A DNA stretch of 64,000 bases from Patescibacteria group bacterium (GTDB taxonomy: Bacteria > Patescibacteriota > Minisyncoccia > Phycocordibacterales > PALSA-1337): NCBI GenBank assembly GCA_038064415.1, contig JBBTTD010000005.1, positions 2,149-66,148 of the forward strand, read 5' to 3'. Position numbers and translations under genes: made by a program. The notes under the pieces were generated by a model, which was given only the letters and a program-made list of their open reading frames with translations, was not told the DNA's origin and made no database searches. This document shows, in pieces, positions 1 through 64,000 of the stretch; the first letter of the stretch is position 1, and each line of letters opens with the position of its first letter.

Positions 1-163
1 CTGTTTGAGCGACTAGAAATTACTTAATAAAAGGCGAATGTCGTTGGAATCACCAAAACTTTGCTTTGAGTGATTCCTGAGCCTTTTATTTAGTAATTTC
101 AGAAGCGAGTTCCGCAGGCACATCAAAACACATGTACTTTTTGTTGCTTCTTAGTCCTTATCC

Positions 164-556
164 TCACTTCAACTCCACTTTACCTCCAGCGGCCTCAACT
201 TTCTTTTTGAATTCATCAGCTTCCTCCTTCTTCATACCATCCTTGAGAAGAGCTGGGGCGCTATCAACAAGATCTTTGGCTTCTTTAAGGCCAAGTGCCA
301 AAACTTCTTTGACTACTTTGATAACAGCAATCTTCTGTTCACCAACAGCAATTAAATGAACTGCGAATGTGCTCTTTTCATCACCAGCCGCAACGGTAGC
401 GGCAGGAGTGGCAACCGTAGTCGCTTGAGCAGAAACACCAAATCTCTTTTCTAACAACTTGACCAATTCATTAAGGTCAAGGACTGACATCTTTTCAATT
501 GATTCAACAATTGACTTAAACTTTGCAGGAATTTCTACGGATGTATTTGTTTCCAT
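164..556 (-). CDS. rplL: 50S ribosomal protein L7/L12
   Basis: 130-aa ORF. N-terminal dimerisation segment, Ala-rich hinge, and C-terminal domain ending EAAGGKVELK typical of L7/L12. Confidence 0.93.
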   Translation of the reverse strand: METNTSVEIPAKFKSIVESIEKMSVLDLNELVKLLEKRFGVSAQATTVATPAATVAAGDEKSTFAVHLIAVGEQKIAVIKVVKEVLALGLKEAKDLVDSAPALLKDGMKKEEADEFKKKVEAAGGKVELK

Positions 557-626
557 ATTTTTATTTAATACTAAGTATCTTGGGTTTTTAATTTTGGATT
601 TGTCTAGGATTTAGGATCTCGTGCTT

Positions 627-1118
627 TTAGACTACCTTATTCTTTCCAACTTGATCAAGCGCGATAACTAACCCTTGAATAGGCGAATTTATAACATTGA
701 CGAACATGCCATAAAGAGTCTGAAGTGGTGGAATTGAAGCAATGGCAATCATCTCATCTTTGGTGGTAAATTTGTTTTCAAACACACCGCCAATGATAGC
801 GACCTGATCCTTGTGAGTCTTTTGGAATTCATAAACCCCGCGCGCCGGAGCGACGAGGTCGGCTCCATACGCGAAACCAAATTCGCCAACAAGCTCCACG
901 GCTGTTCCTTCATACTTTTTGTTCTTGAGCGCCAAAGAAGTCAAAGACTTCTTTGCGACAAAAAATCCCACGCCTTCTTTTTTCAAAGCGCGACGCATTT
1001 TGGTGGCCTCTTCCAATTTGAGACCATGAATATTCACGAAAACCAGGGATTTCGCGCCACCCATGATTGTCCCTAATTTCTCAATAATTTCTTTCTTTTG
1101 TGTTTTTGTGCGTGCCAT
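627..1118 (-). CDS. rplJ: 50S ribosomal protein L10
   Basis: 163-aa ORF immediately upstream of rplL. L10-like sequence (MARTKTQKKEII...); conserved rplJ-rplL gene order. Confidence 0.9.
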   Translation of the reverse strand: MARTKTQKKEIIEKLGTIMGGAKSLVFVNIHGLKLEEATKMRRALKKEGVGFFVAKKSLTSLALKNKKYEGTAVELVGEFGFAYGADLVAPARGVYEFQKTHKDQVAIIGGVFENKFTTKDEMIAIASIPPLQTLYGMFVNVINSPIQGLVIALDQVGKNKVV

Positions 1119-1312
1119 TTTTTAAGTACCAAATCTAAAATTTGGAATTTTATTCATTTTTATCGACCACGGCCTGAAGAGAGTATAACCTCGGAAGGTC
1201 TTCTGTCTGAATTAATCAGACCGCCTTCTGTCTTAAGCCTTGCGAACAAATTAGCATAATCGGACAAAAGACGCAACCTACTTGGCTAGTTGGCTAGGGT
1301 AGGCCTTGCCAC
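1119..1312 (-). promoter_or_regulatory. Putative rplJ 5' leader / promoter region (possible L10 autoregulatory leader)
   Basis: 194-bp ORF-free, GC-richer segment upstream of rplJ. By established knowledge rplJ mRNA carries an L10(L12)4-binding leader; no motif verified here. Confidence 0.25.
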
Positions 1313-4036
1313 CTATTCATATTGAGCAATGAATATATCAATTAGTTCAATTATTTGATTCTTTTGGTCAATTGATAATGATCCAGACTTTTGAATAATA
1401 ATTCTTTTCTTTAATCTTTCAGTATTATCAATCACTCTCTTGTAATCTCCATTTTTTACCAGACCCTCCAAACGATCAATCCTTCTGACTATGTCCTTGG
1501 AAAGTTTTGTCGTTCCAATAAGTTGAATAACGGTATTCTTGAGCGATTCCAAAAAAGTTATCGGATCAAGCGTTGATTCAGGATTGGCTACAATGTCCAC
1601 CGAACCATCTCCGTCCACATCTATCGTGAGCGCGGAAGTAGACGAGGCGATTTTCACTGGAATTGCCGTGCCAGAAGAATTACTCGTCACTGTACTTGAA
1701 GCGATCATCAGTGGCGTCGTCGGCAATGAACTATATTCCGCGCTATCCAATACTTCTCCGCCTTTAATCCTCTCCACTTGATAGGTAAACTCTCCAACAC
1801 CCACGCCACGAATGTTCACATTATATTTTTGGCCAGAATCATCGGGTAAAGTGACATAAGTTTCGTATTGATTTTCATCATCATAAATTCTAAAATTACT
1901 TCCAGGAATTTTCGTCTCATACATTGTATAAAGTCCCTCTTCCACATCTAATTCGAGCGAGGTCGGGGTTATGCCAGTATGATTGCCGTACTGGTCATAA
2001 ACATGAAGATCTACGGGAGAGTGTGTGCTCAAAACAAGGAAAGTGTCTTCTTTACTATAATCTGGTTCGCCGATAGTCACATTTGGTATCTTGGAAATTT
2101 CATTTTCAATTGCTTTATAGTCACGGTTTGGCGAATCAACACCGATAATATTTTGAATGGCGCTCTTAGTTGCCTGTGATTCTAAAATATTAGAGTGATT
2201 AATATTCTCGCGTTCCAAGTTGGATTCCGCCTTCAAGTCTATGGCGGTGGTAGTGCCAGAATTGAAAGTCGCGCTCGGAACAACCACCGTCCCGTCGCCA
2301 AATGAAGTCAAGCTGGAATTATATGATTTATTTGAATATATAATACCTTTGGTCGTATCTTTCCCCCATCCAACTATCGCCCATCGAGCAATATTTGTCG
2401 GCCAGACAAATGGATCAAGTATTCCATGAATAATTTCTGCGGCAGTCATCAATATAGAATTTGCCCGCGAACTTATAAATGAATTCTGCGCGACCGATGA
2501 ATCAATCGGGCTTGTGGTGGGACTAGTAGCTCCGCCCGCATAAGTGATTGTCGGGCTAAAAATTTTGGTAAAATATTTGGCTGAAGGCAGAAGCGAATAG
2601 GCACTGGCCATATTCAGACCCAATTCTTTGGCCACACTTTGTTTCAAAATAGCTCCATAACCAATGGATTGACTATCACCGTGTAACAAAGCCAATATCG
2701 CTTGCGGTGTCCCTAAATATGGAACTGCCACGGAAATTACAGAGTCAATCAGATTTTCTTTACCTAAATCTTGCAAGGTTTTAACTAAATATTTTGCAAC
2801 CAAACCACCATTGCTGTGCGCGATCAAAGTAACTTTTTTTGTTTTAGATCGCGAAGCCAGATCTTCAACGGTCTCAATCAGAGAATCAGTGGTCGTCGCT
2901 CGATTCTCACGCCCCGCAACCACCTCAACTATTGACTTACGCCAGTCATAGCCAAAGGACTTCCATTCTGAAATCGTCCCGTTTTCAGAGATACCATCCA
3001 GATAAGTCATAAATGACCTATATATGTCCACAATTCCTAGCGCCTTGTCTATTGGTCCGCCAGTATATATAGACGAATCGGTGCTGGATCCATTTGAGTC
3101 TAAAAACAATTTCCTAACATCGTCGTTTCGGTTTGGCTCCCAAAGCTGATTGATTGAAGATCCCATACCAAGCAGACCAGATTCTGGTCTATACAGACGA
3201 CTAGCCTCAAGACCTGGAATAAATAATATGCTTGAGCAACAAGCAGAGATGTCAGTTGAAAAATCCGGCTCTTTGATTAGCCAAGGATCATAGGAAATTG
3301 GACCAGACAAAATACTGGCGGTTGAGGAACTAACGCTTGAATAAATCGGACCATCTGGACTTCCCCACCAATTATTTTCGGCATTTATTGTATTTGAGCT
3401 GACATTCGCAATCGCGTATCTACCGTTATTTTTTATAATTGAATTTTTTATAAATAATGATGTCGGCGGTTTTCCCAAAGCGTCTTTCAGAATAATGACG
3501 CCATCATTGGCGTTGTTTTTTATTTGACTATCAACAATATCAACATCACTACTCCAGATATACAACCCCGCGCCGGTTGAATTTGAAAATGTTGAAGTGG
3601 CTATCTTGGCGTGTGACCAATACAAAATTAGACCCGGTCCATTAGTCGTCATGTCAGTATAAGCGACATCGGCGCTGCCATTATAAATATGAATCTTATC
3701 TATACCCCCTACTTTCACATGTTCATTAGTAGTACCGTTAATTTTAATAGTGCCATCAGTAACATAAACCGCGGTTGACATATTCAATCGTTCCGGAGCC
3801 AAACTAATCGTCACGCCCGACTCAATCGTTAGGGTATGTGGCCCATTTATAAATACATCTCCACTCAATATGTACGGACTGGCGCTCTTTGTCCAAGTTA
3901 CATCAGTATCAAATGTCCCGCTGATAATAGTCCCAGCTGGGACAGGTGTCTTCGCTTGAGCGATATTAATCATGCTTGTAAATGTCAAAAACCCAACTAC
4001 AAGACCAGAAAAAATAATATAAAATATGTTTTTCAT
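1313..4036 (-). CDS. Secreted multidomain protein: N-terminal right-handed beta-helix domain plus LCAT/PGAP1-like alpha/beta-hydrolase (putative phospholipase/lipase) domain
   Basis: 907-aa ORF with N-terminal signal peptide (MKNIFYIIFSGLVVGFLTFTSMINIAQA). Beta-helix-like repeats (GTFDTDVTWT...ILSGDVFING...IKNSIIKNNGRYAI). FGYDWR motif and nucleophile elbow LIAHSNGG of LCAT-like lipases, around nt 2600-3140. Confidence 0.7.
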   Translation of the reverse strand: MKNIFYIIFSGLVVGFLTFTSMINIAQAKTPVPAGTIISGTFDTDVTWTKSASPYILSGDVFINGPHTLTIESGVTISLAPERLNMSTAVYVTDGTIKINGTTNEHVKVGGIDKIHIYNGSADVAYTDMTTNGPGLILYWSHAKIATSTFSNSTGAGLYIWSSDVDIVDSQIKNNANDGVIILKDALGKPPTSLFIKNSIIKNNGRYAIANVSSNTINAENNWWGSPDGPIYSSVSSSTASILSGPISYDPWLIKEPDFSTDISACCSSILFIPGLEASRLYRPESGLLGMGSSINQLWEPNRNDDVRKLFLDSNGSSTDSSIYTGGPIDKALGIVDIYRSFMTYLDGISENGTISEWKSFGYDWRKSIVEVVAGRENRATTTDSLIETVEDLASRSKTKKVTLIAHSNGGLVAKYLVKTLQDLGKENLIDSVISVAVPYLGTPQAILALLHGDSQSIGYGAILKQSVAKELGLNMASAYSLLPSAKYFTKIFSPTITYAGGATSPTTSPIDSSVAQNSFISSRANSILMTAAEIIHGILDPFVWPTNIARWAIVGWGKDTTKGIIYSNKSYNSSLTSFGDGTVVVPSATFNSGTTTAIDLKAESNLERENINHSNILESQATKSAIQNIIGVDSPNRDYKAIENEISKIPNVTIGEPDYSKEDTFLVLSTHSPVDLHVYDQYGNHTGITPTSLELDVEEGLYTMYETKIPGSNFRIYDDENQYETYVTLPDDSGQKYNVNIRGVGVGEFTYQVERIKGGEVLDSAEYSSLPTTPLMIASSTVTSNSSGTAIPVKIASSTSALTIDVDGDGSVDIVANPESTLDPITFLESLKNTVIQLIGTTKLSKDIVRRIDRLEGLVKNGDYKRVIDNTERLKKRIIIQKSGSLSIDQKNQIIELIDIFIAQYE

Positions 4037-4083
4037 TGCATTAATCAGTTACGAATCTAATAATGCAATTAGCGTATCAGAGT

Positions 4084-4138
4084 GAAATCAAGAAATAATA
4101 AAGATTTGATCAAGATTTGATCAAGATTCTAAAATGTG
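4084..4138. promoter_or_regulatory. Copy 1 of repeated ~55-bp promoter/operator module (GAAATCAAGAAATRATAAAGATTTGATCAAGATTTGATCAAGATT)
   Basis: Near-identical copies at 4688-4742 and 17011-17068. Contains tandem 11-bp TTGATCAAGAT units. Minus-strand reading gives TTGATC-18nt-TATTAT pointing into the 907-aa gene; plus-strand reading gives TTGATC-18nt-TAAAAT. Confidence 0.45.
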
Positions 4139-4308
4139 TCAGAACTTGAGGTAGAGACCAGGTCTCCACCTTATACATTAAACCCAAACTTCCCAACTAA
4201 ATAAAGGAGAGTAAAACTACAAAGGAGAATGACCACAAACCCGATAAAGAACTTGAAAAAGCTTTTATCAAATGGGTTTATCATGGGGATATTATAACAC
4301 AATTTTTC

Positions 4309-4345
4309 CTTGACTTTAAGAATTATTTTGGTATTATATAACTAC
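4309..4345 (+). promoter_or_regulatory. Sigma70-like promoter (TTGACT-16/17nt-TATTAT) of a putative small RNA
   Basis: Consensus-like -35/-10 hexamers seen in the sequence. About 70 nt downstream is a strong plus-strand intrinsic terminator. Confidence 0.4.
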
Positions 4346-4412
4346 AACGAAGGTCTGTGACAAATCCACCTTATGGGGAGAGACTAGAAATAGTCTATCA
4401 GTAACCTTGACC

Positions 4413-4441
4413 ACCCACCTTATGGTGGGTGGTTTTGTCTA
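4413..4441 (+). terminator. Rho-independent terminator (CCACCCACC-TTAT-GGTGGGTGG followed by TTTTGT)
   Basis: Perfect 9-bp stem, 4-nt loop, U-tract on the plus strand only. Confidence 0.65.
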
Positions 4442-4669
4442 CGAATGAATATTTATGTTTTTCTTTATTATTAGATCAAATAATTTCGATATCAATTCTT
4501 GAGGATTGTCATTATATATTCTCACTACAGATTTCTCTATATTGATGATTTCATTTTGCACAATATTTTTATTGTGTATTTGTACATAAACAAGCGCAAA
4601 ACTGGAATGGGCGGAGGTTTTGTGTACACCCGATTCGTCTATATAGACAAAATGTTTTATTTTTTCCAT
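4439..4669 (-). CDS. Small ORF, possible DUF3800-like N-terminal fragment (FVYIDESG motif)
   Basis: 76-aa ORF in an AT-rich region directly downstream, on the minus strand, of module copy 2. YIDESG resembles the DUF3800 N-terminal motif but the ORF is far shorter than that family. Could be non-coding. Confidence 0.3.
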   Translation of the reverse strand: MEKIKHFVYIDESGVHKTSAHSSFALVYVQIHNKNIVQNEIINIEKSVVRIYNDNPQELISKLFDLIIKKNINIHS

Positions 4670-4687
4670 CTCTTTACCCTATCACCT

Positions 4688-4742
4688 CGAAATCAAGAAA
4701 TGATAAAGAAACGATCAAGATTTGATCAAGATTAAAAAATGT
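4688..4742. promoter_or_regulatory. Copy 2 of repeated promoter/operator module
   Basis: About 90% identical to copies at 4084 and 17011. Confidence 0.45.
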
Positions 4743-4796
4743 GGCGTATTCCCCCATGTCCTTAGCGAGGTCTCACATCGCTAATCAACCCAAAAC

Positions 4797-4836
4797 AAAA
4801 ACCGCTCACTTCTTAGTGAAACGGTTTTTGTTTTTA
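4797..4836. terminator. Bidirectional hairpin terminator (AACCGCTCAC...GTGAAACGGTTTTTGTTTTT)
   Basis: Imperfect stem flanked by an A-run and a T-run. Sits 3' of the minus-strand gene 4854-5921 and 3' of a possible plus-strand small RNA starting near 4750. Confidence 0.5.
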
Positions 4837-4853
4837 AATATCTTAATAATTTC

Positions 4854-5921
4854 TTAACTTCCCAACTCATTTAGTTTAGCCCGTGTCTTTGGACCAACCT
4901 GTCCATATCCTTCATCTCCAGGATTAGCGATACCATGCTTGACTTGGAATTTCTGGACTGCCTTTTCGGTAAGGGAACCGAAATATGTTCCTTCATTACC
5001 TGACGACCCAACTCCTTCTGTTGTGACTTGTGTTTCAGGATCTTTATTCAGGATTTTCTGAAGATTCAGAACATTTTCATTAACGCTACCTTTTGACAAG
5101 CGTACAGTAATAACTATGGCCGTTGCCGAAGGGGCACCCGAAACAGGAGCCACGCTTAATGCAGGGACCACTGCAGGTACAACACTACCAATGGCCGAAA
5201 CTTCAGCAATCTTTGCTCGTGTTGCTGGACCGACTCTGCCTACTTGTGATATGCCATATTTTGCTTGAAATCTCTTGACTGCGCGCTCTGTGGCTGGACC
5301 AAAGAACCCATTTGCAATACCCTCGGGATATATTTCACTGAACCGCGCAAGGAACTTCTGAAGTGTCTCTACATCAGCTCCTTCGGTACCACGAGATAGA
5401 TCTTGGGTGAAAATAACAGAAACATTACTTGAGAGTGTGCATATCACTCCTGCTGGACAACCTGAAACACTTGCAGGGATAACTGGGGGGGTAGCTACAT
5501 TGGGTGTACCTCCTCCTCCAGATGATCTACTTCCACTAGTTTGTGCTGATGACACAGTACATATTGTAGTGGAAGGAGTAACATTCACTGTTCTAGTTGA
5601 ACCTGACTTAATTGAAATAGTCAGTGTGTTATTGTCTGATGAACATTCTTGAGAATAATCATTACCTCCTATACCAGTTACTGTCATGATATTTTTTTCA
5701 GCGGATTGTACGACAAGCACTGAATCAACAGGCATTGTAACAACAAAATCACCAGAATTAACCACAAGTGTCTCTACGACAGATGTTGAACCACTCACCG
5801 TTAAGTTGTATGAGCCTACACTTATTGTGGCCCCCGATGTCAAACCCACATCATTGTACGCGGCACCAACAATCACTGGCATTATTATAATAGCTAAAGC
5901 TACATATATATATTTATACAT
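4854..5921 (-). CDS. Secreted protein with two putative peptidoglycan-binding (PG_binding_1-like) domains
   Basis: 355 aa with signal peptide. Two segments matching the PG_binding_1 pattern (LQKFL...GFFGPATERAVKRFQAKYGI...GRVGPATRAKI and LQKILNKD...GTYFGSLTEKAVQKFQVKHGI...GQVGPKTRAKL). Confidence 0.7.
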   Translation of the reverse strand: MYKYIYVALAIIIMPVIVGAAYNDVGLTSGATISVGSYNLTVSGSTSVVETLVVNSGDFVVTMPVDSVLVVQSAEKNIMTVTGIGGNDYSQECSSDNNTLTISIKSGSTRTVNVTPSTTICTVSSAQTSGSRSSGGGGTPNVATPPVIPASVSGCPAGVICTLSSNVSVIFTQDLSRGTEGADVETLQKFLARFSEIYPEGIANGFFGPATERAVKRFQAKYGISQVGRVGPATRAKIAEVSAIGSVVPAVVPALSVAPVSGAPSATAIVITVRLSKGSVNENVLNLQKILNKDPETQVTTEGVGSSGNEGTYFGSLTEKAVQKFQVKHGIANPGDEGYGQVGPKTRAKLNELGS

Positions 5922-5933
5922 AGTAGTAATAGT

Positions 5934-6461
5934 TTATCGAATGCCAAAGAAGTTGAGACTTATTGCGCCCGGAGCTCGAGTGGCAGCAGAGGCATCAGCG
6001 TTGTAGATTCTAAGATTAATGGTTGCATCAGCAGTAGTTGATGCGGCCTCTACATGAAGTCCTGCAGGCATAGAGCTTGTCGCTTGTACAAAGACACGGT
6101 ATGCGTTTGTCAAACCTGTTGCTCCAGTACAGTTGAAATATGCTGATGTGGATGCTGTGATTGCAGCTGAATTAGCAATATTACAATAACCAAAGACCAT
6201 ACTATTGACAGCAGTACCAGATGAACCTACTGTAAGCGTTCCACTCGTCGTAACCGCCGCTAAAGAACTCGCACCACCGACTGTTAGAGTTCCAGCTGTC
6301 GCTTCAATATTTCCAGCTGTTGTTGTAATATTTCCGGCCGTTGAAATAGCTGTACTGATAGTCGTTACAGCAGACGCAACTGACACTACAAAAAACACTG
6401 CTACAATAATTGACAACGAGAAAGTAAGTTTATTTTGCTTTAGACTTGAAAAAGTTTTCAT
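5934..6461 (-). CDS. Small secreted Ala/Thr/Gly-rich protein
   Basis: 175 aa. Signal peptide ending VASA, then low-complexity TAGN-repeat region. Confidence 0.55.
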   Translation of the reverse strand: MKTFSSLKQNKLTFSLSIIVAVFFVVSVASAVTTISTAISTAGNITTTAGNIEATAGTLTVGGASSLAAVTTSGTLTVGSSGTAVNSMVFGYCNIANSAAITASTSAYFNCTGATGLTNAYRVFVQATSSMPAGLHVEAASTTADATINLRIYNADASAATRAPGAISLNFFGIR

Positions 6462-6641
6462 TTTTTATAAATAAGATAGTTAACTATTAATAATAGCTGA
6501 CAAGCTACTTTTAGTTCCTATATTATACACCTAAACAAACATATTACTCTATGTCAATAAACTGTGGACAACTACAAACTGATTAATTTCAGTACTGCAC
6601 AAAGGTAGACCTGTACCAATTATTTCAACACAAAAACCGCC

Positions 6642-6676
6642 CTGAGGTTTTCTCGAGGGGCGGTTTTTGTTGCGTT
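6642..6676. terminator. Bidirectional rho-independent terminator (AACCGCCC...GGGCGGTTTTTGTT)
   Basis: 8-bp GC-rich stem flanked by an A-run and a T-run, immediately 3' of the stop of gene 6734-8644. Confidence 0.6.
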
Positions 6677-6733
6677 CATTTTACGCTAGATAAGTTGAGT
6701 TTTTAACAGAACCTATGAGATTTAATTCCTTTA

Positions 6734-8644
6734 TTAAGGGAATGTAACTCCTGATGTTCTCCAGTCTAGTTCTCCAGCCATGAATGTTACAGCATATGGA
6801 GCATTTTGCTGAATACTCTCAAGTTCAACAGCATATGAACCAGGAGTAAATGCGGCTGTAGCACTGCGACCCATAATACCGAAAGAAACAGGTATATCAA
6901 CTGTTGAACCTTCAGGTAATGTAAATGTGTTGTTAGTTACAGTATAGCCAGAAGGAGCAGAGTAATCAGTCGTAGTCGCATATGAACTCAATGTCAAATC
7001 AGCTACGGCATTTCTGTACACCTTAAATCCTAGTGTAGAAGAAGAAAACATTGTAGCTACGCCTGCTGGTGAACTTGAGGCTAGAGTACCGAGTTGGATA
7101 CTACCACCAACTGCTTTTACTCTGACTGTAAAGTTAGCAGTCAAGGTTGATGTACTAACATTTGTACTCACACCATTTAATTGTGGCGCACCAGCTGTGG
7201 AAATACTCTTAGAAACAAGAGAAACTTCCAATCCACGATTTCTCATACCAATAGAATTACCAGTAGCTGTACCACTTACAGTTACACTATCTCCAATAGA
7301 ATTAACCGCGGTAATATCTGTAGTAGCGGCAATAGCAGCCACTACATTTGCGATAGTACCATTAGCACTAGTAATATCAGCTTTTACAGTAAGAGTCTTG
7401 GTAGTTCCAGCTGGAATTGTGATAATTCCATTACTGTCTGTAATAGTGGCCTTACTAGTAGCGGCTACAGAAGCATTACCTATCTCCGTTGAACCATCAA
7501 AGAGGTAAGCAGTAGTAGAGGTTGCTCCACCTGTTCCTGAACCAGTGAGGGTTACGATAATGGTAGTAAGTGTTACATTATCTTTGTCAGCTTTAACATC
7601 AAATGTCAACACTGGTAATTTGCTTTGCTCATTATCACTAGATCCATCAGCAGCAATAATATCATGCTTTAATGGAGTTGATGAATTTAAAGAAACAGTC
7701 AGTGTGGCTGAATCTGTAAGAGTAGCATCAACATTCTGGGCTCGAGTGATATCCGTGGCGGCAGCAGGAGTATATTGGGCAATACCAGCTCCGTCTACAC
7801 CACGAATTCCATTAGCGGCAAATCTAATCGTGTATGTCTCAGTATCAATGTCAGTACTATCAATTGATGGTCTGACGTCAACTCTAATAGTAAGAACCTT
7901 TGTTGCACCCTTTGCAATTACATAATTCATTCCGCCAATTGTAACGTAGTAGTTACTTGCACTAAGTACAGCCGTGGAAGAATTCAAATCAGAAGAAGCT
8001 AAAACGGCTCCTGTATCATCTGTTACATAAATCTTTGAGTAGATCTTGTTCCAAATAGTAGTAGCTGTTCCCAAATCCAATTTGACTCTTTCTATCCTTA
8101 TATCAGATAGACTTGCTGTAACTTTTGCGGCAAGAACTGGAACATTTGTTTGTCCTTCATAAATAGCAGAGGACAGGCCTGCATTTGTCTGTACCGCTGA
8201 AATTGATCCTTCAACACCAATAGTTGTTATTCCGCCACCTGTTACTGATGTACCTCCACCAATTGGTGTACATGTGTATCCAACTGGACAGTTAACTGCA
8301 ACTGGAATGTTTGGAGTACATACTAATCCTGCTGGGCAGGCAACTGACACACCACCATTCAAAGCAGCTCTCGTTAGAGGACCTACGAAGCCAGTGTTAG
8401 GAATACCATGAGCGGCTTGGTAGAGCTTAACTGCAGCTAGAGTTTGTGAACCGAAATAACCCTTAGCAACACCGCTAACGGTGATAGCTGGAATATTGAA
8501 ACCAGCCGAGATAAGAGCCGTCTGAAGAGCGACGACATTGTCACCTGTTGAACCTACTGAAAGGTTGAAAGTGAAAGTCTGCGCGCCTACGATCGAAGTG
8601 AAAGCCAAAACGGCAACACCCGAAGCGATAAGAAACTTTTTCAT
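6734..8644 (-). CDS. Large secreted/surface protein: N-terminal PG_binding_1-like domain, Cys-rich linker, long Thr/Ser-rich beta-rich region
   Basis: 636 aa with signal peptide. N-terminal VALQTALISAGF...GYFGSQTLAAVKLYQAAHGIPNTGFVGPLTRAAL matches the peptidoglycan-binding domain pattern. CPAGLVCTPN...CPVGYTCTP Cys pairs. Remainder T/S/A/G-rich repeats. Confidence 0.75.
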   Translation of the reverse strand: MKKFLIASGVAVLAFTSIVGAQTFTFNLSVGSTGDNVVALQTALISAGFNIPAITVSGVAKGYFGSQTLAAVKLYQAAHGIPNTGFVGPLTRAALNGGVSVACPAGLVCTPNIPVAVNCPVGYTCTPIGGGTSVTGGGITTIGVEGSISAVQTNAGLSSAIYEGQTNVPVLAAKVTASLSDIRIERVKLDLGTATTIWNKIYSKIYVTDDTGAVLASSDLNSSTAVLSASNYYVTIGGMNYVIAKGATKVLTIRVDVRPSIDSTDIDTETYTIRFAANGIRGVDGAGIAQYTPAAATDITRAQNVDATLTDSATLTVSLNSSTPLKHDIIAADGSSDNEQSKLPVLTFDVKADKDNVTLTTIIVTLTGSGTGGATSTTAYLFDGSTEIGNASVAATSKATITDSNGIITIPAGTTKTLTVKADITSANGTIANVVAAIAATTDITAVNSIGDSVTVSGTATGNSIGMRNRGLEVSLVSKSISTAGAPQLNGVSTNVSTSTLTANFTVRVKAVGGSIQLGTLASSSPAGVATMFSSSTLGFKVYRNAVADLTLSSYATTTDYSAPSGYTVTNNTFTLPEGSTVDIPVSFGIMGRSATAAFTPGSYAVELESIQQNAPYAVTFMAGELDWRTSGVTFP

Positions 8645-9195
8645 TTTGATTTTTATAATTTAACGCACCTTCCCCTATTTAATAATAAAGACGAGGGAAA
8701 TTAATGCGGTTTGTAAACTAATAATACTTTCCACATTTTCCGCATACGCTATCGACACGCAAACGAAAAATTTTGTGGCAATTTAGATATTAAATAATTG
8801 AACAAGAGAACGATTTAACAATCCAACGGTTAAATTAATAAAATTGAACTACTAAACAATTCAACTGATCAATCATCTAACATGATTGAACTTTTGACTA
8901 TCTATTATGTTGTCAAAGTTCGTTACTTGTCCGTTGTCGATTCTTTAAAATCGGTACGCGACTCCCACAACACTATCGAAATGTTCTGGGTACGAATGCA
9001 TAAATAAATTTACACACTCGTTACAAAACATTATACCCTACCAGTAGATAGCATTGCAAAACACTATGTGGATAACGGATCAAACCGTAAAAACTTACGA
9101 AAAATGGCTACATTTATTAACTTATAAGTAATATGGGTATGTTAGCTGTAATACGGCTCAAAGTCAAGGAAACCTTTCATTTTCGTGATTAACTT

Positions 9196-9221
9196 GTCAT
9201 TCCCGCGAAAACGGGAATGAC
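9196..9221. repeat. Palindromic hairpin element GTCATTCCCG-CGAAAA-CGGGAATGAC (family 2; second copy at 20602-20624)
   Basis: Perfect 10-bp inverted repeat, 3' of gene 9274-10065. No U-tract. Confidence 0.6.
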
Positions 9222-9273
9222 ACAACGATACCAAAGAAATGACTAACCCCGTGAAGCCCAGAAACAATTGGTC

Positions 9274-10065
9274 TTATTTCAACGAATACCTACTCCATCT
9301 CCTCTCTCCTTCTTTCTTTACCACCCCCCTATCCATAAGTTCTATCAATTCCCGCTGAATAGTCTTCTCACTACAATCCTTTATGACCTTTGAAAAGTCT
9401 TTAATGGTAAGGTTACTTTGTCCTTTAAGGACATTGATAATTGATTCCTGTCTTTGTGTCTTTTTGACCTGATTATTCTCATGACCTTTTGAAAACCTTA
9501 ATTTATCTGAAGAAATTGGATTTTCAAAACTTGCCCTGTCCTTGATCGGGCCTTGATTATTGATCATCGGTAACTTACCACCCATCTTAAATCCCGACGC
9601 AAACATATCTCCTGTCCTAAAGAAATTCTCTGAAAGGACATAACCGGCATTTTCCGCGTTTTCGGCAAGACGATCACGGAGCATTCCAACAATGTTATCA
9701 ATTTCTTTAACTAATAGTATGTGATTCATTTCACTAATCATGTTGGAAATACGAGCCACATTGAGGAGTGAAATAGTTTCTAGCGCGGAGCTAAATAGGG
9801 ATTGAATTATTGAACTTTTATCTCCAGGAACATTGCTTGACGCTATAAAGGACGAAGAAAGCAATTCCATGCCATGATCGCGCAATTCCCATTTCATTGG
9901 TTCATCGTCCTTTAGGAGTCCTGAAACCAAATAAAGTGCCGCGGTGATTTTTTCTGTCTTTTTGAATATATATAAAAGATATTCTTCAGCAGTGAAAAAA
10001 CCAAGTGATTTCCACTTTAATGGATCATTAAAAGCTGGCTGAATATTGTTGTCTTTTTTGTCCAT
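9274..10065 (-). CDS. Hypothetical protein with C-terminal winged-helix (DeoR/HTH_11-like) DNA-binding domain
   Basis: 263 aa. C-terminus TIKDFSKVIKDCSEKTIQRELIELMDRGVVKKEGERRWSRYSL resembles wHTH recognition helices. N-terminal 200 aa unassigned. Confidence 0.55.
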   Translation of the reverse strand: MDKKDNNIQPAFNDPLKWKSLGFFTAEEYLLYIFKKTEKITAALYLVSGLLKDDEPMKWELRDHGMELLSSSFIASSNVPGDKSSIIQSLFSSALETISLLNVARISNMISEMNHILLVKEIDNIVGMLRDRLAENAENAGYVLSENFFRTGDMFASGFKMGGKLPMINNQGPIKDRASFENPISSDKLRFSKGHENNQVKKTQRQESIINVLKGQSNLTIKDFSKVIKDCSEKTIQRELIELMDRGVVKKEGERRWSRYSLK

Positions 10066-10201
10066 AATAATGATGTACTTTGTCTTTTATTGAAAATTAT
10101 GTGTCTTATATAAAAAGTCTGGATTTACTCTGTCTCTAATGTGTCCATTATAGGTCAAAACAAAAAAGGCGCAAGGGGTGTTTGGTTGATTTTGTGGATA
10201 C

Positions 10202-12532
10202 TTGGTGGATAATCTAAATCGTGCCCTACTTACCATTAAACAATGTGCTATTATTATATCCATGGCAAAAAGAAAAAAGAATCTTGGAGAAAAAATACAC
10301 TTTTGGAATGAGTTGGAGGACAAGACCGTACACACAATTTTGGCTCTATTTTCATTTCTTATTACCGTCCTATCGCTCCTTGCCGCCTTCGGTAAAGCGG
10401 GGTTTGGAAACTACGGTTATGTGTTATTTTCAAGACTTTTTGGAGTCGGTTACTATCTAATTCCGATTGTGTTCGCGATGCTTGGAATTTCCTTTTTGCA
10501 AGGACTAAAAAAACGGTTCGAAATATCCAAGGTAGTTGGAATAATTTTATTCTTTATTTCCGGACTTGGTCTGATCGGACTTATCAATATTGGTGAATTT
10601 GGAAATAGTTATGGGGGTATTGTCGGCCACTGGATAGCTTCTCCGCTTTTGAAACTCCTTGATACTTGGGCAACTATTCTCGTATTAGTGGTGATATTCG
10701 TCGTATCAATAATTATGACTTTCAATTTACACATAACATTAGAACAATTAATGCTCTGGAATCGCAAAGAAAAAAGCGGAAAAAATGGAATACTGAATAA
10801 AGATGGAAAAATGGATGAGGATGAGGAGAAGAGGGTTGATGCGGCCTTGGCGATGGCAAGTGGAGAAATCAGCAACCTGGAACGCGAAGAGATGGAGCGG
10901 GTCGTGGCAGAGCAAAAGAAAAAAGAAGAAGCGAAGAAACGCGCGAGCAAAGACGCGGGACTTTTATTCAATGATGATGAGGAATCAGCTTTTGGAGCCG
11001 CCCTTTCTATTCCCTATTTAAAAACGTTTATACCTCCGCCACTAACGCTTCTGGAAAAAGATAAAGGCAAACCTGAAACGGGAGATATCAAAGCGAACGC
11101 GAATATTATAAAACGAACTTTGCAAAATTTCGGAATTACCGTTGAAATGGACGAAATCTCAATCGGTCCATCTGTCACCAGATACGCGCTGAAACCAGCT
11201 GAAGGCGTGAAGCTATCTCGCATTGTCACATTGAACAACGATCTTTCTTTGGCCTTAGCCGCCCACCCGATTCGCATAGAAGCTCCAATTCCGGGTAAAT
11301 CATTAGTTGGTATTGAGGTCCCAAATACCGCGAAGACAACCGTCGGACTCGCCACTTTGTTGGCAAGTCCTGAATTTCAAGAATCAGAAAAACCTTTGTT
11401 AATATCCCTTGGTAAAGATATCGCCGGCAAAGCTCATTTCGCCAATCTCGGAAAAGCTCCCCACGCGCTTATCGCCGGCGCGACAGGTTCCGGTAAATCT
11501 GTGACGATTCACGCCCTTATTACTTCCCTACTCTATCGAAACTCTCCCGAAAATCTAAAATTCATAATGATAGATCCGAAGCGCGTAGAACTCACGATGT
11601 ATAACAAGATTCCCCATCTATTGACTCCAGTCATCACAGATCCAAAAAAAGCAATCTTGGCTCTAAAATGGGCGTCAAAAGAAATGAGTAGAAGATATGA
11701 TGTGCTGGAACGCAGTGGGAGTCGTGATATAGATTCATATCACAAAAATATTCTTGCTCCAGCGATATTAAAATGGAAAAAAGAGAATAAGGCAAGGTCC
11801 GACCTTGATACTCTGCCATACTTAATCATCATTATTGATGAGTTGGCGGATATTATGCAGTCATACCCGCGCGAATTGGAGTCAGCCATTGTTCGTCTCG
11901 CGCAAATGAGTCGCGCCACAGGCATACATTTAGTGATCTCCACGCAAAGGCCAAGTGTCAATGTCATTACCGGACTCATCAAGGCGAATATTCCTTCTCG
12001 TATCGCTCTCCAAGTTGCTTCGCAAATAGATTCACGAACAATCCTTGACCAACAAGGCGCGGAAAAATTGCTTGGTGCTGGAGATATGCTCTATCTCGGT
12101 GGTGAAATGTCAAAACCTGTTCGTCTACAATCCGCTTACATAACAGAGGCAGAAGTCAAAAAAGTCGTGAGATATCTGATTGATCAATACAAAGATGAAC
12201 TAATAGACGAAATCAATCTCACTACTCCCGAGGTCGGGTCAAGTGCCGCTTTTGATGCAATGAATACTATGCTTGACGAAGATTCATTAGAAGAAGAGGA
12301 TGAGCTTTATGAAACGGCCAAAGAAGAAGTTATCACTACTAATAAAGCATCAACTTCATATATTCAGAGAAGACTTGGCATTGGATATTCTCGCGCCGCG
12401 AAGATTATGGACTTATTGGAACGCAAAGGAGTTATTGGTCCTGCCAATGGCTCAAAGCCAAGAGAAATTATCGGCGCGAAAGAACAGTCTGAAAGTCAGA
12501 AAGATGAAAGTCCCGCTGATTCAATTGTTTAA
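10202..12532 (+). CDS. ftsK: DNA translocase FtsK/SpoIIIE
   Basis: N-terminal 4-TM region, acidic linker, motor domain with Walker A GATGSGKS, and C-terminal gamma (winged-helix) domain TSYIQRRLGIGYSRAAKIMDLLE. Likely true start at ATG 10262 (MAKRKKNL). Confidence 0.93.
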   Translation: MVDNLNRALLTIKQCAIIISMAKRKKNLGEKIHFWNELEDKTVHTILALFSFLITVLSLLAAFGKAGFGNYGYVLFSRLFGVGYYLIPIVFAMLGISFLQGLKKRFEISKVVGIILFFISGLGLIGLINIGEFGNSYGGIVGHWIASPLLKLLDTWATILVLVVIFVVSIIMTFNLHITLEQLMLWNRKEKSGKNGILNKDGKMDEDEEKRVDAALAMASGEISNLEREEMERVVAEQKKKEEAKKRASKDAGLLFNDDEESAFGAALSIPYLKTFIPPPLTLLEKDKGKPETGDIKANANIIKRTLQNFGITVEMDEISIGPSVTRYALKPAEGVKLSRIVTLNNDLSLALAAHPIRIEAPIPGKSLVGIEVPNTAKTTVGLATLLASPEFQESEKPLLISLGKDIAGKAHFANLGKAPHALIAGATGSGKSVTIHALITSLLYRNSPENLKFIMIDPKRVELTMYNKIPHLLTPVITDPKKAILALKWASKEMSRRYDVLERSGSRDIDSYHKNILAPAILKWKKENKARSDLDTLPYLIIIIDELADIMQSYPRELESAIVRLAQMSRATGIHLVISTQRPSVNVITGLIKANIPSRIALQVASQIDSRTILDQQGAEKLLGAGDMLYLGGEMSKPVRLQSAYITEAEVKKVVRYLIDQYKDELIDEINLTTPEVGSSAAFDAMNTMLDEDSLEEEDELYETAKEEVITTNKASTSYIQRRLGIGYSRAAKIMDLLERKGVIGPANGSKPREIIGAKEQSESQKDESPADSIV

Positions 12533-12541
12533 GAGTAAACA

Positions 12542-12919
12542 GTGAGCGCGACAAAATATAACTCAATGCCCTTCACCCGTACAACTGCACTACGATTAGT
12601 AAAAATATCGGCTGGGATTTTGGCGGTGTTTTTAATTGTCGCGTATGCGACATGGCGCTCTCTAAATTACGCACGCGGACCAAGTATTACAATTGATGAG
12701 CCCAAAAATGGCGCCACAATTTCAGCATCAACGACGATAATTAAAGGAAAAGTTGAAAGGGTCAATTCAATCACTTTAAATGACAAACCCATATTCGTGG
12801 ATGAACAAGGAAATTTTAGTGAGACATTAATCGTGTTTCCTGGCACAAATATTTTAACTCTTAAGGCACATGATCAATTTAATAGGACGGTTGAAAAGCA
12901 ATTGAGAATACAAAAATAA
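12542..12919 (+). CDS. Small membrane-anchored hypothetical protein (GTG start)
   Basis: 125 aa, one N-terminal TM helix, beta-rich ectodomain. Follows ftsK by 9 nt. Confidence 0.5.
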   Translation: MSATKYNSMPFTRTTALRLVKISAGILAVFLIVAYATWRSLNYARGPSITIDEPKNGATISASTTIIKGKVERVNSITLNDKPIFVDEQGNFSETLIVFPGTNILTLKAHDQFNRTVEKQLRIQK

Positions 12920-13018
12920 AGTAACGAGTAATGATACTCTTGATTTCATTATTCCCTTTTTAATTATGGTATGATTGTTTCTGCACCTGCGGATTATAAG
13001 ATTTAATATTGAAAGATT

Positions 13019-14134
13019 ATGCCTATACTAAAAGGAAAGGTTAGCTCTCGACATGGGTCGGGAAAAAAAGAAAACGAAAACTCTCGTGGAGTCTCCTCTG
13101 TGCTTGAAGAGATTAATGAAGCAGGTAAATTAGAATCAAAAACTGAAAACAAAAAACATTCAACTAGAATCTCTGACGCGCTTGACGCGATCCGCACAAA
13201 ATTTGGCGAGGATTCCATCATGAAGCTTGGCGACAAGCCAAAAGTAAATGTAAATGCCATCCCGACCGGATCTCTCGGACTAGATTGGGCACTTGGCATC
13301 GGTGGTATGCCTCGTGGACGAGTTATTGAGATATTTGGTCCAGAATCATCCGGAAAGACCACTTTAGCTCTACATGTAGTGGCCGAAGCTCAAAAGCGTG
13401 ACGGCGTATGTGCTTATATTGATGCCGAACATGCCATGGACCCAGAATATGCCACCAAACTTGGCGTGAAGATCAATGATTTACTCATTTCCCAGCCAGA
13501 TACGGGCGAACAAGCTCTAGAAATCGTGGACAGCCTTGTCCGCACGGGAAAAATGGATGTGATCGTCATTGACTCCGTGGCCGCTCTCACTCCCCGCGCC
13601 GAAATTGAGGGCGATATGGGCGCGCACCATGTCGGCGCTCAAGCCCGTTTAATGTCCCAAGCACTCCGAAAACTAACGGCGATCGTCGCCAAATCAAAAA
13701 CTGTCATTATCTTCATAAACCAGATTCGTATGCAAATTGGAGTGATGTTCGGCAATCCAGAAACTACTTCGGGCGGTAAAGCTCTGAAGTTTTACGCGTC
13801 TGTTCGTCTAGATATCCGCAGAATAGCTCAAATTAAAAAAGGCGAAGAAATCATGGGTGGACGCTGTCGCGTGAAAGTAGTAAAAAACAAAGTCGCCGCG
13901 CCATTCAAGCAGACGGAGTTTGACCTGATGTACAACGAAGGTATTTCCCAAGAAGGAGAAATTATCGCGCTTGGAGAAAAATACGAGATCTTGTCTAAGT
14001 CTGGATCTTCTTATTCATTCGGCGAAATAAAGCTCGGTCGTGGATATGATGCCACAAGACAATTTCTCAAAGAAAATGCGGCGGTGAAAAATGATATATT
14101 GAAAGTGATCCGCGCGAGATTGAGTCAACAGTAA
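13019..14134 (+). CDS. recA: Recombinase RecA (with unusual ~45-aa N-terminal extension)
   Basis: Walker [10 protein letters not shown], Walker [12 protein letters not shown]1/L2 loop motifs. The core RecA sequence begins around [10 protein letters not shown]. Confidence 0.95.
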
Positions 14135-14170
14135 AGTAAACAAGATCAAATATTCCCCACTCTAAAGTCG

Positions 14171-14197
14171 TAAGAGTGGGTATATTTGATATCTTGA
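14171..14197 (+). terminator. recA terminator hairpin (CCCACTCT...AGAGTGGG followed by TATATTT)
   Basis: 8-bp perfect stem with a weak U-tract after the recA stop. Confidence 0.45.
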
Positions 14198-14230
14198 CAG
14201 CGTATATACAGGATATATACTGTTATTATT

Positions 14231-14467
14231 ATGACAACTTCTAAAATACTGTTTAACATGGACACAACACTCAAGAAAGAATTGCAGAAAAAAGCCCGCA
14301 AAGAAGGCATGAATCTGAGTACCGTGCTCAATATTACTGCACGCGCTTATATTGCTAATAGAATATATATCAGTGCATCTGATAGAAATTTCGAGCAAGG
14401 AATGGCAGATATTCGTGCAGGTAGAATAAGACCAGCAGAAGAAGTGTTTAAGAGGCTAGGCATATAA
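14231..14467 (+). CDS. Type II antitoxin (RHH/RelB-DinJ-like)
   Basis: 78 aa. Directly precedes, with a 4-nt gap, a RelE/ParE-family toxin. A TTGACA-16nt-TATATA promoter with palindrome GTATATACAGGATATATAC (candidate autoregulatory operator) lies upstream. Confidence 0.65.
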   Translation: MTTSKILFNMDTTLKKELQKKARKEGMNLSTVLNITARAYIANRIYISASDRNFEQGMADIRAGRIRPAEEVFKRLGI

Positions 14468-14471
14468 ACAC

Positions 14472-14717
14472 ATGAATATTTACTTCTCTTATCAGGCTGA
14501 GAATGATCTCAGCAAGCTTCCCTTTGACATGCAAAAACGAATACGAGACAAGGTGCGATTCTTCATGAGACAAACAAATATCTTTACCTTCGCAAAGTAT
14601 ATTGCTGTTAAGAGATGTTACCGATTAAGAATTGGTAATTATCGTTTGCAATTTATCATTAAAAATCAGGAGGTTAAAATAATTTCAATCGATCCGAGAG
14701 ATAAGGCATATGACTAA
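14472..14717 (+). CDS. Type II toxin, RelE/ParE family
   Basis: 81 aa. C-terminal YRLRIGNYRLQFII...VKIISIDPRDKAY typical of RelE/ParE-superfamily mRNA interferases. Confidence 0.8.
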   Translation: MNIYFSYQAENDLSKLPFDMQKRIRDKVRFFMRQTNIFTFAKYIAVKRCYRLRIGNYRLQFIIKNQEVKIISIDPRDKAYD

Positions 14718-14770
14718 TCGCTATCTTTTTTGCTTTTTTTTATTAAACCATATAGAATGCCCCAACACTC

Positions 14771-15343
14771 ATGTCACTCCTTGAATACAGCGAAATTACC
14801 GAGAAGAAATATATCATCCTTGACGGTCAGCCATTTGAGGTGATCTCCGCGCATGTTTTTCGCAAACAACAACGCAAGCCCGTCAATGCCACTAAGCTCA
14901 AAAATCTCATGACAGGCAAAGTTACCGAGTACTCATTTCATGTCTCCGATAAAGTTGAACAAGCTGAAATTGAGTCTAGAGACGTAAAATATCTTTACAA
15001 CAGCCGTGGTGAATGGTGGTTCTGCGAAGCAGAAGACCCGTCCAAACGATTCAAGGTTACTGACGAGCAGATTGGCCCTCAAGGAAAATACATCAAGCCA
15101 AACACGGTAGTAGAACAGCTCCTCTTCCAAGATCAACCTATGGGTTTCAAGATGCCAATTACAGCTGAATTACGCGTTACAGAAGCCCCTCCGGGCATAA
15201 AAGGTGACACTGCCACTGGCGGTCAAAAAGTAATTACTTTAGAAACTGGCGTGACTATCAACGTTCCCTTATTCGTAAACGAAGGAGATATTATTAGAAT
15301 CAATACGGAAACTGGAGAATATAGAGAAAGAGTAACCAGATAG
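14771..15343 (+). CDS. efp: Elongation factor P
   Basis: 190 aa. KGDTATGGQK and ETGVTINVPLFVNEGDIIRINTETGEYRER match the EF-P OB domains. Confidence 0.92.
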   Translation: MSLLEYSEITEKKYIILDGQPFEVISAHVFRKQQRKPVNATKLKNLMTGKVTEYSFHVSDKVEQAEIESRDVKYLYNSRGEWWFCEAEDPSKRFKVTDEQIGPQGKYIKPNTVVEQLLFQDQPMGFKMPITAELRVTEAPPGIKGDTATGGQKVITLETGVTINVPLFVNEGDIIRINTETGEYRERVTR

Positions 15344-15350
15344 AGACAAA

Positions 15351-15463
15351 GAAAAGGTGGCACGCATATTTTGAGAGACCTTGCGAGCGCGACTGGCGCG
15401 AGCACGAGGAATTTTTCAGCAGAAAAATATCCGTGTCTCTCAAAATATGCGTGCCACCTTTTC
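15351..15463. repeat. Long inverted repeat (29-bp perfect arms GAAAAGGTGGCACGCATATTTTGAGAGAC / revcomp) with 55-nt GC-rich loop containing a nested hairpin
   Basis: Arms at 15351-15379 and 15435-15463 are exact reverse complements. Sits between convergent efp and rpsR, so a candidate bidirectional terminator or structured element. Confidence 0.7.
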
Positions 15464-15481
15464 TTTGGTAGATCTTGACAA

Positions 15482-15685
15482 CTAACTCGCTACATATGGA
15501 AGCAATCCCATAAATCGCGCGCGCTTCACCGCCGTCGCCAGTTGACGCTGATACTTCGCGGCAATATTCGTGCGTTTCCTAGAAAGAACACGACCATGAG
15601 GATTGAGGAATTTTTTTAAAACTTCCGTATCCTTGTAATCAATATATTTAATGTTGTGCTGACCGAAATAACACTGCTTTTTCAT
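15482..15685 (-). CDS. rpsR: 30S ribosomal protein S18
   Basis: 67 aa. YIDYKD...LKKFL...RKRT...KYQRQLATAVKRARFMGLLPY is canonical S18. Confidence 0.9.
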   Translation of the reverse strand: MKKQCYFGQHNIKYIDYKDTEVLKKFLNPHGRVLSRKRTNIAAKYQRQLATAVKRARFMGLLPYVAS

Positions 15686-15748
15686 AATATTTTAATAACT
15701 TAATTATTTTGGTTAATTTTTTTCTCTACTCTTCGCTTATTTGCTTAA

Positions 15749-16228
15749 CTAAAATGGTATGTCGTCTGGATTAATTTCCTCACTTGGATAATCTATCTTG
15801 TCCGCTGGAGCTTCAGGCGCTTGACCACCTTTTGTCTCACTTTGACTGTCGCCGGTTTTGCTTGAATTAGAAGCTGATGATGACTGTCCCGCCCCAGCGC
15901 CGCTTGGTCGATTACCAAACTGGACTGCGTCGGCGATGATCTCCGTACGATACTTCTTCTCCCCATTTGCTTCCCAAGAACGAGTCTGTAGACGACCCTC
16001 AAGATAGACCTGCGAACCCTTTTTCATGTATTGAGCGACCAATTCTCCCGTTCGACCAAATGCTGAAATATTGTGAAATTCCGTGGTTTCCTGCCTATTA
16101 CCGTCTTTATCCTTGTAAACACGATTAGTAGCGACACCAAAACTACAAACTTTCGTGCCTGACGGCAAGGCCTTGAGTTCTGGATCTCTAGTGAGATTTC
16201 CTATGATAAATACTTTATTTAGGTACAT
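15749..16228 (-). CDS. ssb: Single-stranded DNA-binding protein
   Basis: OB-fold N-terminus (NKVFIIGNLTRDPEL), Gly/Ser-rich linker, acidic C-terminal tail ending DDIPF. Confidence 0.92.
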   Translation of the reverse strand: MYLNKVFIIGNLTRDPELKALPSGTKVCSFGVATNRVYKDKDGNRQETTEFHNISAFGRTGELVAQYMKKGSQVYLEGRLQTRSWEANGEKKYRTEIIADAVQFGNRPSGAGAGQSSSASNSSKTGDSQSETKGGQAPEAPADKIDYPSEEINPDDIPF

Positions 16229-16332
16229 TTGAGTTATAAAGTCAGAAAGTCCATAAAATCTGAAAGTAAATTGTTAGAGATTTTATGGTCTATTTGACTT
16301 GTGACTTGTTACTTTTAAACTTTCGACTTTTA

Positions 16333-16830
16333 TTATACCTCTTTGACCAGATCATCAATACTCTTGTCCATTTCTTCAATGGTCGCCGGAGCGACAATCT
16401 CCTTTTTATCTTCAGGAACAGTGCCAACTCCGGGAGTCGCGACAAATTCCGAAGAAATTATCAGAGCGGGCGCACGCTTGCCAAGATAGGTATTCTCACG
16501 AACAGTAGAAATGAGAAGTGTGCGTAAAACTGAAGGATGAAGCTCAATTGCTTTTTTCACATCTTCAATTTTATCTGAACCAAGCTCAAACTTGACCCAA
16601 CCAAAATGAGCGGAGTCATATTTCTCATATCCGCCTGATACCATTTTCTTGCTGATTGTATAAGCAAGTAGTTGGCGGTGCGGTATTTCTTCCGCGATGA
16701 CGGAAGATCCCGCATCGGTGATTATTTTTTTAATTGTCTCCGCTTCGGCTGGGACTTTTTCGTCCGGAACCGAGACAATGAGATAACCTATCTCATAGAC
16801 CGATTGGTCTTTATCAGTAGTATCTTTCAT
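16333..16830 (-). CDS. rpsF: 30S ribosomal protein S6 (with C-terminal extension)
   Basis: N-terminal YEIGYLIV...RQLLAYTI...GGYEKYDSAHFGWVKFE is S6-like. Classic rpsF-ssb-rpsR order. Confidence 0.85.
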   Translation of the reverse strand: MKDTTDKDQSVYEIGYLIVSVPDEKVPAEAETIKKIITDAGSSVIAEEIPHRQLLAYTISKKMVSGGYEKYDSAHFGWVKFELGSDKIEDVKKAIELHPSVLRTLLISTVRENTYLGKRAPALIISSEFVATPGVGTVPEDKKEIVAPATIEEMDKSIDDLVKEV

Positions 16831-17010
16831 TTGTTTTGCAGTCAGCGACCCTAGTGGAATGTTCCCTTCAGGACCTCTTGATAAGAGGGCTTACTGCGAT
16901 TACTTATAATATGATACGAGACTAACATGGAATTTACCTCTACGCAAGAGTATTGTATTCCTCGCAGGTTAGGAATGATATGTGGTGGAGGTGATTTGAA
17001 TATAACATCC
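16831..17010 (-). promoter_or_regulatory. Putative rpsF 5' leader (possible S6:S18 autoregulatory element)
   Basis: 180-bp ORF-free segment between module copy 3 and the rpsF start. Established knowledge of rpsF leaders; no motif verified. Confidence 0.25.
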
Positions 17011-17068
17011 CGAAATCAAGAAATGATAAAGATTTGATCAAGATTTGATCAAGATTGGAAAATGTTGT
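17011..17068. promoter_or_regulatory. Copy 3 of repeated promoter/operator module
   Basis: GAAATCAAGAAATGATAAAGATTTGATCAAGATTTGATCAAGATTGGAAAATGT. Minus-strand -35 TTGATC / -10 TATCAT points to the rpsF-ssb-rpsR operon. Confidence 0.45.
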
Positions 17069-17144
17069 GGGATAGCAAGGAGAGACCTCGCCGGGTCACT
17101 GGGTAGACCCATGGAAATTCCTTTGTCAGGTGAGGATCAAGCCT

Positions 17145-17956
17145 TCACATGATAAAGAAGTTTCGTGTATTTTTTAATAATTGCGTAGATACCACCTCTT
17201 CCTTCTCGCCACGAATTTCAGCGATTTTTTTGACTACTTCAATGACATATAATGGTTCATTTCTTTTTCCGCGATATGGAATAGGAGCGACAAATGGGCA
17301 ATCGGTTTCTGACATAATATTAATCAGTGGCACGTTTTTTATTATTTCGTCATAATTTCGCGCGAAAGTTATTACACCACCAAATGACATGGAATTCCCC
17401 ATTTCTACGATATTTTTGGCATTTTCAATGGTTCCAGCGAAAAAGTGAAAATTAGCACGAACTTTGGCGCGCCTCTTTAAGATATCAATCACCTCTTGAT
17501 ATGCGTCTTGAGCGAGGTGAGACCTCGCTCATTCCTAACATGCAACATCAACGGTTTCCCGACTTTATTAGCCAAATCAATATGTTTTTCAAAAATTTCT
17601 CTTTGTTTTGGTATTTCCTCTGGTCTTGAATGAAAGTAATCAAGACCACATTCGCCAATTGCCACTACTTTTGGATTATTAGCTAATTGGTCCAGGACGG
17701 AAAAATCTCCTGAAATATCAACGACTTTCGCGTCTGTCGGATGAAAACCAACAATTGCCCAAACATTTCCGTGAGTTTCGGCCAATTCAACAACTTTTTT
17801 TGATGACTCAATATCCGTACCTACCGCAATAATTCCCACACCCGCTTCTTGGGCGCGTTTAATCACACCTTCACGATCTTTGTCGTAATCGGAAAAATTA
17901 ACATGGCCATGAATATCTATATATTTCAGTTGCTTTGACATGAAAAAATTGACCAT
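17145..17956 (-). pseudogene. tatD: TatD-family hydrolase, split into two frames by a 26-nt palindromic insertion
   Basis: ORF 17489-17956 ends ...LMLHVRNERGLTSLKTHIKR*. ORF 17145-17492 (GTG start, -1 frame) resumes IDILKRRAKVRANFHFFAGT...ETDCPFVAPIPYRGKRNEP. Deleting nt 17508-17533 (contains perfect palindrome TGAGCGAGGTGAGACCTCGCTCA) restores HVRDAYQEVIDILK, matching the TatD HxRDA consensus. Confidence 0.75.
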
Positions 17957-17964
17957 CGGATAAT

Positions 17965-19470
17965 CTACTTCCTCGCGAACAATGGCTGTACCGGGGTCTT
18001 TTTATCAATAATCAGTTTTTTAATAGTCTCTGAAGTATTTGGGAGAATCGGCGTCAAAAGATTCGCAATCAGCCACAACTCTTCCAATAAATACTTAACC
18101 GCTTTCTCCCCCTTTACTCTATTTTCTTTGATAAGTTTAAATGGGGCATTTTCAGCGATATATTTATCCGATTTCATAATTCTTTCCCAAATCTCATCAC
18201 AGACTTTATTGATTTCAAACCCAGCTAACTTTTTGTCAAATTCTACCCAATCAACTGGTCCTTTTGTATTTTTTTCTTGAATCTTAGATCTTGAATCTTG
18301 AATCTTTCCCGTATCAATCCACACCTCATTTGTTTCCGCCATCTTCAAAATACGACTGGTTAAATTTCCGATACCATTCGCAAGATGAGCGTTGTACCCT
18401 TCTTTGAATTTCTCCATTGTGAATGGACTATCTCCAAATGGACTCAGTCCACGCGCCACATAGTAACGCAAAGCATCTGTGCCATATTCTTTGACAATTT
18501 CCACAGGATCAACAGTATTACCTAGTGATTTAGACATTTTCAAACCGCCTTCACCTGTAATAAAGCCATTGATTACAATGGTATGAGATGGCGGTAATCC
18601 TGCGGCCATCAACATCGCTTGCCACATCGCCGACTGCTGGCGAAGGTTATCTTTGCCACAATATTGAACTACCCCACCAGTTTCCACCCACCATTTCTTA
18701 AAAGCGCCCGCAGACTTTTTGCCAGCAATTTCATCATCAGGCCAACCAACAGTAGAAACATAATTAATTAATGCGTCAAACCAAACATACATGACATGCG
18801 CAGAATCATTTGGCACAGGTATTCCCCACGGCATCTTGGTTGCCAAACGAGAAATGCTAAAATCTTCCAGACCTCGTCCCACGAAAACTTTAATTTCATT
18901 GAGTCGAAAGTCTGGAATCACAAATAACGGATTTTCCAGATACAAATCAAGTAACTGTTTTTGAAAAGCGCTGAATCTGAAGAAATAATTTTCTTCATCA
19001 ATCAAAATCAATTCAGTGGTCGGATGAATAAAACAATGCCCATTCTCTAGTTCAGTATCAGTTATTTCAAGTTCACATCCAGGGCAATATTTGGTTTTAT
19101 ATAATTTTTTATAAATAAACCCGTTTGCATCGCACCGACGCCAAAATTCTTGCGCCGCTTTAGTATGATGTCTATCGGTAGTTCGAATGAAATGAATATC
19201 ATCACTCAATCCGAGAACATCTTTGAGCTCTCTGAATTTGATAACATATCGATCAACAAATGCTTGGGTATCTTCATTAAAATGGAAAGCTTTCTGATAT
19301 ATTTTAACACCATGTTCATCCGTGCCAGTATTGAAAAATACCTCATGTCCCGCAAGTTTTTTGACCCGCGCGATAATGTCGGCGCGAATAATTTCCATGG
19401 CAAAACCAATGTGCGGTTCAGCGTTCACATATGGCAGAGTCGTCGTGATGTAAAAAGGTTTTTTGTTCAT
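17965..19470 (-). CDS. metG: Methionyl-tRNA synthetase
   Basis: 501 aa. HIGH-type motif (PHIGFAMEII), KMSKSLGN, CXXC zinc knuckle (CPGCELE). Confidence 0.92.
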   Translation of the reverse strand: MNKKPFYITTTLPYVNAEPHIGFAMEIIRADIIARVKKLAGHEVFFNTGTDEHGVKIYQKAFHFNEDTQAFVDRYVIKFRELKDVLGLSDDIHFIRTTDRHHTKAAQEFWRRCDANGFIYKKLYKTKYCPGCELEITDTELENGHCFIHPTTELILIDEENYFFRFSAFQKQLLDLYLENPLFVIPDFRLNEIKVFVGRGLEDFSISRLATKMPWGIPVPNDSAHVMYVWFDALINYVSTVGWPDDEIAGKKSAGAFKKWWVETGGVVQYCGKDNLRQQSAMWQAMLMAAGLPPSHTIVINGFITGEGGLKMSKSLGNTVDPVEIVKEYGTDALRYYVARGLSPFGDSPFTMEKFKEGYNAHLANGIGNLTSRILKMAETNEVWIDTGKIQDSRSKIQEKNTKGPVDWVEFDKKLAGFEINKVCDEIWERIMKSDKYIAENAPFKLIKENRVKGEKAVKYLLEELWLIANLLTPILPNTSETIKKLIIDKKTPVQPLFARK

Positions 19471-19480
19471 GCGGAATGGG

Positions 19481-20599
19481 CTAATTTTGAACAGAATTTT
19501 TAACCGCTTCCCTCTCGGCTATTTCAACTTTTTTATATTTCTCAATATCATGAATATATTCCATGAAAGCGGCCGAAAGGGGCACCGCGATCAACGCGCC
19601 AAGCACTCCGGCTAATTTTGCGCCGATTACCAGAGCCAAAATAACCACAATCGGCGATATGCCAACCACTTTTTTGACCACAAGCGGATAAAATAATTGG
19701 CTCTCAAATTGGTAAATAATAAGATAAAGACCAATTAAAAGAAAACCTGTGCCAATGCCATTTTCGGTGAATGCCACGAGAATCGCCGGAACTGACGCGA
19801 TCATTGGGCCAAAGACTGGGATAATTTCCAAAATTGCGGCGAATAAAGCGAGCAGTAACGCGTGTTTAATTCCGACTACCATAAGCACAAGGTATACGAG
19901 TACACCGACGACGATGCCGAGCAAAATCTGACCCTGAAGCCATAGGGCGATCTTACGCTGTGAGCGTTTCCATAAATCTATAATGTAGTTGTGATGTTTT
20001 ACCGGGGTGACTATTCGCAAGAAATCATCAACCCCATCTTCTTTAACTGCCAAATAAAATGACAAAACGATTATTAAAATCAATGACAAAAATCCTCCGA
20101 AAATAACACCCGCGGTCTTAAAGACTCCCCCGCCAGTACCCAAAATTAAATTCTGAAAACCTTTAACATATTCCGCGACCGAAATTGTTTGTCCGACCAC
20201 TGGTGGTGAATTTGAACTAAGACTAATACCAATATCACGAATCGGACTCCAAATGTCATCTAAAGATATAGTACTCGGTAGACCATTCAAAAAATCACTG
20301 GCTTCATTGAGCACTAGAGGCATAAAGAATACAACTATTCCAGCCAAGACCGTGGCAATGATAACATAGATTAAAATCACGCTGATGATTCGGTGTACTT
20401 TATGTCTCTTGAGACGACGAATTACTGGTTCAATAGCTGAAGCTAGGATGATCGCGGCCAAAACCACTAAAAGTACATCGGAAATATAGTAAGCGGCAAC
20501 CAATAATATGGCAAAAAGGAAAAATCTGACAATCGTTCCTGTATTGAGATTTATGTGAATATCTCGGGATAAGTCGGACATGGAATTATTGTAACGCAT
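19481..20599 (-). CDS. AI-2E family transporter (PerM/YhhT-like permease)
   Basis: 372 aa, 8 predicted TM helices, sequence pattern of UPF0118/AI-2E permeases. Confidence 0.8.
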   Translation of the reverse strand: MRYNNSMSDLSRDIHINLNTGTIVRFFLFAILLVAAYYISDVLLVVLAAIILASAIEPVIRRLKRHKVHRIISVILIYVIIATVLAGIVVFFMPLVLNEASDFLNGLPSTISLDDIWSPIRDIGISLSSNSPPVVGQTISVAEYVKGFQNLILGTGGGVFKTAGVIFGGFLSLILIIVLSFYLAVKEDGVDDFLRIVTPVKHHNYIIDLWKRSQRKIALWLQGQILLGIVVGVLVYLVLMVVGIKHALLLALFAAILEIIPVFGPMIASVPAILVAFTENGIGTGFLLIGLYLIIYQFESQLFYPLVVKKVVGISPIVVILALVIGAKLAGVLGALIAVPLSAAFMEYIHDIEKYKKVEIAEREAVKNSVQN

Positions 20600-20601
20600 T
20601 T

Positions 20602-20624
20602 GTCATTCCCGCGAAAGCGGGAAT
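20602..20624. repeat. Palindromic hairpin GTCATTCCCGC-GAAA-GCGGGAAT (family 2, GNRA-type loop)
   Basis: Same stem sequence as 9196-9221. Lies in the 45-bp gap between two minus-strand genes. Confidence 0.6.
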
Positions 20625-20644
20625 CTACGGTGTCAGAATTTTCA

Positions 20645-21913
20645 TCAAAATGAAAAATAACTCTTAAATCCTTCCCCGTCCTTAAACTTCCCCACCACCG
20701 CCATATTCAATCCTCCATTAATAAAAATTTCTCTGGCCAATTTTCGCACATCTTTTACCGTGACTTTTTCCACCTTTTTAATAATTTCTTCCGGCAACTC
20801 AATTTTCTTTTTCAAAATCTCCTGACCACCGCAAAATTCAGCGCGCGCTTCGGAAGTCTCAAGTTCCAGCATTGTGGTGCCAGCAATATAATCCTTGGCT
20901 TTTTTAAGCTCCGCCGCCGAAACCAGTTCATCTCTAAACTTTCTGCATTGCGCCAAAATTTCCTTGACGGCTTCTTCAACACGACTATTATCCACGCCCG
21001 CGGAAATAGTTAGAACTCCATGATCAGTAAATGGATCATGATTGGTTTTGACATAATAGCAAAGACCGAGCTCATCACGCATTCTGGTAAAGAGACGCGA
21101 GCTCATGCCTTTTCCTAGAATCGTGGACAAAACATGCATGACTGGTATCCTCTTATCTAAAATCGGAAAAGTCCTGACGCCGATAACTAGATGGGTCTGA
21201 TCTGTTTCTTTGAATTCAGTCTGAATTTTTGGCGCCTCTTGAGATTCTGTGACTTTGATCTTGTCACTCTTTTTGCCTGAATACATCTTTGCGTAAGCTC
21301 TTTTTATTTTCGCGATACAGTCTTTTTCATCAAATGAACCGGAAACTACAACTGTGGTGGCGCTACTGACATAATGTTGGTCGCGATAATCTACTAAAAC
21401 ATCACGAGTAAATGCTTTGACGTTTTTTTCCGTACCGGCAATAGACCACCCAGCGGGCTGATTTTCGTAGAGGACTTCCATGAATATTTCCTGAACTCTA
21501 GATTGCGGCATATCATTGTACATTCTGATTTCCTCAACAATCACTCCTTTTTCTTTTTCCATTTCTTTCGCCGGAAAAAGTGGGTTTAGATACATATCAG
21601 AAACAATATCTAAAATGGTATCCATATGGCGCGAATCGGCTTTAGCATAGTAGCCGGTATATTCATGGCCGGTAAAAGCGTTGTATTGGGCGCCGATGCT
21701 ATCTAACTCGCGGGAAATATCACCACTTTTAGGTCGTCTAGGAGTCCCCTTGAAAACCATGTGTTCCAAAAAATGTGAAATGCCATTGTTTTTTTTATTT
21801 TCATACTTTGATCCCGCTTCAACCATGACTAAAACAGTGACAGATGGGTTGTCTGTCATAGGAATCGTGATAATACGCAGACCATTCTTGAGAGTAGTTT
21901 TATTGAATCTCAT
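20645..21913 (-). CDS. M16-family zinc peptidase (insulinase-like)
   Basis: 422 aa. Inverted zinc motif HFLEH near the N-terminus; two-domain M16 architecture. Confidence 0.88.
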   Translation of the reverse strand: MRFNKTTLKNGLRIITIPMTDNPSVTVLVMVEAGSKYENKKNNGISHFLEHMVFKGTPRRPKSGDISRELDSIGAQYNAFTGHEYTGYYAKADSRHMDTILDIVSDMYLNPLFPAKEMEKEKGVIVEEIRMYNDMPQSRVQEIFMEVLYENQPAGWSIAGTEKNVKAFTRDVLVDYRDQHYVSSATTVVVSGSFDEKDCIAKIKRAYAKMYSGKKSDKIKVTESQEAPKIQTEFKETDQTHLVIGVRTFPILDKRIPVMHVLSTILGKGMSSRLFTRMRDELGLCYYVKTNHDPFTDHGVLTISAGVDNSRVEEAVKEILAQCRKFRDELVSAAELKKAKDYIAGTTMLELETSEARAEFCGGQEILKKKIELPEEIIKKVEKVTVKDVRKLAREIFINGGLNMAVVGKFKDGEGFKSYFSF

Positions 21914-22083
21914 AGGGTAAATGTAACAGAAAACTTATAAATAGACTAACTTTTCTATATATTCTCGTAAAATAATATACCACACCCCAATTAAAAATGT
22001 CCCGCGCTTTTGGAAAAGCGCGGGACAAGAGCAAAAGTCAAAGTACAAAGCGCAGAAAGTGCACAGTGACCCAGTCTTGAGAA

Positions 22084-22740
22084 CTAACTTGCGGACACCA
22101 CGGCCGGACAGTCGTCGCCCCAGTCACCGTCAAGCCAACTGCAGCCCCAGCCCCACCTGCCGCCGCCCCAAGAGAGGTAACGGACATAGAGGCGGCCATC
22201 GGAGCTGCGGTAGATTGTACCCCAGAAAAAGATGTAGTGAGTGTTTTCCTTTTCATCTTTTTTCCACATCTCGGGAATGAGGTGCGGATTCTTGAGTAAA
22301 TAGTCCAGAACATTGGCGTTCAAGACCGGTTGTTTGGCGAGGTCTTTACGGAGCTCGTCACCTACGATGACATTTCTTTTCTTTTGTGGCTTAGACAGAT
22401 AGAAGTCAATTTTCTTACCGTCTAGGTAAAGATCATCACCTTTCCGTTCTAGCTTCGCCACCTTACCTTTCCGGTGCTCTTCCACCTTCCAACCATCGGG
22501 TAGGAACGGATCCGTACCAAGGTCTATGGCGTGTTCAATCGGTTTGATTTCGGCGTGGCCTAGTTGAACATTCCTCACATTGGCGAGAAAATCTCCCTTT
22601 GTAAGTCCTTTGACTTCGTCCAACGACTGAAAGCCGTTGCGATTGAGTGCATGCTCAATTTCTTGAGCCAAACCGACACTAAGACTGATTAACTTGTCAC
22701 TCATATGACTTGTCTTTCTAATAGTTGTGGACATGTTCAA
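22084..22740 (-). CDS. Hypothetical protein with Trp/Gly-rich C-terminal tail
   Basis: 218 aa. Last ~45 codons lie in a locally GC-rich segment (21914-22200) and encode ...YLSWGGGRWGWGCSWLDGDWGDDCPAVV. No recognised domain. Confidence 0.45.
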   Translation of the reverse strand: MNMSTTIRKTSHMSDKLISLSVGLAQEIEHALNRNGFQSLDEVKGLTKGDFLANVRNVQLGHAEIKPIEHAIDLGTDPFLPDGWKVEEHRKGKVAKLERKGDDLYLDGKKIDFYLSKPQKKRNVIVGDELRKDLAKQPVLNANVLDYLLKNPHLIPEMWKKDEKENTHYIFFWGTIYRSSDGRLYVRYLSWGGGRWGWGCSWLDGDWGDDCPAVVSAS

Positions 22741-22862
22741 ATTATAAACTCGTCCAACTGTTGGGCTTGCAGTGTAGCTTCGCCACAGCAGATAATGGCC
22801 TAAAATAAGCCACTTTCTGCCATGGCGAATGCAAGTTAGAATATCAAAGAACTATTGGGGTA

Positions 22863-24236
22863 TTATAGCATATCTGACTTGATTTTGTCAAGTAATTCCC
22901 CTTCACCAACCCTCTCCTGCTTACCAGTATCTCTATCTCTCATTGTCACCCCGTTGCCTTTTTCAATAGTCTCAAAATCAATCGTAATGCAATACGGCGT
23001 GCCGATCTCATCTTGTCGGCGATAGCGTTTGCCAATGTTGCCATTGTCGTCAAAAGTCACGGCTGGAATTACTTTTTTAATTGTTTTGTAAATTTCTTCG
23101 GCCTTCTTGACTAATTCTGGTTTATTTCGCAAAAGTGGAAATACCGCGACCTTATAAGGCGCGACCGATGGAGTAAGTCTCAAAAATACGCGCTTTTCTT
23201 GCTTAGTCAACTTGGCTTCAGCTGAAGTAGATTGATTTTCATCTGACGCGCCAGCACTTCCCATTTCATCTTCCGTATACGCATCCGCCAATATTGCTAA
23301 TACGGTGCGATCCAATCCAAATGACGGCTCAATGCAATGTGGAAAAAATCTTTCTTTGGTCTCATCATCATAATATGACAAATCAACCTTGCTGAATTCT
23401 GAATGTTGTTTCAAATCAAAATCAGCGCGATACGCGAGACCATACAATTCTTTTCTGCCAAAAGGAAAATCAAACTCAAAATCAATCGTCCGTTTTGAGT
23501 AATGGGCGCGTTCGCCATCAGGTACTTCTAGTTCGTGAACTTTTTTTGAATCCAACCCAAGTTCTGAAATAAAAGCTTTCATTTCGTCGCGGAAATGTTC
23601 AAAGGTTTTCTCCCAATCTTTTGGATTGACGAAATATTCTATCTCCATCTGCTCAAATTCACGCGCACGGAACAGAAAATCCCGCGGAGCAATCTCATTC
23701 CGAAAGGCCTTCCCTATTTGCGCCATACCGAATGGAAGTTTTGGATGAAATGTATCTAAAATGTTTTTGAAATTCACGAACATTCCTTGAGCAGTCTCCG
23801 GACGAAGATATGAAATTGAAGCGGTGTTTTCGCCGGCGCCGACATGCGTCTTGAACATCATGTTGAATTGTTTAACTTCACCAAGTTGTCCTCCACAATC
23901 GGAACATTTCTCAGCATCAGAAATCTGATCAGCGCGAAAACGATGTTTGCATTTTTTGCACTCAACCAAAGGATCCGCAAATCCGTCTACATGACCGCTT
24001 GCCTCCCAAGTTTTTTGATTCATGAGAATGGCGGCATCGGTAGCATACATATCATCACGATTTTCAACGAAACGATTCCACCAGACTTTTTTGATGTTAT
24101 TCTTCAAAGCTACACCCAGTGGCCCATAATCCCACATGCCAGCCAATCCACCATAAATATCAGAACCAGGAAAAATAAAACCTCGGCGCTTGCACAGGGC
24201 GACTAACAAATCCATGACATTTTCTTTTTTTACCAT
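22863..24236 (-). CDS. glyQS: Glycyl-tRNA synthetase (class II, alpha2 type)
   Basis: 457 aa. N-terminal RRGFIFPGSDIYGGLAGMWDYGPLG and class II motifs typical of dimeric GlyRS. Confidence 0.92.
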   Translation of the reverse strand: MVKKENVMDLLVALCKRRGFIFPGSDIYGGLAGMWDYGPLGVALKNNIKKVWWNRFVENRDDMYATDAAILMNQKTWEASGHVDGFADPLVECKKCKHRFRADQISDAEKCSDCGGQLGEVKQFNMMFKTHVGAGENTASISYLRPETAQGMFVNFKNILDTFHPKLPFGMAQIGKAFRNEIAPRDFLFRAREFEQMEIEYFVNPKDWEKTFEHFRDEMKAFISELGLDSKKVHELEVPDGERAHYSKRTIDFEFDFPFGRKELYGLAYRADFDLKQHSEFSKVDLSYYDDETKERFFPHCIEPSFGLDRTVLAILADAYTEDEMGSAGASDENQSTSAEAKLTKQEKRVFLRLTPSVAPYKVAVFPLLRNKPELVKKAEEIYKTIKKVIPAVTFDDNGNIGKRYRRQDEIGTPYCITIDFETIEKGNGVTMRDRDTGKQERVGEGELLDKIKSDML

Positions 24237-24293
24237 GGAGACATTCTATAACAAAAAAGAAGAATTACCAACGAAGGATATATTTTACTGCCA

Positions 24294-26240
24294 TCACTTA
24301 ACAACCACCCCCTGTCCATCCTTATAGTTCGGATCTGTACTAAAACGCGTGGAAAGATAATCTTGTTTGCTCTGAAGTTGCGCTCCCGTGAAGCTATCGG
24401 TAGCCGTAAGTATGGATTGATTAACCAAAGTCGGATTGTCTCCTTCTTGAATAACACTTGGCAAGAATGAGATTTGGAAATTGACTTCTCTCCTTCTAGA
24501 TGAATCAATCGTGTAGGTACTGACATTGCCGATATTCCAAGTCACTGTTCCACTATTTTCATCATAAGTAACCGACTCACTTGAAGGACTGACGACATTC
24601 AGCCATTTAACATATGGCGGCAAGGTGGCGATAACTTTGGCACCACCAACCGCGCTTGAAGTATTATCAACTGTCCAAACTACCGTATAAGTCGTCGGTT
24701 GTTCAACTTTTGGAGGAACTGGTCCTGTATTCGTAAATGGTCCGATAGTGCGCACAACGCGACCTGTTAGAGAAACATTGGAAGATACTCGGGTCGTTCT
24801 AGAAACCGAAGAAGAGAGCACGCTTGGTACATTTGATTCTTGAGTGCGATTGCCGGCAACACCGGCGGTAAAAGTAATGATTGGGTTAACGATTGGATTG
24901 GTAACGGTACTTTTGTCAGTGGGTATTATTGAGAAAGATACTGTACCGCTTTTCCCGGCGTCCACGGAAGCAAAATCACTATTAGTTTGTTGACTCCAAA
25001 TAATCTCATCTGTGGCGGAATTGTAGTAACCAACATCTGGCGCGACGGATGTTTTTTCATAAGCAGATCCAGAAAGTTTAACGGTGATTACCATGTTTGA
25101 AACCGTAGTCGTCAAATTATTGAACCAACCGACGCTGATACGCTCACTCCGACCAAACTGACTGACAAAATCACTTGAAGCGTCATTACCATCAATCAAT
25201 ATGCCCAAAGAAATAAACGGTTTCTGAATAGTCATGATTTGATCGGTGGACATGTATTGCGTGCCGATTGATTTTGGATCAGTTGAACTCTGCGCGCCCG
25301 CGATGAAACGAAATACTCGTGTATCATTATCTTCACCCTGAATCTTTCCGCGAATAGTCACTATTCGTTCTCCACCAGGTGGAATATCGCCAATTTTCCA
25401 AGTAGCATTGTCAGAAAGTGATTTGATGTCGGCTGATATAAAACTGAAACCAAAAGGATAACTGGCCTTCAGTAAAACATTTTTAAGGACATCCTGGGAA
25501 TTTGATCTGAGACTGACCTTCATGTCAAATTCTTGACCAGAAGTGATTTCATTAAACGAAGAAGCCGTCAAAAGTATTGGCGAGGAATTGATCAAAACAT
25601 CGTAGGAAGTCTTTTTGGTAAATAAAGAGCTTGATCCTTTTATTTTATAAGTAACGCTGACTTCAATAGATTTTTGGAGATTTTCTTCACCAAACATTAT
25701 GGCACTAACTGTTTTGCGCGCGGAACCGCCCGCAGGAATGTCACCGAACAATTCGCGAAATGTTTTCAATTCTTGAGTGGAATCTTTGGAATCGGTCGTA
25801 CCAGCGGGAAAATCAATCGCCAAGTCAGCGCCCTGCAAATCAACATTGTTTTTATTCAAAACAGTTATATCAAATGAAACGATCGCTCCGCCCGGAATGG
25901 AAACAGGGCCACTGATGGAAATATCTATATTATTCGCGGAAATGAGATTGGAACCATTATAAAAAATGTAAGCCCCAATGCCGACGGCGACAATACAAAA
26001 TATCAGTGAGCCAATCAATAGTTTTGTAAAAAATGACATGGAATGATCTTCATAATGCGTGTTTAAAATAGGTTTGAGATCTTCATCTTTGGGGTGTTCC
26101 CAATCGGTTCTAACTTGACTATCACTGGGCGTGAAGCGAAGTTTGCGGCGAGTCCGTACATCAGGAGTATTGCGCGAATACAGCGATTTTTTCAACTCCT
26201 CTATACGATTTTTCTCTTCACTTGGGGGCATATCAATCAA
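24294..26240 (-). CDS. Large membrane-anchored hypothetical protein (cytoplasmic N-terminus, one TM, beta-rich extracellular region)
   Basis: 648 aa. TM segment FFTKLLIGSLIFCIVAVGIGAYIF after a ~70-aa charged N-terminus. No recognised catalytic motif. Confidence 0.65.
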   Translation of the reverse strand: MIDMPPSEEKNRIEELKKSLYSRNTPDVRTRRKLRFTPSDSQVRTDWEHPKDEDLKPILNTHYEDHSMSFFTKLLIGSLIFCIVAVGIGAYIFYNGSNLISANNIDISISGPVSIPGGAIVSFDITVLNKNNVDLQGADLAIDFPAGTTDSKDSTQELKTFRELFGDIPAGGSARKTVSAIMFGEENLQKSIEVSVTYKIKGSSSLFTKKTSYDVLINSSPILLTASSFNEITSGQEFDMKVSLRSNSQDVLKNVLLKASYPFGFSFISADIKSLSDNATWKIGDIPPGGERIVTIRGKIQGEDNDTRVFRFIAGAQSSTDPKSIGTQYMSTDQIMTIQKPFISLGILIDGNDASSDFVSQFGRSERISVGWFNNLTTTVSNMVITVKLSGSAYEKTSVAPDVGYYNSATDEIIWSQQTNSDFASVDAGKSGTVSFSIIPTDKSTVTNPIVNPIITFTAGVAGNRTQESNVPSVLSSSVSRTTRVSSNVSLTGRVVRTIGPFTNTGPVPPKVEQPTTYTVVWTVDNTSSAVGGAKVIATLPPYVKWLNVVSPSSESVTYDENSGTVTWNIGNVSTYTIDSSRRREVNFQISFLPSVIQEGDNPTLVNQSILTATDSFTGAQLQSKQDYLSTRFSTDPNYKDGQGVVVK

Positions 26241-26301
26241 TTATACAATGATCAATAACCAATGACCAATGGTTTATACGCGCGAAAATACGATGACGAT
26301 T

Positions 26302-26961
26302 TCAGAGGTGTGACTCTTTCAAGGCCTTATTTATATGTGCGTTGATATTCATTCTTTGCGAACCAACTTCATCTAATAGTTGAACACCTAAATTGTCGGC
26401 CGTAATTTTTGGATTTAATTTTTTATCTGCGCCAATGTATCCAAGCAGATGTAAAATCCTAAAAACAATAACTGATTCAGTAGTTTTCAATCGTATGTCC
26501 GACAAATCCTCTGAACTCTCAATAAAAGCGAAAGATTTTTCAATATGGTCAAACAATTCCGGATGCGCCTCTTCGCCATGGAGCAATCGACGCAGAAGCA
26601 GAACTATTCTGCCAATAATCTCTTTTAATTCACTGCTATTTTTAGCTTTCTCATTTTTTTGTTTTCCTGTCGCCCTTATCGCATTTCGCCCGTCCCAATT
26701 TGTTTCTTGCGACTTTCTACTCTCATCTCGCAACTGATTCGCATTCGTCAATCGCCAATACTCTTTTCCTCTAACAAAAGAAAATTCACCAAAAGAATAC
26801 TCTTGGGAATGAAAGCGTAATTTTGACTTTTCTAATCGTATTCCTTGCGCACTGACCATTATCAGACCTAGATCTCTGGTAAAAATAGAGAAAACTTTTC
26901 CAGACTCACCTCTTGGTCTAGATTCAATGATGAAGCCGGGGGTTGTAGTTACCAAATACAT
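26302..26961 (-). CDS. recO: DNA repair protein RecO
   Basis: 219 aa. N-terminal OB fold GFIIESRPRGESGKVFSIFTRDLGLIMVSAQGIR matching RecO. Confidence 0.75.
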   Translation of the reverse strand: MYLVTTTPGFIIESRPRGESGKVFSIFTRDLGLIMVSAQGIRLEKSKLRFHSQEYSFGEFSFVRGKEYWRLTNANQLRDESRKSQETNWDGRNAIRATGKQKNEKAKNSSELKEIIGRIVLLLRRLLHGEEAHPELFDHIEKSFAFIESSEDLSDIRLKTTESVIVFRILHLLGYIGADKKLNPKITADNLGVQLLDEVGSQRMNINAHINKALKESHL

Positions 26962-26963
26962 GA

Positions 26964-29900
26964 CTAAATATCTAACTTAAAAGTTGATCCACCAACGATT
27001 ATTCCCTCTTTTTGTATAGGTTTGAATGTAATGTCACCAAGCAAGCTCACTGATGAAATTTTCGTACTATTTTTCTCAATAAATTTTCTACCCGCATCAT
27101 CAGTTTCAATCAAAAGAATCACTTTATCATTTACGCTTAAACCTTTCTCCTTGCGCAAGTCTTGAATAGCACGAATAAGCTCGCGAACCATGCCCTCTTC
27201 TTTCAATTCTGGAGTAATATTCACATCAAGCTGTACATCTGTTTCAATCTTTGCTCCAAAGGCAATCTCTTTGACATTAACTTCATCTTTTATTAGATCA
27301 ACGAGTTGACTATTGACCATTGAACCTTGGTCATTCTTAATCCTCAAAGATTGAAGTGGTTGTCTGACATTGATCTTTGTCATCATTCGCGCCTCAAGAC
27401 CTTTGGAAGCCAGATCTCTAACCAGTTTCATACTTTTAATCAGTTCCGAGTCAACAGCACCAGCCGTCGGCCATAATTCCAAATGGACGCTTTGAATGGA
27501 GTCGCTATTTGAACCATTTATGTCATCCCTGATTTGTAATTCTTGGTTTTTGATTTTTCTGTATATTTCCTCCGCGATAAACGGCGTAAACGGCGCGAGC
27601 AACTTTGAAACCTGAAGTAAAATAAATCTGGTCGTCTCAAGCGCTGAATTTTTATCTGATTCATTATCGCCCTTGAATCGCTCACGCGACCTCCTCAAAT
27701 ACCAAGTAGAAATATCGTCGGTAAGATCCATTAGTGGCCAAGAAGCGCGATCAAGTTCACCGGATTCAAGTCCGACGGTCACGGCTGTGATAGTTTCATT
27801 CAGTCGCGCGATAATCCATTGATCTAGTACATTTTGTGATTCTACTTTTGACTTTTGACTTTTGACTTTTGACTGATCTTTATACATCTCATAAAACGAC
27901 ACGACATTTAACAATCGGTTGATCAATTTTTTTGTTATTTCATCAACCCCCTTTTCACTGAATCGCAAATCCTGCCCACGAACAACTGGTGAAGACAATA
28001 AATAGTAACGCAATGAATCCGCGCCATATTTATCAACAAGAGACATCGGATTAGGATAATTATTTTTCCTTTTTGCCATCTTCTGCCCATCTTCTGCCAA
28101 GACTAAACCATTAACAATAACTTTTTTGTATGGGGCCTTGCCAAATAAAGCCACCCCTAAAACGAGCATTGAGTAGAACCAGCCACGAGTCTGGTCTACC
28201 CCTTCCGCGATGAAATCAGCCGGATAGCCCTGCGATTTTTTGAACCAACTGGATTCTGGTTCAAATATCCGTGCGAATCTACCTTGTGTGTCCTGCGCAC
28301 TCTCAAACGGATAATGATTTTCTCCATAAGGCATAGATCCCGACTCAAGCCAGCAATCAAAGACATCTGGTACTCTAACTAATTTATTTCCTTCGGAAGT
28401 TTTTAATCCCAAATCGTCAATAAATGGTCTATGTAGATCAAGTTCATATTCGGAATTGTGTGGCAGTGGCGTGAAATCAAGTTTTTTTACTTCGGCATTC
28501 AAAAGAAATTCTTCGTGTCCACGAAATATTAGACTTTGTTCACGATTCATCCCTTGCGCCACGGTCATTAAAAGAAATCCCGGGGTCTCGTGAGTTATTA
28601 TTAGAATATTTTTGTCCTGATATTTTCGCTCCAAATCATAAAGAAAATCACCCATGCGTTTTTTGATCTCAACATAAGTCTCGCCGCCTTCTGGACTAAC
28701 TACAAAACGATCCTTGTCCGCGAATTGCTTAAAAAATAATTCAATACTTTTGCCATCCATAACGCCACTTTCCATCTCACGGATTCTATCGTCGGTACGA
28801 ATAATATTTTTGTTCCAACCAAGTCTATCGCGTAAAATTTCCATAGTATCTTGCGTACGCACAAATGGAGAAACAAAAACCAAGTCAAATTTGATGTTAC
28901 TCAATGATTTGGCGGCTTTTTCTACCTGTTGTCTACCGTTCAGTGTCAAATGATTTGGCGCCTTAGAATCTCCACTCAAAATACCTTCAACATTACTATC
29001 CGCCTCGCCATGGCGCATTATCCAATAATTATTTTTGGCCTTACTGAATTTCTTCAAATCTCCAACAGAACCCATAACATGATATCTTTCGCGTGATTCT
29101 TGAGTGTCATTTCGCGCTTTTGACTTTTCATCTTTTTCTTCCTTCCACACCGGTATCGGAGCACCCCAAAACCTAGAACGCGAAATCGCCCAATCACGCG
29201 CCCCTTCCAGCCAATTGCCAAATCGCGCCGAACCAACCTCGGGTGGCACCCAAGTAATTTTTTTGTTTTCCGCGACCAGTTTGTCTCTGATATCCGTGAC
29301 TTTCACAAACCAAGACGAGGTGGCGTAATTTAAAAGAGGCGTATCACAGCGCCAACAATGCGGATATGGGTGAACTAGTTTTTCCTTGGCAAAAAGTAAA
29401 TCTTTGCGCGCCAAAAATTTAATTATTTCAATATCTGTTTTTTGATGAGCATCTTTTTCATTTTCTGTATCTATCGGTTTGACACGCAATCCCGCGAAAT
29501 CAGTAACCTCTTTTTTGAATGTTCCGTCAATTGAAACATGTTGGACAAATGGTAAATTGTTCTTTAATGATAGGTCATAATCATCAGCGCCAAATGCTGG
29601 AGCAATATGAACAATGCCCGTACCATCTTCTGTTGTGACAAAATCCGCGCCGTAAATCTTCCAGCCATGTTCGCGATTTTTTAGATTCGGATCTCTTGAA
29701 TAATAATCAAAAAGTGGTTTGTAGGATTTGCCAATTAATGATAAACCTTTGAAAGATTCAACAACTTCGTATTTTTTGTCCTTCAGCACAGAAAGTTGAT
29801 TTCTTGCGAGAATGAAAAACTTGGATAAATTAGTTATGTCGTCAATAATTCTAATCTTCACATAATCAATATTGGTACTGATTGCCAAAGCCACATTCCC

Positions 29901-30620
29901 TGGTAGAGTCCAAGGTGTAGTTGTCCAAGCAAGGATATATGTGCCCGGTTCATTTATAAGTTCAAACTTGGCAGTAACTGAAATGTCCGTAATATCCTTA
30001 TATCCCTGCGCAACCTCAAAGTTTGACAATGTCGTTTCGCATCGCGGACACAAATTCATTAACTTGAATCCCTCATAAATCAAACCTCTGTCATGCAACC
30101 GCTTGAAAATCCACCAGACTGTTTCAGTGTAACTTGCGTCCATGGTGCGATAATCATGATCCATGTCAACCCAACGCCCCAAGCGAGGCACGATTTTACG
30201 CCATTCATCAGCATAACGCATTACACTTTCGCGAGCCGCCTGGTTAAATTTCTCAATGCCATAATCAACTATCTCTTTCTTACTTTTCAGACCAAGCTCT
30301 TTTTCAACCAGATTTTCCACCGGTAAACCATGGCAATCCCAACCCCATCGTCTTTCAACATGATACCCTTGCATTGTTTTCCAGCGTGGAATTGTATCTT
30401 TGATTATTCCAGCCAAAATATGACCGTAATGTGGCAGACCGTTGGCAAAAGGCGGACCATCATAAAAAGTGAATTTACCATTAGTTGATTTTTTCTCTAG
30501 AGACTTCTCAAAAATACCCCTCTCTTTCCAAAAGGCTAATATTCGTTCTTCGCGCTCGGCATGAGTTGATTTTTTGTTATTTTCTTCTGGATTAACCATG
30601 AAATGTATGGGTTGAATCAT
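26964..30620 (-). CDS. ileS: Isoleucyl-tRNA synthetase carrying an inserted histidine-phosphatase (PGAM-like) domain
   Basis: 1218 aa. HIGH (PHYGH), WTTTPWTLP, WAISRSRFWGAPIP, KMAKR (KMSKS-like). After the PIPVW motif, residues ~493-725 (nt ~28446-29144) form an extra domain with RHG signature IMRHGEADSN, FVSPFVRTQDT and ITHETPG. Confidence 0.93.
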   Translation of the reverse strand: MIQPIHFMVNPEENNKKSTHAEREERILAFWKERGIFEKSLEKKSTNGKFTFYDGPPFANGLPHYGHILAGIIKDTIPRWKTMQGYHVERRWGWDCHGLPVENLVEKELGLKSKKEIVDYGIEKFNQAARESVMRYADEWRKIVPRLGRWVDMDHDYRTMDASYTETVWWIFKRLHDRGLIYEGFKLMNLCPRCETTLSNFEVAQGYKDITDISVTAKFELINEPGTYILAWTTTPWTLPGNVALAISTNIDYVKIRIIDDITNLSKFFILARNQLSVLKDKKYEVVESFKGLSLIGKSYKPLFDYYSRDPNLKNREHGWKIYGADFVTTEDGTGIVHIAPAFGADDYDLSLKNNLPFVQHVSIDGTFKKEVTDFAGLRVKPIDTENEKDAHQKTDIEIIKFLARKDLLFAKEKLVHPYPHCWRCDTPLLNYATSSWFVKVTDIRDKLVAENKKITWVPPEVGSARFGNWLEGARDWAISRSRFWGAPIPVWKEEKDEKSKARNDTQESRERYHVMGSVGDLKKFSKAKNNYWIMRHGEADSNVEGILSGDSKAPNHLTLNGRQQVEKAAKSLSNIKFDLVFVSPFVRTQDTMEILRDRLGWNKNIIRTDDRIREMESGVMDGKSIELFFKQFADKDRFVVSPEGGETYVEIKKRMGDFLYDLERKYQDKNILIITHETPGFLLMTVAQGMNREQSLIFRGHEEFLLNAEVKKLDFTPLPHNSEYELDLHRPFIDDLGLKTSEGNKLVRVPDVFDCWLESGSMPYGENHYPFESAQDTQGRFARIFEPESSWFKKSQGYPADFIAEGVDQTRGWFYSMLVLGVALFGKAPYKKVIVNGLVLAEDGQKMAKRKNNYPNPMSLVDKYGADSLRYYLLSSPVVRGQDLRFSEKGVDEITKKLINRLLNVVSFYEMYKDQSKVKSQKSKVESQNVLDQWIIARLNETITAVTVGLESGELDRASWPLMDLTDDISTWYLRRSRERFKGDNESDKNSALETTRFILLQVSKLLAPFTPFIAEEIYRKIKNQELQIRDDINGSNSDSIQSVHLELWPTAGAVDSELIKSMKLVRDLASKGLEARMMTKINVRQPLQSLRIKNDQGSMVNSQLVDLIKDEVNVKEIAFGAKIETDVQLDVNITPELKEEGMVRELIRAIQDLRKEKGLSVNDKVILLIETDDAGRKFIEKNSTKISSVSLLGDITFKPIQKEGIIVGGSTFKLDI

Positions 30621-30629
30621 TCTAGCATT

Positions 30630-30664
30630 TTTTTAATAGCGAGGTCGGACCTCGCTATTAAAAA
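30630..30664. repeat. 35-bp perfect palindrome TTTTTAATAGCGAGGTC-G-GACCTCGCTATTAAAAA (family 1 core AGGTCSGACCT); probable bidirectional terminator
   Basis: 17+1+17 inverted repeat between the ileS start and the stop of gene 30674-31093. Confidence 0.7.
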
Positions 30665-30673
30665 GACCGACGG

Positions 30674-31093
30674 TTACCCATCGGCGTGAAGACTTAAGTT
30701 GTTATGACGAATATTGGTAACTATTGTCCTACAGATTTCGATTTTAGCTAAATCATCGCCAAAATCAGGTATGCGCAGAAACAATTGTATACCGTTCGGT
30801 AGATTCTGGTCGTCTGAATCAAAAGCTTGAAGTTCAAGATACATTCGCCCACTATGGCTACTAAATTGGCCTGAAGGATCGTAAACCCGTAAAGAAGCAG
30901 AGCGAGTAAATTTACCAATCGGATTGTGAATATTTGGCATGATTATTACCCATAACGTTCCGGTCGGATCGACGGATTTCTTTATTGGGGAACAATACCC
31001 TTGCTGTAGCAATGTCTTTGTCTCAAAAAATTTGAAACACGCCGTCAGTTCTTCATACCAATTGCAAAGGGCTCGAACATAATCAATCTTCAT
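30674..31093 (-). CDS. Hypothetical protein
   Basis: 139-aa ORF, no recognisable motif. Confidence 0.45.
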   Translation of the reverse strand: MKIDYVRALCNWYEELTACFKFFETKTLLQQGYCSPIKKSVDPTGTLWVIIMPNIHNPIGKFTRSASLRVYDPSGQFSSHSGRMYLELQAFDSDDQNLPNGIQLFLRIPDFGDDLAKIEICRTIVTNIRHNNLSLHADG

Positions 31094-31175
31094 ATCTCGT
31101 TCTATTTTATGTTGTTTTCTATGTCAAATCTAGCACCAAACAAAATAATTGCAACCGCTAGATGATTGCGCCTAA

Positions 31176-32963
31176 CTACATCTTCTTCGGGACTTTTATC
31201 CCCAAAATCCACAACCCATTTGTCATCGTGGTCAAAAATGCTTGCGTCAAAGCCAATCTATACGAAGATTGAGGATCTTTCTCGTCAATAATAGTTTGAA
31301 CTGCATAATAATTATTGAAAGCTCCAGCCAGATTGACCAGATAGTTTGCCACCTGTTGAGGTGAATATTCTTCTCTGGCACGCTCTACAATATCTGGAAA
31401 TCTGAAAATCAATTTTTCCAATAATGTAACTTCGCTTGGTATGCTTTCATTTTGAATCTTGAATCTTGAATCTTGAATCCTTGCCTTTTCTAACACTGCC
31501 GCCGCCCTGACCGCCGAATATTGCAGATACGGTCCCGAATCTCCTTCAAATGAAATAGATTTAGTTGAATCAAAAATAACATCACCGCCGATTGATTGAC
31601 GGAGAATTGTGTATTTGATCGCGCCGATTGCCACAATGTCAGATATTTCATTTTTGTCCGTCAGACTCAATTCGCGAACGGCGATTTTTTTAGCCACCAA
31701 TTCGCGAATATCCTCAAGTAATGACTCTGCCGAAACAATATTACCTTTTCTGGACGACATCTTTCCTGAAGAAAAACGAAGAAGACCATGTGAAATGTGT
31801 TTGGTTTTCGTGAAAATGTTTTGATCAATTAATGAAAACGCTTTCAATAATACTTTGAAATAATCACCTTGTTCATTCGCCGTAACAATAATTGACCCGT
31901 CTAAATCCGGATATTTCTTGAACTTCTCAATATTGAGACCAATTTCTTTGGCTTCATAAGTTGGCAATCCTTGAGAGGTGATGAAAACACGCGTATGTAG
32001 ATCATAATCTTCACCTTTGAAAATTATAGCACCCTCGCTTTCGGTAAATACTCCCTTTTTAATAAATTCACGCACAACCTTTACACCATCGGTGGCGACT
32101 TCACTCTCAAAGAAAAACTGATCAAATTTCGTGCCAAGTCGCTCGTAAATCAAATCGAAATATTCCAAGCTCCATTTTCGACCCTGTTCATATATTTCAT
32201 TGATTTTGGGATCGGATTTCCCAAATATCTCCTTGTTAATCATGGCAATTTCCTTCTGCGCGGTAGCATCATCATCAAATTTTGCCCCATAAACATACAT
32301 TTCACCCAACCATTTTACTTTTTCGGTTACTGTCTTCTCTCCAATCCCTAGTCTCCAATTTTCAAATCCTTGTTTCTTCAGTATCGCCCAAATAGTTTTC
32401 GCCACATGCAATCCGACATCGCCTTGATAACAAGCACGAATGACATTACCGCCAGAAGATTGGATTAATCGTGAAATTGATTCACCAACCGCATTAGACA
32501 TCAAATGACCGATATGAAAAACCTTGAAAGGATTCGGGTCAGTATACTCAACCATTATTTTTTTACCAGAATCGGAATTATTCCAACCATACTCTTTCCC
32601 ATTTTTTGCAATCGTCACAACATTTTCTGCAAAAATTTTATCTTTGATTTTGAAATTTATGAATCCGGGACCGGCAATGGTGATTGATTGAACAAAATCC
32701 GGTTGTCCTTTTTTTAGTTCAACAATAATCAACTCCGCCATTTCTTTTGGATTTTTAGGAATTTTCGATTTTTCAATTACCCAAGAAATTTTCCCGATAT
32801 GAGAATCGACTAAACCTGCAAATTTTTTAAAGGTAACCATAGCCACATTACTGGAAAAATCTCCATGATCTGGATTTTCCGGATACTCTAAAGTAAAAGA
32901 TGTCTCGGTTATGCCGAGTCTATTTAGAGATTTGATTATTTGACCCTGAAGCTTTTCCTTCAT
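31176..32963 (-). CDS. argS: Arginyl-tRNA synthetase
   Basis: 595 aa. HIGH motif (FHIGHLMS) and C-terminal DALR anticodon-binding domain. Contains an in-frame (GATTCAA)x4 microsatellite at 31447-31478. Confidence 0.92.
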   Translation of the reverse strand: MKEKLQGQIIKSLNRLGITETSFTLEYPENPDHGDFSSNVAMVTFKKFAGLVDSHIGKISWVIEKSKIPKNPKEMAELIIVELKKGQPDFVQSITIAGPGFINFKIKDKIFAENVVTIAKNGKEYGWNNSDSGKKIMVEYTDPNPFKVFHIGHLMSNAVGESISRLIQSSGGNVIRACYQGDVGLHVAKTIWAILKKQGFENWRLGIGEKTVTEKVKWLGEMYVYGAKFDDDATAQKEIAMINKEIFGKSDPKINEIYEQGRKWSLEYFDLIYERLGTKFDQFFFESEVATDGVKVVREFIKKGVFTESEGAIIFKGEDYDLHTRVFITSQGLPTYEAKEIGLNIEKFKKYPDLDGSIIVTANEQGDYFKVLLKAFSLIDQNIFTKTKHISHGLLRFSSGKMSSRKGNIVSAESLLEDIRELVAKKIAVRELSLTDKNEISDIVAIGAIKYTILRQSIGGDVIFDSTKSISFEGDSGPYLQYSAVRAAAVLEKARIQDSRFKIQNESIPSEVTLLEKLIFRFPDIVERAREEYSPQQVANYLVNLAGAFNNYYAVQTIIDEKDPQSSYRLALTQAFLTTMTNGLWILGIKVPKKM

Positions 32964-33045
32964 GTATGCATTCTAGCAAATAAGCCATCTTTTTCACAGA
33001 AAATTTGACAGTTTTTAGAATTTATTTATTAAACAAAAAAACTAT

Positions 33046-33401
33046 TGACAAATAAGGCAATATCGGTTATATTCGTTCTAGACATGTGGAGCTTTGTTTG
33101 GGTCAGCTTCACTGCGTGAACTCGCGCGACAAGTGCTCCCTCTCCGGAGCCTCTAGCGCGACCATGCTAAGGAAAGAACTCCGACAAGAAGTTCACTTCT
33201 AATTCAGACGATGAATCGGTTCCTCGAGACATCTGGAGGTCCATGACTATCCTCCATCGCCGTCGCCGACGGCATCTTGCATGTCAATTGTCTGAAAGAA
33301 GACCTCAAATACTCCCTTGCGTCCGCGGTGCTTGTGCTACACCATCGCGAGGGAGTACCCACTTTTTAGCGCGGTTTGTTTAACCGCGCTTTTTTAATTT
33401 T
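33046..33401 (+). ncRNA. Candidate structured non-coding RNA (~320 nt) with own promoter and terminator; identity unknown
   Basis: Consensus promoter TTGACA-17nt-TATATT at 33046-33076. GC-rich ORF-free body with many local hairpins. Intrinsic terminator GCGCGGTT-TGTT-AACCGCGC plus T-run at 33369-33401. Confidence 0.4.
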
Positions 33402-34626
33402 TAACACCCTTCAAAATCCGATCAATTCTCTTTGCGATGATCATAAAGTCTTTTTCTTTTTTACCCCTAGTCGTTTCAGCGGCAGTACCTAGACGAATAC
33501 CCGATGGATCAGTGGGTGGTCGGGCATCAAAAGGGATAGCGTTCTTATTTACGATAACTCCCTCTTTTTCTAGCGCGTCACTTGCGATCTTTCCGGCAAC
33601 AGCTCCAGCACCTTTTTCATTCTTTTTGCCACTCATCCAAGTATCAATCAAGATCAAATGTGAATCTGTCCCGCCAGAAATTATTTTCCAGCCATATTTT
33701 TTTAATTCTTCAGCTAGAATCTTCGCGTTTAATTTGACCTGTTTTGCATATTTTTTGAATGCTGGACTATTGGCTTCTTTCAGAGTGACTGCCACAGCCG
33801 CGATTTGATTGGCGTGTGGGCCTCCCTGCAAACCCGGAAATACCGCTTTGTCTATTTTCTTATCTAAATCCAAAGGTTTTCCAGTAGAATCATTTTTATT
33901 TTTCTTGGAAAAAATCAAAGCCGAGCGTGGTCCACGCAATGTTTTATGGGTTGTGGTTGTGACAATGTCAGCATACTGAAAAGGCGTCGGGTATTCCCCG
34001 CCCGCGACCAAACCGGCAAAATGCGACATATCTACCATTAGTAAAGCGCCACTTGCATCAGCTATTTCGTGAAATTTCTTAAAATCAACAAATCTTGGAT
34101 AAGCAGTAAAACCAGCCACAATAATATTCGGCTTTTCTCTCAAAGCTATTATTTTAAGGTCATCATAATTTAAGATTTCAGTATTTTTATCAACGCCATA
34201 TGGAATTTGAGTCCAAAACTTTCCAGTGGCTGAAACTTTGTGGCCATGAGTCAAATGTCCGCCTTGATCTAGAGACATACCCATAATTTTTTCTTTAAAT
34301 GGGACAAGCGCTAGATATACCGCCAAATTTGCTGGCGAACCGGAAAGTGGTTGGACATTGACATGCCAATCATTTGAATCTAGTTTGAAAAGTTTGAGGG
34401 CGCGTTGTTTGCACAATTCTTCAAGCTTATCAATATTCTCATTACCGCCATAATATCTAAGCTCAGAATACCCTTCGGCATACTTATTGGTCAGTTCTGA
34501 ACCAAGCGCTGTAAGCACATCTCTGGAGACATAGTTTTCCGAGGCAATTAGATTTATCGCCTTCTTTTGGCGCTTTTTCTCCGCTTGAATTAGTTTTTTT
34601 ATTTGTATGTCTTTCATGTGAATCAA
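33394..34626 (-). CDS. glyA: Serine hydroxymethyltransferase
   Basis: 410 aa. PLP-lysine region THKTLRGPR and conserved SHMT N-terminus. Confidence 0.93.
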   Translation of the reverse strand: MIHMKDIQIKKLIQAEKKRQKKAINLIASENYVSRDVLTALGSELTNKYAEGYSELRYYGGNENIDKLEELCKQRALKLFKLDSNDWHVNVQPLSGSPANLAVYLALVPFKEKIMGMSLDQGGHLTHGHKVSATGKFWTQIPYGVDKNTEILNYDDLKIIALREKPNIIVAGFTAYPRFVDFKKFHEIADASGALLMVDMSHFAGLVAGGEYPTPFQYADIVTTTTHKTLRGPRSALIFSKKNKNDSTGKPLDLDKKIDKAVFPGLQGGPHANQIAAVAVTLKEANSPAFKKYAKQVKLNAKILAEELKKYGWKIISGGTDSHLILIDTWMSGKKNEKGAGAVAGKIASDALEKEGVIVNKNAIPFDARPPTDPSGIRLGTAAETTRGKKEKDFMIIAKRIDRILKGVKN

Positions 34627-34755
34627 ATACTAATGAATATTGTTATTGTATCACGACCATAAACAGAAAAACGCGTTTCTATCTTATGAATCTAACTCAA
34701 AAAGTAAAATGAATCAAATCATCGTGATCTTTCCATTAGTAAAAGAAAAAAGGCC

Positions 34756-34786
34756 TGTTGCAATTGGATGTCGCAACAGGCCCCCT
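34756..34786 (-). terminator. Minus-strand intrinsic terminator (GGCCTGTTGC...GCAACAGGCC followed by TTTTTT on the minus strand)
   Basis: 10-bp perfect stem. The U-tract is present only in minus orientation. Ends a ~600-nt ORF-free transcribed region 3' of tmk. Confidence 0.55.
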
Positions 34787-35368
34787 CGCATTATGCACAC
34801 TACCTCAAACACCGAACGGTACCGCAAACAAAGAACGAACTACGAAATTCAACTGGCAGAGCTATTTTGAATCAGATCTTGAAATAACCGGCGGAAAAAT
34901 ACAAGCTCCATTTATTCCACCAACTACCAAGTTCCTCCGAGTCATCTTAAGGATACCAGTTTACTTTTTTGTTTCGATTAGTAAGACAACTTATTATCCA
35001 TAACCTCTTTCCGCGGAGACATATTAACAGACCAGAGTTAAGGACTTTGTGTCCAAGGTCCGTATTCATAGCCGTTTGTTTGATTTTACGGCGAAGTCTT
35101 CGACAGTTAAAGCCAGGCTAAGAAACCTGCGTTTGACATCTTACGAATCAGAGAATCGTAAAGACTCTCGTTTGATCCCTGCACTTTCTTAAGGAGCAGG
35201 AAGCCTTTAGGAGATTCGGCTGATCAAAGTGATCAGACCGGAGCGTCTCGTACTAGGCCCATATTTCAACGTGCTTTCAACGTTTCGGAACCCAACAACT
35301 GTTCCGATATTGAGACTACTCCTATCACTTTTACTTGTCAACAGGATGTCAAGAAGTTATCCACAGTG

Positions 35369-35387
35369 GTGAAGGCCTGACCTTCAC
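35369..35387. repeat. Hairpin GTGAAGG-CCTGA-CCTTCAC (family 3), directly 3' of tmk
   Basis: Identical 19-nt sequence, in inverted orientation, recurs at 40002-40020. Confidence 0.6.
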
Positions 35388-35390
35388 TGA

Positions 35391-36044
35391 TCATAATCGT
35401 TTTTTTATCTCCGAAATGAAGTCTGTTTTTACTTTTTCAAACGAACGGTTGGCATTAATGACAACATGATCTACTCTGATAAGAAATTTCATGTAACCAT
35501 CGCGCACTTTTTTATGAAACTCAACTTCTCTATTATCAAAATGATCATATTGACCAACCACCGGCAAAAACTGATTGCGTGATTGGGCTCGCCGTACTCC
35601 CTCCTCTGGATCAACATCAACAAAAATATACAAATCCGGTAAAATCGCCAGACGCTTGCGCAAGTTCCAAAAAACTTCTTCCAATTCGCCATTAGACTGC
35701 GCCCAAACATTATACGCGTAAGATGAGGCGTCAAACCGATCCGCAATCACTGGTTTCCCTGAATTTAAAGCCGGAACGATCAGATTTGTCGTGTTATCAA
35801 AACGAGCCGCAAACATTAAACATAAAGTTGCCGCCGTGGGAGTATTTTTTGCCAACGGATTTTTAATTGCCGCAGTACGAATCACTTCGGCATACGGAGA
35901 TCCGCCTGGTTCGCGAGTAGTCAAAATCGCGTCACCCAAAACATCTTTAAGAGCAATCATCAGGGATGATTTACCTGATCCCTCACCTCCTTCTATGGCT
36001 ATAAATAAGGGTTTTTTCTTCATTATCATAAATGGTGAAATCAT
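35391..36044 (-). CDS. tmk: Thymidylate kinase
   Basis: P-loop IEGGEGSGKSS, DRF/DRY-like motif; 217 aa. Confidence 0.9.
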   Translation of the reverse strand: MISPFMIMKKKPLFIAIEGGEGSGKSSLMIALKDVLGDAILTTREPGGSPYAEVIRTAAIKNPLAKNTPTAATLCLMFAARFDNTTNLIVPALNSGKPVIADRFDASSYAYNVWAQSNGELEEVFWNLRKRLAILPDLYIFVDVDPEEGVRRAQSRNQFLPVVGQYDHFDNREVEFHKKVRDGYMKFLIRVDHVVINANRSFEKVKTDFISEIKKRL

Positions 36045-36053
36045 AAAAAATTA

Positions 36054-36530
36054 TCAGCGTCTAAATAATTCAGTGGCGTTCTCAACCAAATAAACATTCT
36101 TAATACCGGCTTTGATCATGGCATCCCAACATGGTTTACAGCACCACCAATGACCGTACAAGTACAAATCCGCGCCAATTATTGATTTTTCGTTCAACAA
36201 AGCATCCCTAATCGCGCGCACTTCACAATGATGACGAAATTGGGCACACCCTGGGCAAAGCCAGTACCTCTGACCTGAAGGAACCCCCAGAATCCTCCTA
36301 AAACACAGACCTTTTTTATGTAATTCCTGCGTTTTTTTACCTTTTAAGGCCGCCTGATTAGCGGCTTTACCAATAATTTTACCATCCATAACCACAACAG
36401 CTCCAGTTGGATGATTTAATTCTGTGGAAAATTGATTTCTCATTTTCATCGCTTCAATCATAAATAAATCTGAAGCTGGCACATATTTGATTGTCCTTCC
36501 TTCTGGAAGATATGGGTAGTCGGGTTGCAT
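36054..36530 (-). CDS. dCMP deaminase (CMP/dCMP deaminase zinc-binding family)
   Basis: HCEVRAI zinc-ligand motif and PCWDAMIKAGI (PCxxC); 158 aa. Confidence 0.85.
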   Translation of the reverse strand: MQPDYPYLPEGRTIKYVPASDLFMIEAMKMRNQFSTELNHPTGAVVVMDGKIIGKAANQAALKGKKTQELHKKGLCFRRILGVPSGQRYWLCPGCAQFRHHCEVRAIRDALLNEKSIIGADLYLYGHWWCCKPCWDAMIKAGIKNVYLVENATELFRR

Positions 36531-36598
36531 ATTAATATCAAAATGAAAAATTACTGTAATTGTTCAATTGTCTTGTGATTATATATAATTAAGCGATT

Positions 36599-37435
36599 AT
36601 GACCAAGTTTGACGAAATCTACCAAAACCTTGTGAAAGAAATAATGACAAATGGAATCGTTGAATTTAGCGAACGAACTGGTTATGAAACAAAAGCAATT
36701 CCCGGATTACATTTCAGCATAGATATTGAAAAAGATGGTTTTCCACTTCTCACCCTTCGAAAAATTCCTATAAAAATGTTTGTAGCGGAACAAATCTGGT
36801 TTATCTCCGGCACACGCAAGCCCGAAATATTTCTGCGAGACTATACGAAGATTTGGGACTTATTTACCAATCCCGGCGATGTTGTAACCGTGGCCTATGG
36901 ATACCGCTGGAGAAAGCATTTTGGACGCGATCAATTGGCTCTACTTATAGATTTATTGCAAAAAGAGTCCAGCTCACGCCACGGCGTAATAGTCACCTGG
37001 GATCCCGCCCAAGACGGACTTTCGTTGGTCAAAAAGAAGAATGTGCCATGTCCATATACATTTACCGTAAATATCATCGGCGGACGACTTCATTTACACA
37101 ATATTATTCGCTCAAATGATGTCATACTTGGAACTCCCGGCGATGTGGCTGGATTCGCGTTACTTCAATGTATCTTGGCGCAAAAACTCGGAGTAAAACC
37201 GGGGATATATTCTCATTCAATATCAAACGCGCATATTTATAGCAACCACTATCATGGCGCCGAAGAAATAATTAAAAGAAAAAATGATCACCCGACAATT
37301 AGACTGGAATTGCCACCCAAAGCTTTTGAGAAATCAGAAAAAATGGATAAAGGATTAACTGATGCTATAATAGATAATCTGGCAAAACAGTACAATCCGA
37401 TGGAAGCAATTACTGGATTAAAAATCGCTCTGTAA
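36599..37435 (+). CDS. thyA: Thymidylate synthase ThyA family (divergent)
   Basis: 278 aa. ThyA-like fold with catalytic Cys in VPCPYTFTV, conserved RSND and dUMP-binding residues. Divergence leaves open a dUMP/dCMP hydroxymethylase-like activity. Confidence 0.75.
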   Translation: MTKFDEIYQNLVKEIMTNGIVEFSERTGYETKAIPGLHFSIDIEKDGFPLLTLRKIPIKMFVAEQIWFISGTRKPEIFLRDYTKIWDLFTNPGDVVTVAYGYRWRKHFGRDQLALLIDLLQKESSSRHGVIVTWDPAQDGLSLVKKKNVPCPYTFTVNIIGGRLHLHNIIRSNDVILGTPGDVAGFALLQCILAQKLGVKPGIYSHSISNAHIYSNHYHGAEEIIKRKNDHPTIRLELPPKAFEKSEKMDKGLTDAIIDNLAKQYNPMEAITGLKIAL

Positions 37436-37456
37436 TTATTTTCTAACGATTCATTT

Positions 37457-38101
37457 TTGAATCTTAACTCAATGGCAATCATTACTAAACAGCAAATCAT
37501 AGAGAAAATAAATTCTGGGTCACTTTTGTTTAAACCAAATCTTGATCAGTTCCAACTTCAAGAACACTCTGTTGATTTGCGACTTGGTTTTACTTTCATG
37601 ATTCCAAAAATGTGGCATATGACCCCGAAAGGGCGCGAATCTCTTGATGTTACTCATTTTGACAAGCGTAATCACGAGTATTTTGAGGTTATAGAGCTTG
37701 AACAAGGACAGTATTTTGACCTCTTACCGCAAGAATATATCTTAGTCTCAACTTTAGAATCAATAAAAATGCCTGTTGATTTGATGGGGGTTTTATATCC
37801 ACGATCTTCAACCAATCGTAAAGGGTTGTCATTGGATTTGACTGGAATCATAGACGCGGGATACGAGGGTCAGCTTGTCTTGCCTATACGAAACAACACC
37901 CGCTCGCAAGCAGTCCGGCTTTATCCAGGCGAACGGCTTTGCCAAGTTGTTTTTGAAGAATTGAAAAACGCGGTTACGCCAAGACCGAGTAAGTATCACC
38001 AAAAAGACATCATTGAGGGAGTTCAGACTGAAAAAAAGACCGAGGTTGAATTGATCACTTCTGGAGATATTAAAAAACTCAAAGAAGATTACAAAATATG
38101 A
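37457..38101 (+). CDS. dcd: dCTP deaminase
   Basis: IDAGYEGQLVLPIRN...GERLCQVVF matches the Dcd/dUTPase-like signature. Confidence 0.85.
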   Translation: MNLNSMAIITKQQIIEKINSGSLLFKPNLDQFQLQEHSVDLRLGFTFMIPKMWHMTPKGRESLDVTHFDKRNHEYFEVIELEQGQYFDLLPQEYILVSTLESIKMPVDLMGVLYPRSSTNRKGLSLDLTGIIDAGYEGQLVLPIRNNTRSQAVRLYPGERLCQVVFEELKNAVTPRPSKYHQKDIIEGVQTEKKTEVELITSGDIKKLKEDYKI

Positions 38102-38610
38102 TCAAGTGTTTTATCATTGCCGCGATGACCGCCGACGGCTATATCGCCAAAGAGGTTAAACATGCCGCTTTTTGGACCAGCAAGGAAGACAAAAAACGGT
38201 TTATTGAACTAACCAAACGCGCTGGAGTAGTAATTATGGGATTGAATACTTTTCAAACACTCCCTCGTCCACTCAACGAACGCAGAAATATCGTATACTC
38301 TCCGGAAAAAATAGAAGGTATTGAAACAACCGCAAAAGAACCGAAAGAATTGTTTAAAGAACTTGAAAATCAAGGCGTCAAAGAGGTCGCGATCTGCGGC
38401 GGATCGCAAATCTACACGATGTTCATGAAAGCGGGAGTTGTTGATAGATTATATTTGACTATTGAACCGTTAGTTTTCGGAAATGGTCTTCGTCTTTTTA
38501 AAGAAGAGCTACACTACCACTTAGAATTAAAAAGTGCCGTACAAGCTGAAAGTGGCGCTTTGCTGCTGGAGTACAAAGTTGATTATTCTGGAAAACCAAA
38601 ACTGAATTAA
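38098..38610 (+). CDS. Dihydrofolate reductase-like protein (FolA/RibD-C family)
   Basis: 170 aa. IAAMTADGYIA...VVIMGLNTFQTLPRPLNERRNIVYS pattern of the DHFR fold. Overlaps the dcd stop by 4 nt. Confidence 0.65.
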   Translation: MIKCFIIAAMTADGYIAKEVKHAAFWTSKEDKKRFIELTKRAGVVIMGLNTFQTLPRPLNERRNIVYSPEKIEGIETTAKEPKELFKELENQGVKEVAICGGSQIYTMFMKAGVVDRLYLTIEPLVFGNGLRLFKEELHYHLELKSAVQAESGALLLEYKVDYSGKPKLN

Positions 38611-38694
38611 GATACAATCAAAGTAATTAAAAGTTTGATGTAACCAAAAAGAGGCCTCCGTCTCATTTTTTCTATATTCTAAAATCTAATTGCC

Positions 38695-39117
38695 TTATTT
38701 AACTTCAACACCCATCTGTCTGGCGGTACCGGCGATAATCTTCATGGCCGCGTCAATATCGTTCGCGTTGAGATCTTGCATCTTCTTTGCGGCAATTTCT
38801 TTGATTTGGGCTTTGGTGATAGTACCGACTTTGCTGGTATTTGGTTTGCCAGAACCTTTTTCTTTGCCAATTGCTTTCAAAATTAAACTAGACGCTGGAG
38901 GGGTCTTTAAAACAAAACTGTATGTTCGGTCTTCGTAGACGCTAATAACCACTGGGATCATATCACCCATCATGCCTTTGGTGGCTTCATTGAACTTCTT
39001 GGTAAAATCACCAATATTAACACCTGCTTGACCCAAAGTCGGACCAAGTGGGGGTGCTGGAGTAGCTTTGCCCGCGGGAGCGATGACTTTTACTTTTTTT
39101 ACGACCTTTTTTGCCAT
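38695..39117 (-). CDS. rplK: 50S ribosomal protein L11
   Basis: 140 aa. [14 protein letters not shown] and the L11 C-terminal domain. Confidence 0.93.
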
Positions 39118-39162
39118 AGTGATGTGGATACTACATTAATAAACTAATTATCACAAGCCCTA

Positions 39163-39708
39163 TTAAACCTTCTTTACTTGCAAAAAATCTAGCTCCACAG
39201 GCGTCTCGCGTCCAAACATTGAAACCAAAACTTTGACCTTGCCTCGCTGGGTATCAACTTCTGAAACTTTTCCTTCAAAATCTTTGAACGGACCGTCAGC
39301 GACCTTGATCAAATCTCCCGTGGATAAATCAATAGAATGTTGAGTATTACTCTGTTGCATTCGTGAAAATAGAGTCTCAACTTCCTTGGGATCAAGAGGC
39401 ACGGGTGAAACTCCCGCGCCGACAAATCCCGTTACGCGTGGAGTATTTCTAACCACATACCAAGAATCATCAGTTACAATCATGTCCACTAAAACATAAC
39501 CAGGGTAAATCTTCTCCTCTTCTTCAACGCGTTTTCCACCTTTGACTTTAATCTTCTTTTCTGTCGGAACAATCACGGCAAAAATCTTGTCCTCCATGCC
39601 GAGAGATTCAATACGCTGTTTTAGGTTACGGGCAACGGCATTTTCATATCCCGCATAGGTATGAATAGCATACCAAGCGCGTTCCCCTGTTGTGTGTTGT
39701 TTTGACAT
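39163..39708 (-). CDS. nusG: Transcription termination/antitermination factor NusG
   Basis: NGN domain WYAIHTYAGYENAV and KOW domain (GDLIKVADGPFKDFEGKV). Confidence 0.92.
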   Translation of the reverse strand: MSKQHTTGERAWYAIHTYAGYENAVARNLKQRIESLGMEDKIFAVIVPTEKKIKVKGGKRVEEEEKIYPGYVLVDMIVTDDSWYVVRNTPRVTGFVGAGVSPVPLDPKEVETLFSRMQQSNTQHSIDLSTGDLIKVADGPFKDFEGKVSEVDTQRGKVKVLVSMFGRETPVELDFLQVKKV

Positions 39709-39746
39709 ATGGTTAATCGTGAATCTGAATTATTTATTGGAATTAT

Positions 39747-39923
39747 TTAAAACAATAATGTAAGTAGTTTAGAAAAAACAAAATCTGACAAACCGAGTAA
39801 AGCCGCGACAAAAACTGAAACTAAAATAACTAAAAGTGTAAACCTCGTAGTCTGGGCGCGAGTCGGCCAGTTCACATGATTCATTTCCGCCTTTGTTTCT
39901 TTGACATATTCAGTGATTTTCAT
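39747..39923 (-). CDS. secE: Preprotein translocase subunit SecE
   Basis: 58-aa ORF, below the ORF-track cutoff: MKITEYVKETKAEMNHVNWPTRAQTTRFTLLVILVSVFVAALLGLSDFVFSKLLTLLF. Single TM; conserved position upstream of nusG. Confidence 0.7.
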   Translation of the reverse strand: MKITEYVKETKAEMNHVNWPTRAQTTRFTLLVILVSVFVAALLGLSDFVFSKLLTLLF

Positions 39924-39994
39924 AGTGTTGGTATTAAAAAACCCCTCTGGGGATTACCTGTGTATAGTATAGGATCGGGAATGTAAAGTCAAGA

Positions 39995-40025
39995 CAAAAA
40001 AGTGAAGGTCAGGCCTTCACTTTTT
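39995..40025. terminator. Bidirectional terminator AAAAAA-GTGAAGG-TCAGG-CCTTCAC-TTTTT (family 3 hairpin)
   Basis: 7-bp stem flanked by an A-run and a T-run, directly 3' of gene 40033-40827. Confidence 0.65.
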
Positions 40026-40032
40026 ATCTACT

Positions 40033-40827
40033 TTACCTTATCTCATAAGTAATTGAGACATTTGAAGTAATCTTTTGCTCACCTGTTGGAATTTCTGGAG
40101 CAACTGCTGGCGTTGTGGCAGAAGACTTCAGAAACATTGCATCTCCTCCCATCATCTCGCGACCATAGATTGGGTTATCACTAGAATCATAGAAACTGGT
40201 AATCCTAACAATTCTGACTCCAAGTTGTTTTGCTAATGCTTTAGCTTTTGATTGAGCATCGGTAATAGCTTTGGCGCGCGCGTCGGCCTTGACTTTTTCT
40301 ATGTCGTCAATAGAAAACGAAAGTCCATTTACATTTTGAACATCAAGAGAACCAATGGTACTGAAGATCGCTCCAGCTTTTGCCAAATCACGGACCTTAA
40401 CTTCAATTGATTGAGAGACATCATAACCTGTCAAAACGGATTTTCCTGGTGGACAATAATTCGTACTGCACACACTATCTTGATAGTCATAATGTGGATT
40501 TATTGAATAGGAAGTAGTTTTGATATCCTTATCGGCAACGCCAGAATCACGCACCGCCTTTAGAGCCGCGTTAATTTTGTCAGTTGATTTTGATTGTGCT
40601 TCAGCTACAGTCTTGGCAATTTCGGTAATACTGAATGAAAAAGTCGCCACATCTGGAATAGAAATCGCTTCACCCTTCCCATTAACTGAAATTGTATTGT
40701 AAATGGGATTGTCTTTGCCGACATATCCGATAGATTTTATTTCTTTGACGGAAATAACGGCTAGAAATATGGCTAAAATCACCCCAACCCACATACCAGT
40801 TTTCCACACTTTTTCTTGAATTGTCAT
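40033..40827 (-). CDS. SIMPL/DUF541-domain periplasmic protein (YggE-like)
   Basis: 264 aa. N-terminal TM/signal, sequence pattern of DUF541. Confidence 0.75.
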   Translation of the reverse strand: MTIQEKVWKTGMWVGVILAIFLAVISVKEIKSIGYVGKDNPIYNTISVNGKGEAISIPDVATFSFSITEIAKTVAEAQSKSTDKINAALKAVRDSGVADKDIKTTSYSINPHYDYQDSVCSTNYCPPGKSVLTGYDVSQSIEVKVRDLAKAGAIFSTIGSLDVQNVNGLSFSIDDIEKVKADARAKAITDAQSKAKALAKQLGVRIVRITSFYDSSDNPIYGREMMGGDAMFLKSSATTPAVAPEIPTGEQKITSNVSITYEIR

Positions 40828-40922
40828 GTTGTTAAAAAATAGTTAATAAAAATATATGTACATAATATCGCCTTTTACATATATGACGCAAGAGAAGTCC
40901 ACTACTTACATTTTCCGCAGGT

Positions 40923-41840
40923 CTACCCTGCGGAAGAAACATCAATTAAGTTCTCAAACAACGCAAAAACTGTCATTGGCCCTACTCCGCCGGGTACAGG
41001 TGTGATTGCGAAAACTATTTCTTTGACACCTTCAAAATCAACATCACCAACCAACTTCTTATTTTCTATTTCATCTTCTAGTTTTTCTCCATAAACGGTG
41101 TTGAGGCCTACATCAATAATAATTTGTCCAGCTTTTACATGATCAGCGCCTATCAATTTTGGTTTGCCAACGGCGACAATGATAATGTCTACCTTTTTTG
41201 TCTCTTTTGCCAGGGCTACAGTCTTACTATGACAAACAGTGACAACTGCTCCAGAATCTTTACACATAACTGCAATTGGTCTTCCAACCATATCAGACCG
41301 ACCAATGACTACAACTTTTTTACCAGACAGATTAATATCGTAATATTTGAGAAGCTCTTTCACGCCCCTAGCGGTTGCGGGTAAAATTGCGCCAGCTTTA
41401 TGATTACTCCACGCTTCAATCTGAAAAGCAGTCAGGCCATCCACATCTTTCTTTGGATCAATTGCGTCAATAATTGTTATCTTGTCTAAATGCTCTGAAA
41501 TTGGTAATTGAACAATTATTCCATTGACATTATTGTCATCATTGAATCCCTTTATAAGTTCAACCAATTTTTCTTGAGTGACATCTGATTGAACTTGAGT
41601 ATGCAAAACATCAACACCGATTTTTTCCGCAAAATTCTTTTTGGCACGAATATAAGAGGCAGAATCTTCACGGTCGCCAACTTGAATAATGGCTAAATTC
41701 GGTTTATTAGAGAGACTTTGAACTTTACTTATAAGTTCCTTTACTAGAGCTTCCCGAGCGATTTTTCCTGAAAGGAGTTTGGCGGACATAAAGAAAGCAT
41801 AACATATTTCTATTTTTGGCAAATTGTTATAAGTCATCAA
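40923..41840 (-). CDS. folD: Bifunctional methylenetetrahydrofolate dehydrogenase/cyclohydrolase
   Basis: FolD motifs (KxxxxxGxD, PGGVGPMTV). Probable true start at the internal Met near nt 41789 (MSAKLLSGK). Confidence 0.9.
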   Translation of the reverse strand: MMTYNNLPKIEICYAFFMSAKLLSGKIAREALVKELISKVQSLSNKPNLAIIQVGDREDSASYIRAKKNFAEKIGVDVLHTQVQSDVTQEKLVELIKGFNDDNNVNGIIVQLPISEHLDKITIIDAIDPKKDVDGLTAFQIEAWSNHKAGAILPATARGVKELLKYYDINLSGKKVVVIGRSDMVGRPIAVMCKDSGAVVTVCHSKTVALAKETKKVDIIIVAVGKPKLIGADHVKAGQIIIDVGLNTVYGEKLEDEIENKKLVGDVDFEGVKEIVFAITPVPGGVGPMTVFALFENLIDVSSAG

Positions 41841-41925
41841 TGTGACCTATCAATTTAACAGCCACCTCAATTGTATATGAAAATAGCGCAGAGACAAGCT
41901 CTGCGCTAAGTGAAGGGAACAAGGT

Positions 41926-42723
41926 TTAAGCTTTAGGCTTAACGGACATTGCCAGACGAGCAGCCATGAGCGAATGCGAATGAGCATGCTTGAGCCAGTA
42001 GAACCTGACCTCGCGGAAACCCGGATACGGACTCCAGCGGCCGCTGGCAACCCCGCCACCCGGAAGGCGGTTCTTGGGGAACCATGTCCATGTTTCCAGA
42101 TCAAGATAATCCTTGAAAGCGAAGTAGCGAAGGCCGAAAGCCAGTGCATACCCACGCAATTCCAAGTACGGCTTGCCGTCAGCATTGAGTTGGTTCGAAG
42201 ACTGACCATAAGTGCCTTCAGTCGGACGAATTGAGTTTTCAATGATCTGGAGCGTCGGTTGGCTGAATGCTTCAGACCGCTTATACTCCATAACATTGCT
42301 TTCTTCGTACACTGAAAGTCTTTGACTCTTGAGTGCCTTCTCAACCACTTGATGGTTGTCGAGGCCTGGGTCAAATGCCAACAGTACATCCTTCCACGGG
42401 AGTTCGGCGGGAAAATCAAACATCTCCCGCAAATTGGCCGTGACGCCGAGGAATTTTTTGGCGAAACGTTCTGTGACTGGAATTATTTCATCCAGATTGG
42501 TCTGCTTCGCTTTGAATGTTCGAGGAAACTCGAACACTGGAACTGGAGATGTTACGACTTGCGGCGTTGACTGTTCCACGAAAACGCTTTCAATCGCCTT
42601 CCAGTATGGATGGTCAGAGTTTCCGATGATGTTCTGCACATCACCATGTTCGGGGTTAAATGATTGGATCTTGGTGGCCGTACGACCAGCCAAAGCCATG
42701 ATAGTTTCAGGACTTGCTTTCAT
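41926..42723 (-). CDS. Hypothetical protein in a locally GC-rich segment (possible horizontally acquired gene)
   Basis: 265-aa ORF. The 41850-42850 segment is visibly GC-richer than its flanks and both strands carry long overlapping ORFs, so frame choice is uncertain. No recognised motif. Confidence 0.45.
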   Translation of the reverse strand: MKASPETIMALAGRTATKIQSFNPEHGDVQNIIGNSDHPYWKAIESVFVEQSTPQVVTSPVPVFEFPRTFKAKQTNLDEIIPVTERFAKKFLGVTANLREMFDFPAELPWKDVLLAFDPGLDNHQVVEKALKSQRLSVYEESNVMEYKRSEAFSQPTLQIIENSIRPTEGTYGQSSNQLNADGKPYLELRGYALAFGLRYFAFKDYLDLETWTWFPKNRLPGGGVASGRWSPYPGFREVRFYWLKHAHSHSLMAARLAMSVKPKA

Positions 42724-42857
42724 AGTTATAATCGCACATAGAGTGACCGTGTCATCCCGACAAGGGAGCTTATCAGTGTGTCAGAGAGCGATTCTGTGTG
42801 TATCCTATCATAATTACATATATAAGTCAATACCATGAAAAACCCCTATGCTATGGC

Positions 42858-43865
42858 TTATTTTGTAGACCACCTAGCAAAAATGCCCGCCGGCAACAGT
42901 CGCGCCTGCGTTCCTTCTTTATTTGTCTCTTTATCTTGTGATTCTTGACCCTTAGTTCCTGATTCCTGTATAACCAACTCCCCCATTTCAATCTCGCCGC
43001 CATATTTATTTTTCAATTCAAGTAAATTGTTTGCATAGGCGATCGCTGAATAGCCCGCTGAATATCCATTAACCAAGAAAAATGACGGTTTGTTTTTCAA
43101 TAATTTTTTACAATCTTCCATGAGTGACAGAAAATGTTCTTCAACCTTCCAAAGTTCATTCGTCGGACCATGGCCAAAAGCTGGTGGATCCATGATAATG
43201 CCGTCATATTTTCGTTCACGTTTGATTTCTCTTTCAACAAACACGCGCGCGTCTTCAACAATCCAACGGATCGGCGCGTCTTTGAGTCCTGAAATTTCCG
43301 CGTTTTCACGAGCCCAAGCAACCGCGGATTTTGAACTGTCTATGTGAACAACTTTAGCTCCAGCTTGCGCGCAAGCTAGCGTAGCGCCTCCCGTGTAGCC
43401 AAAGAGATTTAATACTTCGATGTCGCCATGTTGCGCACTCTCTCGGCGCGAAGAGTTCTCCCTTCGTTTCGCTTCGCTCAAGTCGGGAGAATCTGTCGCA
43501 CCTACGAGTGCGACTGACGATATGAGTTTCCTAAGCCACTCCCAATTTGGCAACTGTTCCGGAAACAAGCCAGTATGTTTAAATGCTGTGGGTTTGATCC
43601 AGAATTTTAAATCGCCAAAAGAGATCTGCCACTTAGCTAGCACATTCTTTTTGAGCGACCAGCTCCCCTCTTTTTCTCCACGAGTAAAATTACCATCAGA
43701 TTTTTTCCACTCTGAAGTTGACAATTTCTTCTCCCACAAAGCTTGAGGATCTGGTCGTGATAAAACTATCTTGCCAAATCGCTCCAATTTTTCCCCATCA
43801 CCAGAATCTAGAAGTTCATAGTCGGAAGAAGCGGCGGTTATGAGGATTTGAGAAATGTTAGACAT
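42858..43865 (-). CDS. Class I SAM-dependent rRNA methyltransferase, RlmI/RlmK-like (COG1092 family), with an in-frame GC-rich hairpin-element insertion
   Basis: VLNLFGYTGGATLACAQAGAKVVHIDSS...DGIIMDPPAFGHG...FFLVNGYS matches the YccW/RlmI MTase core. Nt ~43430-43516 form an ~87-nt GC-rich palindromic element encoding ...SPDLSEAKRRENSSRRESAQHGD... Confidence 0.78.
   Translation of the reverse strand: MSNISQILITAASSDYELLDSGDGEKLERFGKIVLSRPDPQALWEKKLSTSEWKKSDGNFTRGEKEGSWSLKKNVLAKWQISFGDLKFWIKPTAFKHTGLFPEQLPNWEWLRKLISSVALVGATDSPDLSEAKRRENSSRRESAQHGDIEVLNLFGYTGGATLACAQAGAKVVHIDSSKSAVAWARENAEISGLKDAPIRWIVEDARVFVEREIKRERKYDGIIMDPPAFGHGPTNELWKVEEHFLSLMEDCKKLLKNKPSFFLVNGYSAGYSAIAYANNLLELKNKYGGEIEMGELVIQESGTKGQESQDKETNKEGTQARLLPAGIFARWSTK
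43430..43516. repeat. GC-rich ~85-nt hairpin repeat element (family 4), copy A, inside the methyltransferase ORF
   Basis: Reverse complement aligns at roughly 85% with 50836-50915 (shared GCGACAG-TTCTCCC...GGGAGAA...CGCCGAGAG core). Confidence 0.6.
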
Positions 43866-43870
43866 ATTTT

Positions 43871-44134
43871 TTATTTTTTTCTATATACATCTTTGCGGTG
43901 ACCTATAGTGATAAAAATTGCTTTTGATTCAGCCTCAAAATAAAATAAGGCTCTATATGAGCTTGTTATACGCAATGAAAAAGTTCCAGAATCTCCCGCT
44001 AATTTTTTTAAATGTAATCTTGAATCTTTTTGATGCTTCCTAAATCTGATTTCTTGTTTCCGAAACAGATTTTGAATCTTGGTCGGAAGTCTCTTGAACT
44101 CACGATAAAATTCATCAGTAAATTTTATAGTCAT
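43871..44134 (-). CDS. Type II toxin, RelE/ParE (YafQ/RelE-like) family
   Basis: 87 aa. LHLKKLAGDSGTFSLRITSSYRALFYF...IGHRKDVY signature. 4-nt overlap with the upstream antitoxin ORF. Confidence 0.8.
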   Translation of the reverse strand: MTIKFTDEFYREFKRLPTKIQNLFRKQEIRFRKHQKDSRLHLKKLAGDSGTFSLRITSSYRALFYFEAESKAIFITIGHRKDVYRKK

Positions 44135-44361
44135 AGAGTATCATGAACTCGTCCGACCTTCATGTCTCTATAACCTCGACGAATAGACTGTTTTAAAGAA
44201 ATAGGATTCTCATATTCATTTATATATTCAAGAGGTATTGTATCTGAAAGTGTGGTTAACACATGTCTAGAAAGTTCAACCAACGAAAGCCCGTATCGAC
44301 TTGCAATATGTGCCAGACGAGTTTTCTCTTTTTTAGGAAGTGTAATCGTAAGTGTAGTCAT
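44131..44361 (-). CDS. Type II antitoxin (RHH-like)
   Basis: 76 aa. Overlaps the toxin start (ATGA overlap). Confidence 0.6.
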   Translation of the reverse strand: MTTLTITLPKKEKTRLAHIASRYGLSLVELSRHVLTTLSDTIPLEYINEYENPISLKQSIRRGYRDMKVGRVHDTL

Positions 44362-44430
44362 GTGAACATACTACCACTAAAAAAGGCAAAATCAAGTTAG
44401 TATTCAATGATCAAAAAGTATTTGCATTGA

Positions 44431-44916
44431 TCATTGTATCATTGATATTTGATCATTAACTTTATATTTCTTAAACACCACACACGCCGTCACAAACAAA
44501 ATCGTAGAAGTCATTACTGATCCAAGACAATACACGCAATATGATTTGATAATAAAAACTTGAAGAAAGACAAACCAAAGAGACGCTAGAATTCCAAAAA
44601 CAGTAAATAACATAGCCCATTTTAGAATTTCTGTTTTCTTGGTATCCAGATATGCAAAAGCTCCGACTAGAATAATAAAATAGTAGATCGCTCCTAAAAG
44701 TGAAACGGGGATGCCAATTATTGAAGCATAAACACTTGTCAGAACCAGTTCACATCCACCAATAATTGAACAGGGAGGAATAACTCCTTGATAATGTTCA
44801 ATCACAAGATAGGTAGAATCGGCAAAGCCAATCAATGCAATAATAAGTACGAATATTACTAGACTATTTGGCACCGCCCGAAGCGGTCGCGTCAATAAGT
44901 GCTTTAAATTGTTCAT
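44431..44916 (-). CDS. Vitamin K epoxide reductase (VKOR) family protein
   Basis: 161 aa, 4 TM, CxxC active site PPCSIIGGCEL and C-terminal CVYC. Overlaps the DsbA ORF by 53 nt. Confidence 0.8.
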   Translation of the reverse strand: MNNLKHLLTRPLRAVPNSLVIFVLIIALIGFADSTYLVIEHYQGVIPPCSIIGGCELVLTSVYASIIGIPVSLLGAIYYFIILVGAFAYLDTKKTEILKWAMLFTVFGILASLWFVFLQVFIIKSYCVYCLGSVMTSTILFVTACVVFKKYKVNDQISMIQ

Positions 44917-45523
44917 ATCCTTGAGGATTAACTATCACTTTACCATTCACGAAAAATGTGGGGGTTGAATTGACACCTAGCGTGTCTCCTTCATCACGAT
45001 CTCTCTGGATCCGAGCTTTTATTTCAGCGGAACCAAAATCTTTTTTGTATGCCGTCATATCTAAATTCAGACTTTCCGCGTATCCTTCAAAAATAGCCGA
45101 AGCGGTATTGGAATCTTGCCAGACAGTCTGATTTTCAAAAAGAAGTTTGTACATGTCCCAAAATTTACCTTGTTTGCTGGCGGCTTCCGAGGCCTGGGCG
45201 GCAAAAATTGAATTTTTGTGTGGCAGTGGAAACAGTGGGAAGTGGCGATAGACAAAACGAACCGTAGTTGATGCTTCTTTGGTTAGGCGTTCAATTATCG
45301 GATAATAGAGAGCACATGCTGGACACTGAAAATCACTATATTCAATAATAGTGACTGGAACATTGGCTGGACCAAGAATGTGGTCTGTGGAAGTTGCCTC
45401 TGAAGGAGTACCGATCCCAGGTCCGACCTTGGGTGCTTTGTTCATGGCAACAGCAAGACCCCAGACAATTAGGGCTAGAATCAATAGAAAAAATATCCAA
45501 AAAATGATGTGTTTTGTGTTCAT
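44864..45523 (-). CDS. DsbA-like thiol:disulfide oxidoreductase
   Basis: 219 aa. N-terminal TM anchor, thioredoxin-fold CPAC motif (FQCPACALY). Confidence 0.85.
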   Translation of the reverse strand: MNTKHIIFWIFFLLILALIVWGLAVAMNKAPKVGPGIGTPSEATSTDHILGPANVPVTIIEYSDFQCPACALYYPIIERLTKEASTTVRFVYRHFPLFPLPHKNSIFAAQASEAASKQGKFWDMYKLLFENQTVWQDSNTASAIFEGYAESLNLDMTAYKKDFGSAEIKARIQRDRDEGDTLGVNSTPTFFVNGKVIVNPQGYEQFKALIDATASGGAK

Positions 45524-45561
45524 GAGAGATATTGTTGCATAGAATCGCGTTATTTTCTAGG

Positions 45562-45588
45562 GCAAATCAAGGTCGGACCTTGATTTGC
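45562..45588. repeat. 27-bp perfect palindrome GCAAATCAAGGTC-G-GACCTTGATTTGC (family 1)
   Basis: 13+1+13 inverted repeat in the gap between the DsbA start and the stop of gene 45590-46144. Confidence 0.65.
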
Positions 45589-45589
45589 A

Positions 45590-46144
45590 CTAGAATAAAT
45601 TAGCAAACCAAACTAGCGCGCAAATCCCTAAAAAGTTCATGACAAATGAAATAGGGATAAGTAATGACAGGCGGGTCTTTGAAATTCCTAAAAGAGTCAA
45701 GCCCAATTCATCCGGTAATGGTGAAGCGATGATAAACGCGCCGATAATCGGAGAAAGCCATTTCATAAAACCAAGATGGAAAGAACTCAAAATATGTTTG
45801 ACAATTGAGGGCTTCAGAGAATTTTTCAAATCATCGGTAAATTTGTCACGAATAAACAAAAACAAAATTAAATCACCGCATAAAGCTCCGAGAGCTCCCC
45901 AAAAAGCAACTGTTTGCAGGGGCACACTTTCAATAATCCTAGCCAAAGCAAGAGACGACGGCGCGATCGTAAACGCGGAAGTAAAAAATATCCCAGCCAC
46001 AAAACTGGCAAACGCACCGCTTCCTAAAATATATATGAAACTATCTAAAAGCCCGCCTTGAGAAAGTAGTACGGCAATCACGATACCAGATAAAATAAAC
46101 AGTAAATCTTTTAGTAATTCGTGTCTGGCTTTAATGCGACGCAT
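45590..46144 (-). CDS. Hypothetical integral membrane protein
   Basis: 184 aa, ~5 TM helices. Confidence 0.55.
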   Translation of the reverse strand: MRRIKARHELLKDLLFILSGIVIAVLLSQGGLLDSFIYILGSGAFASFVAGIFFTSAFTIAPSSLALARIIESVPLQTVAFWGALGALCGDLILFLFIRDKFTDDLKNSLKPSIVKHILSSFHLGFMKWLSPIIGAFIIASPLPDELGLTLLGISKTRLSLLIPISFVMNFLGICALVWFANLF

Positions 46145-46171
46145 GGTTGTTAAATTATAGCAATCAACACT

Positions 46172-46561
46172 TTAATCCTGAAACTCAATTTCAAAAGGAT
46201 ACATGCCCATTCCGCAACTACCCCGAAGTATTCCAGATGTACTTGTACCAAGATTTATGTCAAAACTTCCCGATGATTGTAATAATTTACTAATACCCAT
46301 ACTTGGAATACGCACAGACGCCGAACAATCAAAAGTCCCATTGGTACTGAATCGCAAAATCGTGGGTAATCCGGATTTGGCGACGCTTTTTCGTGGTTGA
46401 TACCCTCCGCGCGCCCGAATCTCAATAATTTGTTTTCCATCTACAACGCTAACACTGTTGATCGGTGCGCCAGATTTGTCAGAAAAATTGGTCTGCGCGA
46501 GTAAAAATGCCCCACCGACAAGCGCTATCGCAATAATAATAGAGATGACTGTTGATTTCAT
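46172..46561 (-). CDS. Cupredoxin-like small copper-binding protein
   Basis: 129 aa. Signal/TM anchor; C-terminal FDCSASVRIP...GSCGMGMY resembles the cupredoxin_1 family common in copper-resistance loci. Confidence 0.6.
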   Translation of the reverse strand: MKSTVISIIIAIALVGGAFLLAQTNFSDKSGAPINSVSVVDGKQIIEIRARGGYQPRKSVAKSGLPTILRFSTNGTFDCSASVRIPSMGISKLLQSSGSFDINLGTSTSGILRGSCGMGMYPFEIEFQD

Positions 46562-46570
46562 AAGTAGTTT

Positions 46571-47599
46571 TTAGAAATTAAATATCGGAGGAATGATACC
46601 GATTATAACCAAACTATTGATAATATTGAAGATGGCGAACATAATGACCACGAGACCGGCGGTCTTGAAGAAAATCCCCGATTTTGAACTATTCTTTATG
46701 CTAAAAGAACTAAAACTAACTAAAGCCAGAACCGGTAGCGTGCCGAGCGCGAACGCCAGCATAGTTAGTCCTCCTTCAAGAAAATTTCCCGTGCCAAGAG
46801 TATAAAGTTGCATTGATTGGGTAAAACCACATGGCAAGAAAAATGTGGCGATACCCACAAGTAACGGCGTGATCGTATGGTTGAGCTTTGAAACACCATG
46901 AGCGTATTTGGCGATAAATTTTGGCATAGACGGCTGAAGTCTTTTGGCCCAATGAAATGTATCAAGAAGATTTATGCCAAGAATAAACATCACGATACCG
47001 ATTATCAAACTCAAAATAAACGTGGCGGAAGTATTGAGAGAAAACGCGGATCCAAGCGCGCCAATTATTCCACCAAAAACAAAAAACGAAACGATGCGTC
47101 CACCATGAAACATCAGTTGTGGCTTGAATTTATCTCCTTCTTTGGCGAATGTAGCGGACATGGAAAGAAGCAATCCACCGACGACAGCCATACATGTAGA
47201 CAAAGAAGCAATTATTCCAATAATAAACGCTGCTCCGTAAGTCACATTTCCCGCATCAACCAGATTTACAATGCCAAGTTTTTGCAAAAGTACAAATAGA
47301 ATCGCAAAACCCAGAGCAATTGGCACAGCAATTTTAAAATCACTCCACTTAACAATCTTTTGATGTCTTTCAATTGAAATGGTATATCCGTGAGGTTTTA
47401 AAGGTACGGTTAATCCTTTTGCAATTTGTTCCAATGTTTTAGCACCAAAATCACCCACGACTTCCACTGAATGATTCACGAAACTTGATTTAACATAGGT
47501 AATTCCCGGAAAATCTTTTAATTCACTTTCAATCATGAGCACGCAGGCATTGCAGTGCATTCCGTGAACATGGAATGTATGTGTTTTTTGTTGTGACAT
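46571..47599 (-). CDS. HMA (heavy-metal-associated) domain fused to a DsbD/CcdA-like membrane domain
   Basis: 342 aa. N-terminal GMHCNAC metal-binding motif. Membrane part with two TM cysteines (LSTCMAVVGG, FFLPCGFTQ). Confidence 0.7.
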   Translation of the reverse strand: MSQQKTHTFHVHGMHCNACVLMIESELKDFPGITYVKSSFVNHSVEVVGDFGAKTLEQIAKGLTVPLKPHGYTISIERHQKIVKWSDFKIAVPIALGFAILFVLLQKLGIVNLVDAGNVTYGAAFIIGIIASLSTCMAVVGGLLLSMSATFAKEGDKFKPQLMFHGGRIVSFFVFGGIIGALGSAFSLNTSATFILSLIIGIVMFILGINLLDTFHWAKRLQPSMPKFIAKYAHGVSKLNHTITPLLVGIATFFLPCGFTQSMQLYTLGTGNFLEGGLTMLAFALGTLPVLALVSFSSFSIKNSSKSGIFFKTAGLVVIMFAIFNIINSLVIIGIIPPIFNF

Positions 47600-47608
47600 G
47601 AGTCGTGA

Positions 47609-47857
47609 TTAACTAAGATCTTTTTTCTTAGACTCAAATTCTTCTTTGTTAATTTCTCCTTTAGCATAACGTTCCTTTAAAATATCAAGCGCGTTGGATG
47701 AATTTAGGCGTAAATGTTTGCCGCTGATCTCGCGTACAATCCAGACAATAAAAGCAATAAGTAAAATCCAGAAAGCGATCATCATAATCCCGCCCCCAAA
47801 CCAGCCCATTATATTCCCAGTATCCCATCCACCATAATTAGTATATCCGTACATCAT
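47609..47857 (-). CDS. SHOCT-domain membrane protein
   Basis: 82 aa. One TM plus C-terminal LDILKERYAKGEINKEEFESKKKDL (SHOCT pattern). Confidence 0.65.
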   Translation of the reverse strand: MMYGYTNYGGWDTGNIMGWFGGGIMMIAFWILLIAFIVWIVREISGKHLRLNSSNALDILKERYAKGEINKEEFESKKKDLS

Positions 47858-47904
47858 AGTATCTTAATCAATTGTTAATAATTATATTAGTCAATATTTA
47901 GCTA

Positions 47905-48885
47905 TTATATCGCACATCCACTCTGTTGTCGTGTTGGAGCGGGTGCTGATTGTACACCTTCTACACCACATCCACTACCACTTGTTGTTGAACTGCTCGG
48001 AGTGCTGACTTGTGATGCAATGCGAGCATAACCAGATGCGCTTGAATAGTTTACCCCGAGCATTTCCCGCAGGTTTACATCTTTCCATCCAACTCCATTG
48101 TTTTTCATATACATAGCAATCGTCATATAGGTATCTGGAAACCAGTAGGAATTCACCGCCAGAGCCGTCTTCCACATATCCTGCTCGCCCACTCCTTGCG
48201 AAGCCATTAGTTCAAGAAGTCCCAGCATAGCCATACCATGATTACAATCGGGAAAATGAACAGAGTTTCCACAACATGGTCGATATATGCCATGGGATAC
48301 TTTTTCCACTAATGCCTGCTGATCCTCGGTCAGAGTGAAGAATGTGTGGTAACTGTAATGATCCATAGCATTACCTTGTGCCAGTGTCCAGCCACCTGTT
48401 GAAGCAAAGTTTTGTGCCCCGCCGTATTTTGGATCCATCATTTCCCCTTTTTCAAGAATAGGACTTTTTTGCGAGAGACCCAGCGCCCAAAAGAGGTTAA
48501 GTAAAACGCCAGCATTATCACGAGTGATGATGAGCTTTCCAGTCGTAGTGCCGAATAATAATCTCTGGTATTCGTCAGTGAATGCGCCACGATTGGCATA
48601 CAGCGCCTTGAAATCAGCACCCCGAATGGCCCCGGCTTTTATAAGATTTTGCCCCATAATGTCCCATGATACGGGCAAAATTACGCCGCCGGATGGGATT
48701 ATTGATTCTTCAAGTGCCAAAATACGAGCGTCCTGAGTCACAGAATCTTTTGTAATATCAACCGATGATTTTTGAAACTGACGGTTTGAAAAATTGTTGT
48801 AGACCAATGCAATAGCGACAATTGCGCCAGCAATGATAATCGCTAGAGGCAATGGAGATTTGAGTCCTTGAATTTGTTGTTCCAT
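47905..48885 (-). CDS. Membrane-anchored Cys-rich hypothetical protein
   Basis: 326 aa. N-terminal TM. RPCCGNSVHFPDCNHGMAM cysteine cluster. Thr/Ser-rich C-terminal tail. Confidence 0.55.
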   Translation of the reverse strand: MEQQIQGLKSPLPLAIIIAGAIVAIALVYNNFSNRQFQKSSVDITKDSVTQDARILALEESIIPSGGVILPVSWDIMGQNLIKAGAIRGADFKALYANRGAFTDEYQRLLFGTTTGKLIITRDNAGVLLNLFWALGLSQKSPILEKGEMMDPKYGGAQNFASTGGWTLAQGNAMDHYSYHTFFTLTEDQQALVEKVSHGIYRPCCGNSVHFPDCNHGMAMLGLLELMASQGVGEQDMWKTALAVNSYWFPDTYMTIAMYMKNNGVGWKDVNLREMLGVNYSSASGYARIASQVSTPSSSTTSGSGCGVEGVQSAPAPTRQQSGCAI

Positions 48886-48892
48886 ATATTTT

Positions 48893-49453
48893 TTATTCTT
48901 TACAACAGTCTGCTAACTTCTTCATGATTTCTTCCAAGCTATCACTTTGCTTGTTGACACTGCTGACCCCCATCGAATTGCCAGTCGCCTTCTGAATGTC
49001 CACTTCTTCTGTTACCTTCTTCACGCCAATAAGCTTCAATTTGAGCGCCCAGAAAATAGTATAGGTCTTGTAGGCTTTCTCAAATGTCTGACGAGCAAGT
49101 TTTTTCTTATTTTCTGATTGTAGTTTATTTCCCACTTCAATCAATCGCATGGTAACAGCCAAAAGGTGTTTGGACGCGCACCATGTCTCCCCTTCATGGT
49201 TGGGCATAAGCTGCGCGAGCAATTCTTTACGCAGATTGCGCACCTCTTGTGCCGTGTCAAAGTATTCTTCTTTTTTTGTCTTGACGCCAGTAAAGAAGAA
49301 GTGCTCCTCAAGTGAGATCAGGTTCATGACGGCAATGCTTAAGTCTTCGGTAGTTGAAAGATCAACACCGCCTTCTTTTCTGGCTAATTCTATTTTTGTC
49401 ATAAATTCTTCAAGTGACTCGAGGTCCGACCTTGGAATGTTTTGTGATTTCAT
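48893..49453 (-). CDS. Hypothetical cytoplasmic protein (N-terminus encoded by a family-1 palindrome)
   Basis: 186 aa. Codons 6-12 (IPRSDLE) are encoded by CCAAGGTCGGACCTCGAG at 49419-49436. Confidence 0.5.
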   Translation of the reverse strand: MKSQNIPRSDLESLEEFMTKIELARKEGGVDLSTTEDLSIAVMNLISLEEHFFFTGVKTKKEEYFDTAQEVRNLRKELLAQLMPNHEGETWCASKHLLAVTMRLIEVGNKLQSENKKKLARQTFEKAYKTYTIFWALKLKLIGVKKVTEEVDIQKATGNSMGVSSVNKQSDSLEEIMKKLADCCKE

Positions 49454-49463
49454 GTTTATTAAG

Positions 49464-50243
49464 CTAGATGAATAATACTAAGATCCCAATAATGACCATA
49501 ACGACACCGGCATAGAGATGAACATTCTTCATGTTCGTCTGTTTCCATTCTGTGACTTTGCCGATGAGTGCGGGATTGGCGGCAATCCAGAGAGTTGCCA
49601 CGAGCGGAACTATCAGAATAACATTGTACAGAATAAGGTAACCAAATCCTCTGAAATAAGTCACCTGATCATGCAGAAGTCCGATTACCATGAGGTATGG
49701 ACCGCCCATGCACGGGAACTGACAGAGACCGACGAGAAGACCAAGCACGAAGGCGGCTGGCAGTGATACGGTATTGATGAGCTTACCCATCGATCGATGC
49801 GCCGCATCGGGAATTTTGAGTTTGATCGGGAATCTTGGAAAGATCGCACCGAGAAGATTGAGTAGTCCGAAGATGATGAGTAGTGCCGCGCCGAGTTTGC
49901 CCATGAAGTGCGGAACATTGAAGATGTGGATGACCTGCAATAGACCGATACCGATGGTGAAGTACGCGACGAATATACCGGCAATGTAGAGTCCACCGAT
50001 CTGCAAAATTTTTCCTCTGGTCATTTGCAAACCAAACAAGAATGCGATGGTGATGAGAAGAATGGAGAACGAGCATGGATGAACACTGTCCAGTACGGAC
50101 GAAAATAGGACCAGTGGTAAGAGCCAGGAGCCACCTTGCGAGATAGCCCAAATCATCTCAGCTGTGCCGGGTGCGTATTTGAGTACCACGATAGCGAGGA
50201 TGGTTAGAACAGCTATGGTGGCTATAATAATAAGTTTTTTCAT
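49464..50243 (-). CDS. ccdA: Cytochrome c biogenesis protein CcdA / DsbD transmembrane-domain family
   Basis: 259 aa, 6 TM, two TM cysteines in VHPCSFSIL and FPCMGGP. Confidence 0.8.
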   Translation of the reverse strand: MKKLIIIATIAVLTILAIVVLKYAPGTAEMIWAISQGGSWLLPLVLFSSVLDSVHPCSFSILLITIAFLFGLQMTRGKILQIGGLYIAGIFVAYFTIGIGLLQVIHIFNVPHFMGKLGAALLIIFGLLNLLGAIFPRFPIKLKIPDAAHRSMGKLINTVSLPAAFVLGLLVGLCQFPCMGGPYLMVIGLLHDQVTYFRGFGYLILYNVILIVPLVATLWIAANPALIGKVTEWKQTNMKNVHLYAGVVMVIIGILVLFI

Positions 50244-50247
50244 GTGG

Positions 50248-50760
50248 TTATGGAGTTACAAGTGCTTTAATCTCCAACTGAATCGTGCCACCAGCCGTAT
50301 CGGTAAGCGTGACAAAGCGATCAATAGCCCCTACTCCAGCTGGACCATGAGCATTGGGATCATAGACAACGCGGATAATACGACTTTCTTTAGATTTGAT
50401 GATTTCATTTGCCGGAGGAACATATCCCATGCCCGGCATCTTAAACGGACCCTTGGTAGTGCCGTCTGGTTCAACGATGAATGCAGAAGTACACATGCAA
50501 GAAGTCAGCACGGTTGCAACGGTAATATCTTTATCCGTAAGATTGGTCACGGTGAATTCCTTGGTGACATCATTGTTCTTCATAGAGATAGTACCAAAAT
50601 CATAGAATATTTCTGGAGCCGTAAGCAGACTTTTGGTGCCATTTTGTTCTATACCTTGAACAGACGCGGTAGTACTGGCGCTTTTTTTGTAACTCAAAAC
50701 AAGAAGGTAGCTGATAACAGTAAATACAAGTAGAGTAATGATAATTGTTTTTGGTTTCAT
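50248..50760 (-). CDS. DUF1573-domain membrane-anchored protein
   Basis: 170 aa. N-terminal TM. VLTSCMCTSAFIVEP resembles the DUF1573 (PapD-like) TSCGCT motif. Confidence 0.65.
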   Translation of the reverse strand: MKPKTIIITLLVFTVISYLLVLSYKKSASTTASVQGIEQNGTKSLLTAPEIFYDFGTISMKNNDVTKEFTVTNLTDKDITVATVLTSCMCTSAFIVEPDGTTKGPFKMPGMGYVPPANEIIKSKESRIIRVVYDPNAHGPAGVGAIDRFVTLTDTAGGTIQLEIKALVTP

Positions 50761-50835
50761 TTTAGTAAGAATTAAAGATTGTGAATAATAGAACTAGGAA
50801 TAAACACAAAAACTTACGATTAAACGTAAGCGTTA

Positions 50836-50915
50836 GCCGCGCTCGCAGGCGGCGACAGTTCTCCCGACTTGAGCAAAGCGAAGGGAGAATCCTGTCGCGC
50901 CGAGAGGGCGCGGTT
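50836..50915. repeat. GC-rich hairpin repeat element (family 4), copy B
   Basis: GCCGCGCTCGCAGGCGGCGACAGTTCTCCC-loop-GGGAGAATCCTGTCGCGCCGAGAGGGCGCGG; imperfect long palindrome, about 85% identical to the reverse complement of 43430-43516. Confidence 0.6.
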
Positions 50916-51349
50916 TAATTCATCGACGGACTGTTTTCAAAAAGAGAAAGCCAACGAGTTAATTTTCTGCTCCGTAAACCAATAGACGGAGAATCGTATA
51001 GAATACGAGCAACCGCTGGTGGTCCGAGTAACGGCGAACTTATCAAAATAAATAACGCGGCGCAAACTGCAAAAAGTAAAGAAACGATTAACGCTGTTAA
51101 ACCTGAACCAACGGGCATATTAAGAAATGATTGATAGGCGGAAATATGGTGGATCGCCACGGCAACTGTATCTTGTGGACAGATTGATTGACCAACTACT
51201 GAAAAAGGACAATCACCCTCCATTCGTCCATCTGGTCCCCGCGTCATCACCGCAAAACTAAAAATCGCGACCGTAAGGAACGATGTGAGGACAAGCACGG
51301 TGATGATTTTTTTGGATAAAAAAGATGACATGTAGATTAATGACAACAA
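50915..51349 (-). CDS. Hypothetical membrane protein
   Basis: 144 aa, 2-3 TM, CPFS...CPQD cysteine pair. Confidence 0.5.
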   Translation of the reverse strand: MLSLIYMSSFLSKKIITVLVLTSFLTVAIFSFAVMTRGPDGRMEGDCPFSVVGQSICPQDTVAVAIHHISAYQSFLNMPVGSGLTALIVSLLFAVCAALFILISSPLLGPPAVARILYDSPSIGLRSRKLTRWLSLFENSPSMN

Positions 51350-51723
51350 TTATTGTGATTCTCTTTATTTTTTTGATTATCTATGTTTTGATTATCTGAA
51401 TTATGATCATGTCTTGTTCGCAACATCCTGAAAAGATACACAAGGAGAAAGACGCCAACCAACCCGACACCAATCCAACTATAACCCATAGATTTAAAAA
51501 ACTCAATGCCACCAAACAGAACAACAACCGGTAATAAACAACAAATAACCATCATCCACATCGTGCCTTTGTGTCCGCTGTCTTTATTATTACTGTCATT
51601 ATTATGATCGTGCATGTGATTTTGATTATTGATTATAGAATCTCTCCCTTCTTTTCTAGAATCATGTGATGAATCGTCCCGATACCAGCCCAAATCGCAA
51701 TGAGAATAAGAATCCCGGCGCAA
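51337..51723 (-). CDS. Small His-rich membrane protein (DUF2933-like, MVICCLLP motif); start probably internal
   Basis: His/Asn/Asp-rich termini flanking a 2-TM core with CC motif. Overlaps ORF 51633-51854 unless translation starts at Met 37 or Met 55. Confidence 0.45.
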   Translation of the reverse strand: MRRDSYSHCDLGWYRDDSSHDSRKEGRDSIINNQNHMHDHNNDSNNKDSGHKGTMWMMVICCLLPVVVLFGGIEFFKSMGYSWIGVGLVGVFLLVYLFRMLRTRHDHNSDNQNIDNQKNKENHNNCCH

Positions 51724-51854
51724 AGCAAAGCATCTAATTTTGTGACCCCGAATACAAGGTTATCAGCACCGCCGACGATCGTCGCCACAAATGTAACCAC
51801 TCCAGCAAAACCCACAACAACGCTTATGATATGTAATATTTTTGATATTTTCAT
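51633..51854 (-). CDS. Small 2-TM membrane protein
   Basis: 73-aa hydrophobic ORF directly downstream of copA. Confidence 0.4.
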   Translation of the reverse strand: MKISKILHIISVVVGFAGVVTFVATIVGGADNLVFGVTKLDALLCAGILILIAIWAGIGTIHHMILEKKGEIL

Positions 51855-51894
51855 AAAATTGTTAGTTATTTTTGTTAATAAATGCGTGACTTAT

Positions 51895-54267
51895 TTATAA
51901 TTTCTTACTTTTAATTCGAAGGGAATTCCCGACAACCGACACCGATGACATAGCCATTGCAAACCCGGCGATTACTGGACTGAGTAGCCAGCCGAAGAAT
52001 GGGAAAAACACTCCGGTCGCAAGCGGAATACCGACAATATTATAAATAAACGCCCAGAATAAATTCTGTTTAATTCCTCGCATAGTCATCTTTGAAAGCT
52101 TGATTGCCTTCACAAGCTTTGAAATGTCACCGCCAAGCAAAGTGATTCCAGCTGATTCAATTGCCACATCCGTACCAGTCCCCATTGCGACACCGACATC
52201 GGCTTGCGCGAGCGCCGGTGCGTCATTCACCCCATCACCAGCCATAGCTACGATATGACCTCGCGATTGAAGCATTTTTATTTTCGCCAATTTATCTTGC
52301 GGAAGGACATGGGCAACGACATCATCAATACCAACAAGCGCGGCCATGTGTTTCGCGGCTTTTTCGTCATCGCCAGTAAGCATAACCACTTTAATACCGA
52401 GCTTGTGAAGATTGGCAACAGCCTGTTTAGATTCAACCTTTATTTCATCGGCGACCATAACAAAACCGAGCACTTTCTCTTTAGTCGCAAGAATAACCGG
52501 AGTTTTACCTTGCGCGGTAAATTGCTCAATCTTCGTGGAATCAAATGATAGCCCGAGATCTTTTATAAGCTTGGTATTACCAACATAATATTCAATGTTT
52601 TTAATTGACCCTTTCAGCCCTTTTCCTTGAATGGCTTCAAAACTTGAAACATCTTCCGCGACGATGCTCTTTTCTTGCGCATAATTAACAACCGCGTGAG
52701 CAATTGGATGTTCCGACATTTTTTCAAGTGAGGCCAGAATAGATATGAATTCTGATTCCCCAAGTCCAAGGTCCGACCTTGGACTGATTTCAATATTAAC
52801 GAGAGTCGGTCGTCCAATCGTAATCGTCCCAGTTTTATCAACAATAACCGTATCAACTTTATGAAGTTTCTCTAAAGTCGCCGCGTCCTTGATTAAAATT
52901 CCTTCTTTGGCGCCTTTACCAACTCCAACAATGATCGCGGTTGGCGTGGCAAGTCCTAGCGCGCATGGGCAAGCGATAACCAAAACACCCACAAATGAGA
53001 CTAGCCCAAAAGATAGTGCTTGCGAAAATCCAAGTGAACCGATACCAATAAGTAACCACAAACCCAGAGTAAGAAACGCGATGACTAAAACAATTGGCAC
53101 AAAAACACTTGAAATTTTATCCGCCAGAGCTTGAATTGGAGCTTTGCTTCCCTGCGCCTCTTCTACCATTTTTATTATTTGAGCAAGCAAGGTCTCTGAT
53201 CCGATTTTGGTAGCCCTAAATTTGAAATACCCACTCGTATTTATCGTACCGGCAACTATATTGTCTCCAATTTTCTTTTTAGCTGGCATCGGTTCGCCCG
53301 TCACCATTGACTCATCTACAAAAGATGAACCATCAGTAATTATTCCATCAACGGGAATTTTTGCGCCCGGCTTTATGACGATAATATCGCCATGTTTAAC
53401 ATCATTTACGGAAATCTCCATTTCTTTACCATCACGAATAACTAATGCTGTCTTTGCCTGTAAATTTAGCAACTTTTCTATAGCATCACCGGTCCTAAGT
53501 TTAGATCGTGCTTCCAAATATTTCCCAAGTGCGATAAAAGTAATGACAATGATCGTCACGTCATAGTAAGTATTTTCAATATTTATGAATGATTTAAGCG
53601 TATCTCCAAACGCGCTTATTGAAAGACTGTAAAGATATGCGGAAACAGTACCGATACCAATCAGAGTATCCATGTTTGCTTTACCATATCGCAAAAAACG
53701 GTAGAATCCGAGAAGGTACGGTTTGCCAACGACAAATAGCACATAAGTTGCCATCAGAGGCATCGCAAAATCAAAAAACTCTTTGACCACGCCACCCATT
53801 TCCAAAATAATGTCGTATCCCGCTAAGATGCTCCACCCCATGACAAAAACACTGATCACCGCTAACGGAATCGCGGAGATTACTTTTGCTTTCATGTCTT
53901 TAATTTCAGCGAGTTTTTCTTGCTTTGATTGACTAAGGCCTAAATGGGTCGCGTGTTCATCCGCGGACATGCCCATTTGTTCAGCTGACATCTGCATTTT
54001 ATTGGCATTGGCGGTTGTAGATCTAGATAAAGTCTTAACTATTGAATCATTCGTGTTTGGAATAATAAGTGAGTACCCAAACTTCTCAATTTTCCGCGAG
54101 AGATCGGTCGGATTTGTTTTTGACTCATCAAATGCCACCTTTGCCGTCTCGGTCCCATAATTGACTTCAATGGAATGAACGCCATCAATTTTTTTGAAAG
54201 TCTTTTCAATGATACTGGCGCATGAAGCGCAGTGCATTCCTTTTATTCTGTAAGTTTTGGTATTCAT
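51895..54267 (-). CDS. copA: Copper-translocating P1B-type ATPase
   Basis: 790 aa. N-terminal HMA (GMHCASC), CPC in TM6 (IACPCALGLATP), DKTGTIT, HP, GDGVNDAPAL. Confidence 0.93.
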   Translation of the reverse strand: MNTKTYRIKGMHCASCASIIEKTFKKIDGVHSIEVNYGTETAKVAFDESKTNPTDLSRKIEKFGYSLIIPNTNDSIVKTLSRSTTANANKMQMSAEQMGMSADEHATHLGLSQSKQEKLAEIKDMKAKVISAIPLAVISVFVMGWSILAGYDIILEMGGVVKEFFDFAMPLMATYVLFVVGKPYLLGFYRFLRYGKANMDTLIGIGTVSAYLYSLSISAFGDTLKSFINIENTYYDVTIIVITFIALGKYLEARSKLRTGDAIEKLLNLQAKTALVIRDGKEMEISVNDVKHGDIIVIKPGAKIPVDGIITDGSSFVDESMVTGEPMPAKKKIGDNIVAGTINTSGYFKFRATKIGSETLLAQIIKMVEEAQGSKAPIQALADKISSVFVPIVLVIAFLTLGLWLLIGIGSLGFSQALSFGLVSFVGVLVIACPCALGLATPTAIIVGVGKGAKEGILIKDAATLEKLHKVDTVIVDKTGTITIGRPTLVNIEISPRSDLGLGESEFISILASLEKMSEHPIAHAVVNYAQEKSIVAEDVSSFEAIQGKGLKGSIKNIEYYVGNTKLIKDLGLSFDSTKIEQFTAQGKTPVILATKEKVLGFVMVADEIKVESKQAVANLHKLGIKVVMLTGDDEKAAKHMAALVGIDDVVAHVLPQDKLAKIKMLQSRGHIVAMAGDGVNDAPALAQADVGVAMGTGTDVAIESAGITLLGGDISKLVKAIKLSKMTMRGIKQNLFWAFIYNIVGIPLATGVFFPFFGWLLSPVIAGFAMAMSSVSVVGNSLRIKSKKL
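52763..52785. repeat. 23-bp perfect palindrome AGTCCAAGGTC-C-GACCTTGGACT (family 1) inside copA, translated as SPRSDLGLG
   Basis: 11+1+11 inverted repeat within the copA ORF, between the DKTGT and HP motifs. Confidence 0.7.
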
Positions 54268-54272
54268 ATATT

Positions 54273-54542
54273 TTATTTTCGCTTCAGCCGATAGACTTTA
54301 AGAATCTCCCCGACGGCAGTTTTGTGTCTGCCTTTTTTTATCTGGTGAACGACACAAGTATCCAAATGATTTTCCATGAGAGAATCTTCAATTCCGGAAA
54401 GGGCCTGCTTCACTGCTGATGTCTGCGTAATGACATCTATGCAATAAGTGCCTTCCGCGATCATTTTTTGTAATCCACGAACTTGTCCTTCCACGAGCTT
54501 GAGTCTGCGAACTAGTTGTCTTTTATTTTTGTTCATACACAC
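54273..54542 (-). CDS. csoR: CsoR/RcnR-family metal-sensing transcriptional repressor
   Basis: 89 aa. Helical DUF156 pattern with conserved Cys/His (GTYCIDV...HLDTCVVH). Immediately upstream of copA. Confidence 0.82.
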   Translation of the reverse strand: MCMNKNKRQLVRRLKLVEGQVRGLQKMIAEGTYCIDVITQTSAVKQALSGIEDSLMENHLDTCVVHQIKKGRHKTAVGEILKVYRLKRK

Positions 54543-54547
54543 ATCAT

Positions 54548-54563
54548 ATACCCCCTAGGGGTA
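54548..54563. promoter_or_regulatory. Candidate CsoR operator: GC-rich palindrome ATACCCCTAGGGGTAT
   Basis: Perfect 16-bp palindrome 6 nt upstream of the csoR start. Resembles known CsoR operators (ATACCC...GGGTAT-type). Confidence 0.65.
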
Positions 54564-54817
54564 TTAGTCAAGTCAGGGCTGTGAACAAGCAAAAAACTAT
54601 TCCATGGTTTGAAACTGTAATTTATATCCTGATATACTATTTTTTAGACTTATGGAAGAAATAAAGAGCTAGAGGTGCCGCCCAGTTTGCGAATCTTTCA
54701 ATAAAGTCAAACCAGGATTGTTCGACCAACGGCTTAATAACCACTCTATTTTTTTATCATTTGTCATATCATTTGTTAAATACTATTAGCAATCAATATC
54801 ACATCAAATCTGAAATA

Positions 54818-54855
54818 AAAAACCGAACTCCCTAAAAAGGCAGTCCGGTTGTTGT
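54818..54855 (-). terminator. Terminator hairpin for gene 54874-55692 (AACCGGACTGCC...GGGAGTTCGGTT followed by a T-run on the minus strand)
   Basis: Imperfect 10-12-bp stem followed by TTTTT in minus orientation. Confidence 0.5.
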
Positions 54856-54873
54856 GTGTTTCCTTGATACGGC

Positions 54874-55692
54874 TTATTCAGCCGACACCCTGAAGAACTT
54901 TTGAGGAACCGTGTCCAATGAGATGAGATTCAACGGAAACGAATACGAATTTGTATTAGCCCCTGGGTTACTTAAGCTCCAGTTCGTTGCGATCGGCACT
55001 CCGTTCGTATACCACACTTGCAATATACTAGCCGAACTTATCCATCCAGTTATCGAACACTCCTTCTGCCAGGTAACAGGATCGGCCAGGTTTGTGGTTG
55101 ACATTATGGTTGAAGCCATAAGAACAGTGTATGGCACTCCTAGCGGGTCATTGAACGCGCTGTTTGTCCTGGAGTATTCATAGATATTCCACATGTTTAC
55201 TCCAGTGGAAGCAGAATTCCACGATCCTCCATTTGTATCACCTGGGTTGCCGAGATAAAACATGATGCCAGGGAAGTCACCGCTCCCTGTCTGGGCTTCG
55301 TTAAGCTGGATCATCGCGCTTGCGCTGTGGTTTGTGTTCGTCCCCGGGTTAGGCGGAGGCGGGGGAGGGCTGGGTGGAGGAGGAAGAAGCTTGTCACAGA
55401 GCTTTTTCAAACCCCTGATGAGAATATACCCCACAACGATGATGACGGCAGCAATGGCAACGGCGTCACCGTATCCGCAAGAAGGTATTACATACGTCGG
55501 TGATATCGTTGAATTCAGACCGACATCTGTTCCAACAACATCAGTTGCCTCCGAGGATGGGGACGACCTTTCGATGATGGTCGCGTTTGTCGTTCCTTGA
55601 GCATGCATGGGCGACAGTGTCGCCATAATGCCCACAAGAAAAACGGTCACGACCTGACATTTCAGCGTCTTGGTGAACTTGAGCGTTTTCAC
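54874..55692 (-). CDS. Secreted/membrane hypothetical protein with polyproline linker (PPPPSPPPPPPNP)
   Basis: 272 aa. Signal peptide, TM segment, Pro-rich linker, Asn/Ser/Thr-rich C-terminal domain. Locally elevated GC. Confidence 0.55.
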   Translation of the reverse strand: MKTLKFTKTLKCQVVTVFLVGIMATLSPMHAQGTTNATIIERSSPSSEATDVVGTDVGLNSTISPTYVIPSCGYGDAVAIAAVIIVVGYILIRGLKKLCDKLLPPPPSPPPPPPNPGTNTNHSASAMIQLNEAQTGSGDFPGIMFYLGNPGDTNGGSWNSASTGVNMWNIYEYSRTNSAFNDPLGVPYTVLMASTIMSTTNLADPVTWQKECSITGWISSASILQVWYTNGVPIATNWSLSNPGANTNSYSFPLNLISLDTVPQKFFRVSAE

Positions 55693-56033
55693 TTGGTCAC
55701 CTCTTTCCGTTTACTGTCTGCGGTGGCACTAGAACCACCGAAAACAAGGGCCGCCCACGCCACCATAAAAGTAACGGCGTTTAGCATCACGTAGCCGCGA
55801 AGTATGCGGAATGGTTCATTCACAAAATAGGCGAGGTAAAAAATCGCCACTGTGTAGAGAATAAACCCTAAGAGAAACAATATGGCTCTTGTTCTCCCGC
55901 CATCCTTCCACCACCGGTTGAATTTAGACTCCTCTGACGAAGAGCCGTCTGTTTTCGTTTTCATATTTACCAACCTTTCGTTCAGTTTTTCCGTATTAGA
56001 CCTAGACGAAACCGCCACATGGCAGTAACACAT
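55689..56033 (-). CDS. Small membrane hypothetical protein
   Basis: 114 aa, 2 TM. 4-nt overlap with the downstream gene. Confidence 0.45.
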   Translation of the reverse strand: MCYCHVAVSSRSNTEKLNERLVNMKTKTDGSSSEESKFNRWWKDGGRTRAILFLLGFILYTVAIFYLAYFVNEPFRILRGYVMLNAVTFMVAWAALVFGGSSATADSKRKEVTK

Positions 56034-56223
56034 GTCAAAGATCTATTCCCCACCTCCGTTATACCTTAAGCGCAAGAAAAGTCAATAGTGTGAAAGTGAA
56101 TTCTAATCTGAAACGCAACACTTCTGCAGTAATGTAGTTGTATACCATGTTCCTAGTCTATTGGAAACTTCCATAAATTGGGTCGTATGGTGGATAGATT
56201 TAAAACTTGCTTGATATATAAAA

Positions 56224-56643
56224 TTATGACAAATCAATAATATATAAACTAATAAATTTCTCGACAGCATCGACTGTTGAGTCTTTAAGTTTTGCATTAC
56301 TTTCCGCTACCCATTTTGCAAAATTATATAATTCTTGATTACTTATTTTTAACCATTTAGCATTATCAACCAGAAAAAATAACATAGTAGAAACGGCGAT
56401 CCTTTTGTTACCATTTTGAAAAGGATGATTTTTTATCATCAAATAAAAAAGTATAGCGGTCTTTTTTACTAAACCTCGGTACAAATCCTTACCTCCAAAT
56501 CGTTGAAATGGTTGCACGAGACATCGCTCTAGTGCATTTGGATAACGAGTGACGAAATCAGGAATTGGCTCATCATATGCCATGAGCTTCTTTGCTAAAT
56601 CATAAGCAATATATTCAACATCAACGACTGATAATATTTTCAT
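56224..56643 (-). CDS. doc: Doc (death-on-curing) / Fic-family toxin
   Basis: 139 aa. Fic/Doc motif HPFQNGNKRIAV (HxFx[D/N]GNKR). Confidence 0.85.
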   Translation of the reverse strand: MKILSVVDVEYIAYDLAKKLMAYDEPIPDFVTRYPNALERCLVQPFQRFGGKDLYRGLVKKTAILFYLMIKNHPFQNGNKRIAVSTMLFFLVDNAKWLKISNQELYNFAKWVAESNAKLKDSTVDAVEKFISLYIIDLS

Positions 56644-56648
56644 GAAAA

Positions 56649-56906
56649 TTATTCTTTGCCCAACATTTTCAGAGCTTCTCCGTATTCTTTTACGGTCTTA
56701 TCTATAGATATCTCAATTTCCTTCTTTCTATTCGGAGACAAAATAACACCTAAAACTTCACTTAAATCTGATTGTTCAATAACATAATTACGACCAACTT
56801 TTTGGGCCTTAATTTCGCCACTTTTAATCTTCTTGAATACAGCAATACGACTAATACCAAGAACCTTGGCAACTCTGGCTGTTGAGAGCAATTCCTTATT
56901 TTTCAT
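56649..56906 (-). CDS. HTH (excisionase/MerR-like HTH_17) DNA-binding protein, probable antitoxin partner of Doc
   Basis: Start taken at internal MKNKELLSTARVAKVLGISRIAVFKKIKSGEIKAQKVGRNYVIE. The longer track ORF would run over the tRNA-His gene. Confidence 0.55.
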   Translation of the reverse strand: MKNKELLSTARVAKVLGISRIAVFKKIKSGEIKAQKVGRNYVIEQSDLSEVLGVILSPNRKKEIEISIDKTVKEYGEALKMLGKE

Positions 56907-56960
56907 GAGTAAAGTATATATTATGTTAACCAAGATTGCAATGGTTAACATAGAAAGCAT

Positions 56961-57036
56961 TGGGGGTGCCCAGCGGGAATCGGACCCGCAACGCCAGTTC
57001 CACAAACTGGGGTTTTACCACTAAACTATGGGCACC
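56961..57036 (-). tRNA. tRNA-His (anticodon GTG), CCA encoded
   Basis: Cloverleaf: acceptor GGTGCCC/GGGCACC, anticodon loop TTGTGGA, T-stem GCGGG/CCCGC, 3' CCCCA. Confidence 0.8.
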
Positions 57037-57210
57037 ATATAACAAACTGTTGTGCTAAACTAAATTACTAATATGTCGGCGCTTGCTCATTTATACCAGA
57101 TTTATGGTTACTTAGTCGAGCTAACGCATAGAACGACGACGATCTATTGAGAAACGCGATCGTCATGACCGGTACCCTATTTCGTGTCCACTTTATGGGG
57201 TCCAGATCAG

Positions 57211-57294
57211 TGCGCAGGAGAGGAATCGAACCTCCATACCCGAATGGGCGCTACCACCTCAAGGTAGTGCGTCTACCAGTTTCGCCACCTGCGC
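57211..57294 (-). tRNA. tRNA-Leu (anticodon GAG), long variable arm
   Basis: Acceptor GCGCAGG/CCTGCGC, anticodon stem-loop CTACC-TTGAGGT-GGTAG, T-loop GGTTCGATTCC, 84 nt. Confidence 0.8.
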
Positions 57295-57393
57295 ATTTTT
57301 GCTTAAAAATAAATCTACTAACTCTAGTAGATCTTCATCATATCGGAAGATTGATTTATTTTCTAGTATGGCTAGGGTTTTAAGCCCTAAATT

Positions 57394-57816
57394 TTAAACC
57401 TTAACGGGCTCCTCAACCTTTGGGGCTTCAGGGCTTTCAACAATTACTTCTTTATCTTTAACACTCAAGATGCGTCTCATTTGGTGACGAATTTCTTTTG
57501 CGGCCTTGCGACGAATGAAATAAAGCTTGGCGCGACGAACTTTTGAGCGACGAACGAGTTCAACTTCATCAATCATTGGAGAATAAAGCGGAAATGTGCG
57601 CTCAACTCCAATGCCACCGACAACTTTGCGAACAGTGAATGTCGCGCCAGCTTCACGACCGTGTTTATGAGACAAAACTAGTCCTTCAAAAGCTTGAAGG
57701 CGAAATTTGCCTTTATCTTCTTCAATCTTCTGCCAGACACGAACCAAATCGCCTGAACGAATATCAAGATTTTTACGCTCTTTCAGATCTACGGGAGTTA
57801 TTACCTTGGTTGCCAT
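57394..57816 (-). CDS. rplS: 50S ribosomal protein L19
   Basis: 140 aa. L19 signature (RSGDLVRV...[18 protein letters not shown]...RRAKLYF). Confidence 0.92.
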
Positions 57817-57876
57817 AGTGGGAGTACATTATCATAGCAAAAGAAAATACTCAAGGAATAAATTACTAAGACTTGA

Positions 57877-58758
57877 TTATTCATGCTTAATTTTAATCCC
57901 AAACTTCTTACGGGCCTTCTCAAAATCTTTCGGCAAAGGTGCCTCAACTTTGACATGTTTCCCCCCTAAACTCTCAAATTCTATAGATTGAGCATGGAGT
58001 GCGGTACGCTTGAAACCAAGTGCCATTGGCCTTTTGGGAGCATAGAGGGTATCTCCTACAACGGGATGGTTAATTGCCATAAAATGAACTCTGATCTGAT
58101 GTGTCCTGCCTGTTTTTGGTTCAACTTCAACTAATGAAAACTTCTCCATTTCTCCATTCAATTCATTGTGAGTTTCCGCTGGGGCCCGCTCTTTACTCCA
58201 ATCGGGGGCAGGAATGACAAAAGAGGCTAATCTAGTCCAATATGTTTCCGCCTCACGCATCTCACCACGAGCCCCTCTCTGTGCCGACCATTTGCGAAAA
58301 TCAGAATTACTTCTGCCGATCGGCCGACTGATGGTTCCAAACTCTTCATCAAGTTTGCCCCAAACAAAAGCTAGGTATTTTTTTATCATTGCCCGATCTC
58401 GAAATTGTTTCTTTAAATTAGCATGTCCTTCAACTGTTTTAGCAATCACCAAAACCCCAGAAGTTTCTCGATCAAGTCTATGAACTATTCCTGGACGAAG
58501 TATCGGTGTGCCATCAGGTGTGCGTGTGTGTTCCCCAACATTTGCAGTATCAGGAAATTTTTTAATGATCCAATCGGTCAGAAATGGTCCGGAGTCACGA
58601 CCATCTGGATGAATGATCAGTCCAGCGGGTTTGTTGATTACTACGCAATCATCATCCTCATAGAGAATTTCAATTTTGGGTATTTTTAGCAATTTATTGC
58701 TCATTACATGAATATACGCTAATCTAAGATAGTTCACAAGAAATTTATCCATGCGCAA
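57877..58758 (-). CDS. RluA-family pseudouridine synthase
   Basis: 293 aa. Catalytic HRLDRETSGVLV motif and KPAGLIIHP. Confidence 0.88.
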   Translation of the reverse strand: MRMDKFLVNYLRLAYIHVMSNKLLKIPKIEILYEDDDCVVINKPAGLIIHPDGRDSGPFLTDWIIKKFPDTANVGEHTRTPDGTPILRPGIVHRLDRETSGVLVIAKTVEGHANLKKQFRDRAMIKKYLAFVWGKLDEEFGTISRPIGRSNSDFRKWSAQRGARGEMREAETYWTRLASFVIPAPDWSKERAPAETHNELNGEMEKFSLVEVEPKTGRTHQIRVHFMAINHPVVGDTLYAPKRPMALGFKRTALHAQSIEFESLGGKHVKVEAPLPKDFEKARKKFGIKIKHE

Positions 58759-58803
58759 TTAGCTGTTTTGGTAGGTATCAAATGGAATTGACAATACATA
58801 CAT

Positions 58804-58879
58804 GCGCCCTTAGCTCAGTTGGTAGAGCAACCCATTTACACTGGGAAGGTCAGGAGTTCGAATCTCTTAGGGCGCACCA
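58804..58879 (+). tRNA. tRNA-Val (anticodon TAC), CCA encoded
   Basis: Acceptor GCGCCCT/AGGGCGC, D-arm TAGCTCAGTTGGTAGAGCA, anticodon loop TTTACAC, T-loop GGTTCGAATC. Confidence 0.88.
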
Positions 58880-58881
58880 AA

Positions 58882-58916
58882 ACCAAAAATCTTCCTCTCG
58901 TGGGAAGATTTTTGGT
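58882..58916 (+). terminator. Intrinsic terminator after tRNA-Val (ACCAAAAATCTTCC...GGAAGATTTTTGGT)
   Basis: 14-bp perfect stem with an embedded U-tract. Confidence 0.6.
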
Positions 58917-58946
58917 TACTCAATTTTGTGAATTTGTAACTTACAC

Positions 58947-59315
58947 CTACATCTGCGGTGCAGATGAGGAAACAGAACTTCCCTTTGAACTAAATCCGAC
59001 AATTGCGACGACAACACCTACAATGAGGTAGACCCAGTTTGTCGCGGAATCAGTGACAAAAGCTCCAAACAAAACTGAACTTCCTTGGACCAAACCAAGA
59101 ATCGCGATTACCACATAGATAATTCCAACCGTCTTCAGGGCGGTTGCTACTGAAGGTTTTGAAGCTAGAAGTAGTAATACTATACCCACAATGATATGAA
59201 CAATGCTACTCAAAGCATCCGCGACAATAAAGCCGAGAACTGGAGTAGCAAAAAAGCCCCAGATACCGACAATCACAAAGATGACACCCAAGACAAAAGA
59301 TAATGTTTTTGCCAT
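58947..59315 (-). CDS. Small 4-TM membrane protein (DUF4383-like)
   Basis: 122-aa highly hydrophobic ORF. Confidence 0.55.
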   Translation of the reverse strand: MAKTLSFVLGVIFVIVGIWGFFATPVLGFIVADALSSIVHIIVGIVLLLLASKPSVATALKTVGIIYVVIAILGLVQGSSVLFGAFVTDSATNWVYLIVGVVVAIVGFSSKGSSVSSSAPQM

Positions 59316-59420
59316 ATTATTTTACTATTAATTTATAATGCCATTGACCAACTATATTATATGCTGTATTGAGATATTAGAAAACAGGACAATCCACAGG
59401 TCGTTTTGTTCACTTAACTT

Positions 59421-59470
59421 GTCCCCTCGGTTGGAATCGATCAACATTCACGGCTTTTATGTTCCTGTGG
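59421..59470 (-). pseudogene. Degenerate partial copy of the tRNA-Arg 3' half
   Basis: GTCCCCTCGGTTGGAATCGA identical to the 3' acceptor/T-arm of tRNA-Arg at 59496-59567, then diverges. Confidence 0.5.
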
Positions 59471-59495
59471 AGTATCAAGTGCTTACAAATTCTTG

Positions 59496-59567
59496 TCCCC
59501 TCGGTTGGAATCGAACCAACATCGACGGCTTAGAAGTCCGCAGTTCTATCCATTGAACTACGAGGGG
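59496..59567 (-). tRNA. tRNA-Arg (anticodon TCT)
   Basis: Acceptor CCCCTCG/CGAGGGG, D-stem GTTC/GAAC, anticodon loop CTTCTAA, T-arm GTTGG-TTCGATT-CCAAC. 72 nt, no CCA encoded. Confidence 0.75.
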
Positions 59568-59603
59568 AAATATTCAAAATACTAACACAAATTGCTTAAA
59601 ACC

Positions 59604-59637
59604 GGCTTCATGTCCGCAGTTCTATCCATTGAACTAC
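59604..59637 (-). pseudogene. Exact duplicate of the 5' 32 nt of tRNA-Arg (acceptor 5' strand through anticodon stem)
   Basis: GTCCGCAGTTCTATCCATTGAACTACGAGGGG repeated 36 nt upstream of the intact gene. Confidence 0.55.
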
Positions 59638-59712
59638 GAGGGGTCATCATATTGATAACTAAGACACAATAACCGACAACCAAACAACACACAAGTCCAT
59701 TGTTTGATTATT

Positions 59713-60057
59713 TCACAAAGACGGATCAGACATACGCGCGCTTCCTTGAATTATATTCGTTCTTTCCGTACCGCGATTATTAAATTCCTTTAATATTTTA
59801 GAAAGAGAATTAGAGTTAAATATCGTATTGGACTTGAACTCCGAACTTGATTCTGGTCGCGACAATCTATCACTAATTTTACTATAAGCGATATACCCAA
59901 GAACTACGAAAACCCCAGATACGATTGAAGAGATGACGATCAATAACAACCAACCAAGATAAGGGTCAGTCAATACCCGACGAATGAATGGGTCGCGATG
60001 ATCCCTGGAAGAGGTGTGTCGGCGAGAATGATGTCGCGTAAAAGAAAATATAGGCAT
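59713..60057 (-). CDS. Hypothetical single-TM protein (possible pilus-assembly accessory)
   Basis: 114 aa. Basic His/Arg-rich N-terminus, one TM. Directly downstream of a PilO-like gene. Confidence 0.4.
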   Translation of the reverse strand: MPIFSFTRHHSRRHTSSRDHRDPFIRRVLTDPYLGWLLLIVISSIVSGVFVVLGYIAYSKISDRLSRPESSSEFKSNTIFNSNSLSKILKEFNNRGTERTNIIQGSARMSDPSL

Positions 60058-60071
60058 GATTTTATTATATG

Positions 60072-60629
60072 TTAATTCGCGTCATGGATAGTTGTGGCTT
60101 TGAGGACAAAAGACAGATTCCACTCTCTAGAAAGATTTTTTGGATCTGACGAACCTGAAGAGTTGAGACGAACATTACTTATAGAAATTTTGTAAGGAAG
60201 CACCTCGGCTAACATCAAAGTTCTTATAACCGCCGACCAAGATCCTTGGACTTGCACACCCGCATTGATAAAGCCAAATTTGCCATTTTGGCCACTAGGA
60301 TCAATGCTATCAATAGACGAGAGCACGACTCTACTACCAGTACGACCACCGAGAGATTCAATGGTCTCTATAAAAGAAACCGTATCTGAATCTTTTACAA
60401 AAAATGAAAAAACACTAGCACGGTCTGTGGCTGTTTTTTCATATAAAGATGTTAACTCTTTTTGTTCTTGTTTGTATGATTCATTTTTTGCTAATGTACT
60501 TCTAACAGTCAGTGCGTCTGCAAGTGAGACATTGACGCGATAATTCATATATCCGTAAAGCGTATAGACAAAAAGCGTGACGGAGAACGCGATAATTAGC
60601 AAAGCTATGTGATTATGATGCCTCTTCAT
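60072..60629 (-). CDS. PilO-like type IV pilus assembly protein
   Basis: 185 aa. N-terminal TM then periplasmic domain. Position after PilM- and PilN-like genes; 4-nt overlap with the upstream ORF. Confidence 0.5.
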   Translation of the reverse strand: MKRHHNHIALLIIAFSVTLFVYTLYGYMNYRVNVSLADALTVRSTLAKNESYKQEQKELTSLYEKTATDRASVFSFFVKDSDTVSFIETIESLGGRTGSRVVLSSIDSIDPSGQNGKFGFINAGVQVQGSWSAVIRTLMLAEVLPYKISISNVRLNSSGSSDPKNLSREWNLSFVLKATTIHDAN

Positions 60630-61168
60630 TGTAAAGATTTAATTACTTTTAACGAAAATGAGATATCTTTGTTTTTAGCCAATCCAGAGATAGGCAGATC
60701 GACTTTATTGCCTTTGTTCAGAGTCTCCAACCTAGTCTTAAATGAAATCAACGATTCGCGAGTCGGGGCAGTGCCTGACAAAAAAATCGTGGCCGTGGAA
60801 GTTGAAATACTTTCAAACCTGATGGAATCAATTGAGATTGGTCCGCGAGCACTGGTGATTTGTTCTATCAGATCAGAATAACGTATTGATGAAAAACTCT
60901 CTGAAAGAGAATTAATCAATAACATATCGGAACGCAATTCTTTTTCAATCCCTAAAATTTCGCTTATGTTTTTATCTTTTCCCGACGAAACAATGGTATC
61001 GTTTATTGAACTCCCCTCAATGTAGACATAAATATAAGCTGGAAAAAGAGAGCAGACACCGACCAGTCCAGTGGCCGCCAACAAAAATAAAGCAACAACG
61101 GCAATATGATAGAGATACTCTTTTTTGAATATTTTCTGCTCTTGAATTGGTAGGAAACTATGTCGCAT
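60626..61168 (-). CDS. PilN-like type IV pilus assembly protein
   Basis: 180 aa. Short cytoplasmic N-terminus, one TM, periplasmic domain. Follows the PilM-like gene. Confidence 0.55.
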   Translation of the reverse strand: MRHSFLPIQEQKIFKKEYLYHIAVVALFLLAATGLVGVCSLFPAYIYVYIEGSSINDTIVSSGKDKNISEILGIEKELRSDMLLINSLSESFSSIRYSDLIEQITSARGPISIDSIRFESISTSTATIFLSGTAPTRESLISFKTRLETLNKGNKVDLPISGLAKNKDISFSLKVIKSLQ

Positions 61169-61180
61169 AAAAGTACTTAA

Positions 61181-62149
61181 TTATAAAGCCAATCCCGCGG
61201 CGATGGCATACTCAAGTGATTGCGCTTTGGTAATCGCGGGAATATATTTATTGATATTAAAAGCGTTGTGCCAGACATCAGGAAGAGCGCTCCGTGGAAT
61301 TATTTCACTATTTTGATTACGAATCAGAGATTCGCATTCCTTGGCGCGAGAACCGACGACAATCACTTCTGATATATCGGAATGCACATCGCTACGCGTG
61401 GTCCAATATGAATAGACTTTGTTGATCTCATTCATTATGGTATTTATTGAAAAATCGGAGATTTTTGTCAAAGGAATCTCGTCACTACCCCATGAAATCG
61501 TAGACGTAAAACAGACTACTCCTTCAGAAACAATATAAAAGCCGGTTTTCTTTTTCATAATATGTACGACAAGCTGGGTACTGTTGGAATTGTGAGAGAC
61601 ATATGAAAGTACAATTGACTTTGGTACTACCTCAAAAGCAACGGGAAACGCGCCGGTGGCGCGAATAAGGGCGACATAATGCTCAATATATGTTCTTGGC
61701 ACAACCGAAACGCTGGCACGAAGTAAATTACCGACTACGGTTTGCGGCATAAGATCAAATTGGAATAACGCGTCTGGAGCGGAAAGTGGAACATTTTGAT
61801 CCAATTTGAATTCAATGTTTTGAGCAATTGATTTAAAATCTAAACTCTGAACATCAGTCTGAAATAAATAGGCCTTTTCTTCTGGAATAGAAACCTTCAC
61901 ATACAAAAGATTATTTTTTGCGATAAAATCCGACAGGATAGTAGAAAATTCTTTTTCATCCTTGATTTCTCCGTTTTCCACAAGACCAACGGGAAATTCT
62001 TGGCTGGCGAACTTGGAAATGGTCAATCCATGATAATTTCTGCGATATTCAATACACCTGATTCCATCATCGGATATGTCCAGACCTGCGTGTTGCATGA
62101 CCAGAAACGCTGGGGGCGGAAAGAGTTTGAAAAATAACGAGCTTTGCAT
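61181..62149 (-). CDS. pilM: PilM-like type IV pilus assembly protein (actin-like ATPase fold)
   Basis: 322 aa. N-terminal AGLDISDDGIRCIEYRR resembles the PilM/FtsA phosphate-1 motif. Confidence 0.65.
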   Translation of the reverse strand: MQSSLFFKLFPPPAFLVMQHAGLDISDDGIRCIEYRRNYHGLTISKFASQEFPVGLVENGEIKDEKEFSTILSDFIAKNNLLYVKVSIPEEKAYLFQTDVQSLDFKSIAQNIEFKLDQNVPLSAPDALFQFDLMPQTVVGNLLRASVSVVPRTYIEHYVALIRATGAFPVAFEVVPKSIVLSYVSHNSNSTQLVVHIMKKKTGFYIVSEGVVCFTSTISWGSDEIPLTKISDFSINTIMNEINKVYSYWTTRSDVHSDISEVIVVGSRAKECESLIRNQNSEIIPRSALPDVWHNAFNINKYIPAITKAQSLEYAIAAGLAL

Positions 62150-62269
62150 GCTCTAATTGTAACGCAAAAATTGAGAAATATGAAATCTATACCCACATCG
62201 CTCGGCAAATATCTTGATTTTTCAAGCCCGCGGAAACTCAGTGGACGATTTGGCAAAATATTTGCCAAG

Positions 62270-62890
62270 CTATTTAAGTCTCTTTAGACCCTCCTTAAAT
62301 ATCTCCTTCAAGGCCGGGGCGGCGGAAGTCAAAATAATTATTATAACTATTGGAATAACATAGCAATCTGGATTTGGAATAAGTGCTCCAAGTCCATATC
62401 CAAGCCATAGCATGAGCCACGTCCAAAGGAAACCACCGATAATATTAAAAGCAAGAAATGTTTGATATTTCATTGTGCCAATCCCAGCCACGATCGGCGC
62501 AAATGTCCTTATGATGGGAATAAAGCGTGATAAAATAATCGTTTTTTTGCCGTACTTTTCGTAAAAATGTTGAGCACGAACTATATACTTTTTGTTAAAT
62601 AACAATGAATCTTCGCGAGTAGAGAGCGCGGGGCCAATTTTCTTTCCAAAAGCATATCCGAGTGAGTCCCCGATCACTGCGGCTAGAAAAGTCCCAATCA
62701 ATAGCCAAGAAAATGACACATAACCTTGTGAAGCCAGGAATCCGGCGGTAAATAAAAGTGAGTCTCCGGGAAAAAAGAAGCCAAAAAATAATCCCGTTTC
62801 AATAAAAATTATCAAAATCACACCTAGAGTACCGAGGGTGGTGATTAAAATTTTTGGTTCAAGTAGAATTTGAAAGAATTCGGTAGTCAT
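62270..62890 (-). CDS. DedA-family (VTT/SNARE-associated) membrane protein
   Basis: 206 aa. DedA signature region FIETGLFFGFFFPGDSLLF...RFIPIIRTFAPIVAG. Confidence 0.85.
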   Translation of the reverse strand: MTTEFFQILLEPKILITTLGTLGVILIIFIETGLFFGFFFPGDSLLFTAGFLASQGYVSFSWLLIGTFLAAVIGDSLGYAFGKKIGPALSTREDSLLFNKKYIVRAQHFYEKYGKKTIILSRFIPIIRTFAPIVAGIGTMKYQTFLAFNIIGGFLWTWLMLWLGYGLGALIPNPDCYVIPIVIIIILTSAAPALKEIFKEGLKRLK

Positions 62891-63271
62891 TTAATTTTTT
62901 TGTCTATCCAGATAGCTCTGTAATATCAACGCCGCCGCTGACGCATCACTCATATTATTCTTACCTTGAAATCTTTCAGCTTGAACACTGGTCATAAATT
63001 CTAATTCCAAATAAACAATAAATCCGACCTTCTCTAATTCTTTTTTGAATTCATCGGCTTCTTCAAAAATAGCATTTGGTTGCTGTCTATAATTGCGCGA
63101 CTCTCCTATCACAATTTCTTTGACCTCGTGTTGTTTCGCGATCTCTATTATTTCTTTCACCGCCACATCACTATTTTGCACAACTACCAAAGGTAAAGCG
63201 AACTTGCGTGATTCGTCAGAGACCGCGACTCCGATTCGCTTTGTGCCGTAGTCTATTCCGAGAATTTTCAT
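62891..63271 (-). CDS. ruvX: Holliday-junction resolvase-like RuvX/YqgF
   Basis: 126 aa. MKILGIDYGTKRIGVAVSD N-terminus typical of YqgF/RuvX. Confidence 0.88.
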   Translation of the reverse strand: MKILGIDYGTKRIGVAVSDESRKFALPLVVVQNSDVAVKEIIEIAKQHEVKEIVIGESRNYRQQPNAIFEEADEFKKELEKVGFIVYLELEFMTSVQAERFQGKNNMSDASAAALILQSYLDRQKN

Positions 63272-63378
63272 AACTTAACAATATCATACAATTATCATAA
63301 ATGTGTTGCGAAACAACGGTTTTTCCTTTATGATTGGGAAACTGATTTGCCTAAGCTAAATTGAGTAAGGCTAAACAG

Positions 63379-63468
63379 GGATGGGTGCCGGAGTGGTCTA
63401 ACGGAACAGTCTTGAAAACTGTCGTCCTCGAAAGGGGACCGTGAGTTCAAATCTCACCCCATCCGCCA
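63379..63468 (+). tRNA. tRNA-Ser (anticodon TGA), long variable arm, CCA encoded
   Basis: Acceptor GGATGGG/CCCATCC, anticodon stem-loop ACAGT-CTTGAAA-ACTGT, T-arm GTGAG-TTCAAAT-CTCAC. Confidence 0.85.
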
Positions 63469-63518
63469 TTGATCTATACTATTCACACCATAAAAATAAT
63501 TAATGCTATAATTGTCCT

Positions 63519-63983
63519 ATGGCAAGTCAACCTCTGATTATTTGGAGCGCGCCGGAACATTTATATGTTGAAAAAAAGCCCGACTGGTATTGGGCTGTTG
63601 GAATTATCACGCTGGCATTAGCGGCAGTAGCTTTTATTTTTGGCAACATAATAACTGGAATATTCGTAGTCGTCGCCGCGATTGCGTTGGTTCTGCACGC
63701 CTCCAAACCACCACGAACAGTCAGCTACGAAATAAACGATCGTGGAATCGTGGCTGGTGATATTCTCTACCCTTTTCTTAGTCTAGAATCATTCTGGATA
63801 CCGCACGATGAGTTTCCGCCAAAACTAATCATCAAATCAAGAAAACTTTTCATGCCTTTTATTGTCATTTACATTGACGAGATAGATCCTGAACAAGTCA
63901 GAGAAGTCATGCTCACTTATATTGCCGAAACCGAACATCGCGAACCGCTTTTGAAACATGTTCTGGAAATGTTAGGATTTTAA
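63519..63983 (+). CDS. Hypothetical 2-TM membrane protein
   Basis: 154-aa ORF downstream of tRNA-Ser. Confidence 0.5.
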   Translation: MASQPLIIWSAPEHLYVEKKPDWYWAVGIITLALAAVAFIFGNIITGIFVVVAAIALVLHASKPPRTVSYEINDRGIVAGDILYPFLSLESFWIPHDEFPPKLIIKSRKLFMPFIVIYIDEIDPEQVREVMLTYIAETEHREPLLKHVLEMLGF

Positions 63984-64000
63984 AATAGAACAAAAAATAA

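Follow-up and report, generated by a model that had tools for sequence, protein, structure and literature searches.

Throughout the 64-kb window (the whole stretch of DNA analysed, part of a contig from Hainich groundwater Patescibacteria), copies of a short palindromic repeat lie both between and within genes, including those for FtsK, a DsbA-like protein, CopA and TatD. The core, AGGTCSGACCT, occurs six times (positions 11795, 30642, 45419, 45570, 49422 and 52769), a density of approximately one per 10.7 kb, and was absent from 100 dinucleotide shuffles, in support of the genuine repeat family proposed in a preliminary description; all four core copies listed there are present, though those at 11795 and 45419 had been overlooked. 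Four of the six cores sit in perfect palindromes of 15–35 bp (11793-11807, 30630-30664, 45562-45588 and 52763-52785), three with the extents already given (35, 27 and 23 bp), and the copies at 45419 and 49422 are bare 11-mers with imperfect flanks. As had also been described, the arms vary among the copies while palindromy is kept. The family accounts for five of the nine longest perfect hairpins of the window. An Rfam scan of the window returned five tRNAs only, with no match at the palindromes, and no inverted doublets occur in the window.

Two of the exact copies are intergenic. The 35-bp perfect palindrome TTTTTAATAGCGAGGTCgGACCTCGCTATTAAAAA (30630-30664), with a DNA hairpin energy of -15.7 kcal/mol, lies 10 bp past the stop codon of the minus-strand ORF 30674-31093 and 10 bp ahead of the IleRS start (30620). 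The 27-bp perfect palindrome GCAAATCAAGGTCgGACCTTGATTTGC (45562-45588) is located immediately past the stop of ORF 45590-46144 (minus strand) and 39 bp ahead of the DsbA start, and is missing from the orthologous spacer in 11 relatives. Further, the window contains two centre-variant relatives of the core: the 23-bp hairpin TGAGCGAGGTgagACCTCGCTCA inserted in tatD (17509-17531), and the degenerate member TTAGCGAGGTCTCACATCGCTAA (4762-4784), intergenic and downstream of ORF 4854-5921 (minus strand). Their arms, AGCGAGGT...ACCTCGCT, are those of the 30630 copy, and the second is identical at 20 of 23 positions to the reverse complement of the first, the difference in the outer arm being mirrored (T..A versus G..C). 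Both had rightly been listed as related variants, but a third listed variant, at 4154-4166, was rejected as a family member, GAGACC-A-GGTCTC being the opposite arrangement. Of uncertain membership are GTGAAGGcctgaCCTTCAC (35369-35387; AAGG and CCTT separated by 5 nt), positioned 4 bp past the stop of ORF 35391-36044 (minus strand) and possibly a sister subfamily, and AAAAAGTGAAGGtcaggCCTTCACTTTTT (39997-40025), just past the stop of ORF 40033-40827 (minus strand), which contains the 19-mer of 35369 in opposite orientation and looks like a terminator.

The remaining four exact cores fall within ORFs. The 23-bp perfect palindrome AGTCCAAGGTCcGACCTTGGACT (52763-52785) inside copA (51895-54267, minus strand) encodes SPRSDLGL (CopA ..ISPRSDLGLG...) in a variable loop right behind the DKTGT phosphorylation motif, the 15-bp perfect palindrome CAAGGTCCGACCTTG (11793-11807) inside the FtsK gene (10202-12532, plus strand) encodes ..K-ARSDL-D.. 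in the variable linker ahead of Walker B, and the core with imperfect flanks at 49419-49436 provides codons 7-11 (PRSDL) of ORF 48893-49453 (minus strand), whose translation across the core is MKSQNIPRSDLE. The preliminary description had recognised in-frame copies within genes from the PRSDL of CopA and ORF 48893-49453, and FtsK (..KARSDLD..) is read in the same frame; the 49419 copy may belong to the 5'-UTR if the true start of its ORF is Met18. Within the DsbA-like gene (44864-45523, minus strand), the bare 11-mer at 45419-45429, the flanks of which contain a one-base bulge (CCC-AGGTCCGACCT-TGGG), encodes ..PKVGPG.. in the linker following the N-terminal membrane helix, in a frame that differs from that of the RSDL copies. 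An examination of orthologues, as had been suggested, found the PRSDL-type segment absent from most, with RSDL present in 4 of 120 CopA and 0 of 120 FtsK orthologues. In CopA, FtsK and DsbA, the in-frame copies fall in linkers that are lineage-specific and vary in length. Some motif-bearing and motif-free orthologues are equal in length (DsbA versus L127; CopA of L123 versus L124), which looks like replacement rather than simple insertion. Among close strains no empty site was seen, L001 (99.5% identity) and L002 (identical) retaining all four covered sites, and the orthologous spacers and genes of relatives (60–80% identity) are too diverged to tell clean insertion from replacement.

The copy at 17509-17531 is an insertion that frameshifts tatD, in accordance with the earlier claim that a copy disrupts this gene. 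The gene is divided into two minus-strand ORFs (17489-17956 and 17145-17492), PF01026 is matched by both halves, and deleting the 23-bp palindrome from the sequence yields a single TatD ORF. The split was found in every sampled contig variant.

Beyond the window, 185,579 species genomes were scanned for CAAGGTCSGACCTTG, with matches in at least 118 stretches. At least ~84 of these belong to CPR bacteria from many classes, in which a locus could contain several copies and the palindromes were as long as 47 bp. Matches outside of the CPR were bare 15–17-mers, as expected by chance. The eight matches in viral contigs were likewise bare (15–17 bp), in GC-rich contigs and only at chance level, and the element is not phage-borne. 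Related Paceibacteria contained a single core in 810 kb (80 loci). Only some CPR genomes, in a patchy distribution, have the core [C]AAGGTC(C/G)GACCTT[G], which is specific to them. Among the CPR loci there were 146 exact cores in 673 kb, as opposed to 31 one-mismatch variants, with C and G about equally frequent at the centre. Based on crude ORF calling, 81 of the 146 copies are internal to ORFs, with frame 0 over-represented (44 of 81, p = 1.5e-4). Intergenic DNA is ~5-fold enriched in copies, most strongly in convergent spacers, followed by tandem and then divergent spacers, and half of the intergenic copies have a stop codon no more than 45 bp away. Of the doublets found in other CPR genomes, 29 are inverted and three direct, and 12 of the 29 have outer flanks that are complementary. 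Copies share the central 13–15 nt only. Across 154 palindromes, pairing is perfect to a sharp edge and at chance level beyond it, and neither GTAG, CGTC nor another conserved tetranucleotide was present within 8 nt on either side. A literature search for the 11-mer returned unrelated eukaryotic papers only, and a description of this palindrome family or of its presence in CPR could not be found.

All-against-all clustering of the ORFs in motif-rich loci returned, as the top family, a protein of ~220 aa that matches PF01797 (Y1_Tnp, E ~1e-10) and in which the HUH (HFH) and Y-x-H-x-N-P motifs, with the tyrosine at Y149, are invariant. In NCBIfam, REP_Tyr_transpos matches best, with a score of 43 bits that falls short of the 80-bit cut-off. 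The AlphaFold model (pLDDT 87) has TnpA-REP (4ER8) as its best PDB fold match (E 5e-7), ranked above the ISDra2 and IS608 TnpA structures, though by profile sequence search ISDra2 TnpA (E 1e-3) outscores 4ER8 (E 0.9); a single RAYT sequence searched against PDB sequences had no match, and a profile was needed. The palindrome occurs on both sides of this RAYT-like gene in at least five CPR genomes (L011, L043=L207, L059, L065 and L219), at a distance of 16–44 bp upstream and downstream, such that the search for an IS200/IS605-like TnpA proposed in the preliminary description does lead to Y1 HUH transposase genes flanked by the palindrome. The palindrome is also present in-frame in two loops of the gene, its footprint in the peptide sequence being V[RG]P or RS[DN]L in 83 of 115 homologues, and other RAYT clades possess different palindromes at the same three positions.

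Two RAYTs with 68% identity, P0121 and P0144, occupy the same slot of a type IV pilus cluster, between the pilin/PilD and PilC/PilB genes; P0121 has a single context in 17 of 17 contigs, and each RAYT had one genomic context in the contigs sampled. In the two lineages examined, the gene thus appears to be present once, at a fixed locus, and to be passed on vertically. Neither a RAYT gene nor a remnant was detected in the 64-kb window by tblastn and profile search, and the remaining 7 kb of the 71-kb contig contained no RAYT gene. P0121, from the same aquifer, was rejected as the RAYT of the window genome based on a tetranucleotide correlation of 0.86, compared to 0.99 for the same genome, and is further contradicted by the coverage ratio and by protein accessions ~37,000–50,000 apart. 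The MAG of the window, from the 0.1-um fractions of Hainich H41/H51, has NCBI protein accessions around MEK7609846-MEK7609858, whereas P0121 belongs to other MAGs.

As the palindrome flanks a Y1 HUH transposase gene with 4ER8 as the best fold, the system is probably of the REP/REPIN-RAYT type, and the palindromes are probably REP-like miniature mobile elements spread by a REP-associated tyrosine transposase (RAYT), a Y1 HUH single-strand DNA nuclease. Once single-stranded at the replication fork, the core would fold into a hairpin, the apex of which would be recognised by RAYT, and nicking and rejoining of the DNA through the HUH/Tyr site would copy the element to new sites. Gene-breaking copies would be purged, except in dispensable genes such as tatD, and persisting copies would be those in intergenic 3' regions or in-frame in flexible loops. 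Arms that are perfect but differ from copy to copy, together with the equal use of C and G at the centre, suggest that an element obtains one arm by mirror-copying the other, possibly through fold-back or template-switch synthesis or through hairpin-templated correction. The RAYT of this genome would have to be encoded elsewhere in the genome or have been recently lost. Where a RAYT is lost, copies would decay, and L125 looks like such a case. Counting against this reading are the contig free of any RAYT gene, the assignment of P0121 to other MAGs, the missing GTAG or CGTC tag, the perfection of the hairpins, the equal-length orthologues and the retention of all covered sites in L001.

A more specific version of this mechanism is speculative and somewhat doubtful: in a CPR-specific RAYT lineage, recognition might be confined to the apex of the perfect hairpin, which would be propagated by a fold-back ('mirror-copy') reaction, for which hairpin transfer by the parvoviral HUH Rep proteins is the closest analogy. 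The arms of each new copy would be templated on the copy itself, with the C/G centre in flip or flop. Such a reaction would explain arms that are copy-specific yet perfect with sharp edges, the mirrored arm substitutions among the sister copies 17509, 4762 and 30630, the same-length 'overwriting' of linker codons, and the conserved in-frame cognate hairpins within the transposase gene, possibly for autoregulation.

Several other explanations would account for part of these observations. That the palindromes are ends or solo-end derivatives (MITE or PATE-like) of an autonomous IS200/IS605-type insertion sequence, as opposed to REPs with a domesticated single-copy RAYT, is unlikely. The name of the Pfam match ('Transposase IS200 like'), the ranking of ISDra2 over 4ER8 in the profile search and the many homologues on ~1-kb contigs, as for collapsed multi-copy elements, point in this direction, though the last carries little weight because Logan contigs are generally short. 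Against such an origin are the shared syntenic slot in genomes with 68%-identical RAYTs, the one context across all 17 P0121 contigs, the length (~220 aa) and C-terminal extension of the protein, its best fold match to TnpA-REP, the RAYT model as best NCBIfam match, and the vast excess of short palindromes over genes. It is quite improbable that the motif is an uptake-signal-like or HIP1-like word accumulated without transposition, by point substitution and a bias such as a preference of the competence machinery in DNA uptake or a methylation/repair drive. Orthologues of equal length with and without the motif (the DsbA and CopA pairs above), a version with 2–3 mismatches at the same CopA site in L125, a sequence that is stop-free in every frame and occurs in three, the balanced C/G centre and the reported natural competence of CPR bacteria (PMC12455944) would all fit a word of this type. 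However, its density in the window is just ~1 per 10 kb and its distribution patchy, with the one copy in 810 kb of relatives; the motif is found on both sides of RAYT genes in at least five genomes; tatD received a 23-bp frameshifting insertion; one-mismatch variants are scarce (31 versus 146 exact); and sharp-edged perfect palindromes of up to 47 bp are not predicted by a word-level drive. A uniform host function throughout the CPR, as an uptake signal or the binding site of a universal protein, was dropped as the 810 kb of relatives are almost free of the motif.

Immobile hairpins with an ordinary function, such as intrinsic termination, mRNA stabilisation or service as the operator of a dimeric regulator, and with a core common by that function, would be in keeping with intergenic copies mainly just 3' of genes, with the A- and T-tracts of 39997-40025, which resemble a bidirectional terminator, and with energies as strong as -15.7 kcal/mol. 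This explanation is very improbable given that 4 of the 6 exact copies in the window and 81 of 146 in CPR loci are internal to ORFs, that the 30630 copy has its T-run on the side opposite to that of a terminator, that one copy disrupts tatD, and that the orthologous spacers and genes of relatives are without copies; the association with RAYT would also be left unexplained. Lastly, a selected peptide motif (PRSDL) common to several proteins might be read from the occurrence of (P/A)RSDL in three proteins of the window and the frame 0 excess (44 of 81 copies, p = 1.5e-4), but is effectively refuted by the use of the same codons in every copy, even with six available for each of R, S and L, and by the presence of the same DNA in intergenic regions and in two other frames; the low incidence of RSDL in CopA (4/120) and FtsK (0/120) orthologues also speaks against it.

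The genomes of CPR/Patescibacteria are ~1 Mb in size and thought to be stripped of selfish DNA. If the palindromes are REP-like elements, a repeat-plus-transposase system persists in these minimal genomes, adding extra peptides to the essential proteins FtsK, CopA and DsbA and breaking tatD, and REP-RAYT biology would extend well beyond the Proteobacteria. A natural variant without the GTAG guide would bear on how Y1 enzymes choose their sites, and a fold-back reaction, if true, would represent a new Y1-family transposition chemistry in bacteria whose genomes are among the most streamlined. The motif can serve as a strain and lineage marker, is a likely source of assembly breaks in CPR metagenomes, and together with its enzyme provides a candidate sequence-specific ssDNA tool of the HUH-tag type.

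Among known systems, the IS200/IS605 elements (IS608, ISDra2) share with the CPR family the HUH/Y1 superfamily and, under the mechanism proposed here, ssDNA hairpin recognition at the replication fork, but are autonomous and multi-copy, with a TnpA of ~130–150 aa and imperfect subterminal hairpins with guide tetranucleotides. HIP1 of cyanobacteria and the DUS/USS uptake sequences are also over-represented short words in coding and non-coding DNA that tolerate several frames, but occur clade-wide at ~1 per kb, whereas the CPR family is patchy (~1 per 10 kb), has extended palindromes and is associated with a transposase. The preliminary description had likened the repeats to the Rickettsia RPEs, and RPE-1-type elements are indeed in-frame palindromic selfish DNA in coding genes at tolerant surface loops. 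Ogata et al. (2000/2002) are said to have described RPE-1 as about 100–150 bp in length, and no transposase is known for it. RPEs proper, at 100–150 bp and with a Rickettsia-specific consensus, thus differ from the CPR elements (11–47 bp, linked to a Y1 transposase), and REP/REPIN-RAYT is the closer comparison.

The REP/BIME-TnpA-REP of E. coli and REPIN-RAYT of Pseudomonas (REPtrons) resemble the CPR family in their short, dispersed, multi-copy palindromes and inverted doublets, in a repeat-flanked Y1 HUH transposase gene at a fixed syntenic locus, and, for the intergenic copies, in a preference for 3' spacers, with 4ER8 as the best fold of the CPR protein. A GTAG/CGTC tetranucleotide at the foot of the hairpin is a feature of REPs (PMC3733652, PMC3479197) and the GTAG-type guide is needed by E. 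coli TnpA-REP (PMC3479197), whereas the CPR family has neither the 5' GTAG guide nor the CGTC tag. Further, REP stem-loops are imperfect and conserved over their whole sequence within a genome, while the CPR hairpins are perfect and conserve the apical 13–15 nt only, with copy-specific stems; REPs are usually species- or genus-specific and predominantly extragenic, while the CPR core is common to several classes, about half of its copies are inside genes, and the CPR RAYT gene itself has in-frame copies in two loops. The phenomenon is not new in kind, contrary to the earlier suggestion that it was undescribed, because in-frame intragenic REPs have been reported in Opitutus terrae and Rickettsia conorii, with RPE-4 and RPE-6 being CGTC REPs (Di Nocera et al. 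2013, PMC3733652). Those GTAG/CGTC REPs are alike in that palindromic repeats, single or dimeric, are read in-frame as part of known genes, at sites argued to be flexible linkers and with possible annotation artefacts at N-termini (PMC3733652). The CPR family differs from them in sequence, in the absence of the tag and in phylum, and, whereas the CGTC REPs are without a known transposase, the CPR palindromes have an associated RAYT-like gene.

The 11-mer AGGTCSGACCT (S = C/G) occurs six times in the window (11795, 30642, 45419, 45570, 49422 and 52769) and not once across 100 dinucleotide-preserving shuffles of it, and the repeat family proposed in the preliminary description is therefore genuine. 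Four of the cores extend outward into perfect palindromes of 35 bp (30630-30664), 27 bp (45562-45588), 23 bp (52763-52785) and 15 bp (11793-11807), and the remaining two (45419 and 49422) are bare 11-mers with imperfect flanks; of the nine perfect hairpins in the window with the greatest length (arms ≥10 bp), five are family members. Four of the six cores lie within long ORFs and are translated, in FtsK (..KARSDLD..), a DsbA-like thioredoxin (..PKVGPG..), the ORF 48893-49453 (MKSQNIPRSDLE..) and CopA (..ISPRSDLGLG..). Among the variants earlier listed as related, those at 17509-17531 and 4762-4784 are true relatives, having the arms AGCGAGGT...ACCTCGCT in common with the 30630 copy but a CTC/GAG centre of their own, whereas that at 4154-4166 is unrelated, its arrangement being the reverse. 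The window also holds an unrelated 30-bp perfect hairpin, TGTCCCGCGCTTTTggAAAAGCGCGGGACA (21998-22027; 14-bp arms), the second-longest present, and an identical 19-bp element with two GATC-containing 8-mers, TTGATCAAgatTTGATCAA, at 4106-4124 and 17034-17052, perhaps an operator common to both sites or a further small repeat. The isoleucyl-tRNA synthetase (26964-30620, minus strand; 1218 aa) has a whole histidine-phosphatase domain (His_Phos_1, residues 533-699, E 3e-29) inserted midway through its catalytic domain.

Several copies appear to have been added to pre-existing sequence. The tatD gene is split into two ORFs, each matching PF01026, with the 23-bp palindrome 17509-17531 at the break point, and when the palindrome, or any stretch of 3n+2 nt that contains it, is removed, the two join into one ORF (..PLMLHVRKDAYQEVIDIL..) that fits homologous TatD proteins around their H-x-R-(D/E)-A motif, as expected from the disruption first suspected on sequence alone. 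In CopA, the motif occupies a variable-length loop just 3' of DKTGT. Of 120 orthologues at 78-80% identity, just 4 have PRSDL; most read ..NLSDLKDEEL.. and are four residues shorter. One compared locus (L123) has the same CopA copy, arms included, and two further copies, one at a second CopA site (GCT GAG GTC GGA CCT CAG) at which its nearest relative (L236) reads GCT GAA AAT CAA. The FtsK copy falls in a hypervariable linker before Walker B, with the motif in none of 120 orthologues, and the 27-bp palindrome in the spacer upstream of DsbA is absent in all 11 relatives compared. The alternative that the palindromes are ordinary conserved coding sequence is at odds with these absences, which mark the segments as lineage-specific additions; a strain-level empty site was not found among the close-strain contigs compared. 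The site that corresponds by orthology to the 45562 palindrome, just past the stop codon of the gene that precedes DsbA, has a different 35-bp hairpin, TGACATCTGTATCACtctggGTGATACAGATGTCA, in one relative (L147 7796-7830). The CopA-orthologue loci L125 and L236 (22 kb each) contain no cores, and the CopA site of L125 (10001-12334) has CCAGGGTCTGACCTTGG, a decayed form of the motif, consistent with repeat decay following transposase loss.

An identical CopA is encoded on contigs from 0.1-μm filtrates of the Hainich groundwater observatory, and a 71,391-bp Hainich contig is 99.995% identical to the window; NCBI lists the proteins under 'Patescibacteria group bacterium'. Between rplS and copA is a strain-variable islet (56224-57005, adjoining tRNA genes at 56965-57294) with a Fic + HTH_17 pair in the window and the H41 contig, replaced by a 163-aa ORF in the 99.5%-identical H51 contig (L001 7306-7797). 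A scan for CAAGGTCSGACCTTG over 596 Gb, in which each of 185,579 species was represented by a single genome, returned at least 118 stretches, the chance expectation under uniform base composition being ~1,100 matches over the whole collection. Among the matches listed, ~84 were CPR (Saccharibacteria, Kaiser-, Lloyd-, Taylor-, Nomura-, Woese-, Levy-, Beckwith-, Moran-, Adler- and Campbellbacteria, WWE3 and others), and in these the perfect palindrome was extended, to 47 bp at most, and 8 kb often had several of them; the listed non-CPR matches were bare 15-17-mers, one per locus, and chance-like, and viral contigs had matches at chance level only. Within CPR loci, the 9-mer GGTCSGACC is nearly always part of AAGGTCSGACCTT, the core centre is C/G (n = 146) and rarely A/T (n = 5), and one-mismatch variants of the core are scarce. 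Related Paceibacteria had a single core in 810 kb (80 loci picked via the DsbA gene and not via the motif). The family is patchy across lineages. In a Paceibacterota contig, non-coding core clusters (L084 120-350 and 1890-2030), among them three units that follow one another at a period of 27 bp (..TCTCCAAGGTCGGACCTGTGGCAAA..), are REP-derived arrays.

Because such patchiness over distant lineages raised the suspicion of a transferable driver, all ORFs of the motif-rich loci were clustered all-against-all. The most widespread ORF family is a ~220-aa protein, around whose gene motif copies cluster in L011, L043 and L059. The protein matches Y1_Tnp in Pfam (E ~1e-10), and in NCBIfam it comes closest to 'REP-associated tyrosine transposase' (RAYT; 43 bits against a cut-off of 80 bits). 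Alignments of 33 and of 52 homologues show no variation in the HUH motif (HFH) or in a tyrosine motif, Y-x-H-x-N-P, and a sequence profile reaches ISDra2 TnpA (E 1e-3) and E. coli TnpA-REP (E 0.9). The AlphaFold model of one member, P0121 (pLDDT 87), is closest among solved structures to 4ER8, a complex of TnpA-REP with a REP hairpin (E 5e-7), with the ISDra2, IS608 and IS200 transposases next. The palindrome flanks the gene 24-44 bp 5' of the start codon and 9-30 bp 3' of the stop, on both sides in Kaiserbacteria (L011), two Hainich MAGs (L043/L207 and L059), Saccharibacteria (L065, upstream doublet degenerate) and L219; this is REPtron anatomy, and the association with an IS200/IS605-like TnpA raised earlier is borne out in these genomes. 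P0121 and a 68% identical protein, P0144, occupy the same slot in a type IV pilus gene cluster, which argues for the vertical, single-copy inheritance of RAYTs and against IS-like hopping. The type IV pilus/competence-type cluster around the gene includes prepilin peptidase, pilins, PilC and PilB/T (L207 9078-11330; L219 2869-6452).

The same palindrome is also found in-frame within the RAYT ORF, in two variable loops, the first of which is the low-confidence segment of the AlphaFold model. In L219 both loops have tight doublets 17 nt apart, translated as EVRPRWRSDL and EVRPGSRSDL. The peptide footprint (V[RG]P or RS[DN]L) occurs in 83 of 115 RAYT homologues, with backgrounds of 0.19 (CopA) and 0.02 (FtsK homologues) per 1,000 residues. 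Other CPR RAYT clades have different palindromes (GGGTGTtggACACCC, GTCGGAGCTCCGAC, a 33-35-bp AGGTGCGACCTATGsCATAGGTCGCACCT and AAGGAGACTCCTT) in the corresponding upstream, internal and downstream positions. In loci from other CPR genomes (L010, L041, L201, L203 and L221) the RAYT-like genes are flanked by their own palindromes, and two of these genes (L010 and L201) have an extra copy within the ORF, where the AGGTCSGACCT clade also has its internal copies. The hairpin therefore varies together with the enzyme, which suggests that the two co-evolve.

The genomic distribution of the cores is likewise REP-like. In 673 kb of motif-rich CPR loci with crudely called ORFs, 81 cores were within ORFs and 65 intergenic, a roughly five-fold intergenic enrichment as intergenic DNA is 14% of the sequence. 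Core density was highest in convergent spacers (1.28/kb), followed by tandem (0.68/kb) and divergent (0.34/kb), and half of the intergenic cores were ≤45 bp from a stop codon, the same distribution as in published REPs (PMC3733652). Doublets were inverted in 29 of 32 cases, often with complementary outer flanks, as in REPINs. Among coding cores the RSDL frame was favoured (44/81, p = 1.5e-4).

No RAYT was detected in the window by tblastn or six-frame profile search, nor in the 7 kb of the contig outside it; P0121 comes from the same aquifer but was rejected as the RAYT of this genome since it belongs to other MAGs. A diversity-generating retroelement (RVT_1 + bAvd) lies on the same contig 3.8-5.2 kb past the window's right end (L214 13757-15159), and all three long contigs stop at it. 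Transposition of the family is inferred from family membership and the tatD insertion. Literature searches found no bacterial-context paper containing the motif and none tying RAYT/REPIN to CPR names, and the CPR names looked for were absent from a survey of this HUH superfamily by phylogenomics.

Canonical REPs are tagged, and E. coli TnpA-REP requires a guide tetranucleotide for binding and cleavage (PMC3479197), whereas neither GTAG, CGTC nor any other conserved tetranucleotide was found at the hairpin foot at the palindrome edges. The CPR family further departs from canonical REPs in that its hairpins are perfect to a sharp edge, with pairing outside it at chance level; that only the apical 13-15 nt are common, the outer arms being copy-specific; that sister copies have mirrored changes (TGAGCG..CGCTCA at 17509, TTAGCG..CGCTAA at 4762 and ATAGCG..CGCTAT at 30630); and that in some comparisons alleles with and without the motif are equal in length. 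These departures hint that one arm may be copied from the other, whether by fold-back synthesis, by template switching or by correction on a hairpin template. The family is best classed as a system of REP/REPIN-RAYT type, here in Patescibacteria, whose hairpin is perfect, lacks a tag and is conserved at its apex, and of which copies lie within host genes as well as within the gene for the transposase. The analogy drawn earlier with Rickettsia palindromic elements is a fitting one, but phenomena of this kind were already known, intragenic translated REPs having been documented elsewhere, including RPE-4 and RPE-6 of Rickettsia.
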